Source: Propionibacterium ruminifibrarum (GTDB lineage: Bacteria; Actinomycetota; Actinomycetes; Propionibacteriales; Propionibacteriaceae). Taken from it: a stretch of 32,000 nt of DNA. Of the stretch, positions 1-32,000 are shown one piece after another. The stretch spans positions 326,697 to 358,696 of the forward strand of contig NZ_OMOH01000003.1 in the NCBI RefSeq assembly GCF_900289195.1. The letters run 5' to 3'. The stretch's first letter is position 1. The number at the start of each line of letters is the position of its first letter. The notes under the pieces are model-generated. The model did not search any database, was not told the origin of the DNA, and worked only from the letters and a program-made list of their open reading frames with translations. The position numbers were made by a program, and so were the translations under genes.

Positions 1-1
1 A

Positions 2-2398
2 GCGGTCGACGAGTCCTGGGACCTGCAGATCGTCAATCGGCTCTCGAGCGGCACGATGACCGTGAAGACCCTCACCACCGACGGCACCTACGTCTACCTG
101 GGCGGTGCGTTCACGCACCTGTCCGGCCAGGGCGTCCAGAACTCCTACGGCCGGGCCGCGGCCCGCGTGGACGTGTCCACCGGCAAGCCCGACCGCTCGT
201 GGAACCCCGAGTTCAACGGCTCGGTGTGGGGCTCCAGCGTCGACACCGACACCGGCAAGTACTTCGCCGGTGGCTACTTCTCGAAGTCGGGAACCACCGA
301 CGTCAAGTGGGCGGCCTCGATCTTCACGGCCCCCGGCGCCCGGGTCGATGACTCGTTCACCTTCGTCAGCTCGGTCACGGGCTACACCTACACGTACACG
401 AACCCGAAGAAGTCCTACCAGCAGGCCGTCGACGTCGTGGACGGCAACGTCTACTTCGGCGGCTCCGAGCACAACCTGTTCCGCTACGACATCGCCACCA
501 TGAACCGCCAGTCCGGCTCGATCACGCTGGCCAACGGCGGCGACATCCAGGCCATCGAGTCGAACAACGGCGTGACCTACGCGTCCTGCCACTGCTCCGA
601 CTTCGCCTACCAGGATGCCTACAGCTGGGATGAACTGACCAAAGAGGCCTGGACCGAGGCCGATCCGATCCGCTGGGTCGGCGCCTGGGACAGCGCCACC
701 GGCGAACAACTGAACTGGACCCCCTACAACCTGAGCTCCACCCGCTCCACCGGCGCCTGGGCGCTCAAGGTCACCGACAGCGGCATCCTGTGGGCCGGCG
801 GCGACTTCAACAACTCGTACACCTCGCCCACCGGCCAGCAGTGGAACGGCGGGTTCGCCCTGTACGGTCCGCGCGACAACACCCCCACCGAGGCGCCCGG
901 CCTGCTGCGCGTCACCGGCTCGGATGACGACACCGTGACCCTGGCCTGGGGTGCCGTCCCCGACGCCACCGGTTACCAGGTGCTGCTCGACGACCGCACG
1001 ATCGCCACGACGACCGCCACCTCGGTCACCGTTCCCCGTGCCGGCAACCAGCGCTACTTCGTCCGCACCGTTGACGGCAACGGCAACATCAGCGCCTCCT
1101 CGCCGGTCGTCGTCGCCCCGGAATCCGGCGCGGCCGACGACTCCAGCCCTGTTCTGCTCGAGGACGACGCGACATGGTCCTATCTGTCAGCTGACACCGT
1201 CCCCGCCGAGAACTGGACCGGCGCCGACTACGACGACTCGTCCTGGTCCTCCGGTGCGGCCCCCATCGGCTACGGCGACGCCGAACTGAACACGGCGATC
1301 ACCCCGGCGCCGGCGCTGAGCCGCCCGGTCACCACCTACTTCCGCAGCTCGTTCACCGTCGGCGACGTCTCGGCCATCAGCGGCGTGTCCGTCTCCTATG
1401 TCGCCGACGACGGGGCCGTGGTCTACGTCAACGGCACCGAGGTCAGCCGGACCCGCCTCGATGACGGAGCCGTCACGGCGACCACCCGCGCCAATGCGGT
1501 CGTCAAGACGGCGGCGGCCCGGGCCGACCGCACGGTCGTCACGGTGCCCGCCTCGGCGCTCGTAGACGGCGAGAACACCATCGCCGTCGAGACGCACGTG
1601 AACTACCGTTCCAGCGCGTCCATGACGATGCAGGCCATGGTCACTCGCGTCGACCAGGCCGACATGGCCGGCGAGCCCGCACCCGATCCGGCGGCCGAAC
1701 CCGCTGATCCGGGGGTCGAACCCGCTGGCGGTGAGGCCGCCGACCCCGCGGAGGAACCCGGGGCCGAGCCCGCCGATCCTGAAGCGGAACCCGCCGGTGA
1801 GGCCACGACCCCACCCGAGCCCGTCGACCCCCTCCAGCCCGTCGACGCCACGAACGCCACGGGCGAGGTGATCCCGGCCGGCTCGCAGTGGTCCTACCGC
1901 TACGAGACCACGAAGGCCGAGGACGGCTGGAACGATGACGCCGACCTCGGCGAGTGGAAGACCGGCGCCGGCCCGATCGGCTGGGACAGCAGGAACAGCA
2001 CGATCAACACCCCGCTCGAACGGGGCCTGGCCAGGACGGCGTACTTCAGCCGCGACATCGACCTGGGCACCGTCACCGACACCACCAAACTGATCCTCAA
2101 GGTCAGGGCGGACGACGGCGCGGTGGTCTTCGTCAACGGCACAGAGGTCGGCCGGCTGCGCATGAAGTCCGAGGACATCGACGGCGACGGCAGGCCCGAC
2201 AACGTGATCCAGTTCACCGACAGCGCCACCCAGGCGATCAGCACCGTCGAGGCGAGCAAGGACGAGAACATGCTCACCATCGAGCTCGATTCCTCGGTGC
2301 TGCGTGACGGCGTCAACCGCATCGGTGTCGAGACCCACGCCAACTACATGGCGACGCTCTCGCTCACCTTCGACGCTGAAGCGACCCTGGAGCGCTGA
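2..2398 (+). CDS. Secreted/surface multidomain protein, 5'-partial (beta-propeller-like repeats, FN3 domain, two galactose-binding-like CBM-type modules)
   Basis: The frame is open from nt 2 to the first ATG at 56, so the gene probably starts upstream of the window. Stop is TGA 2396-2398. Recurrent GG-x-F/Y motifs (GGAFTHLSG, AGGYFSKSG, YFGGSEHN, WAGGDFNNS) resemble propeller blades. There is an FN3-like stretch LRVTGSDDDTVTLAWGAVPDATGYQVLLDD. Two paralogous ~160-aa modules share WSY..W..G.PIG..T.YF..ADDGAVV(Y/F)VNGTEV..VETH. Domain names are from pattern recognition only. Confidence 0.6.
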   Translation, partial: AVDESWDLQIVNRLSSGTMTVKTLTTDGTYVYLGGAFTHLSGQGVQNSYGRAAARVDVSTGKPDRSWNPEFNGSVWGSSVDTDTGKYFAGGYFSKSGTTDVKWAASIFTAPGARVDDSFTFVSSVTGYTYTYTNPKKSYQQAVDVVDGNVYFGGSEHNLFRYDIATMNRQSGSITLANGGDIQAIESNNGVTYASCHCSDFAYQDAYSWDELTKEAWTEADPIRWVGAWDSATGEQLNWTPYNLSSTRSTGAWALKVTDSGILWAGGDFNNSYTSPTGQQWNGGFALYGPRDNTPTEAPGLLRVTGSDDDTVTLAWGAVPDATGYQVLLDDRTIATTTATSVTVPRAGNQRYFVRTVDGNGNISASSPVVVAPESGAADDSSPVLLEDDATWSYLSADTVPAENWTGADYDDSSWSSGAAPIGYGDAELNTAITPAPALSRPVTTYFRSSFTVGDVSAISGVSVSYVADDGAVVYVNGTEVSRTRLDDGAVTATTRANAVVKTAAARADRTVVTVPASALVDGENTIAVETHVNYRSSASMTMQAMVTRVDQADMAGEPAPDPAAEPADPGVEPAGGEAADPAEEPGAEPADPEAEPAGEATTPPEPVDPLQPVDATNATGEVIPAGSQWSYRYETTKAEDGWNDDADLGEWKTGAGPIGWDSRNSTINTPLERGLARTAYFSRDIDLGTVTDTTKLILKVRADDGAVVFVNGTEVGRLRMKSEDIDGDGRPDNVIQFTDSATQAISTVEASKDENMLTIELDSSVLRDGVNRIGVETHANYMATLSLTFDAEATLER
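1670..1846 (+). repeat. Pro/Glu/Ala-rich low-complexity linker encoded by degenerate GA(A/G)CCCGC(T/C)G.. repeats inside the CDS
   Basis: Translates to GEPAPDPAAEPADPGVEPAGGEAADPAEEPGAEPADPEAEPAGEATTPPEPVDPLQPVD. The units GAACCCGCTGATCC / GAACCCGCTGGCGG / GAGCCCGCCGATCC / GAACCCGCCGGTGA recur at the DNA level. The linker sits between the two paralogous C-terminal modules. Confidence 0.7.
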
Positions 2399-2401
2399 CC
2401 C

Positions 2402-3172
2402 ATGACGGACCGGCACGCACGTGGCGGCCTGGACACGGCATTCCTCACGCGTTTCGCGCGTGAGGTGGGCCGCCCAGGATCCGTCGTCACCTGGCTGAAC
2501 CACTGGTCGCTCCTGCATGCCGACCCGGCAGCCCTGAGCGCGATGGGTCTCATCGGCTTCGACGGCACTCTCCTGCAGATGGTGCTCGCCCGTCACGGCC
2601 ACAGGGCCGGGCGCAGTTCCGCCGACCTGGTGCTGCCCATCGTCCTGGACGAGGTCCTCGACCCGGAGGCCCCGGTCGCTCTCATCGGCGCGGCGCCCGG
2701 GGTCGCGGCCGGTGCCGCGGCCAGTCGTCTCGGCCGCCATCCCGCGGTCGCCTTCGACGGTTACGGCGAGCTCAGGGCCCTCCAGTCAGACCCCCAGCGG
2801 CTCATCGACTTCGGACCCCGCCTGGTCATCATCGGTCTGGGTGCCGGGCTGCAGGAGCGGGTCGCACTGCAGGTCCACGAGTGGTTGCCCAGCGCCTCGG
2901 TCGCCACCGCCGGAGGCTGGATCGACCAGCTCGACCGGTCGGAGCGGTACTTTCCCGCCTGGGTGCACCGCCTGCGTCTGGGGTGGGCCTGGCGCATCGC
3001 CCATGAGCCCCGCCGTCTGCTCGGCCGCTACACCCTGGAGGCCGTCCGGTTCATGGCTGCCTCCGGGCAATTCGTCGAACAACTCGAGACGATCGGTCCC
3101 CTCACCGAACTGGGCATTGACCGCCGCCAGCACGATGGTGACATCGCGGCGAGCGCCGCAGGCCGATCCTGA
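2402..3172 (+). CDS. WecB/TagA/CpsF-family glycosyltransferase
   Basis: ATG lies 3 nt after the upstream stop, suggesting coupling. The C-terminal half fits the family signature as I know it: LVIIGLGAGLQE (cf. G.P.QE), then GGWIDQL...YFPAWVHRLRLGWAWRIAHEPRRLLGRY (cf. aP.w....LEW..Rl..eP.R...RY). Confidence 0.7.
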   Translation: MTDRHARGGLDTAFLTRFAREVGRPGSVVTWLNHWSLLHADPAALSAMGLIGFDGTLLQMVLARHGHRAGRSSADLVLPIVLDEVLDPEAPVALIGAAPGVAAGAAASRLGRHPAVAFDGYGELRALQSDPQRLIDFGPRLVIIGLGAGLQERVALQVHEWLPSASVATAGGWIDQLDRSERYFPAWVHRLRLGWAWRIAHEPRRLLGRYTLEAVRFMAASGQFVEQLETIGPLTELGIDRRQHDGDIAASAAGRS

Positions 3173-3209
3173 GCGTGCGTGCGGCCCCCGGGCCCGCACG
3201 GCATAGGAT

Positions 3210-4100
3210 GTGTCCGTGACTGATGCCCAGTACGCAGATCTTGGCCTCCCCCTCATCCATGCCGGAAAGGTCCGCGAGCTCTACTCGCTGCCCGACCAGC
3301 CCGGCCGGATCCTCATGGTCGCCACGGACAACATCTCGGCCTTCGACTACGTCCTCGATTCCACGATCCCCGACAAGGGCGTCATCCTCACCCAGTTGTC
3401 GCTGTGGTGGTTCAACCACCTGTCGGGCATCGTCGCCAATCATGTGGCGAGCACCGACGTGCCCGAGGCCGTCAGGGGCCGCGCGGTCATCGTGCACGAA
3501 CTCGACATGATCCCCGTCGAGTGCGTCGCCCGCGGCTATCTCACCGGCTCCGGCTGGCAGGAGTACCGGGAAACCGGCATGGTCTGCGGCGTCCGCCTGC
3601 CCGAGGGACTGCATGACGGCTCCGCCCTGCCCGAGCCGATCTTCACCCCGGCCATGAAGGCCCCGGTCGGCGAGCACGACGAGAACGTCACCTTCGACGA
3701 GATGGTCGACCGCCTCGAGGTGCCCGACGACGGAGAGCAGATCCGCAACCTGACGCTGTCCCTCTACCGCGCCGCCGAGCCGGTGGCCCGCAAACAGGGC
3801 ATCATCCTGGCCGACACCAAGTTCGAGTTCGGCAAGCTCTCGGACGGCCGCATCGTGCTGGCCGATGAGGTGCTGACCCCCGATTCGTCTCGCTTCTGGG
3901 ACGCCAAGGCCTACGACGAGGACGGCACGCTCGTCAGCTTCGACAAGCAGTACCTGCGCGACTGGCTGCTCAACGAGTCCGGCTGGGACCGTGGCTCGGG
4001 CGCTCGGCCCCCCGCGCTGCCCGATGCGATCGTCGAGGCGACCCGCGCGCGGTACGTCGAGGCCTACGAGCGCCTGACCGGTGAGCACCTGGTCGTCTGA
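3210..4100 (+). CDS. purC: Phosphoribosylaminoimidazole-succinocarboxamide (SAICAR) synthase
   Basis: GTG start at 3210. Motifs GKVRELY, ATDNISAFD, ADTKFEFG and LTPDSSRFW are present. The gene is followed directly by purS-purQ. Confidence 0.95.
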   Translation: MSVTDAQYADLGLPLIHAGKVRELYSLPDQPGRILMVATDNISAFDYVLDSTIPDKGVILTQLSLWWFNHLSGIVANHVASTDVPEAVRGRAVIVHELDMIPVECVARGYLTGSGWQEYRETGMVCGVRLPEGLHDGSALPEPIFTPAMKAPVGEHDENVTFDEMVDRLEVPDDGEQIRNLTLSLYRAAEPVARKQGIILADTKFEFGKLSDGRIVLADEVLTPDSSRFWDAKAYDEDGTLVSFDKQYLRDWLLNESGWDRGSGARPPALPDAIVEATRARYVEAYERLTGEHLVV

Positions 4101-4129
4101 CGGCGGGACACGCACGATAGGGTTCTGGC

Positions 4130-4375
4130 ATGTCACGAGTTGTTGTGGACGTCATGCCCAAGCCGGAGATCCTGGATCCTCAGGGCAAGGCCATCACCGG
4201 GTCGCTCCAGCGGCTCGGCTTCGAGGGGCTGTCGGTCCGGCAGGGTAAGCGTTTCGAGATCGAGGTCGCCGGCGACCTCACCGAGGAGCGGCTGGACCAG
4301 ATCCGTGACGCCGCCGAGAAACTGCTGGCCAACACGGTGATCGAGGCCTTCACCGTCCGCGTCGAGGAGGACTGA
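4130..4375 (+). CDS. purS: Phosphoribosylformylglycinamidine synthase subunit PurS
   Basis: 81 aa. [27 protein letters not shown] is a typical PurS N-terminus. The stop lies 1 nt before the purQ ATG. Confidence 0.9.
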
Positions 4376-4376
4376 C

Positions 4377-5051
<675 letters not shown>

Positions 5052-5053
5052 GC

Positions 5054-5102
5054 CCCCGGGCCCGCGGCGGGCGACCGCCTCGTACCCGGCACCGGCCCGG
5101 GG
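5054..5102. terminator. GC-rich stem-loop between convergent purQ and the SorC-type regulator
   Basis: CCCCGGGCC (5054-5062) pairs with GGCCCGGGG (5094-5102). An inner GGCGG-GCGA-CCGCC hairpin sits in the loop. There is no U-tract. Confidence 0.4.
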
Positions 5103-5114
5103 ATTCGTCCCGCC

Positions 5115-6101
5115 TCAGTCGCCGACGATGGCCCGGGCCGTCGCGGCGTCCAGAACGACATCGGTCATGAGCCCGGCCTCCAGGACCGTGCTGATGGCCG
5201 GGGCCTTGGCCGGGTCCGCCGCGACGAGCAGTCGCTGCCTGATGCGGCGCAGCTCGTCGAAGGGGAGCCCGGTCGATCTTTCGTTGACGTTGATCTTGTC
5301 GGTGCTGGCATCGGTGCGGAAGAAGATGCCGCCGAGGTTGCCCACGACGTGCTCGCGCTCCATCTGCGCCATGTCGGCGCTGGTCAGGTAGCCGGAGTCG
5401 TACAGGTGGCCCGGCAGGTCACCGTCCGGCGTGCCGACACTGGTCAACAGCAGGTCGGCCTCGGCCCGCAGCGTGAGGACCTGCTGGATCGACTTCTCCT
5501 GCCACATCGCGGCGCGCGTGTTCGCCGAGTCGAAGAACGCCGGCACGGGGAAGTAGTGCACCCGGGCGTCGAACGCGCTGCCGATGCGGTCGAGGATGAG
5601 GCTGGCGTAGTTCGTGCCGAGGGTGGCCACATTGCCCGAGCCGTGCAGCTGGACGACCTGCATGTCCTGAACGGGGTGCGGGCGCAGCTGCAGTGAGATG
5701 TTCTCGACGGTGCTGCCCCAGGCGACGTCGAGGATCACCCCGGGCCGGACGAAGGCATCGAGCCAGGCCGCGGCCTGACTGGCGACGGCCAGCATGCGCG
5801 CCGAGGCCCTCTGCGGCTGCTCGACCGGGGCGACGATGGCGCGTACCCCGTAGCGCTGTTCGACCTGGCGGCGCAGCAGGTCGATGGGATTCTCGTCCCG
5901 GTGCACGGTGAACTGGATGATGCCCGTCTCGCGGGCCTTGGCCAGCATGCGCGAGACCGTGGAGCGCGAGACCCCGAGCTGGGCGCCGACCTCCTCGACC
6001 TTCTTGCCCTGCACCCAGTAGAGCTCGGCCGCGTCGGCCAACCTGGCCCGCTCCAGGGGCCGCAGTGCCCTGCGCGGCCGGTTCGGCTGTTCGGTCGTCA
6101 T
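5115..6101 (-). CDS. SorC/DeoR-type sugar-binding transcriptional regulator
   Basis: N-terminal HTH LGVSRSTVSRMLAKARETGIIQFTV plus a long C-terminal sugar-binding-type domain. I prefer ATG 6101 (AGGAAG about 8 nt upstream) to the ORF-track start at 6161. The gene is divergent from the MFS operon. Confidence 0.8.
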   Translation of the reverse strand: MTTEQPNRPRRALRPLERARLADAAELYWVQGKKVEEVGAQLGVSRSTVSRMLAKARETGIIQFTVHRDENPIDLLRRQVEQRYGVRAIVAPVEQPQRASARMLAVASQAAAWLDAFVRPGVILDVAWGSTVENISLQLRPHPVQDMQVVQLHGSGNVATLGTNYASLILDRIGSAFDARVHYFPVPAFFDSANTRAAMWQEKSIQQVLTLRAEADLLLTSVGTPDGDLPGHLYDSGYLTSADMAQMEREHVVGNLGGIFFRTDASTDKINVNERSTGLPFDELRRIRQRLLVAADPAKAPAISTVLEAGLMTDVVLDAATARAIVGD

Positions 6102-6321
6102 ACGGGTGGCTTCCTGGATCGGGGACGGCTGGCGCTCAGCCTCGTCACTGAGACGAGCCAAGCATAACGCTGCACTGTCAACAATGCGACATTTTCCCGT
6201 TCTTCTTACAAATGACCCTCCTTGTGGCGCAAAAGGTGAGAAATTGTGTAAGCTGCGTCTGCATCGAGGTTCGCCCCGAGCAGTCCTTCACTGTTCGTCA
6301 CTCACACATCGAGGTACGTGC

Positions 6322-7677
6322 ATGTCATCGCCGACATCCATCACGACCGAACGTCCCACGCACTACCGGTGGGTTGTTCTCACGGTCATCTTCATCACCT
6401 ACGTGATCTGCATGGCGGACCGCTCCAACATCGGAGCCGTCCTGCCGATGATCAAGGGAGAGTTCGAGATCTCCAACTTCGCGTCCGGCGCCATCTCGAG
6501 CTTCTTCTTCCTCGGCTACGCGATCTCACAGATCCCGGCCGGCCTGGTCATGACCAAGAAGGGCACCCGGCACATCGTCTCGCTGGCCGTCCTGCTCTTC
6601 TCGATCATCACCTTCTGCATGGGTTTCGCGACCACCGCCGTGGCGCTGCTCGTCCTGCGCCTGCTGCTCGGTCTCATGGAGGGGCCGACACCCGTCGGCA
6701 TGACGTCCACGGTGAACGCCTGGTTCCCGCCGAAGGAGAAGGGCACCGCCACCGGCGTCTACATCGCCTCGACGCAGTTCGCCCCGATCATCGTGCCGAT
6801 CATCGCCGTCGCACTGGCCAACGCCCACGGCTGGCGTTCGGTGTTCCACTGGTTCGCCGTGCCCGGCGTGATCATGGCCGTCGTCTTCTTCCTCGTCCAG
6901 CGCACCCGTCCGAGTGAGTCCAAGCGCGTCAACGCGGCAGAGCTCGCCCACATCAACGACACCAGCGTCTCCGACGTGAAGAAGAAGGCCGACTTCGGCG
7001 ACATGGGGTGGATCGACCGCCTCATCCGGCTGCGCGACGTCAAACCGCTCGACACCAACGGCAAGATCATGCGGTCGTGGAACATCTGGGGCAATACGAT
7101 CGCCTACTTCTTCATGAACAACGTGCTGTACGGCATGCTCACCTGGATCCCCTCGTACCTGGTCGCCGCCCGCGGCTACAACTTCATCAAGATGGGCTTC
7201 GTCGCCTCCGCCCCGTCGATCGGCGGCCTGATCGGCGCCCTCATCGGCGGCATCGTCTCCGACCGCGTCTTCCGCGGGCGCCGCAAGCCCACCATGCTCA
7301 TCACCGCCCTCATGACCGCCGTCATGATGGTCATCGTGCTCGTCGTCCCGCAGAACACCGTCCTGGTCGTCGGCTCGCTGATCCTCACCGGCTTCTTCCT
7401 CAACATCGGGTGGCCCATGTTCACCGCCTACGCGATGAACCTGACGACCGACGAGACCTATCCCTTCGCCATCTCGGTCATCAACTCCGGCGGCAACCTG
7501 GGCGGCTTCTTCGCCCCGATCATCGTCGGGGCCCTGCTGGATGCCTTCTCCGGTAACTACACGGTGGCCTTCAGCTACTTCGTCGTGGTCCTGATCATCG
7601 GCCTCGTGCTGATCCTGACCCTCACCGAGGCCCGTCCGCAGTCCAAGCCGGAGGCCGCGGCAGCGGCGCAGGCCTGA
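6322..7677 (+). CDS. MFS transporter, anion:cation symporter (ACS) type (acid-sugar permease)
   Basis: Multi-TM hydrophobic profile. ADRSNIGAVLPMI and GYAISQIPAG motifs are as in hexuronate/glucarate/galactonate-type MFS. I set the start at ATG 6322 (MSSPTSI). The 72 upstream codons of the track ORF cover the AT-richer divergent promoter and do not look coding. Confidence 0.85.
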   Translation: MSSPTSITTERPTHYRWVVLTVIFITYVICMADRSNIGAVLPMIKGEFEISNFASGAISSFFFLGYAISQIPAGLVMTKKGTRHIVSLAVLLFSIITFCMGFATTAVALLVLRLLLGLMEGPTPVGMTSTVNAWFPPKEKGTATGVYIASTQFAPIIVPIIAVALANAHGWRSVFHWFAVPGVIMAVVFFLVQRTRPSESKRVNAAELAHINDTSVSDVKKKADFGDMGWIDRLIRLRDVKPLDTNGKIMRSWNIWGNTIAYFFMNNVLYGMLTWIPSYLVAARGYNFIKMGFVASAPSIGGLIGALIGGIVSDRVFRGRRKPTMLITALMTAVMMVIVLVVPQNTVLVVGSLILTGFFLNIGWPMFTAYAMNLTTDETYPFAISVINSGGNLGGFFAPIIVGALLDAFSGNYTVAFSYFVVVLIIGLVLILTLTEARPQSKPEAAAAAQA

Positions 7678-7717
7678 TCTCTGCAACGATGGACCCTGCA
7701 CAAGGAGGTGCCCAGAG

Positions 7718-9100
7718 ATGGCGAATGTTGGAATCGTCGCCGATGACCTGACCGGCGGGACGACGGTCGGCGCGCTCATCGCCCGCGAGGGCGTGCCCGC
7801 CACCGTGTTCTTCGACCCGTCATACGTCGAGACGACGCCCCTGCCGGACAACGCCGCGGCGATCGTCAGTACCGACTCACGTGCCATGCCCGCAGAGGTG
7901 GCCTACGACCGGGTGCGCAGGGCAACCCTGACCCTCAAGGGCAGGGGAGCCACGATGTTCGCCAAACGCATCGACACCACGGTCCGCGGCGGCGTGGGGC
8001 CCGAGGTCGAGGGCATGCTCTCCGCGCTCGGCCCCGACTACATGGCGGTCATCGTGCCGGCCATGCCCCAGTCGCGGCGGGTCGTCCTCGAGGGTTACTC
8101 GCTCATCGACTCGGTGCTCCTGACCCGTACCGGCGTCGCCCAGGACGTGCGCACGCCGGTACGGGAGGCCCATCTGCCCACCCTCTTCAAGGCGCAGTTC
8201 AAGGCGAAGCTCGGCCATGTGAACATCAAGCCCGTCATGGCTGGCAAACAGGCCATCAAGCATGAACTCGTCGAGTTGCGCCGCGAGGGCACCAGGATCT
8301 TCCTCATGGACGCGCTGAGCATCGACGACGTCGACCAGATCGCCCAGGCGGTCGTCGACCTCGGCTGGAGGATCGTCTGCGTCGACCCGGGGCCGTTCAC
8401 CGATCGTGTCGCCGTGCACTCAGGGGCCATCGAGCCGGCGGAGGTGCCCCAGCGCGTCACCCGTATCGACCCGGTGCCGGGCGAGACGGGCACTGTTCTC
8501 GTCGTGGCGGGCAGCGCCACCAAGGTGACGCACAACCAGATCACCCGGCTCACCCGGGAGCCCGGGGTCGTCACGCTCTCGATCGACGTCCTGGCGATGC
8601 TCGACAAGGACACCAGTGTCTACGAGGCCGAGTGCCGCAGGGCCGAGGCCGAGGCGAGGCGCCTGCTCGATGAGGCAGCCACGCCGCCTCGCGTGATGGT
8701 CTGCGCGCTCGACACCGTCTACGCCGGCACCACCACCCCGAAAGCCGTCATGGAGGAGCTGTCCGGTCTCACTGGCCCCGAACCGGCCAAACAGCTCACC
8801 GTCCGCTTCGGCGGCCTTGCCCGGCGCATCCTCGACGTGCTCGGAGCGGAGGACTGCGCCGGTGTCTACCTCACCGGCGGTGACGTCATGGTCGCCAGCT
8901 GCGAGGCCTTCGAGGCCAAGGGCATTACGCTGGTCGACTACGTCATCCCGCAGATCGACCAGGGAACCATCACCGGTGGCCCCTTCGAGGGGCTGCCCGT
9001 CGTCTGCAAGGGCGGTCTGACCGGCACCGAGGTCACCGCCATCCAATCTGTCAACCGAATCCTCGACGAAAGGATGCGCACTCATGGCGCAAACGCGTAA
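7718..9100 (+). CDS. Four-carbon acid-sugar kinase family protein (DUF1537; OtnK/DtnK/DenK-like)
   Basis: N-terminal IVADDLTGGTTVGALI is the family signature. AAGGAGG lies 9 nt upstream of the ATG. The gene overlaps the next gene by 17 nt. Confidence 0.85.
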   Translation: MANVGIVADDLTGGTTVGALIAREGVPATVFFDPSYVETTPLPDNAAAIVSTDSRAMPAEVAYDRVRRATLTLKGRGATMFAKRIDTTVRGGVGPEVEGMLSALGPDYMAVIVPAMPQSRRVVLEGYSLIDSVLLTRTGVAQDVRTPVREAHLPTLFKAQFKAKLGHVNIKPVMAGKQAIKHELVELRREGTRIFLMDALSIDDVDQIAQAVVDLGWRIVCVDPGPFTDRVAVHSGAIEPAEVPQRVTRIDPVPGETGTVLVVAGSATKVTHNQITRLTREPGVVTLSIDVLAMLDKDTSVYEAECRRAEAEARRLLDEAATPPRVMVCALDTVYAGTTTPKAVMEELSGLTGPEPAKQLTVRFGGLARRILDVLGAEDCAGVYLTGGDVMVASCEAFEAKGITLVDYVIPQIDQGTITGGPFEGLPVVCKGGLTGTEVTAIQSVNRILDERMRTHGANA

Positions 9101-10118
9101 GCCCGTCATGGCGATCACCATGGGCGATCCCGCCGGCATCGGCCCGGAGATCACCCTCAAGACCATCCAGGACAAGCGGATCTACGACATCTGTGATCCC
9201 TTCATCATCGGCAGCGCCGACTCCCTTCAGCAGGCGGCCGAGATCCAGGGGGTCAAGGACCTGGACATCAATGTCATCACCGAGCCCGAGCAGGCACGGA
9301 ACCAGTACGGCACCATCGACCTGCTCGAGACCGGCGTCGAGCCCGACGCCCAGATCGAGTTCGGTCAGATCCAGGTCGCGGCGGCCAAGCGGGCCTACTC
9401 CTACATCGAGAAGTCCATCGAACTCGGCATGGCCGGCCGGATCGACGGCGTTTCCACCGCGCCGATCAACAAGGCGGCCCTCAAACAGGCCGAGGTGCCC
9501 TACATCGGGCACACCGAGATCTACCAGGCCCTCACGAACTCGCCCTACGCCCTGACGATGTTCAACGTGCACAAGCTGCGTGTCTTCTTCGTCAGCCGCC
9601 ACGTCTCGCTGCGCGAGGCCTGCGACCTGGCCAACCACGACCGCATTCTCGAATTCCTCAAGAACATCGACACCGAACTGAAGAAGTTCGGTTTCGAGCA
9701 CCCGTCGATCGGCGTCGCGGCCCTCAACCCGCACGTCGGCGAGGGTGGTCTGTTCGGCACCGAGGAGATCGAGCACATCGCCCCGGCCGTCAAGGACGCC
9801 CAAGGGCTAGGCATCAATGCCCACGGCCCGGACTCGGCCGACGCGATCTTCGCGTTCAACCTCGACGGCCACTACGACGCCATTCTGTCGATGTACCACG
9901 ACCAGGGGCACATCGCCTGCAAGACGCTGGACTTCCAGAACGCCGTCACCCTGACCCTCGGCCTGCCCTTCATGCGCAGCTCGGTCGATCACGGGACAGC
10001 GTTCGACATCGCAGGCAAGGGCATCGCCCAGGGCGAGTCGATGATCGAGTCCACCCGCGTGGCCGCCGTCTACTCCCAGATGCAGATCGACGCGAAGGCC
10101 AAGGCGGAGCAGTCCTGA
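9084..10118 (+). CDS. pdxA2: PdxA-family NAD-dependent dehydrogenase, PdxA2 type (4-phospho-tetronate dehydrogenase/decarboxylase)
   Basis: Motifs GDPAGIGPEI, GHTE, NPHVGEGG, GPDSAD, YHDQGHI and VDHGTAFDIAGKG. Coupling to a DUF1537 kinase is the context described for PdxA2 rather than the PLP-biosynthetic PdxA. ATG 9108 is an alternative start. Confidence 0.8.
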   Translation: MAQTRKPVMAITMGDPAGIGPEITLKTIQDKRIYDICDPFIIGSADSLQQAAEIQGVKDLDINVITEPEQARNQYGTIDLLETGVEPDAQIEFGQIQVAAAKRAYSYIEKSIELGMAGRIDGVSTAPINKAALKQAEVPYIGHTEIYQALTNSPYALTMFNVHKLRVFFVSRHVSLREACDLANHDRILEFLKNIDTELKKFGFEHPSIGVAALNPHVGEGGLFGTEEIEHIAPAVKDAQGLGINAHGPDSADAIFAFNLDGHYDAILSMYHDQGHIACKTLDFQNAVTLTLGLPFMRSSVDHGTAFDIAGKGIAQGESMIESTRVAAVYSQMQIDAKAKAEQS

Positions 10119-10160
10119 GGCGCTCGCCCGCAGAACCCGCCCGCTGACCGTCCTATAGGG

Positions 10161-10201
10161 TTGACGGCGGGGCCGGCACTGAGGCCGGAACCCGCCGTCA
10201 A
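10161..10201 (+). terminator. Stem-loop downstream of the pdxA2-like gene (terminator or intra-operon attenuator)
   Basis: TTGACGGCGGG (10161-10171) pairs perfectly with CCCGCCGTCAA (10191-10201). No U-tract. The RpiB-like gene starts 70 nt later. Confidence 0.45.
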
Positions 10202-10270
10202 CCGTGGGGCGGTCCTGGGCATCCAGCTCACACGCACACCGTCCGTGACGAGGAGAGGACACAACACATC

Positions 10271-10708
10271 ATGAAGCTCATCTTCGGCTGCGATCCCAAC
10301 GCCACCGAGTTCAAGAAGGGCCTGATGGCCAAGGCCGTCGAGCTCGGCCACGAGGTCGAGGACTACGGCGCCGACGACCCGATCTACGCCAACGTGGCCA
10401 CCAAGGTCGCCGAGGACGTCGTGGCGGGCAAGGCCGATCGCGGTGTCGTCGTCTGCGGCACCGGCATCGGCGTCTCGATCGCCGCCAACAAGGTCAAGGG
10501 CGCCTACTGCGCCTGCGTCGCCGACGTCTACCAGGCCCAGCGGGCCACCCTGTCGAACAATGCGAACCTGATCGCCATGGGCTCGCAGGTGCTCGGCATC
10601 GAGACGGCCAAGGTCCTGCTCGAGAACTACCTGGCCAACGAGTTCGACCCCAACTCGCGCAGCGGCGTCAAGGTCGCGCGTATCCGCGAATACGAGAACG
10701 AGCACTGA
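10271..10708 (+). CDS. RpiB/LacA/LacB-family sugar-phosphate isomerase
   Basis: 145 aa. VVVCGTGIGVSIAANKVKG carries the catalytic-Cys motif, and size and layout are typical of RpiB. RBS GAGGAGAGGA lies upstream. Confidence 0.85.
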   Translation: MKLIFGCDPNATEFKKGLMAKAVELGHEVEDYGADDPIYANVATKVAEDVVAGKADRGVVVCGTGIGVSIAANKVKGAYCACVADVYQAQRATLSNNANLIAMGSQVLGIETAKVLLENYLANEFDPNSRSGVKVARIREYENEH

Positions 10709-10735
10709 GCGGTGCGGGGAAGCCGGGATCTGGAC

Positions 10736-11482
10736 ATGAGTGAACCGATCGTCGCGGTGAGTCTCAAGATGTACTTCGAGCGGGCCCGCACGCTCGACTA
10801 CGCCCGCTCGCTCGTCGAGCTGGTCGGCGCCGAACAGGGCCTGTCCGAGGCCGTGCGAATGGCCGTGCTGCCGGACTTCCTGACCATCGCCGAGGCCGGG
10901 ACCATTCTCAACGGCTCGGGCATCGTGCTCGGCGCCCAGGACCTCTGCCAGGACGACCGCGGTGCGCGCACCGGCGAGGTGTCAGGCGCCGACCTGGCGG
11001 CTCTCGGCGTCGGGGTCGTCGAGGTGGGCCACGCCGAGCGCCGAACGATCTACCGCGAGGACGATGCGATGGTCGCCGCGAAGACCGCGGCGGCCGTCCG
11101 CAACGGCATCATCCCACTGCTGTGCATCGGTGAGGCCGAGCGCTCCACCGAGGCGGAGGCGGCCGCCAAGTGCATCGCCCAGGTGCGCTCCGCCCTGGCC
11201 GGTACCCGGCCGGACGATCTCTGGCTCGGTTACGAGCCCTACTGGGCGATCGGCGCTCCGGCTCCGGCGCCGTCCGAGTACGTCTCGGGCGTGTGTCGTC
11301 TGATCCGCGAGGGTCTCGGCGACGTGCCCGGCCTGAGCCTGCTGTACGGCGGCTCGGCCGGCCCCGGCCTGCTCGGTACGCTCGACCCGGCGATCGATGG
11401 CCTCTTCCTGGGACGCTTCGCCCACGACCCGGCCGCCTTCGTCTCGGTCGCCAAGGAGGCCCGTGACCGCGCGGTGGTCTGA
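10736..11482 (+). CDS. Triosephosphate-isomerase-family protein (TpiA paralogue / tetrulose-phosphate isomerase-like)
   Basis: SLKMY (cf. NWKMN), VEVGHAERR (cf. GHSERR) and LLCIGE (cf. CIGE). I chose ATG 10736 by N-terminal length relative to TpiA; GTG 10712 is the track alternative. Confidence 0.8.
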   Translation: MSEPIVAVSLKMYFERARTLDYARSLVELVGAEQGLSEAVRMAVLPDFLTIAEAGTILNGSGIVLGAQDLCQDDRGARTGEVSGADLAALGVGVVEVGHAERRTIYREDDAMVAAKTAAAVRNGIIPLLCIGEAERSTEAEAAAKCIAQVRSALAGTRPDDLWLGYEPYWAIGAPAPAPSEYVSGVCRLIREGLGDVPGLSLLYGGSAGPGLLGTLDPAIDGLFLGRFAHDPAAFVSVAKEARDRAVV

Positions 11483-11515
11483 ACGGAGCCGTGACCCGCT
11501 TCTCGAACCCAGACG

Positions 11516-11561
11516 CACTGGCAGGAGCCGCCGGTACCATGCCCGGCGGTTCCTGCCAGTG
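11516..11561. terminator. Bidirectional stem-loop between the convergent TIM-like gene and a GntR regulator
   Basis: A 19-bp stem: CACTGGCAGGAGCCGCCGG pairs with CCGGCGGTTCCTGCCAGTG (one G-U pair). The loop is the 8 nt TACCATGC. Confidence 0.6.
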
Positions 11562-11652
11562 CTGCGCACTGTGAGTCCGGTGTTCTTCCTCCCCGAGTGG
11601 CGCTCCGGGGAGATGTCGTCGGCGAGTGAGGCGCCAACGGGTCACGGCGGTG

Positions 11653-12384
11653 TCACATCTGGGCCGTGAGGCGTTTCGTCGCGGTTCTCATGTGGGCCCG
11701 CATGGCCTGTTCGGCGGCCTCGACGTCGTGTTTCTCGAGTGCCCGCAGGATCTTCTCGTGCTCGCCCAGGGACTCGACGGCGTCGGCCACGCTGCTCAGT
11801 GCCCGATCCATCCAGATGCTCAGCAGGGTGCGGCAGGTGCGCAGCATGTCGGCGGTCAGGGTGTTGCCGCAACTGTCGACCAGGATGACGTGGAAGCGGT
11901 AGTCGATGGGGATGGTCTTCTGCACGTCGGGGAGTGCCTCGCGCATTGATTCGATGTTGTCCTGGAGCAGGCCGATGGCCTGCTCGTCGGCGCGTTCGGC
12001 GGCCAGACGTGCCGCCTCGACCTCGAGTGCCGAACGGACCTCGAGCAGCTGCTGCGTGTCGTGCTCGCCGAGCAGCATGCCCCAGGTCAGCGTCTTGGGC
12101 AGCAGATCCGATGTCGTGCCGCGCACGTACGTGCCCGCCCCGGGGCGCACTTCGACCAGGCCCAGCAGCTCGAGGGCGGCGAGCGCCTCGCGGACGGCCG
12201 AGCGCCCCACCCCCAGCTTCTCTGCCAGTGCGCGCTCCGGCGGCACCCGATCGCCCGTCGACAGGGGGCCGGTGCCGAAGTGAGCCAGCAGGTGCTGAGC
12301 GACCTCGGCGGCCGTGGTCCCGCGGGGGAGCGTCGACATCTCCTGGAGGAACTCGTCGGCAGGGCCGGATGCGTATGCGGGCAT
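11653..12384 (-). CDS. GntR/FadR-family transcriptional regulator
   Basis: Winged HTH ERALAEKLGVGRSAVREALAALELLGLVEVRPGAGTYV followed by an all-helical FCD-type C-terminal domain. No clear SD before ATG 12384, so the transcript may be leaderless or the start may be internal. Confidence 0.85.
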   Translation of the reverse strand: MPAYASGPADEFLQEMSTLPRGTTAAEVAQHLLAHFGTGPLSTGDRVPPERALAEKLGVGRSAVREALAALELLGLVEVRPGAGTYVRGTTSDLLPKTLTWGMLLGEHDTQQLLEVRSALEVEAARLAAERADEQAIGLLQDNIESMREALPDVQKTIPIDYRFHVILVDSCGNTLTADMLRTCRTLLSIWMDRALSSVADAVESLGEHEKILRALEKHDVEAAEQAMRAHMRTATKRLTAQM

Positions 12385-12441
12385 GCCGTCAATCTACTAG
12401 GCGTGACGTGGCCGGTGCCGAGCACGAAAAGATTACATGTT

Positions 12442-12477
12442 AACCGGTTGACAGGTTTACCGGTGTTCTTCTAATCT
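12442..12477 (+). promoter_or_regulatory. Candidate promoter with overlapping operator for the second MFS operon
   Basis: TTGACA (12448-12453), an 18-nt spacer, then TAATCT (12472-12477). The palindromes AACCGGTT (12442-12449) and ACCGGT (12459-12464) overlap the -35 box and the spacer. The site lies in the divergent GntR/MFS intergenic region. Confidence 0.45.
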
Positions 12478-12539
12478 CGTCCCCATACCGACGCCGCGCA
12501 GCGTTGCGCGAGTCGTCCGAACGATGACGAGGAGGTCAC

Positions 12540-13871
12540 GTGTCGAGTGCTACAACCGTGAACCCGGCTGCTGAGAAGTCGGCGGTTCACAAGATCTCCG
12601 TGCGGCTGGTGCCATTCGTCGCACTGATGTTCTTCATCAACTTCCTCGATCGCACTGCGATCGGTTATGCGGGCCCCAACGGGATGCAGCAGGACCTGGG
12701 CATGACGGCCGCCCAGTTCGGCCTGGCCTCGGGGGTGTTCTTCATCGGGTACATCATTCTTGAGGTCCCCTCGAACCTGGCGCTGCACCGATTCGGCGCC
12801 AGGGTCTGGCTGTCGCGCATCATGGTGTCGTGGGGCATCGTCGCCGTCCTGTTCACCTGGGTCCAGTCCAGCGGCCAGCTGTACGCCCTGCGTGTCCTGC
12901 TCGGCGTCGCCGAGGCCGGCTTCTTCCCCGGGGCCATCCTGTTCCTGAGCATGCTGGTGCCCTCGCAGCATCGCAGCCGTACCCTCATGCTCTTCTACCT
13001 GGCCCAGCCGCTCACCAGCGTGGTCGGGGCCCCGCTGGCCAGCTGGCTCATCCAGCACCACGGCGCCCTCGGGCTCGAGGGCTGGCGCTTCATGTACCTG
13101 TGCGTCGGCGCTCCGGCCATCATCGTCGGCATCGTCGCCTTCTTCTATCTGAAGGACAAGCCAGAGGACTGCCCATGGCTCACCGCGGAGGAGGTCGCGA
13201 GCCTTCGCACTCAGCTGGATGCCGAGGCTGCGGCCAACAGCGGCGAGAAGGGTGAGAAGAACGTCGTGGCCGCGCTCACCAGTGGCCGGGTGTGGGTCCT
13301 CTCGCTCATCTACTTCGGCTTCATCTACGGCCTGTACGCCCTGAGCTTCTTCCTGCCCACGATCATCAAGGGCTTCGGCGAACAGTTCGGCATCGAGTTG
13401 TCGATCCTCCAGCAGGGCCTGGTCACGGCCATCCCGTACGCCTTCGCCGCCCTCGCCATGTACGTCTGGTCGAAGGACGTCACCCGTCGCGGCCTGCGCA
13501 GCTGGCACATCGCCATTCCCGCCGCCATCGGCGGTGTCTCGATCCCGGTCGCCCTGTTCGTCGGTTCGCCGGTCATCGCCATCGGGGTCATCTCGATCAC
13601 CGCCATGTCGATCTTCGCCGTGCTGCCGAACTTCTGGACGCTTCCCACGCAGTTCCTCACAGGAGCCCCCGCGGCTGCCGGCGTCGCCCTCATCAACACG
13701 ATCGGCAACATCGCCGGGTTCTCGGCCGGATACATCACCGGCGCGATCCATGACTGGACCGGCGGCTACACCGTCCCGATGTTCGTCGTCGGCGGCTTCA
13801 TGATCGTGTCCGCGACGCTCATGGTCCTGCTGGCCCGTCGCGGCCAGGTGAGGGTCGCCGACGCCTCCTGA
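12540..13871 (+). CDS. MFS transporter, ACS type (tartrate/acid-sugar transporter-like)
   Basis: GTG start with GAGGAGG 4-5 nt upstream. FINFLDRTAIGYAGP and GYIILEVPSNLALHRFGAR motifs and a multi-TM profile, as in TtuB/galactonate-type permeases. Confidence 0.85.
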   Translation: MSSATTVNPAAEKSAVHKISVRLVPFVALMFFINFLDRTAIGYAGPNGMQQDLGMTAAQFGLASGVFFIGYIILEVPSNLALHRFGARVWLSRIMVSWGIVAVLFTWVQSSGQLYALRVLLGVAEAGFFPGAILFLSMLVPSQHRSRTLMLFYLAQPLTSVVGAPLASWLIQHHGALGLEGWRFMYLCVGAPAIIVGIVAFFYLKDKPEDCPWLTAEEVASLRTQLDAEAAANSGEKGEKNVVAALTSGRVWVLSLIYFGFIYGLYALSFFLPTIIKGFGEQFGIELSILQQGLVTAIPYAFAALAMYVWSKDVTRRGLRSWHIAIPAAIGGVSIPVALFVGSPVIAIGVISITAMSIFAVLPNFWTLPTQFLTGAPAAAGVALINTIGNIAGFSAGYITGAIHDWTGGYTVPMFVVGGFMIVSATLMVLLARRGQVRVADAS

Positions 13872-13909
13872 TCGTCAGGGGCCGGGAAACTGGAAAGGAA
13901 GTGAGGACA

Positions 13910-14722
13910 ATGGGCCTGGGGATCGGCACCTACGCCCTGTTCTGGGAGTGGTCTGAGGCGGTCGAGCATCCCATCGACCTGACGGGCATGCTCGACGTGG
14001 CGGCCGAACTCGACTGCGATGTCTTTCAGATCTGCGACTACCCGCTCATCGAGACGATGGACGTCCATCAGCTGAACGACATCGCCGCCCAGGCTCGTGG
14101 GCTGGGCCTGGAGCTCGAGCTGGGCACCCGTGGCACACGCTCCGAGCACCTGAACAGGTACCTGGACATCGCCGAGACGCTGGGCGCCCACATGCTGCGC
14201 TCCATGGTGCGCGTGGGCGCCGGCGAACCCACACTCGACGAGTCCCTCGCCTCGGTCCGGGGACTGCTGGCGCGGCTCCACGAGAACGGCGTCTCGATCG
14301 CCTTCGAGACCTATGAACAGCTGCCCAGCGAGCGTCTCGTGCAGTTCGTGACCGATGTCAACGATCCGCACGTCGGCATCTGCCTCGACCCCGCCAACTG
14401 CGTCGCCGGGCTCGAACTGCCCGGTGACGTGATCGGTCGCTGTGCGCCGTACACGCTCAACCTGCACGTGAAGGACTTCGCCTTCACCCGCCAGGCGGGC
14501 TGGGTGGGGTTCACCTACGCGGGGGCGGCGATGGGGGAGGGGCTGCTCGACTTCGACGCCGAGATGAAGGCGGTCCGTCCCCTCGAACGGGGCATCAACA
14601 TGATCGTCGAGCACTGGCTCACCTGGCAGGGCGACCCGAAGTCCACCGTCGCGCTGGAGCGGCAGTGGACACGCCGGAGCCTCGACTACATCCGCAACTA
14701 CATCGAAACCAAGGAGAACTGA
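13910..14722 (+). CDS. Sugar-phosphate isomerase/epimerase (xylose-isomerase-like TIM barrel, AP_endonuc_2 type)
   Basis: About 270 aa with an alternating beta/alpha pattern and metal-ligand-like motifs (FETYE, ICLDPANC, LHVKDF, IVEHW). I prefer ATG 13910, with GGAAAGGAAG 9 nt upstream, to GTG 13901. Confidence 0.7.
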   Translation: MGLGIGTYALFWEWSEAVEHPIDLTGMLDVAAELDCDVFQICDYPLIETMDVHQLNDIAAQARGLGLELELGTRGTRSEHLNRYLDIAETLGAHMLRSMVRVGAGEPTLDESLASVRGLLARLHENGVSIAFETYEQLPSERLVQFVTDVNDPHVGICLDPANCVAGLELPGDVIGRCAPYTLNLHVKDFAFTRQAGWVGFTYAGAAMGEGLLDFDAEMKAVRPLERGINMIVEHWLTWQGDPKSTVALERQWTRRSLDYIRNYIETKEN

Positions 14723-14725
14723 ACC

Positions 14726-15580
14726 ATGAGTGAGAACCTGAAGATCGCAGTCGTCGGCGCCGGCGGCAAGATGGGCATGCGCGTGTCCAACAACCTGCAG
14801 CGCACCGACTGGACCGTGTTCTACTGCGAGAACGGTGAGGCCGGGAGGCAGCGCGTGCAGGAGGCGGGCCGCGAGGTCGTGCCGACCGACGATGTCATCG
14901 GTGACGTCGACGTCGCGATCCTGGCCGTGCCCGACGTGGCCCTTGAGCCCGTCACCGCCGACGTCGTCCCCAAGATGAAGTCCGGCGCCATGGTGCTGAC
15001 CCTCGACCCGGCGGCGGCCTATGCCGGCCTGCTGACCATGCGCGATGATCTCGACTATGTCGTGGCCCACCCCACGCATCCGTCGGTGTTCCTCGAGCGC
15101 CACACGCCGGAGGAGTACGCCGACACCTTCGGTGGTGTTGCCGCCCCGCAGAACTCGGTCGCGGCGCTGCAGCAGGGCGACGAGTCGATCAAGCCGCTCG
15201 CCGAGAAGATCATCTCGACCATGTACGGTCCGGTCATCAAGGTCTACTGGACCTCGGTGCACGACCTGGCCGTGCTCGAACCCACCCTCAACGAGACCAT
15301 CGGCTGCATGATCGGCCAGTTCCTCAAGGACGCCATCGACGCCACGGTATGCCACACCGACATGGACGAGGCGACCGTGACAGCCATGATCCATGGCCAC
15401 ATCTGGATCGCCCTGACCAATGCCCTGCGCGGCTCGAACCCGTTCTCGGACGCCTGCCTGCTGGCCATGGACTACGGCCGCGAGGCCATCATCAAGGACG
15501 ATTGGGAACGCATCTTCAACGATGACGACCTCGACATCGTCATCGCCAAGATGCTCAAGCTCGACAAGGTCAGGCACTGA
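14726..15580 (+). CDS. NAD(P)-binding oxidoreductase (Rossmann N-domain plus 6PGDH-C-like helical domain)
   Basis: KIAVVGAGGKMG dinucleotide-binding motif at the N-terminus. AAGGAGAA RBS is present. The ATG lies 3 nt after the upstream stop. Substrate unknown. Confidence 0.65.
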   Translation: MSENLKIAVVGAGGKMGMRVSNNLQRTDWTVFYCENGEAGRQRVQEAGREVVPTDDVIGDVDVAILAVPDVALEPVTADVVPKMKSGAMVLTLDPAAAYAGLLTMRDDLDYVVAHPTHPSVFLERHTPEEYADTFGGVAAPQNSVAALQQGDESIKPLAEKIISTMYGPVIKVYWTSVHDLAVLEPTLNETIGCMIGQFLKDAIDATVCHTDMDEATVTAMIHGHIWIALTNALRGSNPFSDACLLAMDYGREAIIKDDWERIFNDDDLDIVIAKMLKLDKVRH

Positions 15581-15605
15581 CCGACTGTCGGATCGGCGAA
15601 GAAAG

Positions 15606-15641
15606 AGGGATGGTGGTCTCGTCAAGGAGGCCACCATCCCT
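15606..15641 (+). terminator. Intra-operon stem-loop between the oxidoreductase and the DAK-type kinase
   Basis: A 15-bp stem: AGGGATGGTGGTCTC pairs with GAGGCCACCATCCCT (one G-U pair). Loop is GTCAAG. The 3' arm and loop contain AAGGAGG. It is followed by TATATCCTGT. Confidence 0.45.
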
Positions 15642-15719
15642 ATATCCTGTAGGAACTAACCCTATGGTTCGGGCCGCTGGGCCCTCAACGATGAGCACAA
15701 CCATGAGATGGGAGAGACA

Positions 15720-17420
15720 ATGACGTACCTGGTTGGCGAGCCGCTGGATTTCGCGGCTGACAGTCTTGCGGGCTTCGTGGCCGCGCACTCTGATCTGGTC
15801 CAGGCGGTTCACGGTGGCGTGGTCCGCGCCGACGCCTCACCGCAGGGCGAGGTGGCCGTCGTCGTCGGCGGGGGTTCCGGTCATTACCCGGCGTTCGCGG
15901 GCTGGGTTGGCCCGGGCATGGCCCACGCTGCCGTCTGCGGCAACATCTTCGCCTCGCCGTCGGACTCGCAGGTCGTGTCGGTCTCGAGGGCGGCCGACAA
16001 CGGCGGGGGCGTCCTGCTGCTGTTCGGCAACTACGCCGGTGACTGCCTTCAGTTCGGCAAGGGTGCCGAGGTGCTCAACGCCGAGGGCATCGCCACACGC
16101 ATCGAGACGATCACCGATGACGTGGCCTCGCGCCCCGTCGAGCAGTGGGCCGAGCGCCGGGGCATCGCCGGTGACTTCTTTGTCGTCAAGATTGCCGGCG
16201 CTGCCGCCGCGGCGGGCTACGACCTCGACGGTCTCGTAGAGGCCACCCGTCGCGCGAACGCAGCCACCAAGACCCTGGGCATCGCCTTCGACGCCCCGAC
16301 CCTGCCCGGTGCTGCCGAGCCCCTGTTCACCGTGCCCGAGGGGCACTACGAACTCGGTCTGGGCATCCACGGCGAACCCGGCCTGTCCTCGCACCCGCTG
16401 AGCGGGGTCGATGATATCGCCAAGACCCTCGTCGAGGGCCTCCTCGCCGAGAAGCCTGCCGATGCGCGACGAGTCGGCGTCCTGGTCAACGGCCTGGGCT
16501 GCACCAAGTACGAGGAGATGTTCGTCCTGTACGGGCGAGTGGCTCGGCTGCTCGAGGCCGCCGGCTTGCAGATCGTCGTCCCGATCGTCGACGAACAGGT
16601 CACCAGTCTTGACATGGCCGGTGTCTCCCTGTCGGTCTGCTTCCTCGACGACGAGCTCGAGAAGCTCCTGCTCGCCCCGGCTCTGACACCGGCCTACACC
16701 CGTGGCGCCGTTGAACACGGCGGTCCTCGGCGCGAGGTCTCCACCGAGGAGAGCGCCGAGCTGGCGGCCGGTTCGCCGGAGTCGGCGGCGCAGGGCGCCA
16801 GACTCGCCACGATCGTGGCCCTCATGGCCGAGACGGCCGTAGCCGATGCCGACTTCCTCGGCAGGCTCGACTCCATCGCCGGCGACGGCGATCACGGGCA
16901 GGGCATGGTGCTCGGTTCGCGTGCCGCGGCGAAGGCTGCTGCTGTCGCCTCGGATGCGGGGGCCGGTGCCGCGACAGTCCTGAAGCAGGCGGGTCTGGCA
17001 TGGGCGGAAGGCGCAGGAGGCACCTCGGGGGCGTTGTGGGGTCGCGCGCTCGAGGCCGTGGGTGCGGGCCTGTCCGATGACGCGGCGGCCGATGCGGCCA
17101 CAGTGATCGCCGCTGTCGCAGCCGGTGCCGAATCCGTGGCTGCCAGCGGCGGCGCCGTGCCAGGCGACAAGACGATGGTCGACGCCACTACTCCGTTCGC
17201 CGTTGCGCTGCGCGATGCCGGTGATGACCTGCCGGGCGCCTTCGCCACCGCGGCCAGGGCCGCCACTGACGGGGCAGAGGCGACCAAGGACCTCGTGGCC
17301 CGCAAGGGCCGCGCCACGACGCACGGCGACGCCTCACTCGGCCATCCCGACCCGGGGGCGATCTCCTTCGCCCGCCACATGACGAGGATTGCTGAGTACC
17401 TGGCCGATCATCAGGCCTGA
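15720..17420 (+). CDS. Fused DhaK-DhaL (DAK-family) ATP-dependent kinase with non-canonical substrate-site motif
   Basis: DhaK domain (VVVGGGSGHYPAF, ELGLGIHGEPG) fused to a DhaL domain (DSIAGDGDHGQGM, GGTSGALWG). ATG 15708 is an in-frame alternative start. Confidence 0.85.
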   Translation: MTYLVGEPLDFAADSLAGFVAAHSDLVQAVHGGVVRADASPQGEVAVVVGGGSGHYPAFAGWVGPGMAHAAVCGNIFASPSDSQVVSVSRAADNGGGVLLLFGNYAGDCLQFGKGAEVLNAEGIATRIETITDDVASRPVEQWAERRGIAGDFFVVKIAGAAAAAGYDLDGLVEATRRANAATKTLGIAFDAPTLPGAAEPLFTVPEGHYELGLGIHGEPGLSSHPLSGVDDIAKTLVEGLLAEKPADARRVGVLVNGLGCTKYEEMFVLYGRVARLLEAAGLQIVVPIVDEQVTSLDMAGVSLSVCFLDDELEKLLLAPALTPAYTRGAVEHGGPRREVSTEESAELAAGSPESAAQGARLATIVALMAETAVADADFLGRLDSIAGDGDHGQGMVLGSRAAAKAAAVASDAGAGAATVLKQAGLAWAEGAGGTSGALWGRALEAVGAGLSDDAAADAATVIAAVAAGAESVAASGGAVPGDKTMVDATTPFAVALRDAGDDLPGAFATAARAATDGAEATKDLVARKGRATTHGDASLGHPDPGAISFARHMTRIAEYLADHQA

Positions 17421-17438
17421 CGCGGGACCGCAACTGGA

Positions 17439-17492
17439 GCACGGGCGCCTCCTCCATCGGTGAAGCGAAGCCGGTGGAGGAGGCGCCCGTGC
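17439..17492 (+). terminator. Large GC-rich terminator-like hairpin after the DAK-type kinase
   Basis: A 22-bp stem: GCACGGGCGCCTCCTCCATCGG pairs with CCGGTGGAGGAGGCGCCCGTGC (one G-U pair). The loop is the 10 nt TGAAGCGAAG. It starts 19 nt after the stop codon and has no U-tract. Confidence 0.65.
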
Positions 17493-17682
17493 GCGATGGA
17501 TGTGGCTGGGCAGGATCGTGATCAGGCGGTTCGGTGTCCGGAGCCAACCGTGGTGGTCGCGGGTCTGCTGCCGGATGGATCGCAACGGCAGGCCTCTGGT
17601 CGATCGCCGATAGGTGTCGCCTTGTGCCCCATGGATGCGCGAGGGGCTGTAGACAGATGAGGAATTACTGGCGTTAGCGTCC

Positions 17683-17725
17683 TATATGATCTATGATGTG
17701 GCATATCTGATCGACGATGACGTCC
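17683..17725 (+). promoter_or_regulatory. AT-rich tandem TATGAT(C/G) motif, site A
   Basis: TATATGATCTATGAT (17683-17697) is identical to 31959-31973. Downstream TGATCG-N3-ATGACGTCC parallels TGATCG-N4-ATGACGTCC at site B. Confidence 0.5.
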
Positions 17726-18022
17726 TGATCGGAGGGACATATGCACACGACGGATGCATGGCGCATCGGGTGCACGACATCGCCCCATGCGCACGCTGGG
17801 GATGGCCAGGTTGCTGACCGGATGGTTCTTGGTCCTGGGCCCCACCTGCTGAATCGCAGCACGCGAGTCGGGCTCGGCGAGGCAGACACCGTGGTGTGCT
17901 CCGCGTCTCAGAAAAGATGGGGCCATGCGCTCTGAAGCGCCATGGCCTCGTTCACACCAGTCGCCGAAACGGGCGGCGGGTTCACCAAGTTTTAGTTCAG
18001 CTATGTGACAAGGAGGTCCATC

Positions 18023-19402
18023 ATGGCGGGAGAACTGACTTCTCGTGTGGCGCCAGATGAAGCGACCGTGAACAGTGCCCTTGGCAAGGTGACCAAGCAT
18101 CTCATCCCATTCCTGTTACTCATGTACGTGATTGCGTTCGTTGACCGGACAAATCTTGGCTGGGCGCAACAGGAATGGGAGGCTAACTATGGGATATCCA
18201 CCGCTGCCTACACATTCGGCGCCACTTTGTTCTTCGTGGGCTACGCCGTCTTCGAGGTGCCTTCGAACCTGATCATGCACAAGGTCGGGGCGCGCTGGTG
18301 GATGACCAGGATCATGATCACATGGGGCATCGTGGCGGCATGCTTCATGTTCGTCCAAGGACCCAAGACTTTTTATGCCCTTCGATTCCTGCTGGGTGTC
18401 GCCGAAGCCGGCTTCTTCCCCGGTGTGATGTTGTACCTGACTTACTGGTACCCTGCTGCCCGCAGGGCATGGGCGACCGGGCTGTTCTACATGGGGCTAC
18501 CCATCGCCAATATGTTCGGGAATCCCCTGTCCGGGAGCCTGCTGGAGCTCGACGGTGTTCTGGGTATGGACGGCATCCACTGGATGTTTCTGGTCGAAGG
18601 AGCATTGGCCGTGGTCGTCGGCATTATCTGCCCGTGGGTTCTCGTCGATCGTCCCAGCAAGGCGTCATGGTTGACTGAAGAGGAGCAGCGGGACCTCACC
18701 CAGCAAATCGAACTCGAGGAAGCGGCAAAGCAAAAGGCCAAGCCGATCAGTTGGGGAAGGGCACTGGCAGATCCACGCATCCTCTATTTCTGCCTGATCT
18801 ACTTCTGCATCCAGGCCTCTGTCTATGGACTTACGTTCTTCTTGCCGAAACAGGTCACCTCGATGACTGGCACGACGGCAGGTTTCAAAGCATCACTTGT
18901 CACCGCGATCCCATGGGTGGTTGCTCTCATCGGAGTCCTCATTGTCCCCAAAGTCGCTGACCGGCGACAGAACCACCGTTTGCTGTCGGGGCTCATGCTG
19001 GCCTTCTCTGGAATGGGGATCATGGGATCCGCACTGTTTCTTCATCAGCTCGTGCCGGCGCTGGCGCTGCTGTCCATTGCGGCGATCGGCTTCACCTGTG
19101 CGCAACCCATCTTCTGGCAGCTCCCGACCAGGTACCTCAGTGGTGCGGCACTCGCCGGTGCCACTGGCTTGATCAATGCCGTCGGAAACCTGGGCGGTTG
19201 GGCTGCTCCGCTGCTGCGTACTTGGGCGACTCAGAGCGCATTCGGCACCGCAGACAGCCCAAATGAAGCGGCTGGTCTCGTGGTGCTCGGCATGGCGGGT
19301 GTCGTCGGTGTTCTGCTCGTCACCGGACTCAATTTCTTCAAGAAATCAGTAGAAGAACGTGAAGCTCTTTCCCTGCAGAGCGGGGAATCCTTGGACAAGT
19401 GA
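18023..19402 (+). CDS. MFS transporter, ACS type (L-rhamnonate transporter RhmT-like)
   Basis: AAGGAGG lies 6 nt upstream of ATG 18023. FVDRTNLGWAQ and GYAVFEVPSNLIMHKVGAR motifs and a multi-TM profile. First gene of the rhm-like cluster. Confidence 0.8.
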   Translation: MAGELTSRVAPDEATVNSALGKVTKHLIPFLLLMYVIAFVDRTNLGWAQQEWEANYGISTAAYTFGATLFFVGYAVFEVPSNLIMHKVGARWWMTRIMITWGIVAACFMFVQGPKTFYALRFLLGVAEAGFFPGVMLYLTYWYPAARRAWATGLFYMGLPIANMFGNPLSGSLLELDGVLGMDGIHWMFLVEGALAVVVGIICPWVLVDRPSKASWLTEEEQRDLTQQIELEEAAKQKAKPISWGRALADPRILYFCLIYFCIQASVYGLTFFLPKQVTSMTGTTAGFKASLVTAIPWVVALIGVLIVPKVADRRQNHRLLSGLMLAFSGMGIMGSALFLHQLVPALALLSIAAIGFTCAQPIFWQLPTRYLSGAALAGATGLINAVGNLGGWAAPLLRTWATQSAFGTADSPNEAAGLVVLGMAGVVGVLLVTGLNFFKKSVEEREALSLQSGESLDK

Positions 19403-19437
19403 ATCATGGAGAATATCTGACAAGGAGGATTGGAAAG

Positions 19438-20220
19438 ATGAAAGAGTATCAGAAGGCTGTATTCCCAGATCGTCACACGGCCGTTGTGAGTGGTGCGGGA
19501 GCACCTCGAGGGATCGCCCGCAAGACTGCCCACAGGCTAGCCGCCGAGGGCTGGGACATCGTGGTTGTCGATCTTTCCGACAAGGTGTTGGAGTTCGGGG
19601 ATGAACTTGCCCGGGAATATCCTGAGCAAGACTCCCTGGCAATCCAGCTCGACATCTCTGACGAGAATCAGGTGAAAAATGCCTTCGCTCGGATCAAATC
19701 GGAGATGCCGCCCGTGGTTGGTCTTGCAAATATCGCGGGAATTGCCTGTCCTGTGCCGTTGCTCGAACTGGACGCCGCGCTCTTCGACAAGGTTCTGGCG
19801 GTCAACTGCCGCGGCACGATGTTGATGATGAAGTACGCGGCTGAGCATATGAAAGAATATGGGATCGGACGTATCGTCAACTTCTCGTCCATTACTGCTC
19901 TGGATGGCGGAGGCACTTTCTCGAAATTCGCATATGCGGCGGCAAAGGCTGGGGTTCTTGGCATTACCAAGGGTGGTGCTCGAGAACTCGGACCCTACGG
20001 CATTACAACCAATGCGGTTCTGCCCGGTCCGATCGACACCGACATCATGGGCGGTAAGCTCACGGACGAGCGCAAGAAGCAGATGTCCTCGAACATTCCA
20101 GTGGGTCGTGTCGGCCAGCCCGAGGAGATTGCTGCCGTGGTGTCCTTCCTCCTTTCTGCTGACGCCTCGTTCGTCAATGGCGTCTCGCTGAATGTTGACG
20201 GTGGTAAGCAGATGCACTGA
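19438..20220 (+). CDS. Short-chain dehydrogenase/reductase (SDR)
   Basis: AAGGAGG RBS before ATG 19438. Gly-rich VVSGAGAPRGIARK, NFSS, YAAAK (YxxxK) and PGPIDT motifs are present. Confidence 0.85.
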   Translation: MKEYQKAVFPDRHTAVVSGAGAPRGIARKTAHRLAAEGWDIVVVDLSDKVLEFGDELAREYPEQDSLAIQLDISDENQVKNAFARIKSEMPPVVGLANIAGIACPVPLLELDAALFDKVLAVNCRGTMLMMKYAAEHMKEYGIGRIVNFSSITALDGGGTFSKFAYAAAKAGVLGITKGGARELGPYGITTNAVLPGPIDTDIMGGKLTDERKKQMSSNIPVGRVGQPEEIAAVVSFLLSADASFVNGVSLNVDGGKQMH

Positions 20221-20229
20221 GTGGTATCT

Positions 20230-20265
20230 GGGTGGCGGGTCTTGCCTCAATAGTGCCCGCCACCC
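20230..20265 (+). terminator. Intra-operon stem-loop between the SDR and rhmD
   Basis: GGGTGGCGGG (20230-20239) pairs perfectly with CCCGCCACCC (20256-20265). The loop is 16 nt. Confidence 0.4.
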
Positions 20266-20294
20266 GGGGTACCTGAGAAACAGGAGGAGGGATC

Positions 20295-21503
20295 ATGACA
20301 CTTCCGACGATCACGGATATCCGTGCTTATTTCATGGGCGGAGCGAGTTCTTCGAGTGGCGGCCAAGGAGGTGGTGATTATCACGATCAAGGATCTGGGC
20401 ACTGGATTGACGATCACATCGCCACTCCGATGAGCAAGTATCCGCAATACGAACAGTCTCGTCAATCATTTGGCATAAACGTGCTTGGTACGCTTGTGGT
20501 TGAGGTCGAGGCAAGTGATGGGACGATTGGGTTCGCTATTTCTACGGCGGGCTTGATAGGCTGTTTCATAGCCGAGCATCATCTATCCAGGTTCCTCATC
20601 GGTCGGCGCGTTGATGACATCAAATTGATTCACGATCAGATGACCAACGCCACGCATTTCTATTCCGGTGGTGGTGGCGTTGTCATCAACACGATCTCAT
20701 GCATCGACTTGGCGCTGTGGGATTTGTTCGGCAAGGTTGTGCAGCAGCCCGTGTACAGCCTGCTGGGCGGTGCGGTGCGAGATGAGATTCAGTTCTATGC
20801 TACTGGTTCCCGTCCGGACTTGGCACGCGAGATGGGCTTCATTGGTGGCAAGATACCCACGCACTACGGACCGCATGACGGGGATGCGGGAATTCGGGCA
20901 GAGGTGGAGCGGGTCAAGAGGTTCAGGGGTCTGGTGGGGCCAGATTTCTGGCTCATGTTTGACTGCTGGATGAGTCAGGATGTCAATTATGCTGTCAAAC
21001 TTGCCCATGCAGTGGCTCCGTTCGGCGTGAAGTGGCTGGAAGAATCGTTCCCGGCTGCGCAATATGAGAGTTATGCTGCTTTGAAACGGCAGATGCCACC
21101 AGGGATGATGGTCACCTCTGGTGAACACACTGGAAACCTTGTCGCGTTCCGAACGTTGAGTGAAACAGGTATCGACGTCCTGCAGCCTGATGTGGGATGG
21201 TGCGGTGGTCTCACCTCGCTCGTGGAGATCGCGGCGATTGCGAAATCAAAAGGGCAACTTGTGGTGCCGCACGGTTCCTCCGTCTACTCCCACCATGCCG
21301 TGATCACGTTCGTGAACACTCCGTTCAGTGAATTTTTGATGACGAGCCCGGGTGCCGATGAGATCAGGCCCCAGTTCGATCCCCTCCTCGTCAATGAACC
21401 CGTTCCAGTTGACGGGCGGATCAGCAAAGCGGAACTCACGAAACCTGGCTTCGGAGTGGACCTCAATCGCGCATGCCCGCTTGAAAGGCCATTTGTGCAC
21501 TGA
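20295..21503 (+). CDS. rhmD: L-rhamnonate dehydratase (enolase superfamily)
   Basis: 402 aa. Long stretches ([84 protein letters not shown]) match my recollection of E. coli RhmD/YfaW nearly residue for residue. AGGAGGAGGG RBS is present. Confidence 0.9.
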
Positions 21504-21505
21504 CC

Positions 21506-22351
21506 ATGGAGAAGCTGATGTCAACTGAAACGAGTCACGTTCCCCTTAACCGATTGAAAGAACGCCTTCGGGTTGGCGATGAACCTCAGCTGGGGTTGTG
21601 GCTGAGCAGTGGCTCACCGGCAATGACGGAGATCGCTGCGGGTGCTGATTTTGACTGGGGGCTCATCGACGGCGAGCACGGGCCCAACGGGATCGAAAGT
21701 CTCCTTGCCCAACTCCGTGCTATCGCTCCTCATCGAACGGCGCCGATTGTACGCCCCGCTGAGACGAGCCGGGTACTTATCAAGCAGATTCTCGACATTG
21801 GGGCACAGAACCTGCTGCTGCCGATGGTTGACTCCCGAGAAGACGCCGAGATGGCTGTCGCGAGTACTAGGTATCCGCCCCGGGGGACGAGGGGAGTGGG
21901 AGCGTCCATTGCCCGAGCAGGCCAGTGGGGCAGGATCAAGAATTACATGATGGAGACCGAAGATCAGCTCTGTGTGATTCTTCAAGTGGAAACTCGCGAG
22001 GGACTGGCCCACCTTGATGAGATAGTGCAGGTTGAGGGTGTTGACGGTGTCTTCATCGGCCCTGCTGACCTCGGCGCCGCGCTGGGGAGTCCCCCCATCG
22101 AGGAGCTCAACTCCATCGTCTGCGAATGTCTGTCCAAGATCCGCAGGGCTGGTCTCATCGCGGGATCGATCGCGTTGGAGGAGGCCACGGCGCGCACTTA
22201 CCTTGAAGCCGGGGCAAATCTTCTTGCGATTGCTTCTGACACTGATTTGCTTGTGCACTCCCTTGATGACTGCAAGAGCAGATTTGCCGATGTCACCACG
22301 ACTCGTGATTCACGTCGAGCTGGCTCAGGAAATAAAAGCGAGAAGGGCTGA
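21506..22351 (+). CDS. rhmA: 2-keto-3-deoxy-L-rhamnonate aldolase (HpcH/HpaI family)
   Basis: LKERLR.G..Q.GLWLSS, DW.LIDGEH.PN, IKQ.LDIGAQ.LL.PMVD, ATRYPP.G.RGVGAS and VEG(I/V)DGVFIGPADL match RhmA/YfaU as I recall it. ATG 21518 (GGAG 6 nt upstream) is an alternative start. Confidence 0.85.
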   Translation: MEKLMSTETSHVPLNRLKERLRVGDEPQLGLWLSSGSPAMTEIAAGADFDWGLIDGEHGPNGIESLLAQLRAIAPHRTAPIVRPAETSRVLIKQILDIGAQNLLLPMVDSREDAEMAVASTRYPPRGTRGVGASIARAGQWGRIKNYMMETEDQLCVILQVETREGLAHLDEIVQVEGVDGVFIGPADLGAALGSPPIEELNSIVCECLSKIRRAGLIAGSIALEEATARTYLEAGANLLAIASDTDLLVHSLDDCKSRFADVTTTRDSRRAGSGNKSEKG

Positions 22352-22375
22352 TGTGAATGCTGGGAAGAGCTACTA

Positions 22376-23185
22376 TCAGGTGTCCTGGGGGATCATTCGG
22401 CGTGAGACCATCGCCAGATGGTGGGTCATGGCATGTATGGCTGCAGCCTTGTCGCCTGAACGCACGGCATCGAAGATCGTCTGGTGTTCCCCGATCGCCG
22501 TGGGGGCATCGACCTTGCCCGTCCCACTCGTCTGCCGCATCAAATGAACGCTGAAACCCAAGGAGTTCACAGATCTGTTGATGTACCTGTTGCCGCAGTG
22601 ATTCAGGATCGTCTGGTGGAAGTCCCAGTCGCGATGGTAATAGTTCCAGATCGCCGCTCGGTCACTCATTGCGCCTTCCGCATCGAGCCTGTCTGCTGCT
22701 TCAATGTTGGCGGCAAAAGATGTTTCGAGGTCTGCGACCAGTCCTGGGAGATTTCTGCTCATCGCACGGTCGAGCGCGCTCGTCTCCATGATGAGCCTGG
22801 CCTCAATCAGCTCGGACATCTGCGCCGCTGACATCGGCGGGGCGACCCGATAACCGCGGTTCGCCATGCGCCGCACCAGTCCCGTGTCCTCGAGCCTGGC
22901 CAAGGCCTCCCTCACTGGTGTCTGCGACACCGCGAGATAGCGCGCCAGTCCATCGATCGTGAGCGGCGAGTTCGGTTCGAAGGACCCTGACGTGAGCATG
23001 TCCAGCAGAGCGTCGTAGACGTCGTCGCGTAATCCTCGCGGCCGGATGGGCCTCAGCTGGGGCATCTCTAGGTCGGGGCTGCTGCTCATGGGCCGGATCA
23101 TATCCAGCTGTTCAGGAACCAAGCTGTCTGCGCGCTGTGCCCGGACTGTTGCCCACGATTCCGCGCTGGCCAGAACCCAACTCAT
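22376..23185 (-). CDS. GntR/FadR-family transcriptional regulator
   Basis: HTH LTIDGLARYLAVSQTPVREALARLEDTGLVRRMANRGYRV plus a helical FCD-type C-terminus. The start is uncertain: in-frame ATGs at 23185, 23101, 23089 and 23065 all lack a strong SD. The gene is convergent with rhmA, 24 nt apart. Confidence 0.8.
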   Translation of the reverse strand: MSWVLASAESWATVRAQRADSLVPEQLDMIRPMSSSPDLEMPQLRPIRPRGLRDDVYDALLDMLTSGSFEPNSPLTIDGLARYLAVSQTPVREALARLEDTGLVRRMANRGYRVAPPMSAAQMSELIEARLIMETSALDRAMSRNLPGLVADLETSFAANIEAADRLDAEGAMSDRAAIWNYYHRDWDFHQTILNHCGNRYINRSVNSLGFSVHLMRQTSGTGKVDAPTAIGEHQTIFDAVRSGDKAAAIHAMTHHLAMVSRRMIPQDT

Positions 23186-23219
23186 TACGAGTCCGCGGGC
23201 CGGACTGCGGCGCGACGCC

Positions 23220-23369
23220 TCAAGCGGCGGTCGTCAGTTCCGGTCCGCCGGGAGCCGTGCCGCTGAGTATGTCCGTGCGGAAAAGGGGGAGGACCACACC
23301 GATGAAGGTGACCAGGGCGGCGAACAGCACGATCACTGAAGAACTCCTCTGCTGTACGAGGGCGGGCAT
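23220..23369 (-). CDS. Tentative 49-aa single-TM small protein
   Basis: MPALVQQRSSSVIVLFAALVTFIGVVLPLFRTDILSGTAPGGPELTTAA. One clear hydrophobic helix. About 78% G/C at third codon positions. The stop lies 35 nt upstream of the GntR ORF on the same strand. The RBS is weak and I recognise no homology. Confidence 0.3.
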   Translation of the reverse strand: MPALVQQRSSSVIVLFAALVTFIGVVLPLFRTDILSGTAPGGPELTTAA

Positions 23370-23537
23370 AGGACCCGCACCTGACGAAGCCACAGCGCAC
23401 TCCGTCGTGTGGAGCAACGATAGATTCACCGGCAGCCGATGAGCCAGGCCGTGACCGGGGTGTCGCCCCATCGTGCCCCGGGCACTGGGCCCAGCGCCCG
23501 GTATGGTTGATGGCGACGCATCGGGGGAGGAGGTCTC

Positions 23538-24374
23538 ATGGCGGGTACCCGCGAGGGGCACTCTTCCGGCCCCAGGGCCAGGCAGTACGCCATCGCTCAG
23601 GCGGTCATAGCCAAGGGCAAGGCGACCGTCGAGGAACTCGCCGATCTGACCGGCGTCTCCGCCATGACGATCTACCGCGACATCGCGGTGCTGGAGCAGA
23701 GCAACATCGTCCAACTCCACAACGGCACTGTCGTCGCGGTCGCAAGCGGCTTGCACGAGGCCGATGCGGTCTTCCGGCTGGAACAGGCCTCTGACGAGAA
23801 GCGACTCATCGCTGCCGAGGCCGCCACACTCGTCGCCAATGGTTCCTCGGTCATGCTCGACGACTCGAGTTCATCGGTCTGGCTGCTTCGTGCCCTGGCA
23901 GATCTGTCATCGCTGACGATCGTCACGAACTCCCTGCTCGTCGCGGGCGAGGTCACCGAGAACCGCTTGGCGCAACTGATCATGACCGGCGGCGAGTACC
24001 GGGCCTGGGCCCACGCCCTGATGGGACCGACCACCGTGCAGAACATCACGGCGATGCACGCGGACTACTGCTTCCTTTCCACCTCCGGTATCTCGTCGAT
24101 GGCCTGCTTCCACCCCTACCAAGAGGTGGCCGAGGTCAAGGCCGCCATGCTGCGCTCCAGCGAGGTACGGGTGCTGCTCATCGACAACAGCAAGTTCAAC
24201 CGTCGTGCGTTGTTCAAGTTCGCCGAGCTGAGTGACTTCGACCACGTCATCGTCGACGACAAGGCGCCCGAGGCTGATCTCAGGCACCTCGAGGATGCCG
24301 GTGTTGCCGTTACCGTGGCCGCGTCCCGGGGGCGACGCGGCAGGCAGACGGCCGTTACCGCGCACCGCGGCTGA
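23538..24374 (+). CDS. DeoR/GlpR-family transcriptional regulator
   Basis: GGAGGAGG RBS. N-terminal HTH ATVEELADLTGVSAMTIYRDIAVLEQSNIV plus a C-terminal DeoR-type sugar-phosphate-binding domain (TIVTNSL, DYCFLSTSGIS). Confidence 0.85.
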   Translation: MAGTREGHSSGPRARQYAIAQAVIAKGKATVEELADLTGVSAMTIYRDIAVLEQSNIVQLHNGTVVAVASGLHEADAVFRLEQASDEKRLIAAEAATLVANGSSVMLDDSSSSVWLLRALADLSSLTIVTNSLLVAGEVTENRLAQLIMTGGEYRAWAHALMGPTTVQNITAMHADYCFLSTSGISSMACFHPYQEVAEVKAAMLRSSEVRVLLIDNSKFNRRALFKFAELSDFDHVIVDDKAPEADLRHLEDAGVAVTVAASRGRRGRQTAVTAHRG

Positions 24375-24458
24375 TGGCAGACGCCCCGAGGCCCTCACCG
24401 GGCCGGCGTTTCCTCTCGTCGTGACTCAATTTATGCGCCTCCCACAAGGCATTTAACA

Positions 24459-24472
24459 TATATGATGATATT
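24459..24472 (+). promoter_or_regulatory. AT-rich TATATGATGATAT motif, site C (weaker relative of sites A and B)
   Basis: It shares TATATGAT with sites A and B. It lies in a 37%-GC pocket 85 nt after the DeoR stop and 526 nt upstream of the membrane-protein gene. Confidence 0.35.
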
Positions 24473-24984
24473 TGAAGCATTCTCAAAGGTGACATACCTC
24501 AGCCAAGCTGTTACTGTTCAGTCATGGAACAGGTCATGGCGGACCGCTCCGGGGGTGTGATGCTCGCCAGGGCGACAACTGGCGTACAGGGCGGCGTCTT
24601 CCCGGCAGTCAGGGCCAACGGGCTTCCGAGTGGCGATCGTTCGCTGAGAATTACCTTGCCAACAAGGATTTTAGGGTTGCCTGAGGTGCTCGGTCCGCGG
24701 TTCTCGTGTGCCGCCGCTGATGGGGGTGGGTTGAACTCGGAGTCATGGCCGGCCGTTGTTCCATGGGGCATGACGCCTCGTAACAGTATTTGTGATGATG
24801 GTATCGCTGATGCTGTTAATGACGTGTTCTCGTGGGTGGGGCTCGTTACGCGCATCGCACTGCCCACCCCGGTAAGCACCCCGTGACGGATTCAGTCGGC
24901 GCGTCACACCTCACGTGGTGAGCCCGCGCCACGCCTGACACCGGGCGCAACCCTGTCCACCACTGAACGAACAAAGGAACAAGG

Positions 24985-26064
24985 ATGTTCACAACCTCCC
25001 TGGGGGTCTTCCTCTTCGGCCTGCTGGCCGCCATTGCCGGCGGAACCGTCGGCGCTGCGATCGGCGGCAACTACGCGTTCGTGCTCGTCGGTTTCTGCGT
25101 ACTCGCCTCATGGGGCATGTTCGCCGCCACCGGCAGCACCTTCGGCTTCGACTACCTGGCCTTCGGCCCCTTCATGGGGCCGCACATCGCCTTCGCAGGC
25201 GGCGTCGCGGCGGCCATCTACGCCCGCTACAAGGGACACTTCGATGACGGCAAGGACGTCAACTCCCCGCTGGCCGGCCTCGGCAAGCCCAGCGTCCTGA
25301 TCGTCGGCGCCTGCTTCGGCGTCTTCGGCTACCTCTTGCAGATCGGTGTCAGCCACGTCCCGTGGTTCGGTTCCCACACCGACTCGGTCGCCTTCACCGT
25401 CCTGTGCTCCGGCCTGCTCGCTCGTATCGTCTTCGGCGGTGTTCCGGGCAAGGGCCTGTTCAAGGGATCGCTGCACAACCCCGAGGCCTTCCACGCCGAC
25501 GCCACCAGCTTCCCGGCCAAGATCAAGCCCGGTCCCAACGGACGCTGGCTCGAGTGGCAGGAGAAGCCCTCGCAGCTCATCACCATCGGCTCGCTGTTCG
25601 GTGTCTTCGCGGGAGGCGCCGCGCTCTTCCTGGCCGCCAACGTCGGTGCCCATCTCACCGAGAAGGGTTTCGCCAACAACCTTGCGGCAGCGAACGCCAA
25701 CACCTTCGGTTTCGGCATCTCGGCCATCATCATCCTGTTCCTCATCACCAACCGGAACATGCCCGTTCAGCACCACGTGACGAACATCGCAGGCCTTGCC
25801 GCCGTCCAGTTCTTCCCCGTCCTCATGGGGGAGAGCTTCGCCACCTTCACCTGGACCGCCACCTCGGCCTGGGACTCGCACACCTGGTTGATGGCCTTCG
25901 TCGCGATCCTCATCGCGGGTTTCTTCGGTGTCGTCGCGGCAGCGCTCGGCGAGTTCGCCGCCCGCCTCTGGTACAACCGCGGTACGAGCCACATCGATCC
26001 TCCGGCCGCGTGCATCTGGATCAGCAACACCCTCGTCGTCTCACTGGCGGCGCTGCTGTCCTGA
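24985..26064 (+). CDS. Unclassified polytopic membrane protein (~10 predicted TM segments), candidate transporter
   Basis: AAAGGAACAAGG RBS. 359 aa with about 10 hydrophobic segments and one ~45-aa hydrophilic loop (PGKGLFKGSLHNPEAFHADATSFPAKIKPGPNGRWLEWQEKPSQ). I recognise no MFS, ABC, PTS or SSS motif. First gene of the kinase/phosphatase operon. Confidence 0.75.
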   Translation: MFTTSLGVFLFGLLAAIAGGTVGAAIGGNYAFVLVGFCVLASWGMFAATGSTFGFDYLAFGPFMGPHIAFAGGVAAAIYARYKGHFDDGKDVNSPLAGLGKPSVLIVGACFGVFGYLLQIGVSHVPWFGSHTDSVAFTVLCSGLLARIVFGGVPGKGLFKGSLHNPEAFHADATSFPAKIKPGPNGRWLEWQEKPSQLITIGSLFGVFAGGAALFLAANVGAHLTEKGFANNLAAANANTFGFGISAIIILFLITNRNMPVQHHVTNIAGLAAVQFFPVLMGESFATFTWTATSAWDSHTWLMAFVAILIAGFFGVVAAALGEFAARLWYNRGTSHIDPPAACIWISNTLVVSLAALLS

Positions 26065-26107
26065 GGGCCCGCGGCCCGATCGCCACGAAGGAAGAAGGGA
26101 ACCACGC

Positions 26108-26965
26108 ATGAGTCACGGTCTCGTGAGCAGCCCCACCGAGTTCGCCAGTGCCTACATCTTCGACCTCGACGGCACGATCTACCTCGGCAGCCAGCTGCTG
26201 CCCGGTGCCAAACGCTTGATCGAGGAATTGCGCCGACGCCGGATCCCGGTCCGCTTCCTGTCGAACAATCCCACCAGGGATCCCGACATGTACGTGAAGA
26301 AGCTGACCGGTCTGGGGCTGCCCACGGGGCTCGACGACATCTGCAACACCGTCGTGACCACCGTCCGCTGGCTCAAGCAGAACCACCCGGACGCCGTCCT
26401 GTTCCCGATCGCCGAGGAGCCCCTGTGCCGCGCCCTCACCGAGGCCGGCTTCGAGTTGAGCGATGACCCGTCCCGGATCGACATCGTCATCGCCTCCTAC
26501 GACCGCACCTTCGATTACCACAAACTCCAGGTCGCCTTCGACGCCATCTGGTTCCACAAACGGGCCATCCTCGTGCAGACCAACCCCGACCGCTTCTGCC
26601 CCTTCCCCGGCGGGCGCGGCGAGCCCGACTGCGCGGCCATCACCGCCGCCATCGAGGCCTGCACCGGTACCACGTGCCAGGTGAACTTCGGCAAGCCCTC
26701 GCCCGTGATGCTCACCGAGGCCCTGTCCGGCCTGGACGTCGACGTGGCCGACTGCGTCATGGTCGGTGATCGCCTCCAGACCGACATCCAGATGGCGCTC
26801 GACGCCGGGATGAAATCGGCGTGCGTGCTCACCGGCGAGGCATCGCCGGCCGACATCGCCGCCCTCGACGAGGCCCACAGGCCCACCTACGTTCTCGACC
26901 GCGTCGACCGCCTCATCCCTGCCCGGTACTGGGGTGAACTCGGCTGGTCGGAGGACGACCTCTGA
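26108..26965 (+). CDS. HAD-IIA family sugar-phosphate phosphatase (NagD/AraL-like)
   Basis: Motif I FDLDGTIY, FLSNN, GKPSP, and VGDRLQTDI (the GD..TDI typical of HAD-IIA). I set the start at ATG 26108 (AAGGAAGAAGGGA upstream); the track ORF start at 25928 overlaps the preceding gene. Confidence 0.85.
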   Translation: MSHGLVSSPTEFASAYIFDLDGTIYLGSQLLPGAKRLIEELRRRRIPVRFLSNNPTRDPDMYVKKLTGLGLPTGLDDICNTVVTTVRWLKQNHPDAVLFPIAEEPLCRALTEAGFELSDDPSRIDIVIASYDRTFDYHKLQVAFDAIWFHKRAILVQTNPDRFCPFPGGRGEPDCAAITAAIEACTGTTCQVNFGKPSPVMLTEALSGLDVDVADCVMVGDRLQTDIQMALDAGMKSACVLTGEASPADIAALDEAHRPTYVLDRVDRLIPARYWGELGWSEDDL

Positions 26966-27024
26966 AAACCGCAGGCTCCCAACGGGGGAGCGCTGCAAGT
27001 CAACGTGCTCAAAGGAGAGTTCCC

Positions 27025-28584
27025 ATGACCGACAACGGCCCTTACGTGCTGGGTATCGACTACGGCACCGAGTCCTGCCGCGTGGCCATCTGCGATCTGC
27101 AAGGCCGCCCGATCACCTTCGCCGCCACGCCCTACAAGACCACTCACCCGCACCCGGGCTGGGCGGAGCAGAACCCGGAGGACTGGTGGAAGGCATTGCA
27201 GGCCTCCACTCACAAGGCCCTCGAGAGCTCGGGTATCCCGGCTTCCGCCATCGCCGGCATCTCCTACGACGCCACGACCTTGACGATGGTCGCCCTGGAC
27301 GCCAGGGGTGTGGAGCTCCGCCCGGCCATCATGTGGATGGACGTGCGCGCCACCGAGCAGGCCGAACGGGCGAACTCGTCCGGGTCAGTGGCCCGTCTCT
27401 ACAACGGAGGTGGCCATTCCCCGGCGACGGCCGAGTGGTACCCCTTCAAGGCCGCCTGGTTGCGCGAGAACGAGCCCGAGACCTATGCCAAGGCAGCGCA
27501 CCTGGTCGACGCGCCCGACTGGGTGACCTACAAGCTGACCGGCGAGTGGACCACCAACATCAACTCGGCCGCCATCCGCATGTACCACAACCGTGACAAG
27601 GGCGGCTGGCCGAAGGACTTCTACGAGACCATCGGCTGCGGAGACGTCTTCGACAAGATCCCCGAACGCGTCCTCGACCTGGGCGCCCCGGTCGGTGAGC
27701 TCGGCACCATCGCCGCCCAGCTGCTCGGCCTGCGTCCCGGTATCCCGGTCGCCCAGGGCATGGCCGACGCGTGGGCGGGCCAGATCGGTCTGGGCGTCCT
27801 GCAGCCCGGGCAGATGGCTCTCATCACCGGCTCCTCCCACGTCCTCACGGGCCAGTCGGACAAGGAGATCCATGGCGAGGGCTTCTTCGGCGCCTACACG
27901 GACGGCGTCATGCCCGGCCAGTACACGGTCGAGGGCTCGCAGGTGTCCACCGGCTCGGTGCTCAAGTGGTTCCGCGACAATTTCGCCCGTGACGTCATCC
28001 AGGCGGCTGAGCGCGTCGGCCTCAACCCCTACGACGTGCTCAACGAGCAGTCAAGGAGCATCCGGCCCGGTTCGGACGGGCTCATCATCAATGAGTACTT
28101 CCAGGGCAACCGCACGCCGTACACGGACTCGAAGGCCCGTGGCATCGTCTGGGGTCTGTCGCTGGCCCACACCCCGGCTCACGTCTATCACGCGATTCAG
28201 GAGTCGGTCTGCTACGGGAATGCGCACAACCTGCGCGCCATGAAGGCCGCCGGTTTCGAGGTCAGCCGCATGGTGGCCTGCGGTGGCGCGACCAAGAGCC
28301 GTGACTGGATGCAGATGCACGCGGACGTCTCGGGCGTGCCGATCGCCCTGACCGAGGTCGGGGACGCGGTGGTGCTCGGAACCTGCATGCTTGCCGCGGT
28401 GGGTGCGGGGCTGTACAAGGATCTTCCCGAGGCGGCCGCCTCGATGGTCCACGAGATCGACGTCCTGGAGCCCGACCCCGAGCTGCACGAGGAATACGCG
28501 TTCTACGTGGACGCCTACTGCGACACGTACCCCAAGTTGCGGTCGATGATCCATGACATGGTGGACCACGAGGCGCAAAGGTGA
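27025..28584 (+). CDS. FGGY-family carbohydrate kinase (pentulose/tetritol-kinase-like)
   Basis: AAAGGAGAG RBS. LGIDYGTES, GWAEQNPEDWW and CGGATKSRDWMQMHADV are FGGY motifs. At 519 aa it is larger than typical xylulokinases. Confidence 0.85.
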   Translation: MTDNGPYVLGIDYGTESCRVAICDLQGRPITFAATPYKTTHPHPGWAEQNPEDWWKALQASTHKALESSGIPASAIAGISYDATTLTMVALDARGVELRPAIMWMDVRATEQAERANSSGSVARLYNGGGHSPATAEWYPFKAAWLRENEPETYAKAAHLVDAPDWVTYKLTGEWTTNINSAAIRMYHNRDKGGWPKDFYETIGCGDVFDKIPERVLDLGAPVGELGTIAAQLLGLRPGIPVAQGMADAWAGQIGLGVLQPGQMALITGSSHVLTGQSDKEIHGEGFFGAYTDGVMPGQYTVEGSQVSTGSVLKWFRDNFARDVIQAAERVGLNPYDVLNEQSRSIRPGSDGLIINEYFQGNRTPYTDSKARGIVWGLSLAHTPAHVYHAIQESVCYGNAHNLRAMKAAGFEVSRMVACGGATKSRDWMQMHADVSGVPIALTEVGDAVVLGTCMLAAVGAGLYKDLPEAAASMVHEIDVLEPDPELHEEYAFYVDAYCDTYPKLRSMIHDMVDHEAQR

Positions 28585-28606
28585 GGAGTCTGGAGAGAAA
28601 GGGACA

Positions 28607-29968
28607 ATGATGTCAGATCTGATCGAGCAGGCACTGGCGAGCGCCGACGACACCGACAGGGTCGTGATGGGCGATGGGGTGCTCGCGGCGACGGGCCCCA
28701 TGTTCAGGGAACTCTTCGGTCAGGCCAGGGGTGTCATCATCGCCGATGAGAACACCTGGGCGGCGGCCGGTGAGCAGGTGAGCGCATCGCTCAAGGACGC
28801 AGGCGTCGAACTCGCCGAGCCGTACGTCTTCCCGGGCAGCCCCAGCGTCTACGCCAAGTACGAGAACGTCGAGTTGCTGCGGGAATTCCTCGCGCCACTC
28901 GATGCGAATGCCGTCGTCGTCGGCTCGGGGACGCTCAACGACCTCGTGAAGAGGGCCAGTGACGAGCTGGGGCGGCGTTATCTCGTCGTGTGCACCGCGG
29001 CGTCGATGGACGGCTATGCGGCGTTCGGCGCCTCGCTGTCGGTCGACGGGTTCAAGACGACGTTGACCTGCCGCGCGCCCCAGGGCCTCGTCGTCGACCT
29101 GCCGACCCTGGCAGCGGCGCCTCAGCGCTGCACCGCCACCGGCGTCGGCGATCTCATCGAGAAGATCCCAGCCGGAGCGGACTGGATCCTCGCCGATGAA
29201 CTGGGCATCGAACCCATCGACCAGGGCTCCTGGGACCTGGCCCAGGGACGGTTGGAGGCCGCCATCAGCGACCCCCAGGGTCTGGTCGACCGTGAACCCG
29301 GCGCCTTCGTCGCCCTTGCCGAGGGATTGGTGCTCTCGGGCCTGTCGATGCAGAGATACCGCATCAGCTCCCGCCCGGCCTCCGGAGCCGGCCACCTCTT
29401 CTCACACGTCTGGGAGATGGAGCATCTTGGCATGGACGAGGACCCGCCGCTGACCCACGGCTTCAAGGTGGGGCTGGGCACGCTGGCCACCCTTGCGCTG
29501 TGGCAGAACGCCGTCGACCTCGACGTCTCGAGCATCGACACCGAGGAAGTCGTCGCCCGGTGGCGCAGCCGCGAGGACACCGAGGCCTTCGTGCGTTCCT
29601 GGTTCACCGGGAACATGGTGGAGCCGGCCGTCAAGCAGACACTCGACAAGTACCTCACCGCTGACGAACTGCGCGGACGCATCGAGCTGATCAAGGACAG
29701 GTGGCCCACGATCACGGAGCGGACCCGGGCGCAGATCATCCCGCCGGAACGGGCCGAGGCGATTCTCAAGCAGGTGGGGGCCTACTGGCACCCGCAGCAG
29801 ATCGGCCTGAGCCGTCAGCGCTTCCGGGACACCTATCTGCGCTGCCGCATGATCCGCAGCCGTTACACCCTGCCCGATGCCCTGTTCGAGCTCGGCGTGC
29901 TCGATGAACAGGTCGACCGATTGTTTGCGCCCGATGGCTTCTGGGGGCGGCGTCCCTGGGCCGAGTGA
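28607..29968 (+). CDS. Glycerol-1-phosphate-dehydrogenase-like NAD(P)-dependent dehydrogenase (AraM/EgsA-like, dehydroquinate-synthase-like fold)
   Basis: VVGSGTLNDLVK, VCTAASMDGYA, TGVGDLIEK and GHLFSHVWEMEH (metal-ligand His residues), with a C-terminal IRSRYTLPD. GGAGAGAAAGGGA RBS before ATG 28607. Confidence 0.7.
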   Translation: MMSDLIEQALASADDTDRVVMGDGVLAATGPMFRELFGQARGVIIADENTWAAAGEQVSASLKDAGVELAEPYVFPGSPSVYAKYENVELLREFLAPLDANAVVVGSGTLNDLVKRASDELGRRYLVVCTAASMDGYAAFGASLSVDGFKTTLTCRAPQGLVVDLPTLAAAPQRCTATGVGDLIEKIPAGADWILADELGIEPIDQGSWDLAQGRLEAAISDPQGLVDREPGAFVALAEGLVLSGLSMQRYRISSRPASGAGHLFSHVWEMEHLGMDEDPPLTHGFKVGLGTLATLALWQNAVDLDVSSIDTEEVVARWRSREDTEAFVRSWFTGNMVEPAVKQTLDKYLTADELRGRIELIKDRWPTITERTRAQIIPPERAEAILKQVGAYWHPQQIGLSRQRFRDTYLRCRMIRSRYTLPDALFELGVLDEQVDRLFAPDGFWGRRPWAE

Positions 29969-30087
29969 CTGGCACGCCGGGTGCCGGGCACGTCATCGGC
30001 GGGCCGGAGGGTCGATCCGCCCGGCCCGGTACCCGGATGACCGAGCAGCTCGGCAACCCTGCCCCTGTTTCTCGACGAGGAGGAAAC

Positions 30088-31755
30088 ATGACTGAGAAAT
30101 ATGTAGTGGGACTGGATTTCGGTACCCTGTCCGGCCGAGCCGCCGTGGTTCGCGTCAGTGACGGTGAGATGGTCGGCACGGCGGTCTGCGAGTACCCGCA
30201 TGCCGTGATGGACACGAGACTGACCGCGGCGAACGGGCAGGAACTGCCACCAGACTTCGCGCTGCAGGACCCGAGCGACTACCTCACCGCACTCTACGAG
30301 ACGGTCCCCGCGGCCGTGGCCGACTCGGGCGTCGAACCGGCCGACATCATCGGCGTGGGCCTGGACTTCACCTCGGCGACCGTCGTGGCAGCCACCGCCG
30401 AGGGCACCCCGGTGTGCGAGCTGCCGCAGTTCGCGGACAACCCGCACGCCTGGGTGAAGCTGTGGAAGCACCATGGTGCCGTCGAGCAGGCCCGGCGCAT
30501 CGTCGATGTCGCCACTGAGCGAGGCGAGGAGTGGCTGAGCCGCTATGGCGGCGTGCTCAACTCCGAGATGCTGCTGCCCAAGGTCGCCGAGACCCTGGAG
30601 TGTGCTCCCGAGGTCTATGCGGCCACGGACGTCTTCTGCGAGGCCATGGACTGGCTCACCTGGCACCTGACCGGCCGGTTGACCTTCTCAGCGGGCTCGT
30701 CCGGCTACAAACGCATCCTCCAGGACGGCCGGTACCCGTCCAGGGACTTCCTGCGCCAGGTGAACCCGGGTCTGGAGAACGTCTACGACGAGAAGATGAA
30801 CGCACCGGTCCTGCCCCTCGGCCACAACGTCGGTGGCCTGCTGCCGGAGGTGGCGTCCAGACTCGGGTTGCCGGCCGGCATCGCAGTGGCCAGCGGGAAC
30901 ATCGACGCCCATGTCACCGGCCCGGCGGTGCAGGGCGTCGAGGACGGTGTCATGACGGCCATCATGGGAACGTCGGTCTGCTACCTGCTCTCATGGCCGA
31001 CACCTGCTCCGGTAGCCGGCATCTTCGGGATCGTCGATGGGGGGATCGTCGACGGCTCCTGGGGTTTCGAGGCGGGCCAGACCGCAGCCGGCGACATCTT
31101 CGCCTGGTTCGTCGACACCTGCGTCCCCGCCCGGTACCAGGCCGAGGCCGACGAGCTGGGCATCCCGGTGCACGAACTGCTCACCCGCAAGTGCGAGCAT
31201 CAGCCGGTCGGCGCCCACGGACTGGTGGCCTTGGACTGGCACAACGGCAACCGCTCAACCCTCATGGACGCACAGTTGTCCGGCCTCATGCTGGGCACGA
31301 GTCTCACCACGACGCCCGAGGACCAGTATCGAGCCCTGCTCGAGTCCTGCGCCTTCGGGGCCAGGACGATCATCGAGGCCTTCGTCTCGGCGGGGATCGA
31401 CATCGAAGAACTCGTCGTGGCCGGCGGCCTGACCAGGAACCGCCTGTTCATGCAGATCCTTGCCGACGTCTGCCGTCGTCCCCTCTCGGTCGGTACCGCC
31501 GAGCAGCCCGGCGCCCTCGGCTCGGCCATCTTCGCCACCGTCGCGGCAGGGGAGTATCCCGATGTCAAGGCTGCTTCGGCTGCCATGGGGGCGAAGAAGG
31601 AGGGCGTCTACCTGCCCGACGAGGCCCGCGCGGATCAGTATGACCTGCTGTATGCGGAGTACAGCAGGCTGTACGACTACTTCGGCCGAGGCGGCAACGA
31701 GGTCATGCACCGGTTGAAGAGCCTCCGGGCGCAGGCCCGGGCAGCTTCTGCATAG
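30088..31755 (+). CDS. Ribulokinase-like FGGY kinase (AraB-like)
   Basis: GAGGAGGAAAC directly precedes ATG 30088. VGLDFGTLSGR, the 555-aa length and GGLTRNRLFMQILADV are typical of AraB-type ribulokinases. I do not use the symbol because araA and araD are absent. Confidence 0.8.
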   Translation: MTEKYVVGLDFGTLSGRAAVVRVSDGEMVGTAVCEYPHAVMDTRLTAANGQELPPDFALQDPSDYLTALYETVPAAVADSGVEPADIIGVGLDFTSATVVAATAEGTPVCELPQFADNPHAWVKLWKHHGAVEQARRIVDVATERGEEWLSRYGGVLNSEMLLPKVAETLECAPEVYAATDVFCEAMDWLTWHLTGRLTFSAGSSGYKRILQDGRYPSRDFLRQVNPGLENVYDEKMNAPVLPLGHNVGGLLPEVASRLGLPAGIAVASGNIDAHVTGPAVQGVEDGVMTAIMGTSVCYLLSWPTPAPVAGIFGIVDGGIVDGSWGFEAGQTAAGDIFAWFVDTCVPARYQAEADELGIPVHELLTRKCEHQPVGAHGLVALDWHNGNRSTLMDAQLSGLMLGTSLTTTPEDQYRALLESCAFGARTIIEAFVSAGIDIEELVVAGGLTRNRLFMQILADVCRRPLSVGTAEQPGALGSAIFATVAAGEYPDVKAASAAMGAKKEGVYLPDEARADQYDLLYAEYSRLYDYFGRGGNEVMHRLKSLRAQARAASA

Positions 31756-31797
31756 TGATCTGACTGGCCTGCGCAGCAGCGGCCAGAGCGCGAGGCA

Positions 31798-31828
31798 CTG
31801 GGCCCCCGTCATCAAGGCGGGGGCCCAG
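31798..31828 (+). terminator. Terminator-like hairpin after the ribulokinase-like gene
   Basis: CTGGGCCCCCG pairs perfectly with CGGGGGCCCAG (11 bp), with a 9-nt loop. A second, weaker hairpin CTGGCC..GGCCAG precedes it at 31764-31786. Confidence 0.55.
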
Positions 31829-31958
31829 CCATGTCGTTGAGCAGCGCACTGTCGATGGACTCTGAAGCTCCGGCCGGTCCTGTACCGCTGCCACTGAACG
31901 AAGAACTGAGCCGGTGCCATGGCGATCTGGGCTCGCCGGAAGCTATGGACAAATAGAA

Positions 31959-31988
31959 TATATGATCTATGATCGTCTCATGACGTCC
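31959..31988 (+). promoter_or_regulatory. AT-rich tandem TATGATC motif, site B
   Basis: TA-TATGATC-TATGATC-GTCTC-ATGACGTCC. The first 15 nt are identical to site A (17683-17697). It lies after the operon terminator, at the window edge. Confidence 0.5.
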
Positions 31989-32000
31989 GACCAACGGTGA

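Follow-up and report, generated by a model that had tools for sequence, protein, structure and literature searches.

This locus of Propionibacterium ruminifibrarum raises the question of why genes for a DUF1537 acid-sugar kinase and a PdxA-family enzyme are followed by genes for two isomerases, one RpiB-like and one TIM-like. The sequence-only reading had assigned these two halves to different C4 pathways, neither needing the other, and did not know the combination as characterised; a literature search covering papers other than the original reports of the D-threonate and D-apionate routes likewise found no publication on this gene set. We analysed the operon within a stretch of 32,000 nucleotides, here called the window.

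Gene content of the operon and its neighbour

Domain searches and open reading frames confirmed the gene set first proposed: a SorC regulator, an ACS-family MFS transporter, a DUF1537 kinase overlapping pdxA by 17 nt, a hairpin, and the RpiB-like and TIM-like genes (Table 1). All six reading frames are intact at the positions originally assigned to them. The longest sorC frame extends to 6161; alignments with sister species, in which the start is conserved, indicate that the ATG at 6101 is the likely true start, and such alignments also favour the starts listed for the MFS and TIM genes. We infer that the operon genes are co-transcribed.

Table 1. Features of the locus, in coordinates of the window
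Feature	Coordinates	Strand	Basis
SorC/DeoR-family regulator, divergent	5115..6101	(-)	PF04198, E 6.5e-49, plus HTH
ACS-family MFS, probable sugar-acid importer	6322..7677	(+)	TIGR00893 best match, 227 bits, below cut-off
DUF1537 acid-sugar kinase, uncharacterised clade	7718..9100	(+)	PF07005 and PF17042
PdxA-family oxidative decarboxylase (predicted)	9084..10118	(+)	PF04166; PRK03743, 481 against a cut-off of 470
GC-rich hairpin without U-tract	10139..10220	(+)	Folding of the 10119-10270 gap
RpiB-family protein, DerI (D-erythrulose-4-P isomerase) type	10271..10708	(+)	PF02502; motifs
TIM-family protein, LerI (L-erythrulose-1-P isomerase) type	10736..11482	(+)	PF00121; motifs, tree grouping
GntR, MFS, OiaC-like, ApnO-like, LerK-like operon (D-apionate route)	11653..17420		Domain and NCBIfam matches

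The gap between pdxA and the rpiB-like gene folds at -79.2 kcal/mol (z -4.6), and none of 200 shuffles was as strong. The core of the hairpin is a perfect stem of 13 bp (10159-10171 paired with 10191-10203). An intrinsic terminator was considered and rejected because there is no U-tract, the structure is only partially conserved among sister species, and it was not called as a terminator. The hairpin also holds a -10-like TAGGGT (10156-10161), in surroundings that are kept in four Propionibacterium species, and this motif is a possible internal promoter for the rpiB-like gene.

A second operon, absent from the sequence-only reading, starts 170 nt downstream of the TIM gene and resembles the described ApnO-OiaC-LerK route for D-apionate (PMC13753588). 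It carries no LerI or DerI gene of its own, and the genome has no LerI/DerI-type genes other than the pair described here, which probably doubles as a common outlet for this apionate operon.

Family assignments of the four enzymes

The two isomerases carry signatures of LerI and DerI (EryH and EryI), and we predict from sequence that they act on erythrulose phosphates. The TIM-like protein retains K11, H99 and E167, has SLKMYF and GRFAH motifs, and combines the TIM catalytic residues with a loop-8 Arg, a LerI motif definition that we set up for this analysis with four reference loci and one PDB entry. In the tree it stands (99/98) with TIMs from apionate and polyol clusters, of Erwinia and Arthrobacter respectively, rather than with TpiA, its SLKMYF subtype being tied to LerI through cluster context. 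TIMs at related loci fall into several separate LerI subtypes, all 26 of them with the loop-8 Arg of the LerI references, and L-erythrulose-1-P isomerase is the PDB entry that best matches the Klebsiella cluster TIM (217 vs 175 bits).

The RpiB-like protein has CDPN in place of DHAG and SNN in place of HND, lacks RH..RV and retains the catalytic CGTG, so that it shows the RpiB fold with the SN[ND] motif of DerI/EryI, a motif type shared by 23 of 25 cluster RpiBs. It is 50% identical to an ery-cluster RpiB (partial alignment) versus 34% to the genome's own RpiB, and scores 130 against the lineage-specific rhizobial DerI model NF051858 (cut-off 240). A housekeeping role was rejected for both proteins, since a canonical tpiA lies in gap-pgk-tpi on contig C32 and a canonical rpiB on contig C18. 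The EryH/EryI assignment of the sequence-only reading is thus borne out by motifs and tree.

The kinase belongs to DUF1537 by domains and fold; its predicted model (pLDDT 94.9) matched DUF1537 structures at 21-29% identity, and it carries T16, M116 and IPQxD, which are typical of its clade. It scored 135 against the OtnK model NF043035 (cut-off 350) and 191 against the DtnK model NF047819 (cut-off 450), which is gammaproteobacterial, so that missing the latter cut-off is weak evidence when taken alone; a Pantoea control kinase passed it with 520. The names DenK and OiaK do not occur among the NCBIfam matches of the window proteins, and an Atlas search returned generic DUF1537 clusters only.

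PdxA has the three metal His and the Lys and Arg substrate residues of its family, retaining H143, T144, H173, H217, H272, K280 and R298. It also has C279 and S299, and where PdxA2 carries a Thr before the metal His and a conserved Asn (shared with canonical PdxA), R172 and T289 are found in all 28 clade rows. Non-clade PdxA controls had Arg at the former position in 9 of 30 cases and a residue other than Asn at the latter in 12 of 30. R172 and T289 were considered as marks of isomerase linkage and rejected, because a sister group without isomerases has them too; they are therefore not markers of the pathway. Against the D-threonate-4-P dehydrogenase PdxA2 model PRK03371 the protein scored 282 (cut-off 583). 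Both enzymes, which had been read as C4 (tetronate) enzymes, score under the D-threonate equivalog cut-offs.

Kinase and PdxA each form a clade of their own (support 100/100, 28 rows) that spans Actinomycetota, Bacillota and Gammaproteobacteria, including one Klebsiella pneumoniae record. The Klebsiella and Orbus kinases bear a glucitol PTS EIIB domain; a search of 5,426 E. coli genomes turned up only this domain and did not find the kinase region.

Linkage of the isomerases to the kinase/PdxA clade

Of 28 non-redundant clade loci, 22 have LerI-type and DerI-type genes nearby, as do 19 of the 22 with at least 4 kb on both sides, a strict count that leaves out the housekeeping-type RpiB beside loci L139 and L058. 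Neither TIM nor RpiB was found near 30 other PdxA loci, among them a bona fide DtnK locus (L197), and tal, tkt or glpX occur near 11 of the 28 versus none of the 30; in these comparisons the clade was started from a kinase search, the controls are non-random and related loci are not independent. No conclusion drawn here depends on the unpublished genome G270. Gene order varies among Clostridium, Oceanobacillus, Orbus, Klebsiella and Bifidobacterium. The exceptions include Brooklawnia (L027) and one Anaerobutyricum locus, with neither isomerase nearby, and Brachybacterium, with DerI only. SorC or DeoR regulators are recurrent neighbours, and KdgT or TRAP carboxylate transporters stand in for the ACS transporter at other loci. 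Clustering of neighbouring reading frames at the clade loci revealed no conserved upstream enzyme from which the substrate could be read and no conserved reductase or aldehyde dehydrogenase, and a PDB search with the TRAP binding protein gave no close ligand-bound relative.

Besides this genome, three of 12 carriers outside Propionibacterium (G117, G029 and G552) have ApnO. It was not found in six of the seven further Propionibacteriaceae that carry the four genes, or in the Orbus, Bifidobacterium, Clostridium or Oceanobacillus carriers (genomes searched with this result: G066, G122, G050, G137, G071, G148, G550, G551, G553 and G554). Searches of the Bifidobacterium, Clostridium and Oceanobacillus carriers also found no Dak/LerK, EryC or AraM-like gene and two TIMs only, which leaves no other known feeder of LerI there. 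Given this and the co-occurrence over three phyla, the kinase/PdxA and isomerase halves look coupled, and the view that neither needs the other is not supported. Chance adjacency within one island was rejected on the same clade-wide co-occurrence. The apionate operon was rejected as the sole reason for the isomerases in general, as ApnO was not found in most carriers searched, and serving it is retained as a second role of the isomerases here. In Propionibacterium, and in Micropruina with its AraM-like gene elsewhere in the genome, the presence of the isomerases could be due to other feeders.

A candidate pathway and its alternatives

We tentatively propose, at somewhat less than an even chance, that the four enzymes form one undescribed kinase-first route from a branched C5 sugar acid to erythrose-4-P. 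The simplest chemistry that unites all four starts with a five-carbon acid, a non-C4 substrate of the kind that the sequence-only reading had itself listed as counting against it. The substrate and every reaction are predictions. The MFS would bring in the acid, the kinase would phosphorylate its terminal CH2OH, and PdxA, by analogy with PdxA2 on D-threonate-4-P, would oxidise the carbinol adjoining the phosphate with release of CO2. Because of the extra CH2OH on C2, the product would be erythrulose-1-P and not DHAP. LerI would convert L-erythrulose-1-P to D-erythrulose-4-P and DerI would convert this to D-erythrose-4-P, which would enter the pentose phosphate pathway. All transporters at clade loci are carboxylate types (ACS, KdgT, TRAP), which we count in favour of an acid.

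The best fit is 2-C-hydroxymethyl-tetronate (isoapionate, 2-carboxytetritol), a possible substrate that we hold less firmly than the route; next among the branched acids comes D-apionate, which would call for a rearrangement within PdxA and is rather improbable. From isoapionate, the PdxA intermediate would be 3-oxo-isoapionate-4-P, presumably the known product of OiaK, and the PdxA-family enzyme TphB takes a substrate with a quaternary carboxyl-bearing carbon. Counting against isoapionate, we know of no abundant natural source. The sole pointer is carboxytetritol bisphosphate, which Rubisco forms as a minor by-product (PMC9833046). Hamamelonate and 2-C-methyl-erythronate were dropped by reasoning that no product of theirs would fit LerI and DerI alike.

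A linear pentonate is an unlikely substrate. The kinase would phosphorylate C5 of D-arabinonate, D-ribonate, L-xylonate or L-lyxonate (matching at C3), PdxA would yield erythrulose-4-P and DerI erythrose-4-P, with LerI an epimerase or a bystander. Such acids are common, the PdxA pocket is altered, and one paper has the DUF1537 kinase OtnK acting on 3-oxo-gluconate to give ribulose-5-P, connects LerI/DerI with C5 acids and lists L-xylonate as a product of vitamin C (PMC12994016). It also names LerI an L-erythrulose-4-P epimerase, which would favour linear L-pentonates, whereas other papers give its substrate as L-erythrulose-1-P (PMC10733421, PMC5468441). LerI is not needed for D-pentonates, yet it accompanies 22 of the 28 loci, and the phosphate would be more distant by one carbon from the PdxA reaction centre. 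Moreover, the one-base mechanism of TIM is unlikely to epimerise L-erythrulose-4-P.

The DtnK/DenK and PdxA2 route for D-threonate and D-erythronate, reportedly described by Zhang et al. in 2016, also pairs a kinase-first DUF1537 enzyme with PdxA, an acid transporter and a SorC/DeoR regulator; the kinase fold is the same and the PdxA metal and substrate residues are mostly kept. We doubt that it operates here, yielding DHAP and CO2 while the isomerases serve only neighbouring apionate, ribonate-type or polyol operons. The family assignments, the adjoining operon without LerI/DerI, the possible internal promoter and a P. freudenreichii-like genome in which the isomerases instead follow LerK are consistent with it, and our tree took in no characterised DenK pair. 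However, the enzymes here lie in separate clades, are 21-29% identical to solved kinases, miss the DtnK and DtnD cut-offs, have changed pocket motifs, and are linked to LerI, DerI and pentose-phosphate genes that other PdxA loci lack (isomerases at 0 of 30, L197 included), also in genomes where no other feeder was found.

Erythritol is very unlikely: the kinase would form D-erythritol-4-P and PdxA, as a non-decarboxylating dehydrogenase, L-erythrulose-1-P, along the path worked out biochemically in Propionibacterium pentosaceum. Strains of K. pneumoniae are usually erythritol-negative, the transporters are all carboxylate types, and PdxA retains K280 and R298. Erythritol is used by 21 of 21 P. 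freudenreichii strains (PMC4437456), yet this kinase is missing from a complete P. freudenreichii-like genome (G072), where LerI/DerI stand next to an FGGY/AraM polyol operon. On the other side, the stereochemistry works without EryC, PdxA has lost the conserved Asn, and two kinases bear the glucitol EIIB domain; the propionibacterial erythritol genes are unassigned and the old route passes through L-erythrulose-1-P (PMC4437456).

The versions offered by the sequence-only reading are highly improbable as they stood: erythrose-4-P is probably the end point, but its formation from an undecarboxylated C4 acid finds no conserved reductase or aldehyde dehydrogenase, and a dedicated DHAP/GAP and pentose-phosphate drain would agree with the nearby tal, tkt and glpX (11 of 28 loci) and with a weak TIM activity that may persist in some LerI enzymes. 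Such a drain is unlikely given TIMs of LerI type and RpiBs in which the motifs of ribose-5-P isomerase are missing, housekeeping copies being present.

According to the summary of Carter et al. (2018) in PMC13753588, D-apionate is degraded oxidatively through ApnO-OiaK-OiaX or through ApnO-OiaC-LerK, with LerI/DerI. The proposed branched-acid route would resemble these in decarboxylating a C5 acid to erythrulose (phosphate), which EryH/EryI would carry to erythrose-4-P; one of the two also employs a DUF1537 kinase. As differences, ApnO was not found in most carrier genomes, a RuBisCO-like decarboxylase is usually missing, and PdxA would both oxidise and decarboxylate, after phosphorylation. 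Isomerase types and motifs are those of the Brucella/rhizobial EryH-EryI and Mycobacterium LerI-DerI tetritol routes, whereas the cluster has no EryABC, LerK or polyol dehydrogenase and entry is by an acid transporter.

It is plausible, if short of probable, that a PdxA-family enzyme turns a branched C5 acid phosphate into L-erythrulose-1-P in a route widespread among bacteria of guts, soil and insects, Klebsiella pneumoniae among them, by way of an overlooked natural metabolite (2-carboxytetritol) or a PdxA that also rearranges D-apionate-4-P. A direct route to L-erythrulose-1-P has been sought for synthetic formaldehyde-assimilation cycles (PMC10733421). If true, the proposal would extend two enzyme families, so far associated mainly with four-carbon acids, to further substrates and another product, would correct the labels pdxA, tpi, rpiB and four-carbon acid sugar kinase in Klebsiella, gut Clostridia, Bifidobacterium, Bacillaceae and propionibacteria, and would predict an unnamed carbon source used by many gut bacteria.

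The gene set and its isomerases

All six genes of the sequence-only reading were found with intact reading frames, and the kinase and pdxA coordinates agree with the 17-nt overlap it claimed. The host is a Propionibacterium genome of 2.78 Mb and 69% GC, and its kinase shares 93% identity with the P. australiense protein. The hairpin proposed 5' of rpiB is borne out by a folding z of -4.6, lacks a U-tract and is only partially conserved. A -10-like hexamer within the sequence CTATAGGRT is kept in four Propionibacterium species while the rest of the gap varies, and rpiB-tim may therefore have a separate promoter; no clear -35 accompanies the hexamer.

Window positions of the features
Feature	Position	Remark
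DUF1537 kinase	7718-9100	17-nt overlap with pdxA
pdxA	9084-10118	17-nt overlap with kinase
CTATAGGRT	10150-10163	gap before rpiB
RpiB-like gene	10271-10708	
TIM-like gene	10736-11482	

On the housekeeping question raised earlier, canonical tpiA (gap-pgk-tpi) and rpiB copies exist elsewhere in the genome, and the window copies are not the sole ones. The window TIM retains K11, H99 and E167, carries the SLKMYF and GRFAH motifs, and groups at 99/98 with TIMs of an Erwinia rpiB-MFS-dak-TIM-oiaC-apnO cluster and an Arthrobacter polyol cluster. The RpiB retains CGTG and lacks DHAG, HND and RH..RV, as does the rhizobial ery cluster RpiB. For the Klebsiella TIM, the closest solved structure is an L-erythrulose-1-P isomerase. 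LerI and DerI convert L-erythrulose-1-P to D-erythrose-4-P (PMC10733421; PMC5468441), and the window pair is best read as LerI plus DerI, with the same predicted conversion.

Distribution of the kinase, PdxA and isomerases

Close kinase relatives (40-69%) accompanied by PdxA, RpiB and TIM, in varying gene order and orientation, occur in Micropruina- and Raineyella-like genomes, Bifidobacterium ESL0790, Clostridium ragsdalei, Oceanobacillus and Orbus mooreae, as well as in a Klebsiella pneumoniae record and numerous contigs from gut metagenomes. After dereplication at 90%, 28 PdxA rows fall together in one clade with 100/100 support, as do the kinases, in a tree that places sequences other than DenK. 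The sequence-only reading had the two halves separate, neither needing the other; instead, the isomerases follow the clade. LerI- and DerI-type genes are both nearby in 22 of 28 loci by strict motifs (19/22 with at least 4 kb on both sides), against no TIM or RpiB near any of 30 PdxA rows outside the clade, of which 20 have a detected kinase, in a comparison whose clade was seeded by searching with the kinase, whose controls form a convenience sample and whose related members are not independent. Among the exceptions, the isomerases lie 10-14 kb off in one locus (L139), Brachybacterium has DerI alone and Brooklawnia has neither. Transaldolase, transketolase or GlpX is nearby in 11/28 clade loci and 0/30 other rows. 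A RuBisCO-like gene adjoins the module in a single one of the loci analysed (L038). The partner TIMs, all 26 with the loop-8 Arg, fall into several separate subtypes even inside Propionibacteriaceae, which suggests repeated recruitment.

A sister DUF1537/PdxA group (L193, L195, L202, L030, L182) has the same Arg and non-Asn pocket changes and no isomerases, and PdxA R172 and T289 were accordingly rejected as diagnostic; its enterobacterial plasmid copy adjoins a KpsF/GutQ isomerase and an SLC13 permease. In Klebsiella pneumoniae (L134:11617-13335, L134:14449-14823) and Orbus (L035:10001-11728), a glucitol PTS EIIB domain sits at the N-terminus of the kinase, and the cluster has a lone EIIA(gut) gene without EIIC; the PTS may control the kinase, or PEP may drive the phosphorylation. 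DeoR, Zn-dehydrogenase, DhnA-type aldolase, FGGY kinase and 2-hydroxyacid dehydrogenase genes lie near the Micropruina and Raineyella clusters (L024:2359-7909; also L021, L022, L025). P. acidifaciens (L002:14117-19350) and a related MAG (L003) have an insert of ~5 kb between tim and gntR, with a second SorC-type gene first.

The adjacent apionate operon

Directly downstream lie genes for GntR, MFS, AP_endonuc_2 and PGDH_C proteins and a fused DhaK-L. The top PDB match of the PGDH_C protein is 5t57 (E 6e-59), which we take to be an ApnO, and the predicted proteins match the ApnO-OiaC-LerK apionate route. In that route the EryH-EryI genes are frequently at a separate site (PMC13753588). The isomerases probably serve this operon too, since the genome's only LerI/DerI-type genes are those described here. 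As a general explanation for the isomerases the operon was rejected, because the module recurs in carriers where ApnO was not found: the query had no match in 6/7 further Propionibacteriaceae genomes (98-100% complete) that carry the four genes, and none in Orbus, Bifidobacterium, Clostridium or Oceanobacillus. Brachybacterium has ApnO.

Bifidobacterium, Clostridium and Oceanobacillus have two TIMs only. Queries for Dak/LerK, EryC and AraM-like genes had no match there either, so the adjacent kinase and PdxA are, as far as the queries found, the sole candidate substrate source for their LerI-type enzyme. Micropruina, with an ordinary DhaK only (38-43%) and no EryC found by this query, is a weaker case because an AraM-like gene lies elsewhere.

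The same island carries a non-phosphorylative rhamnose/rhamnonate module (window 18005-23185: MFS, SDR, L-rhamnonate dehydratase above cut-off, HpcH aldolase, GntR). A recurring pair of AP_endonuc_2 and 3-hydroxyacyl-CoA-dehydrogenase-like genes near clusters (G000:C21:358716-360931, just beyond the window end; L020, L063, L138, L139) is possibly a ribonate-type route to D-erythrulose with DerI in common.

Proposed substrate and alternatives

PdxA2 converts tetronate-4-phosphate to DHAP by oxidizing the carbinol adjoining the phosphate, with loss of C1, and L-erythrulose-1-P is DHAP with one extra CH2OH. With the regiochemistry unchanged, the substrate that would yield L-erythrulose-1-P is isoapionate, a tetronate branched at C2 by a CH2OH. 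The net balance would equal that of ApnO, OiaK and OiaX, but in a different step order. The ACS MFS, KdgT and TRAP transporters of clade loci all suggest that an acid is imported. Clade-typical motif changes (T16, M116, IPQxD) lie near the presumed substrate site of the kinase, and PdxA C279 and S/A/G299 are restricted to the clade. The substrate source is the weak point; the only lead found is carboxytetritol bisphosphate, a Rubisco by-product (PMC9833046). Overall, we favor with reasonable confidence a C5 acid feeding erythrulose phosphate.

D-apionate would be a more plentiful substrate than isoapionate, but would require an unprecedented rearrangement within PdxA, and the genome already carries a separately regulated apionate operon. 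A linear pentonate route, unlikely in our judgment, finds a precedent in the action of OtnK on longer 3-oxo acids, and one paper terms LerI an L-erythrulose-4-P epimerase (PMC12994016); D-pentonates, however, would have no need for LerI. We give the ordinary tetronate route an equally small chance. Erythritol fits stereochemically and is less probable still, given the transporter types and a complete P. freudenreichii-like genome (G072) without the kinase. The pathways first suggested, diversion of a C4 acid phosphate to erythrose-4-P without decarboxylation or a DHAP/GAP and pentose-phosphate drain, are very improbable.

G072 lacks both kinase and ApnO. Its LerK-LerI-DeoR-SDR-DerI genes, upstream of a DUF7973-HAD-FGGY-AraM-AraB operon at L224 (compare window 23538-31755), are a candidate for the propionibacterial erythritol/adonitol route via L-erythrulose-1-P, which has no genes assigned to it (PMC4437456).

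The individual enzyme families are already known. A literature search, with Zhang 2016 and Carter 2018 outside its coverage, returned no paper linking a kinase-first DUF1537/PdxA pair to LerI/DerI. The gene set is real and conserved, and probably represents a new form of acid-sugar catabolism.

Follow-up and report, generated by a model that had tools for sequence, protein, structure and literature searches.

Which compound is degraded by the GntR-linked operon of Propionibacterium ruminifibrarum, and is the route a new one? Within the window (the whole stretch of 32,000 nucleotides analysed here), profile searches of the reading frames verified the five genes of a preliminary description, in position and in family: a GntR/FCD regulator gene (11653-12384, - strand), divergent from a four-gene run on the + strand (12540-17420) that encodes an MFS permease of ACS-like type, a TIM barrel of the AP_endonuc_2 family, an oxidoreductase with a PGDH_C domain and a kinase in which Dak1 and Dak2 are fused. 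The third-codon-position G+C content is 0.83-0.92 across all five frames, as against mostly 63-71% G+C in the 1-kb segments of the window, which indicates that the frames are genuinely coding. An RpiB-family and a TIM-family gene, paralogues that the preliminary description did not mention, lie 5′ of the regulator gene on the + strand, and further upstream (5115-10118) is an operon of MFS, DUF1537 kinase and PdxA genes with a SorC regulator. The features of the locus are as follows.

10271..10708, + strand: RpiB-family paralogue, DerI-like candidate (Pfam LacAB_rpiB, NCBIfam)
10712..11482, + strand: TIM-family paralogue, LerI-like candidate (Pfam TIM, 166 bits)
11515..11562, no strand: strong hairpin where the TIM and GntR genes converge (20-nt arms, 95% complementary; fold z-score -4.6)
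11653..12384, - strand: GntR/FadR-subfamily (FCD) transcriptional regulator (Pfam GntR HTH 65 bits, FCD 98 bits)
12435..12456, no strand: operator-like palindrome ACATGTTAACCGGTTGACAGGT (palindrome search)
12448..12477, + strand: putative promoter, TTGACA and TAATCT with an 18-nt spacer, which the operator overlaps (read from the sequence)
12540..13871, + strand: ACS-like MFS permease, candidate D-apionate:H+ symporter (MFS_1, 140 bits)
13901..14722, + strand: candidate 3-oxoisoapionate decarboxylase (OiaX-like), AP_endonuc_2 TIM barrel (Pfam, JGI-named homologues)
14726..15580, + strand: candidate D-apionate oxidoisomerase (ApnO-like), PGDH_C-family, NAD-binding (Pfam, PDB, JGI homologue)
15601..15646, + strand: strong hairpin in the 127 nt that separate the ApnO-like gene from the DAK gene (20-nt arms, 85% complementary)
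15708..17420, + strand: candidate L-erythrulose kinase (LerK-like), fused DhaK-DhaL, ATP-dependent (Dak1 and Dak2)
17439..17492, + strand: terminator-like hairpin 3′ of the DAK gene (22-nt arms, 95% complementary)

To judge from the sequence, the five genes and the two upstream isomerase genes probably constitute a GntR-controlled D-apionate utilisation module of Propionibacterium, and the locus is most likely an unannotated copy of an already described pathway, not a new tetronate route. The earlier statement that such a pathway is undescribed for this gene set is probably wrong, since ApnO and OiaX have been named (PMC12994016), homologues carry the corresponding JGI names, and LerK, LerI and DerI appear in PMC10733421.

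The oxidoreductase (14726-15580), which had been cast as the dehydrogenase of a tetronate route, carries a PGDH_C domain (164 bits) behind an N-terminal Rossmann region that resembles KARI_N, and the nucleotide-binding motif GAGGKMG is invariant in the alignment of the ApnO-like family. The top match of a PDB search was 5t57 (E 5.6e-59, 41% identity over 261 residues), the one literature-linked ApnO for comparison and identified in a preprint as the ApnO of Carter et al. 2018 (bioRxiv 10.1101/2020.08.24.261826), and a 63% identical homologue (P0186) bears the automatic JGI annotation D-apionate oxidoisomerase. The protein most likely belongs to the ApnO family and is neither an LtnD/DenD dehydrogenase nor a beta-hydroxyacid dehydrogenase. 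The barrel encoded immediately 5′ of it (AP_endonuc_2, xylose-isomerase-like, 64 bits in Pfam) gave zero matches in the NCBIfam search, and automatic JGI annotation again supplies a name, '3-oxoisoapionate decarboxylase', for seven full-length homologues (50-54% identity, about 305-313 bits). Where the preliminary description saw an OtnI-like isomerase in an operon devoid of an OtnC-type decarboxylase, the barrel is thus most likely itself the decarboxylase found missing. ApnO, OiaK and OiaX are listed as D-apionate degradation genes in a paper that describes the ApnO reaction and attributes the ApnO and OiaX genes to Carter et al. 2018 (PMC12994016).

The association of the seven genes is conserved. 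Partners were counted to a distance of 9 kb from the ApnO-like gene in the best 80 of at least 561 species-level relatives, and in these 80 loci the ApnO-like gene is adjoined by an OiaX-like gene in 78 and accompanied by homologues of GntR in 67 (divergent from the operon in most), of TIM in 62 (mostly immediately 5′ of OiaX-ApnO), of RpiB in 59, of DAK in 54 (across many families) and of the MFS permease in 47 (median identity 67%), with the modal gene order GntR(-) / MFS-DAK-RpiB-TIM-OiaX-ApnO in 31 loci; a DUF1537 or PdxA gene was found in none of the 80. A route that ends in DHAP needs no tetrulose-phosphate isomerase, so that the co-occurrence of TIM and RpiB, both candidates for such isomerases, in the best 80 loci speaks against the tetronate route. 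By Pfam labels the same compact operon is found in Rathayibacter and Actinosynnema. The gene order of P. australiense is identical to that of the window, whereas P. freudenreichii has the order MFS-OiaX-ApnO-DAK-TIM, with TIM directly after DAK.

The same architecture could in principle serve another C5 acid, either a linear pentonate such as an isomer of xylonate or lyxonate, or a different branched acid, which would be oxidised to a 3-keto acid, decarboxylated by the TIM barrel to D- or L-erythrulose and converted by DAK, TIM and RpiB to erythrose-4-phosphate. Bacterial 3-oxidation and subsequent decarboxylation of C5 and C6 sugar acids is real chemistry, and C5 acids have been tied to erythrulose-phosphate intermediates handled by LerI and DerI (PMC12994016), while the conserved TIM, RpiB and DAK genes demand just a tetrulose product, not D-apionate. 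The identity of only 41% to the structurally solved ApnO (5t57), and the lack of a recognisable D-apiose dehydrogenase or D-apionolactonase gene in the window, favour this alternative and count against D-apionate. However, both specificity-determining enzymes group with proteins whose names come from the apionate pathway, the KARI-like N-terminal domain suits the alkyl-migration chemistry of ApnO and would be superfluous in a plain 3-dehydrogenase, and the near-constant OiaX-ApnO pairing (78 of the best 80 loci) favours one substrate clade-wide; another C5 acid is consequently considered unlikely.

In the proposed D-apionate pathway, the permease would import D-apionate, the aldonic acid that corresponds to D-apiose, a sugar of plant cell walls; in NCBIfam this protein matches TIGR00893 best, a subfamily (ACS) of D-galactonate transporters (257 bits, below the cutoff of 395), and its gene starts with a ribosome-binding site, GAGGAGG. 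The ApnO-like enzyme would use NAD+ to oxidise C2 and would move the hydroxymethyl branch; the product, 3-oxoisoapionate, is a beta-keto acid that the OiaX-like barrel would decarboxylate to L-erythrulose. OiaX itself we take to convert the unphosphorylated acid to L-erythrulose, in line with its name and with EC 4.1.1.120 in pathway databases. The LerK-like DhaK-DhaL kinase would then form L-erythrulose-1-phosphate at the expense of ATP, and the LerI-like TIM and DerI-like RpiB paralogues would isomerise it by way of D-erythrulose-4-phosphate to D-erythrose-4-phosphate, which would feed the pentose-phosphate pathway; we infer all substrates and products, as well as the regiochemistry of the kinase. 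The published D-apionate route presumably runs on through LerK. Carter et al. 2018 reportedly joined these genes in one route, from D-apionate through L-erythrulose to erythrose-4-P.

The kinase matches Dak1 (352 bits) and Dak2 (139 bits) in Pfam as well as NF011049, 'dihydroxyacetone kinase family protein' (666 bits), and scores below the glycerone-kinase equivalog TIGR02361 (345 bits versus a cutoff of 575). Its clade has GGGSGHYPAF where both aligned DHA-kinase chains read GGGSGHEPAH, and retains the motifs NYAGD and GIHGEPG; the altered motif is common to the operon DAKs and the polyol-cluster DAK of Trueperella, and a further homologue (P0120) is named erythrulose kinase. The phosphorylation of erythruloses by DAK kinases, mentioned in the preliminary description, fits the LerK step of a paper in which the LerK, LerI and DerI reactions lead from L-erythrulose to erythrose-4-P and are credited to earlier work (PMC10733421), and the fallback of the preliminary description, an erythrulose-type pathway with an anion-type permease, is supported.

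DAK proteins are classically DHA kinases, and an acid substrate suits an anion-type permease, both of which would accord with oxidation of D-erythronate or L-threonate to 3-oxo-tetronate by the oxidoreductase, decarboxylation to dihydroxyacetone (by the TIM barrel or spontaneously) and phosphorylation to DHAP by DAK. The ApnO reaction on D-erythronate would correspond to a hypothetical D-erythronate 3-dehydrogenase, and Aspen and Jakoby obtained dihydroxyacetone as the product of L-threonate 3-dehydrogenase (both points in PMC12994016). Nevertheless, the sub-cutoff glycerone-kinase score and the altered active-site motif, the usually intra-operon RpiB and TIM genes (59 and 62 of the best 80 loci), which a C3 product would not need, and the separate tetronate-type operon (DUF1537-PdxA) in the immediate neighbourhood make this scheme very improbable.

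That intact DUF1537 gene and its PdxA-family partner bear equally on the original proposal, in which L-threonate or D-erythronate would be degraded by a dehydrogenase and a 2-oxo-tetronate isomerase, with DAK phosphorylating 3-oxo-tetronate in place of a DUF1537 kinase (OtnK). The domain classes match superficially (oxidoreductase, AP_endonuc_2 barrel, kinase) and 3-oxo-tetronate has, on chemical reasoning, a dihydroxyacetone-like end, but the ApnO-family oxidoreductase, a barrel whose homologues carry a decarboxylase name, the absence of an OtnC-type decarboxylase to complete the route and the unaccounted-for TIM and RpiB partners leave it with almost no credibility.

The RpiB paralogue (10271-10708; LacAB_rpiB, 133 bits) exceeds the NCBIfam RpiB subfamily cutoff (142 bits versus 135) and falls below the rhizobial DerI model (130 bits versus a cutoff of 240), and the TIM paralogue (10712-11482) misses the cutoff of the NCBIfam equivalog for triose-phosphate isomerase (158 bits versus 293) and resembles TPI of M. 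tuberculosis (119.6 bits) at least as much as 11ef, the LerI entry of the PDB (117.6 bits). In the window the two genes form a separate unit on the far side of the regulator gene from the 12540-17420 operon. These LerI and DerI scores, and a separate RpiB-TIM unit without the operator core, also count against the D-apionate reading.

The operator is conserved: the consensus ATTGGTCAACCGGTTGACCAAT is present in 51 of the 54 regions that lie between the GntR gene and the operon in related loci. Its core AACCGGTTGAC occurs in the window as a single zero-mismatch copy, with no second copy found elsewhere in the window; beyond the core the window operator is degenerate, the 18-mer being unmatched at up to 3 mismatches. 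The palindrome overlaps the -35 box TTGACA of the putative promoter (12448-12477), which a consensus promoter scanner missed, as just 3 of the 6 positions of the -10 box agree with the consensus. The FadR-type GntR protein is probably a repressor bound at this palindrome, and D-apionate or an early intermediate would release it; both the effector and the mode of repression are predictions.

Downstream, the 127-nt gap and hairpin 5′ of the DAK gene (15601-15646; fold of the region -56.4 kcal/mol, z-score -4.9) could mean that DAK is independent of the three genes before it, serving erythritol/threitol or glycerol/DHA catabolism as a chance neighbour in the genus. In some P. freudenreichii strains DAK-TIM persists although MFS, OiaX and the greater part of ApnO are gone, and the 61% identical Trueperella DAK lies beside Zn-type alcohol dehydrogenases and RpiB, not ApnO. 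However, DAK occurs in 54 of the best 80 ApnO loci across many families, most commonly between MFS and RpiB in one operon, so that the link is not a chance of one genus, and an additional tetritol role is compatible with D-apionate utilisation and does not compete with it; an unrelated DAK is extremely unlikely. The hairpin 5′ of DAK could act in partial termination, in processing or in stabilisation, and the one at 11515-11562, where TIM and GntR converge, is probably a bidirectional terminator. The hairpin that follows the DAK gene (17439-17492) has a fold of -66.1 kcal/mol, with a z-score of -7.1.

The preliminary description of this locus listed five genes, all of which are real and carry the domains stated there, and overlooked an RpiB-family and a TIM-family gene upstream on the plus strand, which are two candidate tetrulose-phosphate isomerases beside the regulator.

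Genes of the locus (coordinates in the window, strand, assignment)
10271-10708, plus strand: RpiB-family gene, directly upstream of the TIM-family gene
10712-11482, plus strand: TIM-family gene, between the RpiB-family gene and the GntR gene
11653-12384, minus strand: regulator with an N-terminal winged-helix GntR domain and a C-terminal FCD domain
12540-13871, plus strand: MFS permease, best NCBIfam match the ACS-type D-galactonate transporter subfamily
13901-14722, plus strand: OiaX-like TIM barrel, AP_endonuc_2 domain, no NCBIfam family matched
14726-15580, plus strand: ApnO-like oxidoreductase, PGDH_C domain (164 bits), KARI_N-like N-terminus
15708-17420, plus strand: fused kinase (DAK) with Dak1 and Dak2 domains

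This gene order recurs in P. australiense, and the window DAK shares 91% identity with its P. australiense counterpart, 88% with the one in P. acidifaciens and 63% with the one in P. freudenreichii. In Propionibacterium, as in many other Actinomycetota, the NCBI names of the OiaX-like, ApnO-like and DAK genes are generic ('sugar phosphate isomerase/epimerase family protein', 'phosphogluconate dehydrogenase C-terminal domain-containing protein' and 'dihydroxyacetone kinase family protein', respectively). The practical worth of the reading developed here is one of annotation, with such names replaced by a module leading from D-apionate to erythrose-4-phosphate.

The closest PDB relative of the oxidoreductase is 5t57 (E 5.6e-59, 41% identity across 261 residues), which a preprint on Rossmann-fold oxidoreductases (bioRxiv 10.1101/2020.08.24.261826) equates with ApnO, the D-apionate oxidoisomerase from Carter et al., 2018, and a 63%-identical metagenomic homologue bears the JGI name D-apionate oxidoisomerase. 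The match to NAD_binding_2 amounts to 21 bits only, the protein being otherwise PGDH_C/ApnO-like. Judged by its sequence, the enzyme belongs to the ApnO (PGDH_C) family and is a candidate NAD-dependent D-apionate oxidoisomerase. In the ApnO reaction D-apionate is oxidised at C2 while its hydroxymethyl group migrates, and ApnO, OiaK and OiaX are named as D-apionate degradation genes (PMC12994016).

A one-genome-per-species scan with an alignment of ApnO-like proteins returned at least 561 relatives, of which the best 80 loci were fetched, and the gene adjoining the ApnO-like gene, in the window as in 78 of these 80, encodes the TIM barrel. Seven full-length homologues of this protein (50-54% identity) are named, by automatic annotation, 3-oxoisoapionate decarboxylase, and the TIM barrel accordingly named here OiaX-like probably belongs to the OiaX family; a PDB search with it returned a sole, weak match, to the uncharacterised protein 3tva (E 1.5e-10). 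It had previously been taken for an isomerase in an operon that seemed to want a decarboxylase. With its homologues so named and no NCBIfam family matching, it is most likely a decarboxylase instead, indeed the very one thought to be missing, and the isomerisation step would fall to the oxidoreductase. Within the AP_endonuc_2 family, a shared fold would not separate decarboxylases from isomerases.

The TIM paralogue scores 117.6 bits against the PDB structure of the erythrulose-phosphate isomerase LerI (11ef) versus 119.6 bits against M. tuberculosis TPI, scores that do not demonstrate sequence-level orthology to the mycobacterial tetritol enzymes, and the RpiB paralogue scores 130 bits against the NCBIfam model of the second such isomerase, DerI (cutoff 240). 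The match to 11ef supports LerI as a TIM-family member and the match to the DerI model supports DerI as an RpiB-family member. For the two window paralogues, candidate LerI and DerI roles agree with the genomic context, while the sequence scores do not single these roles out.

The kinase scores 345 bits against the glycerone-kinase equivalog TIGR02361 (cutoff 575), and the broad family model alone was matched. At residues of about 50-60 it carries the loop GGGSGHYPAF, versus GGGSGHEPAH in both aligned DHA-kinase PDB chains (the Citrobacter enzyme and the DhaK subunit 3ct4), and it keeps, relative to the same two chains, the NYxGD (as NYAGD) and GIHGEPG motifs, which are substrate-binding motifs. 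The loop is present in 113 of 120 close homologues and in 51 of the 55 DAK genes of ApnO-linked loci, as well as in a 61%-identical Trueperella DAK encoded beside Zn-type alcohol dehydrogenases and RpiB. Because it is thus common to the DAKs of ApnO operons and those of polyol-dehydrogenase clusters, the clade looks like one of erythrulose kinases serving both acid-fed and polyol-fed routes, for which GGGSGHYPAF may be a sequence marker. Both the domain architecture and the operon linkage agree with the role of the erythrulose kinase LerK, with putative phosphorylation of L-erythrulose at C1. A plain DHA/glycerol kinase operon was rejected, the DAK falling short of the equivalog model and its partners being conserved.

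The extent of this conservation was assessed by tblastn of the window proteins against the 80 loci, which are mostly from Actinomycetota (many Microbacteriaceae genera, Arthrobacter-type genera and Propionibacteriaceae), with one from Pantoea. Homologues were counted up to 9 kb from the ApnO-like gene, and since several of the loci end at contig edges, the counts are lower bounds. In addition to the OiaX-like gene, homologues were found for the GntR regulator in 67 loci, for TIM in 62, for RpiB in 59, for the DAK in 54 and for the MFS permease in 47. In the commonest order (31 loci), a minus-strand GntR gene stands before MFS-DAK-RpiB-TIM-OiaX-ApnO. A compact operon of the same kind is found in Rathayibacter and Actinosynnema according to precomputed Pfam labels. 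Given this co-occurrence and shared order, all seven genes make up a single conserved functional unit, of which the Propionibacterium arrangement, with both isomerase paralogues adjacent to the operon as an RpiB-TIM pair past the regulator gene, is a rearranged copy. No DUF1537 or PdxA homologue was detected in any of the 80 loci across the whole ±10 kb, even at E 1e-3.

About ten loci (L016, L018, L025, L044, L049, L050, L052, L058, L062, L085 and others) contain a reduced variant, a minus-strand GntR gene followed by OiaX-ApnO, and lack DAK, TIM and RpiB out to 10 kb. In the two of these that were looked at, L050 and L058, an SDR lies directly 3' of ApnO, and orthologues sharing 62-78% identity with the L050 copy come after ApnO in about 15 of the 80 loci, some of them full operons; such an ApnO-trailing SDR, absent at the window locus, might act as a D-apiose dehydrogenase or as an erythrulose reductase.

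From the conservation of a tetrulose-type kinase and of two sugar-phosphate isomerases we deduce that the product is a C4 ketose, and hence that the substrate is a C5 acid losing one carbon. In the route that we propose, the ApnO-like oxidoreductase would convert D-apionate to 3-oxoisoapionate, from which the OiaX-like TIM barrel would release L-erythrulose and CO2; the LerK-like DAK would then yield L-erythrulose-1-phosphate, the LerI-like TIM paralogue would convert this to D-erythrulose-4-phosphate, and the DerI-like RpiB paralogue would complete the sequence with D-erythrose-4-phosphate. OiaX, in pathway databases EC 4.1.1.120, presumably acts on the unphosphorylated acid, as its enzyme name indicates. 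The published route of Carter et al., from 2018, is said to join ApnO and OiaX to LerK, LerI and DerI. The gene set, which the preliminary description held to be undescribed, probably is not so, ApnO and OiaX being named D-apionate genes (PMC12994016) and the three reactions from L-erythrulose onwards being documented for mycobacterial enzymes (PMC10733421) and mentioned in PMC12994016. The module is not new chemistry, and probably represents an already described pathway.

In common with the D-apionate route (Carter et al., 2018, Nat Chem Biol 14:696, PMID 29867142, via PMC12994016 and bioRxiv 10.1101/2020.08.24.261826), the locus has the oxidoreductase and TIM-barrel families, encoded by adjacent genes, and a putative onward path in which a kinase of the DAK type is followed by TIM and RpiB paralogues. 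It differs in that no candidate D-apiose dehydrogenase (ApsD), D-apionolactonase (ApnL) or apiose transporter, including a binding-protein-dependent one, adjoins the operon or is seen in the window, and the acid itself appears to be taken up here via the ACS-like MFS permease. This absence bears on the upper pathway alone; a module that imports D-apionate as such can do without those genes. Further peculiarities of the window are the GntR/FadR regulator with a conserved palindromic operator and the separation of RpiB-TIM past the regulator. The modest identity to the reference ApnO and the want of apiose dehydrogenase and lactonase genes nearby do leave the substrate of the MFS-linked clade less certain, and it is conceivable, if rather unlikely, that this actinobacterial ApnO/OiaX clade acts on another acid, such as a linear pentonate or tetronate, in an undescribed route of 3-oxidation, decarboxylation and phosphorylation by the DAK. 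The names carried by the homologues of both enzymes speak for D-apionate. The Pantoea locus (L065) has no apiose dehydrogenase or lactonase genes either, but a SorC regulator and housekeeping genes only. With D-apionate as the substrate, the reading predicts that Propionibacterium species near P. australiense, P. acidifaciens and P. freudenreichii are able to use an acid derived from the apiose of plant pectin, and it offers, for a widespread MFS permease and GntR regulator, a substrate open to testing as well as a defined operator. No link between apiose and Propionibacterium, P. freudenreichii included, was found in the literature searched.

Compared with the OiaK/OiaC or OiaT variant of apionate degradation (the OiaC-containing enzyme set is listed in PMC11747546), the window shares the ApnO step and the intermediate 3-oxoisoapionate. 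The OiaK variant, however, phosphorylates the keto acid first, by means of a DUF1537 kinase, after which a RuBisCO-like protein decarboxylates or cleaves the product, whereas here decarboxylation would precede the action of the DAK on a neutral ketose. Tetritol catabolism in Mycolicibacterium smegmatis (Huang et al., 2015, JACS 137:14570; steps according to PMC10733421) differs at its front end, where a polyol dehydrogenase acts on erythritol or threitol, while in the window a C5 keto acid would be decarboxylated to give L-erythrulose.

The L-threonate/D-erythronate pathway (outlined in PMC12994016) likewise takes in an acid sugar via an anion-type permease, oxidises it to a keto acid and decarboxylates it. 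It was this pathway, with a DAK in place of the DUF1537 kinase OtnK, that the preliminary description put forward, a proposal contradicted by the family of the dehydrogenase, by the role of the TIM barrel and by the conservation of the isomerase partners. Neither a 2-dehydrogenase of the beta-hydroxyacid-dehydrogenase type nor OtnI is present in the operon, in which the oxidoreductase is PGDH_C/ApnO-like and the TIM barrel, from the names of its homologues, a decarboxylase candidate; the operon contains no DUF1537 gene, and the window no Aldolase_II protein of the OtnC type. Moreover, the DAK would act after decarboxylation, on a C4 ketose bound for erythrose-4-phosphate and not for DHAP. In fact, the DUF1537 kinase supposedly replaced is intact next door, in a SorC-regulated operon of tetronate type directly upstream. 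That a DAK stands in the place of DUF1537 is correct in a limited sense for the apionate pathway, though not for the tetronate one, and the fallback suggestion of an erythrulose pathway with an anion permease was essentially right.

The neighbouring operon (5115-10118) encodes an MFS permease, a DUF1537 kinase and a PdxA-family dehydrogenase, with a divergent SorC regulator on the minus strand. The kinase stays below cutoff with both the D-threonate kinase model (191 bits, cutoff 450) and OxoTetrKin (135 bits, cutoff 350), and the dehydrogenase, at 481 bits, is just past the cutoff of 470 for the PdxA equivalog PRK03743. The operon resembles the route to DHAP that uses a D-threonate/D-erythronate kinase and PdxA2. 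Zhang et al. reportedly described that route in 2016 (PNAS), along with LtnD/DenD, OtnI, OtnK and OtnC. The placement of this operon beside the apionate module is peculiar to Propionibacterium, as none of the 80 other ApnO loci has it.

Within P. freudenreichii the locus differs between strains. Strain GCA_001369055.1 has a plus-strand GntR gene followed by MFS-OiaX-ApnO-DAK-TIM, whereas in GCA_053839625.1 a 3.9-kb segment is gone, leaving a 62-aa PGDH_C remnant with DAK-TIM kept; the region compared (loci L001, L002 and L004) is equivalent to 12385-15580 of the window. In a third strain (L002), a minus-strand GntR gene stands immediately before the DAK. The apionate genes, and the trait with them, are therefore variable among strains while the kinase-isomerase pair is kept, a retention that hints at a second role for DAK-TIM, for example in erythritol use. 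Fermentation of erythritol is recorded for propionibacteria, and the pair, surviving loss of the acid-specific genes, could be its missing genetic basis.

The 155-bp spacer between the GntR and MFS genes contains a palindrome, ACATGTTAACCGGTTGACAGGT (12435-12456), which overlaps a TTGACA box, with TAATCT following 18 nt on. A 22-bp palindrome of consensus ATTGGTCAACCGGTTGACCAAT is found in 51 of 54 equivalent spacers from many actinobacterial families (loci L009-L086); the window copy is unique in the window and keeps the 11-nt core, with degenerate ends. We found no description of this conserved palindrome, which is a candidate operator of the GntR regulon. The regulator combines GntR and FCD domains with a palindrome near the promoter, as expected of the FadR subfamily, and the overlap of palindrome and TTGACA box is consistent with a putative repressor of FadR type that would block transcription from the operon promoter. 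No second operator precedes RpiB-TIM, the 18-mer giving no match in the window at up to 3 mismatches and the 11-mer core occurring at the GntR-MFS site alone.

Strong hairpins (z-scores -4.6 to -7.1) follow PdxA, TIM, the ApnO-like gene and the DAK, for which reason RpiB-TIM, and possibly the DAK, may be separate or attenuated transcription units. The 127-nt gap before the DAK (15581-15707) contains a hairpin with arms at 15601-15646 that is very stable (-56.4 kcal/mol, z-score -4.9) and has no clear U-tract; it could be an internal attenuator, a processing site or a stabiliser, letting DAK expression differ from that of the first three genes. A scan of the window for consensus promoters and terminators was uninformative in its high-G+C DNA, and a search of the window against Rfam gave no matches.

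The G+C content of 1-kb segments of the window is mostly 63-71%, with a lower stretch at about 18-23 kb. A block at about 17500-23200 (G+C 55-59%), also found in P. australiense (L087), encodes an MFS permease, an SDR, an enolase-superfamily (MR_MLE) enzyme, an HpcH/HpaI aldolase and a divergent GntR/FCD regulator, and has the appearance of a sugar-acid pathway of dehydratase and aldolase type, which may have been acquired horizontally. At its edge, after the DAK, lies a 192-aa ORF (17522-18100, minus strand) with no Pfam match, which may be non-genic. At the far left of the window, a 780-aa ORF (56-2398) matches only weakly, and below threshold, the CBM-like domain of polysaccharide lyase family 4 (rhamnogalacturonan lyase). 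The block at 23538-31755 comprises a DeoR regulator, a DUF7973 protein (359 aa), a HAD hydrolase, an FGGY kinase, a glycerol-1-phosphate-dehydrogenase-like Fe-ADH_2 protein and a ribulokinase, and is probably a polyol or pentitol catabolic block; it is syntenic in P. freudenreichii, and its Trueperella bernardiae counterpart immediately adjoins the genes for DAK, Zn-ADH and RpiB (loci L001, L003 and L004).

Follow-up and report, generated by a model that had tools for sequence, protein, structure and literature searches.

The window analysed in this work (the whole stretch of DNA, 32,000 nt) carries a DeoR-type regulator followed by five co-directional genes, which we tentatively interpret as an operon under DeoR control that degrades small polyols, erythritol and/or ribitol being the likeliest substrates, via D-polyol phosphates rather than free ketoses; we hold this interpretation with clearly less than even confidence. 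The gene arrangement is far beyond chance. Dozens of genomes show the genes in this order, again with short gaps. If the interpretation is true, the cluster could account for the erythritol and ribitol pathways of propionibacteria, which so far lack assigned genes.

Gene families and operon structure

Profile searches matched the families that the first-pass annotation had described for the regulator and the five ORFs behind it (Table 1); the intergenic gaps it gave (43, 59, 22 and 119 nt) are right for the chosen start codons, which fit the N-termini of the homologues. The DeoR gene is probably its own transcription unit. The hairpin 3' of araB, which like the 610-nt gap behind DeoR the first-pass annotation had not mentioned, is the likely terminator of the operon; it has no T-tract and was therefore missed by the consensus terminator scan. 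No araD start was found in the last 245 nt of the window, after araB.

Table 1. Features of the locus, in positions of the window
Feature	Position	Strand	Basis or remark
Dak-family kinase, upstream of the locus	15708-17420		
DeoR/GlpR-family transcriptional regulator	23538-24374	+	HTH_DeoR + DeoRC
Non-coding gap, 610 nt	24375-24984	.	site of RpiB-like isomerase gene in most relatives
Operator/promoter motif TAACAGTATTTGTGA, palindrome-like	24781-24795	.	match to conserved pattern
DUF7973 polytopic membrane protein	24985-26064	+	PF25928 in all homologues
HAD-IIA phosphatase (AraL/NagD/YutF subfamily)	26108-26965	+	Hydrolase_6 + Hydrolase_like; TIGR01460
FGGY kinase (FGGY1), 519 aa, subfamily without assignment	27025-28584	+	FGGY_N + FGGY_C
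AraM-like/G1PDH-like dehydrogenase, 453 aa	28607-29968	+	Fe-ADH_2
AraB ribulokinase, 555 aa	30088-31755	+	PRK04123, TIGR01234
Hairpin CTGGGCCCCCG-N9-CGGGGGCCCAG	31798-31828	+	11-nt arms, 100% complementary

The regulator scores below the cut-off of every NCBIfam equivalog, its weak matches including the L-fucose operon activator. The presence counts given here come from 61 well-flanked genomic loci of Propionibacteriaceae and Actinomycetaceae; 39 of these have DeoR upstream of the cluster, and in 50 an RpiB-like isomerase gene stands between DeoR and DUF7973. Of 59 loci, 46 have the pattern T(A/C)ACA-N5-9-TGT(T/G)A at a distance of 50-105 nt 5' of the RpiB-like gene (expected per region: 0.04), and TAACAGTATTTGTGA is the sole match to the TGTTA form of this pattern in the 32-kb window. 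Neither tblastn nor blastx detected an RpiB remnant in the 610-nt gap, an Rfam search of the gap returned no match, and the ORF 24524-24886 within it reveals no family match and no codon bias. To judge from these sequence comparisons, the RpiB-like isomerase is part of the ancestral cluster and has been deleted in the window, the gap retaining the conserved operator. The RpiB-like gene, at 165 bits, comes close to the cut-off of 168 for ordinary ribose-5-P isomerases of actinobacteria.

The membrane protein found no match in the Pfam and NCBIfam copies searched. Its homologues all carry PF25928 (DUF7973), which gives the earlier "unclassified permease" a family name. The family is small (531 representative clusters); the AlphaFold2 model of the protein is all-helical (pLDDT 91), and a fold search of the PDB gave no match at E <= 0.001. 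We presume it to be a channel or permease for polyols or other solutes. The HAD-IIA gene directly follows DUF7973 in 69 loci, at a median distance of 60 nt, and the two are the most constant gene pair among the loci; the HAD-IIA product scores 104 bits on TIGR01460 (cut-off: 100), with pNPPases, YutF and the M. tuberculosis glycerol-3-phosphate phosphatase (4i9f) as PDB relatives.

The 555-aa kinase is identified by its scores as a true AraB ribulokinase (PRK04123: 690 bits, cut-off: 428; TIGR01234: 644 bits, cut-off: 583; B. halodurans ribulokinase 3qdk: 527 bits). FGGY1 remains under every NCBIfam equivalog cut-off (best XylB, score: 280, cut-off: 380; ribulokinase, score: 276, cut-off: 428), and its homologues, 66-92% identical, are spread over many actinomycete genera. 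With the dehydrogenase, its neighbor in 48 loci at a median distance of 28 nt, it forms the tightest enzyme pair of the cluster, and we regard it as a candidate polyol kinase.

For the dehydrogenase, both sequence and fold (TM 0.81) identified B. subtilis AraM (9H4X) as the best PDB match, and the AraB/AraL/AraM-like trio noticed earlier is real. The family profile matches AraM at 2e-52, archaeal G1PDH at ~1e-27 and GldA across the N-terminal part only. On the G1PDH equivalog the protein scores 135 bits (cut-off: 413), it contains an insertion of ~80 residues relative to G1PDH, and the haloarchaeal glycolaldehyde-reductase model yields merely 32 bits; NCBI sources label the family sn-glycerol-1-phosphate dehydrogenase. 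Residues D135, H263, H267 and H284 are invariant. The retained metal ligands and C-terminal IR-R-T motif common to archaeal G1PDH, together with the closeness to AraM, a true G1PDH, suggest a phosphorylated substrate, and the enzyme is a candidate polyol-phosphate dehydrogenase.

Conservation and genomic neighborhood

The gene set proved to be conserved as a unit in two actinobacterial families and further genera with operon-like spacing. Besides the RpiB-like isomerase (50/61), the well-flanked loci contain HAD (56/61), the dehydrogenase (47/61), the FGGY kinase (45/61), AraB (40/61), AraD (23/61) and transketolase (21/61). The first-pass annotation had suggested that kinase, dehydrogenase and phosphatase form a self-contained module, which is too narrow, for the ancestral cluster adds the isomerase and often transketolase. 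It had also reported that AraA and AraD are missing: AraA is indeed absent from the window and from 90 of the 90 loci examined, whereas the absence of AraD is peculiar to the lineage of the window, AraD being encoded directly 3' of AraB in 24 related loci. By score, this class II family gene is a true L-ribulose-5-P 4-epimerase (389 bits, cut-off: 251). The recurrence of the trio in a high-GC lineage is likewise genuine, but not new: in 2015 the P. freudenreichii copy was annotated, by bioinformatics only, as a "second arabinose locus (araB, araL, araM)" (PMC4437456).

Upstream of the cluster, Propionibacterium and Acidipropionibacterium loci have a Dak-family kinase gene, as does a Rubrobacter plasmid cluster, and P. 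freudenreichii has a TIM gene there as well. FGGY1 and the dehydrogenase also stay paired in Agrococcus, Ornithinibacter and Ruania, where transport falls to other systems, among them one of the DUF2291/CUT2 ABC type; the Agrococcus pair adjoins a Zn-ADH and is not accompanied by HAD or DUF7973, and in Ornithinibacter HAD is on the opposite strand. The Micropruina loci have the order RpiB-DUF7973-HAD-dehydrogenase without a kinase, with GlpABC and a GpsA-like gene adjoining, and GpsA-like, GlpABC and GlpP-like genes recur near the cluster. A FucA-like aldolase is present in the extended cluster of Cutibacterium sp. V947, and DeoC-type aldolases adjoin FGGY1 in Agrococcus and Rubrobacter. Gene combinations differ from lineage to lineage, which suggests parallel branches, not one linear pathway.

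A possible polyol-phosphate route and its competitors

The predicted route, with its substrates, regiochemistry and direction of flux, would run as follows. A polyol would enter through DUF7973, and FGGY1 would phosphorylate one of its terminal hydroxyls to form a D-polyol omega-phosphate whose carbon beside the phosphate is configured as in sn-glycerol-1-phosphate; the AraM-like dehydrogenase would use NAD(P)+ to oxidize the compound at this carbon, yielding a ketose-1-phosphate (D-erythritol-4-P to L-erythrulose-1-P, D-ribitol-5-P to L-ribulose-1-P). In a C5 branch, HAD-IIA could release L-ribulose, AraB rephosphorylate it at C5 and AraD, encoded elsewhere in this genome and found beside AraB in many relatives, produce D-xylulose-5-P; in a C4 branch, TIM-type and RpiB-type isomerases could convert L-erythrulose-1-P to erythrose-4-P. 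Transketolase, within the cluster in many relatives, would feed both products into central metabolism. For ribitol, the phosphate swap proposed in the first-pass annotation (kinase, dehydrogenase, phosphatase, kinase) is stereochemically coherent.

Holten and Fromm (1961) reportedly purified from Propionibacterium pentosaceum an erythritol kinase (EC 2.7.1.27) with D-erythritol-4-phosphate as product, for which no gene is known, and Wawszkiewicz, whose paper is cited in PMC10733421 and PMC4437456, is said to have described L-erythrulose-1-phosphate as an intermediate in the same species. DerI is an RpiB-family enzyme, and the NCBIfam DerI model matches the RpiB-like genes of the cluster. LerI belongs to the TIM family (PMC10733421). 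All P. freudenreichii strains tested ferment erythritol and adonitol (ribitol), neither pathway could be reconstructed, and the cluster is present in all of them, while the L-arabinose and L-arabitol phenotypes are strain-variable (PMC4437456). Fermentation with no assigned pathway in strains that all carry the cluster argues for polyol catabolism, as do the operon-like spacing of the conserved unit in 61 loci and further genera, the conserved operator, and the persistence of the FGGY1-dehydrogenase pair where transporters differ; the RpiB-like, AraD, transketolase and Dak/TIM neighbors, with AraA absent, point to the pentose-phosphate pathway, not to arabinose. Kinase-then-dehydrogenase polyol routes composed of glycerol-pathway paralogues are a precedent (PMC3599248, PMC12542623).

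Several observations weaken this reading. The nearest characterised relative of the dehydrogenase uses DHAP/G1P, not larger polyol phosphates, at an identity of only ~22%; a catabolic operon with a phosphatase beside a kinase might run a futile cycle, and two ATP are spent on the phosphate swap; the combinations vary between lineages; the RpiB-like gene is almost an ordinary ribose-5-P isomerase by score; and the isomerase and AraD, both required by the model, are missing from the window.

The recurrent glycerol-phosphate genes also count against polyol catabolism, and they fit an explanation that we consider unlikely: the AraM-like protein would be a true sn-glycerol-1-phosphate dehydrogenase, HAD-IIA a G1P phosphatase and DUF7973 a glycerol channel, making glycerol from DHAP to dispose of NADH or, run backwards, recovering sn-G1P from the head groups of lipids or from lipoteichoic acid. 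The sn-1 enantiomer would separate the flux from the GlpK/G3P pool, with the two kinases and RpiB as co-regulated pentulose enzymes outside the route. The closeness to AraM, the NCBI family name, the glycerol-3-phosphate phosphatase among the HAD-IIA relatives, the constancy of the DUF7973-HAD pair and the kinase-free Micropruina loci beside GlpABC agree with it, and so does the B. subtilis ara operon, where the AraL and AraM families occur together. However, the dehydrogenase falls short of the G1PDH cut-off and bears the insertion, its tightest partner is FGGY1 and not HAD (as Agrococcus and Ornithinibacter illustrate), and glycerol handling leaves the RpiB, transketolase and AraBD associations unexplained. 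One protein annotated as sn-G1PDH has already turned out otherwise (PMC9700705).

The kinase-free DUF7973-HAD arrangement of Micropruina likewise speaks against polyol catabolism and would be more natural in polyol production and export, a reading that we think rather improbable. A sugar phosphate from the pentose-phosphate pathway would pass through RpiB, be reduced by the AraM-like enzyme, dephosphorylated by HAD, the constant partner of the membrane protein, and released via DUF7973. The polyol would be an electron sink or a compatible solute, with the kinases permitting re-uptake. Micropruina has isomerase, channel, phosphatase and dehydrogenase in a single operon, and the erythritol-4-P dehydrogenase and phosphatase of such a route in lactic acid bacteria lack identified proteins (PMC12542623). 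Against this, the operon includes one or two kinases in most loci, whose activity would cycle the product; catabolic operons are where DeoR-type repressors and AraB/AraD/transketolase are typically found; and propionibacteria are known as consumers, not producers, of erythritol and ribitol (PMC4437456).

We see little likelihood, too, that the locus is an accessory L-arabinose locus with spare ribulokinases, its AraL and AraM being dispensable counterparts of the B. subtilis araL and araM products. The published P. freudenreichii annotation, AraB above its equivalog cut-offs, AraD beside it in 24 loci and AraM as the structure closest to the dehydrogenase speak for this view; against it, AraA is missing throughout, P. 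freudenreichii has canonical araA, araB and araD with an arabinose transporter at a separate locus, its arabinose phenotype varies while the cluster does not, and FGGY1, RpiB, transketolase and DUF7973 are all unexplained. Finally, a ketopentose-1-phosphate aldolase route like fucose catabolism or the haloarchaeal pentose-bisphosphate pathway (a kinase forming the ketose-1-phosphate or HAD trimming a bisphosphate, a class II aldolase yielding DHAP and glycolaldehyde or formaldehyde, and the AraM-like enzyme as aldehyde reductase, the diol leaving via DUF7973) is very improbable: it can invoke a haloarchaeal HAD that is an RuBP 5-phosphatase, a FucA homologue that is an Ru1P aldolase and an annotated sn-G1PDH that is a glycolaldehyde reductase (PMC9700705), the cleavage of L-erythrulose-1-P to DHAP and formaldehyde proposed for P. 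pentosaceum (PMC10733421), the DeoR-family regulator with its weak fucose match and the scattered FucA-like and DeoC-type genes, but the class II gene beside AraB scores as an epimerase and not as an aldolase, the operon of the window has no aldolase, and the dehydrogenase keeps G1PDH-specific C-terminal motifs and scores poorly as a glycolaldehyde reductase.

Comparison with known systems

As the first-pass annotation supposed, our literature search found no characterised pathway of this composition. The B. subtilis araABDLMNPQ-abfA operon likewise combines a ribulokinase, a HAD-IIA phosphatase and a G1PDH-family dehydrogenase in one sugar operon; the cluster differs in lacking AraA, the AraNPQ ABC transporter and AbfA, in adding the FGGY kinase, DUF7973, the RpiB-like isomerase and transketolase, in its DeoR-type regulator instead of AraR, and in a dehydrogenase ~60 residues longer than AraM (the ~22% identity being over the structural alignment). 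For P. pentosaceum, of the same family, the predicted kinase and dehydrogenase products fit those reportedly observed; the reported fate of L-erythrulose-1-P there is aldol cleavage, whereas the cluster operon has no aldolase.

The erythritol pathway of Brucella and Sinorhizobium (EryA kinase, EryB dehydrogenase, EryC, EryH/TpiA2, EryI/RpiB) also starts with phosphorylation followed by oxidation beside the phosphate, employs enzymes from glycerol-pathway families and reaches erythrose-4-P by RpiB-type and TIM-type isomerases, and one kinase can take erythritol, ribitol and L-arabitol (PMC3599248, PMC12542623). Its dehydrogenase EryB is an FAD-dependent GlpD homologue, in contrast to the soluble G1PDH-family enzyme of the cluster; such a replacement implies the opposite enantiomer (D-erythritol-4-P), with EryC not needed. 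The cluster has in addition the HAD phosphatase and AraB, and a different transporter. The tetritol pathways of Mycobacterium smegmatis (EltD, LerK, LerI, DerK, DerI) share the intermediates L-erythrulose-1-P and D-erythrulose-4-P and the TIM- and RpiB-family isomerases (PMC10733421), and the Dak-family kinase upstream in the window and in P. freudenreichii is a further likeness. There, however, the free polyol is oxidized first and the ketose phosphorylated later, while the cluster operon has no polyol dehydrogenase and instead a G1PDH-like enzyme for which a phosphate ester is the probable substrate. The haloarchaeal non-carboxylating pentose bisphosphate pathway (PMC9700705) resembles the cluster in its HAD phosphatase, class II aldolase-family protein and annotated sn-G1PDH, but it starts from nucleosides via ribose-1,5-bisphosphate without FGGY kinases, and its "G1PDH", the glycolaldehyde reductase, is merely a distant relative of the cluster dehydrogenase.

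The operon and its relatives

Six co-directional genes, all with a strong third-position GC bias, occupy 23538-31755 of the window (see table). The gaps of 43, 59, 22 and 119 nt reported in the first-pass annotation for the five genes following the DeoR regulator are correct, and the start codons chosen match the N-termini of homologues; points absent from that annotation are a 610-nt gap between DeoR and the membrane protein gene, a hairpin downstream of araB, and an end-of-window stretch without araD. A consensus terminator scan gave none in any intergenic gap among the five genes, and the transcription unit probably extends from the membrane protein gene (DUF7973) through araB and ends at the hairpin. 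Just past the latter, the stretch 31946-32000 carries a promoter-like site TGGACA-16-TATGAT (10/12 matches) and an AT-rich segment aatatatgatctatgat, which resembles ATATATGATGAT at 24458 and ATTTGTGATGAT at 24788; the window stops before the next gene.

Features of the DeoR-linked operon and of the other modules in the window (scores in bits, with model cut-offs in brackets)
Feature	Position	Strand	Remarks
Large protein	in 2-5051		weak PL4 CBM-like match
WecG/TagA-family glycosyltransferase, SAICAR synthetase (purC), GATase_5 amidotransferase (purQ-like)	in 2-5051
SorC-type regulator	in 5115-11482	minus
MFS transporter	in 5115-11482
DUF1537 four-carbon acid-sugar kinase	in 5115-11482		D-threonate kinase model 191 (450)
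PdxA-family dehydrogenase	in 5115-11482		481 (470)
RpiB-family isomerase	in 5115-11482		35% identical to cluster-type RpiB
TIM-family isomerase	in 5115-11482
GntR/FCD regulator	in 11653-17420	minus
MFS transporter, xylose-isomerase-like TIM-barrel protein, PGDH_C-type dehydrogenase	in 11653-17420
Single-chain Dak1/Dak2 kinase	in 11653-17420		PRK14479, 666
MFS transporter	18005-19402		low-GC island
SDR	19399-20220		low-GC island
Enolase-superfamily dehydratase	20295-21503		low-GC island
HpcH/HpaI aldolase	21506-22351		low-GC island
Divergent GntR/FCD regulator	22376-23185	minus	low-GC island
DeoR regulator	23538-24374		HTH_DeoR, DeoRC
Membrane protein DUF7973	24985-26064		no match in local Pfam or NCBIfam copies
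HAD-IIA phosphatase	26108-26965		TIGR01460 104.2 (100.15); Hydrolase_6, Hydrolase_like
FGGY kinase FGGY1	27025-28584		519 aa; FGGY_N, FGGY_C; below all NCBIfam equivalog cut-offs
Fe-ADH_2 protein (dehydrogenase)	28607-29968		453 aa; curated G1PDH equivalog NF002022 not passed, 135 (413)
AraB	30088-31755		FGGY_N, FGGY_C; ribulokinase models passed clearly: PRK04123 690 (428), TIGR01234 644 (583)
Perfect 11-bp hairpin	31798-31828		3' of araB

The window proteins and other recurrent genes were mapped onto 79 genomic loci around DUF7973 homologues, 61 of them with enough flanking sequence. Among the latter we found the HAD-IIA phosphatase in 56, an RpiB-like isomerase in 50, the AraM-like dehydrogenase in 47, FGGY1 (the kinase without assigned specificity) in 45, AraB in 40, DeoR in 39, AraD in 23, transketolase in 21 and a GpsA-like dehydrogenase in 11. 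The genes most often run DeoR-RpiB-DUF7973-HAD-FGGY1-dehydrogenase-AraB, optionally accompanied by AraD, transketolase and the GpsA-like gene (median gaps: DUF7973-HAD 60 nt, HAD-FGGY1 73 nt, FGGY1-dehydrogenase 28 nt, dehydrogenase-AraB 77 nt, AraB-AraD 33 nt), and the RpiB-like gene is missing only from the P. australiense/acidifaciens group, which includes the window. The cluster is present in C. acnes, C. avidum, C. modestum, C. namnetense, P. freudenreichii, A. jensenii, A. thoenii and A. timonense (Acidipropionibacterium), as well as in oral Propionibacterium and many Actinomycetaceae. The gene set thus recurs as a conserved unit; it is a real, widespread, uncharacterised operon, and the original observation was sound. 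The idea of a self-contained module does not hold: the ancestral cluster included AraD and the RpiB-like isomerase, and through transketolase it is linked with the pentose-phosphate pathway. The coincidence of araB-, araL- and araM-type genes is real but not new, having already been noticed for P. freudenreichii (PMC4437456).

Beyond the range of DUF7973, FGGY1 and the dehydrogenase remain adjacent in Ruania alba (RpiB-HAD-FGGY1-dehydrogenase), in Agrococcus, where a DeoC-type aldolase and a Zn-ADH accompany them, and in Ornithinibacter, whose cluster also has RpiB and a DUF2291/CUT2 ABC transporter and carries HAD and GlpABC on the opposite strand. A Rubrobacter plasmid has both genes in one cluster, though not side by side, together with transketolase, aldolase, Zn-dehydrogenase, a Dak-family kinase, HAD-IIA and RpiB. 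Since gene combinations differ between lineages, the cluster suggests a branched set of steps rather than a single chain. Cutibacterium sp. V947 has an enlarged cluster (positions 3450-9850 of its locus), in which DeoR and the RpiB-like gene are separated by five further genes: a third FGGY kinase, a FucA-type class II aldolase, an AraD-type epimerase, a GlpP-like protein (G3P_antiterm) and a D-2-hydroxyacid-dehydrogenase-like protein, the last assigned by eye from the sequence.

The encoded proteins

The dehydrogenase has its closest PDB sequence match in 9H4X, the Ni-dependent sn-glycerol-1-phosphate dehydrogenase (G1PDH) AraM of B. subtilis (2e-31 alone, 2e-52 with the family profile), which is also the top Foldseek match (TM 0.81). 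Archaeal G1PDHs follow in the profile search at about 1e-27, C-terminal motif included, and glycerol dehydrogenases (GldA) align only across the N-terminal half; with its metal-binding Asp/His/His and G1PDH-type fold the protein is nearer to G1PDH than to glycerol dehydrogenase. D135, H263, H267 and H284 do not vary among 15 diverse homologues; AraM and the M. jannaschii G1PDH share with the dehydrogenase a C-terminal IR-R-(Y/W)-T motif, and an insertion of ~80 residues is specific to the family, for which 4993 hits were obtained. These features indicate an AraM-like enzyme that probably acts on a phosphate ester; it is not a demonstrated G1PDH, and interconversion of DHAP and sn-glycerol-1-phosphate (G1P) is a candidate activity.

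FGGY1 falls into no subfamily of known specificity (XylB: 280 bits, cut-off 380; ribulokinase: 276, cut-off 428; pentulose kinase: 244, cut-off 409; glycerol kinase: 166, cut-off 590). The best annotated matches among plasmid records are unnamed FGGY kinases, none of them characterised, located in other polyol-like clusters of Rubrobacter, Skermanella and Rhizobium. AraB, which has the same two domains, is a ribulokinase (PDB 3qdk, 527 bits, in addition to the models in the table). The HAD protein passes the HAD-IIA subfamily model and has the corresponding cap architecture (TIGR01460, Pfam).

AraA and AraD were both described as absent by the first-pass annotation. An E. coli AraA query (tblastn, E <= 1e-5) matched neither the window nor any of 90 related loci, most with about 8-10 kb of flank, and this part of the statement extends to all of them. 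The E. coli AraD query gave no match in the window, the last 245 nt of which contain no araD-like start, but it did match 25 related loci. By gene mapping, AraD lies directly 3' of AraB in 24 related loci, and the gene at this position scores 389 bits on the L-ribulose-5-P 4-epimerase model (cut-off 251). Thus, the absence of AraA is a property of the whole cluster family, whereas that of AraD concerns this lineage only.

DUF7973 (PF25928) is carried by all 388 of 388 homologues of the membrane protein, those with organism names coming mainly from Propionibacteriaceae and Actinomycetaceae. The gene is 96% identical to the Propionibacterium australiense copy, and window proteins share 90% clusters with P. 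ruminifibrarum, P. acidifaciens and a metagenome-assembled Propionibacteriaceae genome. Only 531 clusters, all of similar length, came out of an exhaustive profile search against 1.84 billion representatives, and attempts to place the family in a transporter superfamily by sequence libraries, profile search and fold search retrieved only its own small family. The all-helical AlphaFold2 model (alignment of 20 sequences; pLDDT 91, pTM 0.89) found no fold match at E <= 0.001 among 350,542 PDB chains, the best TM-score being 0.30 for a urea transporter, and judging from this model DUF7973 may represent a new membrane-protein fold. Among its invariant polar residues are H263-H264 and, near the C-terminus, the motif H336-x-D338-P-P-A. 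No mention of the family was found in the literature searched, and "permease" is a reasonable guess, not a finding.

The 610-nt gap and neighbouring modules

The 610-nt gap is poorly conserved even in comparison with P. australiense, only two short stretches being alike. Searches for an RpiB remnant (tblastn, blastx) and for an RNA element (Rfam) found no trace of either in the gap, and the ORF at 24524-24886 has no family match and no GC3 bias and is treated as non-coding. In other genomes a palindrome-like motif T(A/C)ACA-N5-9-TGT(T/G)A precedes the RpiB-like gene; 46 of 59 loci have it at a distance of 50-105 nt from the start codon (expected: 0.04 per region). The sole match of its TGTTA form in the 32-kb window, TAACAGTATTTGTGA at 24781-24795, lies 190 nt upstream of DUF7973, so that the putative promoter/operator has outlived the loss of the isomerase gene. 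The repeat ATATATGAT (24458, 24788 and about 31957) was dropped as an operator candidate, the TAACA-N5-TGTGA motif being much better supported.

Upstream of the operon, a low-GC island (17500-23400; 55-59% GC versus about 67% elsewhere) looks like a sugar-acid dehydratase pathway; a 192-aa ORF at its edge (17522-18100, minus strand) has no Pfam match and may be non-coding. The island is flanked by the Dak-family kinase on one side and by DeoR on the other, two genes that are direct or close neighbours in P. freudenreichii and Acidipropionibacterium. A Dak homologue also precedes DeoR in 10 related loci, the Rubrobacter plasmid cluster among them. P. australiense and P. acidifaciens have the island as well, which points to a probable horizontal gain by this lineage. 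The segment 11653-17420 is another four-carbon sugar or sugar-acid module, 5115-11482 is a probable tetronate (threonate/erythronate-type) operon, and 2-5051 contains housekeeping and cell-envelope genes unrelated to the operon.

A putative polyol-phosphate route and its alternatives

Fermentation of erythritol and ribitol is a textbook trait of dairy and skin propionibacteria, used in the biotyping of C. acnes, and to our knowledge the genes responsible have never been identified. Erythritol kinase (EC 2.7.1.27; product: D-erythritol-4-phosphate) was reportedly purified from P. pentosaceum (now Acidipropionibacterium acidipropionici) in 1961, and we know of no gene assigned to it. In P. freudenreichii the locus, annotated by bioinformatics only as a second arabinose locus (araB, araL, araM), is present in all 21 strains (Loux et al., PMC4437456), all strains ferment erythritol and adonitol (ribitol), and neither pathway could be reconstructed in that 2015 pan-genome study, the erythritol genes of Brucella and Sinorhizobium being absent (PMC4437456). 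An invariant, unexplained locus thus stands alongside two invariant, unexplained phenotypes, and the operon is the obvious candidate for the missing genes. One C. acnes proteomics paper, which groups "glycerol dehydrogenase and ribulokinase activity" among biofilm-lowered proteins, was too vague to be used as co-expression data.

The operon is probably of a polyol or pentulose catabolic kind, with two unusual recruits, the AraM-like dehydrogenase and a membrane protein without a PDB fold match. We tentatively read it as serving polyol-phosphate catabolism, the likeliest of the explanations considered. According to Fischer projections, the phosphate-adjacent carbon of polyol omega-phosphates of the D series is configured as in sn-G1P, so that D-erythritol-4-P and D-ribitol-5-P are the substrates to expect for a G1PDH-like enzyme. 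The former would be oxidized to D-3-tetrulose-4-P, i.e. L-erythrulose-1-P, a compound linked to erythritol catabolism in P. pentosaceum by work as cited in PMC4437456 and PMC10733421. In the ribitol branch, the kinase would yield D-ribitol-5-P, the dehydrogenase L-ribulose-1-P, the HAD phosphatase L-ribulose (the substrate of AraB), AraB L-ribulose-5-P and AraD D-xylulose-5-P, which would make sense of a cluster that has AraB, AraD and a phosphatase but no AraA. The phosphate would thereby move between the ends of the carbon chain, essentially the exchange envisaged by the first-pass annotation. Uptake would proceed through DUF7973, and by analogy with S. meliloti, where a single kinase handles erythritol, ribitol and L-arabitol (PMC3599248), it is plausible that one FGGY1 serves both the C4 and C5 branches. 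That non-lipid G1PDH-family enzymes are generally D-series (sn-G1P-like) polyol-phosphate dehydrogenases, and that the operon combines the EC 2.7.1.27 kinase and erythritol-phosphate dehydrogenase of propionibacteria with a ribitol phosphate-shift route and a new-fold uptake protein, is a bolder proposition, and rather unlikely to be correct as a whole.

Our caution reflects the candidate status of the enzymes, the RpiB-like gene, whose score (165 bits, cut-off 168) all but qualifies it as an ordinary actinobacterial ribose-5-P isomerase, DUF7973-HAD as the most constant pair of the cluster, and two observations on gene neighborhood. Firstly, genes of the glycerol-phosphate type are repeatedly found near the cluster (GpsA-like, GlpABC and, in Cutibacterium sp. 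V947, GlpP-like); a true G1P/glycerol valve would suit such neighbours and the AraM-like fold, and with the dehydrogenase far below the G1PDH equivalog cut-off we regard it as unlikely. Secondly, Micropruina loci (RpiB-DUF7973-HAD-dehydrogenase, adjoining GlpABC and a GpsA-like gene) have no kinase and would more easily fit a route that forms glycerol or a different polyol by reduction and dephosphorylation and then exports it; production and export is nonetheless improbable for the cluster at large, where FGGY1 and AraB are frequent. An accessory arabinose locus, to which AraB would belong, is similarly improbable: of the AraA/AraB/AraD set only AraB is found here, the canonical araA/araB/araD genes and transporter of P. 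freudenreichii sit at a different locus, and the L-arabinose and L-arabitol phenotypes differ among its strains with no genetic correlate (PMC4437456). A ketose-1-phosphate aldolase/aldehyde-reductase route, which recalls the haloarchaeal glycolaldehyde reductase annotated as sn-G1PDH and devoid of G1PDH activity (PMC9700705), is very improbable, and the remaining probability falls to explanations outside those considered.

For pathways that have been without genes for sixty years, the polyol-phosphate reading offers a concrete connection that can be tested. If the dehydrogenase takes polyol phosphates, many bacterial proteins automatically annotated as "sn-glycerol-1-phosphate dehydrogenase", annotations that feed arguments on archaeal-type lipids in bacteria, would need renaming; AraL and AraM in the B. 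subtilis ara operon would gain a testable explanation, and the DUF7973 family, with a fold unlike solved structures, its first functional context.

The Brucella-type erythritol operon differs in that its GlpD-like FAD dehydrogenase EryB and EryC epimerase are absent from the window operon, GlpD/GlpABC-like genes being only occasional neighbours of related loci. The product of Brucella EryA, L-erythritol-4-P, has the sn-G3P configuration in Fischer projection, which is consistent with EryB being a GlpD homologue. In other bacteria, TIM-family and RpiB-family isomerases turn L-erythrulose-1-P into erythrose-4-P (PMC10733421, PMC12542623); the RpiB/TIM pair at 5115-11482 resembles EryI/EryH and, by this analogy, could contribute the isomerase activities that the DeoR operon lacks.

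What the first reader, a model, noticed from the sequence alone, without database searches (positions are those of the whole stretch)
24985..26064. Unclassified ~10-TM membrane protein as first gene of the sugar-kinase operon: possible new transporter family
Seen: 359 aa with about ten hydrophobic segments arranged 5+5 around a ~45-aa charged loop, a good RBS and high-GC codon usage. I could not find motifs of MFS (no D-R/K-x-G-R-R/K loop), ABC, PTS-EIIC, SSS, GRP or aquaporin/GlpF (no NPA) families. Inference: it precedes two carbohydrate kinases, and no other transporter is in the operon, so it is the obvious uptake candidate for the unknown substrate.
Basis: partly seen in the sequence, partly recalled or inferred. 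Interest (0 to 1): 0.6.

Follow-up and report, generated by a model that had tools for sequence, protein, structure and literature searches.

The report
DUF7973/GrpO-family small-polyol uptake protein
This gene belongs to an untested family of membrane proteins that sits beside glycerol, propanediol and sugar-alcohol breakdown genes in many bacteria; it probably lets small sugar alcohols (here most likely erythritol or ribitol) into the cell without being an aquaporin.

Summary
The gene is real: 359 aa, ten helices in an inverted 5+5 repeat, AlphaFold pLDDT 97.5. It is not unclassified: it belongs to Pfam PF25928 (DUF7973) and is 33% identical over its length to E. coli GrpO, which RefSeq names 'propanediol utilization system permease'. 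I found no transport test for any member. Relatives lie in glycerol (glpK/glpD/dha), 1,2-propanediol microcompartment and polyol-kinase clusters in three phyla, often where glpF would be expected. No established transporter family matches by sequence; the fold resembles urea/ammonia channels only weakly (Z about 8), and a homologue models as a trimer. Best reading: a non-aquaporin facilitator for small neutral polyols, with uptake trapped by the downstream kinase. The host is a Propionibacterium near P. australiense. Its operon (annotated araBML in P. freudenreichii) fits the genetically unassigned erythritol/adonitol pathway of propionibacteria. The gene is first in the operon only because rpiB, upstream in most relatives, is missing. 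The scan reached a similar view earlier on E. coli grpO (e1-084432). New here: the link to erythritol/ribitol.

The parts
23538..24374 (+). DeoR-family repressor, probable regulator of the operon
   Evidence: PF00455 E 5e-44 and PF08220; linked to the locus in most relatives
24489..24517 (+). Conserved promoter-like element (GTGACA, 17 nt, TACTGT with extended TG); may overlap a DeoR-type operator (inference)
   Evidence: Same pattern about 510-530 nt upstream of the gene in P. australiense, P. acidifaciens and L003; 4 matches in the 2.78-Mb genome. The strict sigma-70 scan did not report it
24518..24972 (+). Leader of about 460 nt where relatives carry rpiB; no rpiB remnant detected
24973..24978 (+). 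Ribosome-binding site AAAGGA
24985..26064 (+). DUF7973/GrpO-family 10-TM inverted-repeat membrane protein, probable small-polyol facilitator; conserved motifs GPH(65-67), TD(132-133), HH(263-264), DPP(338-340)
26108..26965 (+). HAD-IIA phosphatase (AraL/NagD-like); probable overflow phosphatase for polyol phosphates (inference)
   Evidence: TIGR01460 104 bits, cut-off 100; directly downstream in 30 of 31 loci
27025..28584 (+). FGGY kinase of the AraB/pentulose-kinase side of the family; candidate erythritol (or ribitol) kinase
   Evidence: PF00370/PF02782; no NCBIfam cut-off reached; best PDB matches 3GG4 and 3QDK
28607..29968 (+). AraM/glycerol-1-phosphate-dehydrogenase-like enzyme; candidate polyol-phosphate dehydrogenase
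   Evidence: PF13685; best PDB match a G1P dehydrogenase, 9H4X, E 2e-31
30088..31755 (+). L-ribulokinase AraB
   Evidence: NF003154 690 bits (cut-off 428) and TIGR01234 644 bits (cut-off 583)

Best explanation
The protein is a non-aquaporin facilitator for small uncharged polyols. Shown or computed: ten membrane helices, both ends outside, two inverted five-helix repeats, and paired His and Asp residues at the starts of helices 3/8 and 5/10. Inferred: these paired residues line a two-fold pore that hydrogen-bonds hydroxyl groups; the protein works as a homo-oligomer (a homologue models as a trimer); solute moves down its gradient and is trapped by the next kinase, as with GlpF and GlpK. Here the substrate is most likely erythritol, with ribitol (adonitol) as a second or alternative one. 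Inferred route: FGGY kinase makes D-erythritol 4-phosphate; the AraM-like enzyme makes L-erythrulose 1-phosphate (the carbon it would oxidise has the same handedness as in sn-glycerol 1-phosphate); a TIM paralogue and RpiB make erythrose 4-phosphate; transketolase takes it on. AraB and AraD would serve the five-carbon branch, and the HAD enzyme would relieve phosphate build-up. My odds by step: it transports small polyols 0.8; it is passive rather than ion-coupled 0.65; the substrate here is erythritol and/or ribitol 0.7.
For: Family contexts: glpK/glpD or glpK/glpA clusters in Consotaella, Halanaerobium, a Bacillota MAG and Microbacterium; among dhaK/dhaL/dhaM/glpK in other Actinomycetota; 1,2-propanediol glycyl-radical microcompartment loci in Atlantibacter, Rhodopseudomonas palustris and 539 of 5426 E. 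coli genomes as grpO; beside alcohol and aldehyde dehydrogenases in Rhodococcus. The related GRM4 locus has a PduF-like MIP instead (PMC4207490). The four motifs hold across these contexts. Lys/Arg bias: family mean about 11.7 on the inner loops, 0.9 on the outer. Top 21 structural matches are all UT/Amt/Rh channels. Three copies of homologue P0147: score 0.97, best control 0.01; this mark was reached by 20 of 30 solved pairs and 1 of 23 single chains; runs agree in 100% of contacts, pLDDT at least 94. Local operon: rpiB upstream in 24 of 28 loci, tkt downstream in 13, araD nearby in 7; a TIM paralogue and a DhaK-L fusion adjoin it in G371, a DhaK-L fusion and a Zn-dehydrogenase in G343: the enzyme classes of tetritol catabolism (PMC10733421; family assignments from my own knowledge). 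All 21 P. freudenreichii strains use erythritol and adonitol, no genes were found, and this locus (araBML) was judged non-essential for arabinose by analogy with B. subtilis (PMC4437456). This genome has glpF beside glpK elsewhere, so glycerol is already served.
Against: No transport data for any member were found; the grpO paper (Lundin 2020) could not be read, so the basis of its name is unchecked. The family does not exclude GlpF: both lie in one cluster in G164 and G127, and 7 of 10 genomes tested have a MIP; E. coli GlpF is itself reported to pass erythritol. Some copies have no metabolic neighbours (L037, L089, L122, L123, L126-L129) and four operons keep rpiB and HAD, or HAD and AraM, but have no kinase nearby (L116-L119). 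The channel-fold match is middling (Z 7-8.6, rmsd 4-6 A, about 190 of 359 residues), and the N-half alone does not pick UT (Z 5.1, rank 11). No enzyme reaches an erythritol-specific cut-off (DerI model 130-159 bits, cut-off 240). The trimer was modelled on a homologue with three copies imposed.
Confidence: 0.5

Rival explanations
1. It carries the same small polyols but as a proton-coupled symporter or an alternating-access carrier, with the conserved His/Asp residues as the proton site.
For: H263, H264, D338 at 94-98% and D133 at 89% conservation; 5+5 inverted repeats are also typical of secondary carriers (own knowledge); kept beside GlpF in some clusters, which would make sense if it scavenged at low concentration.
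Against: Few charged residues inside the helices; nearest folds are passive trimeric channels; it is nearly always paired with a trapping kinase or dehydratase.
Confidence: 0.17
2. It works with the HAD phosphatase as a relief valve or a polyol-phosphate route: it exports dephosphorylated polyol, or imports polyol phosphates that feed the dehydrogenase and RpiB directly.
For: HAD is its tightest neighbour (30 of 31 loci); kinase-less operons exist (L116-L119).
Against: No HAD beside it in most glycerol loci or in the propanediol loci; no conserved Arg/Lys in mid-membrane to bind phosphate. A passive channel would export as well as import, so this overlaps the best reading.
Confidence: 0.12
3. 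The family reading is right, but the substrate here is a pentose or pentitol of the L-arabinose group (L-ribulose, L-arabitol), as the araBML annotation implies.
For: A true AraB, AraL- and AraM-like genes as in B. subtilis, araD near the locus in 7 relatives.
Against: No araA-like gene among the window's ORFs in the operon; AraB is missing from several loci that keep the permease, HAD and FGGY kinase (L003-L005, L011, L018, L028, L030); L-arabinose use has its own locus with an ABC transporter, and L-arabitol use is strain-variable while this locus is in all strains (PMC4437456).
Confidence: 0.12
4. It is not a transporter but a membrane enzyme, metal-binding protein or sensor using the His/Asp cluster.
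For: HH and Asp motifs could bind a metal; orphan copies exist.
Against: No enzyme or sensor profile; no soluble output domain; the same protein accompanies chemically different pathways that share only a small polyol input.
Confidence: 0.07

Closest known systems
Pfam PF25928 / DUF7973, including E. coli GrpO (WP_001086421.1, 'propanediol utilization system permease')
   Same: Full-length homology (33% identity, E 4e-36), the same four motifs, and a place in a small-polyol catabolic cluster.
   Different: Separate clade; 359 against 301 aa; a kinase operon instead of a glycyl-radical microcompartment locus; probably a different substrate.
GlpF/PduF aquaglyceroporins (MIP, PF00230)
   Same: Proposed role and gene position: polyol entry ahead of a trapping kinase or dehydratase; inverted internal repeat.
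   Different: No NPA, no PF00230 match, ten helices rather than six plus two half-helices; predicted trimer rather than tetramer; can coexist with GlpF.
Urea transporter (UT/SLC14) and Amt/Mep/Rh channels
   Same: Best structural matches (Z up to 8.6 and 7.0); 5+5 inverted repeat; trimer predicted for a homologue; paired histidines recall Amt.
   Different: No sequence match; rmsd 4-6 A over about half the chain, Foldseek TM at most 0.33; the half-domain does not single out UT. Common ancestry is open.
Bacillus subtilis araL/araM/araB and the P. freudenreichii araBML locus (PMC4437456)
   Same: HAD, G1P-dehydrogenase-like and ribulokinase genes; probably the same locus as araBML (inference from gene content and position in G371).
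   Different: No araA or AraNPQ transporter; adds a second FGGY kinase, DeoR, this permease and, in relatives, rpiB and tkt.
Erythritol pathways of Brucella (EryABCHI) and Mycobacterium smegmatis (EltD, LerK, DerK, LerI, DerI)
   Same: FGGY kinase, RpiB-type and TIM-type isomerases, DeoR-type regulator, end product erythrose 4-phosphate.
   Different: Brucella uses an ABC transporter, a flavin dehydrogenase and an epimerase; the route proposed here uses a G1P-dehydrogenase-like enzyme and needs no epimerase.

Membership tests
PF25928 DUF7973 | Match to the Pfam model | tested here: met
   Precomputed PF25928 on the 99%-identical cluster and all 120 listed relatives; Atlas cluster 100% PF25928, TM 0.96. 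The local Pfam scan gave no hit, probably because that copy lacks the model, so the score was not rerun.
GrpO-like permeases | Full-length homology with shared GPH/TD/HH/DPP motifs | tested here: met
GrpO-like permeases | Location in a glycyl-radical 1,2-propanediol microcompartment locus | tested here: not met
   Neighbours are HAD, FGGY, AraM-like, AraB; separate clade
MIP / GlpF | Two NPA motifs and a PF00230 match | tested here: not met
MIP / GlpF (works like) | Passive polyol flux | not testable with these tools
   Gene context only
MFS | Twelve helices (6+6), motif A, MFS profile | tested here: not met
   Ten helices, no motif A, no profile
Urea transporter (PF03253) | Sequence profile | tested here: not met
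   None of 150 family members lists it among the commonest matches; query has no Pfam hit
Urea transporter / Amt superfamily | Shared fold | tested here: inconclusive
   Whole model Z 7-8.6, rmsd 4-6 A; N-half Z 5.1, rank 11
Urea transporter / Amt superfamily | Homotrimer with one pore per subunit | tested here: inconclusive
   Three-copy model of homologue P0147 passes (0.97 against 0.01); other copy numbers and the pore were not examined
PTS EIIC | EIIC profile and EIIA/EIIB partners | tested here: not met
   No profile; no EIIA/EIIB in the operon
Erythritol catabolic operon | Erythritol-specific kinase and isomerases | tested here: inconclusive
   Right enzyme classes in the locus, no specific cut-off reached
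L-arabinose operon (B. subtilis type) | araA, araB, araD and an arabinose transporter together | tested here: not met
   Only araB is in the operon; araD lies on another contig

The most novel reading that the evidence does not exclude
DUF7973/GrpO is a second class of bacterial polyol channel, independent of aquaglyceroporins, with a trimeric His/Asp-lined fold not yet in the PDB; and this operon encodes the erythritol pathway of propionibacteria described biochemically in the 1960s, with the AraM-like enzyme as a new D-erythritol-4-phosphate dehydrogenase.
Probability: 0.35. Interest if true: 0.72.

Novelty: new variant of a known kind. Interest (0 to 1): 0.52.

Why it matters
If right, bacteria have a route for glycerol, propanediol and tetritol uptake that is unrelated to aquaglyceroporins, present in about 10% of complete E. 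coli genomes and in dairy, oral and skin propionibacteria. It would also put genes on erythritol and adonitol use in propionibacteria, a trait used for typing whose genetic basis a 21-genome study could not find (PMC4437456). Both points can be tested with one deletion and a few enzyme assays.

Tried and rejected
Pfam, NCBIfam and PDB sequence searches gave nothing for the protein or its alignments. Foldseek found no match at E 0.001 or better for the whole model or the N-half. The Atlas gave no usable hit once PF25928 was skipped; these blanks do not prove a new fold. 'Replaces GlpF genome-wide' was tested and rejected. An rpiB remnant in the leader was sought and not found; the 120-aa ORF at 24524-24886 has no RpiB similarity. 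The closest Sinorhizobium kinase (42%) was not in the ery locus, so it does not fix the substrate. A phenotype-genotype test failed: genomes lacking the locus were C. equinum and unnamed Propionibacterium, and the papers read gave no erythritol data. Metagenome locus scans failed or found nothing. No paper in the library mentions DUF7973, or GrpO with GrpM or microcompartment. Lundin 2020 and Barbier 2014 are not held. One search flagged four unpublished genomes (G001, G048, G088, G120); no claim here rests on them.

Full report
Observation. The ORF at 24985-26064 (+) encodes 359 aa, has AAAGGA 6 nt before its ATG and GC3 of 0.89, like its neighbours. An AlphaFold2 model from 150 relatives is confident (pLDDT 97.5, pTM 0.94) and shows ten long helices in two groups of five around a loop at 151-194. 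Profiles of the two halves align over 144 columns (probability 70%, E 4e-5), pairing GPH67 with HH263-264 and TD133 with D338PP. Lys and Arg fall almost only on loops 3-4, 5-6, 7-8 and 9-10 (family mean about 11.7 against 0.9), which gives both ends outside and the two halves in opposite orientation. NPA, MFS motif A and EAA are absent.

Identity. The local Pfam and NCBIfam scans give nothing, but all listed relatives carry precomputed PF25928, DUF7973. An exhaustive profile search finds 548 clusters at 50% identity. Following distant members led to E. coli grpO, 'propanediol utilization system permease', in 539 of 5426 complete E. coli genomes. It is 33% identical to the window's protein over the full length (E 4e-36) and keeps the four motifs. 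The grp cluster serves anaerobic 1,2-propanediol breakdown (PMC11724981). I could not read the paper that named grpO, so I do not know whether GrpO was tested. The host is a Propionibacterium; the P. australiense protein is 96% identical.

Where the family lives. Named members: after glpR-glpD-glpK in Consotaella; before glpK and a glpA-like gene in Halanaerobium; between a glp cluster and dhaKLM in a Bacillota MAG; before glpK-glpD in Microbacterium; in propanediol microcompartment loci of Atlantibacter and R. palustris; beside alcohol and aldehyde dehydrogenases in Rhodococcus; with FGGY kinases, Zn-dehydrogenases and transketolase in Rubrobacter. The shared theme is a small uncharged polyol. 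The related GRM4 propanediol locus has a PduF-like MIP in this role (PMC4207490). Limits: some copies are orphans, and the family coexists with GlpF, even in one cluster, so it is not a strict replacement.

Structure. Foldseek finds no significant match. The structural aligner ranks urea transporters first (Z up to 8.6, rmsd 4-6 A, about 190 residues), then Amt/Mep/Rh (Z 5.4-7.0); these fill the first 21 rows. The tool notes that such scores can reflect only a common arrangement of helices, and the N-half alone does not pick UT (Z 5.1, rank 11). I treat kinship with UT/Amt as open. Three copies of a 290-aa homologue (P0147) form a confident head-to-tail assembly: 0.97 against 0.01 for the best control; the mark was reached by 20 of 30 solved pairs and 1 of 23 single chains; runs agree in 100% of contacts, pLDDT at least 94. 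Three copies were imposed and the window's own protein was too long, so this supports self-association and is compatible with a trimer, no more.

The operon. deoR (23538), the permease, a HAD-IIA phosphatase (26108), a 519-aa FGGY kinase (27025), an AraM/G1P-dehydrogenase-like enzyme (28607) and AraB (30088). A promoter-like site 191 nt after araB probably starts a separate unit, so the permease is the only transporter here. In 31 related loci HAD and the kinase follow in 30, the AraM-like gene in 24; rpiB lies directly upstream in 24 of 28 with upstream DNA, tkt downstream in 13, araD nearby in 7. This genome, P. australiense and P. acidifaciens lack the operon's rpiB but keep a conserved promoter-like element about 500 nt upstream (24489-24517): the permease is first by loss of rpiB. 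In 151 Propionibacteriaceae genomes, 37 of 38 with the kinase orthologue (63% identity or more) carry the permease, against 11 of 113 without (relatives are not independent).

Substrate. This genome has glpF beside glpK on another contig, so glycerol is served. Loux et al. (PMC4437456) call a P. freudenreichii locus araBML, note that araL and araM are dispensable for arabinose in B. subtilis, and report that all 21 strains use erythritol and adonitol by pathways they could not find. G371, which I take to be P. freudenreichii from its size and the locus position, has the order DhaK-L fusion, TIM paralogue, deoR, (SDR), rpiB, permease, HAD, FGGY, araM, araB, tkt; G343 has a Zn-dehydrogenase and a DhaK-L fusion there. 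LerI and DerI turn L-erythrulose 1-phosphate into erythrose 4-phosphate (PMC10733421); that they are TIM- and RpiB-type, and LerK DhaK-type, is my own knowledge. From memory, the erythritol kinase of P. pentosaceum (EC 2.7.1.27) makes D-erythritol 4-phosphate; a 1968 paper cited is titled 'Role of L-erythrulose 1-phosphate'. The carbon next to the phosphate in D-erythritol 4-phosphate has the handedness of sn-glycerol 1-phosphate, and oxidising it gives L-erythrulose 1-phosphate, so an AraM-like enzyme fits this step (inference). In this genome an rpiB, a TIM paralogue and a DhaK-L fusion lie 7-14 kb upstream (10271, 10712, 15708) and could supply the later steps. No enzyme reaches an erythritol-specific model cut-off, and AraB and AraD point to a five-carbon branch, so ribitol remains as likely a second substrate.

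Mechanism and verdict. Best reading (0.5 overall): a passive small-polyol facilitator of non-aquaporin fold, coupled to kinase trapping, here for erythritol and/or ribitol. Rivals: proton-coupled carrier (0.17), valve or polyol-phosphate route with the HAD enzyme (0.12; four operons have no kinase nearby), L-arabinose-group substrate (0.12), non-transport role (0.07). It is a member of DUF7973 and a homologue of GrpO; it works like GlpF by inference but is not a MIP, MFS or PTS protein. An earlier agent of this scan reached the channel reading for E. coli grpO (e1-084432, seen after my own analysis); that is not independent evidence. The family is catalogued but untested as far as I could find; the link to propionibacterial erythritol/adonitol use is what this window adds. 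Interest 0.52.

Noticed in passing
window 6325-17420: Cluster of MFS, four-carbon acid sugar kinase-like and PdxA-like genes (7718-10118), rpiB (10271), a TIM paralogue (10712), GntR, a second MFS and a DhaK-L fusion (15708): looks like tetronate/tetrulose catabolism and may supply the isomerases missing from the operon.
   Followed up: partly
window 18005-22351: Low-GC stretch (0.55-0.59 against about 0.67) with MFS, SDR, a rhamnonate-dehydratase-like enolase and an HpcH-type aldolase, followed by a GntR gene on the other strand; probably acquired; also beside the operon in P. australiense and P. acidifaciens.
   Followed up: no
window 24489-24517: Conserved promoter/operator-like element and a leader of about 460 nt left where rpiB was lost.
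   Followed up: partly
L021:10023-11578 and L014:11690-13049: The FGGY kinase appears frameshifted in Cutibacterium modestum M12, and the AraM-like gene split in an Acidipropionibacterium MAG: possible natural mutants for a phenotype test, or assembly errors.
   Followed up: no
L116-L119: One Propionibacteriaceae genus keeps deoR, (rpiB), the permease, HAD and (araM) beside glpABC-like genes but has no kinase nearby.
   Followed up: partly
L040:3088-12576: Rhodococcus plasmids place a DUF7973 gene in a cluster of aldehyde and alcohol dehydrogenases, enoyl-CoA hydratase, CoA ligase and acryloyl-CoA reductase, suggestive of 1,3-propanediol/3-hydroxypropionate use.
   Followed up: no
L133:9998-11077: In an Acidipropionibacterium-like genome the conserved H67 is Tyr, so this His is not strictly required.
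   Followed up: no
L001:10717-15135 (just past the window end): Separate unit with its own promoter-like site: TIM-barrel sugar isomerase-like gene, 3-hydroxyacyl-CoA dehydrogenase-like gene, MFS, and a convergent GntR; it stands where tkt lies in relatives.
   Followed up: partly
window 2-2398: C-terminal part of a large protein, probably surface-located, with two similar beta-rich domains and a Pro/Glu/Ala-rich linker, followed by a WecB/TagA-like glycosyltransferase gene.
   Followed up: no
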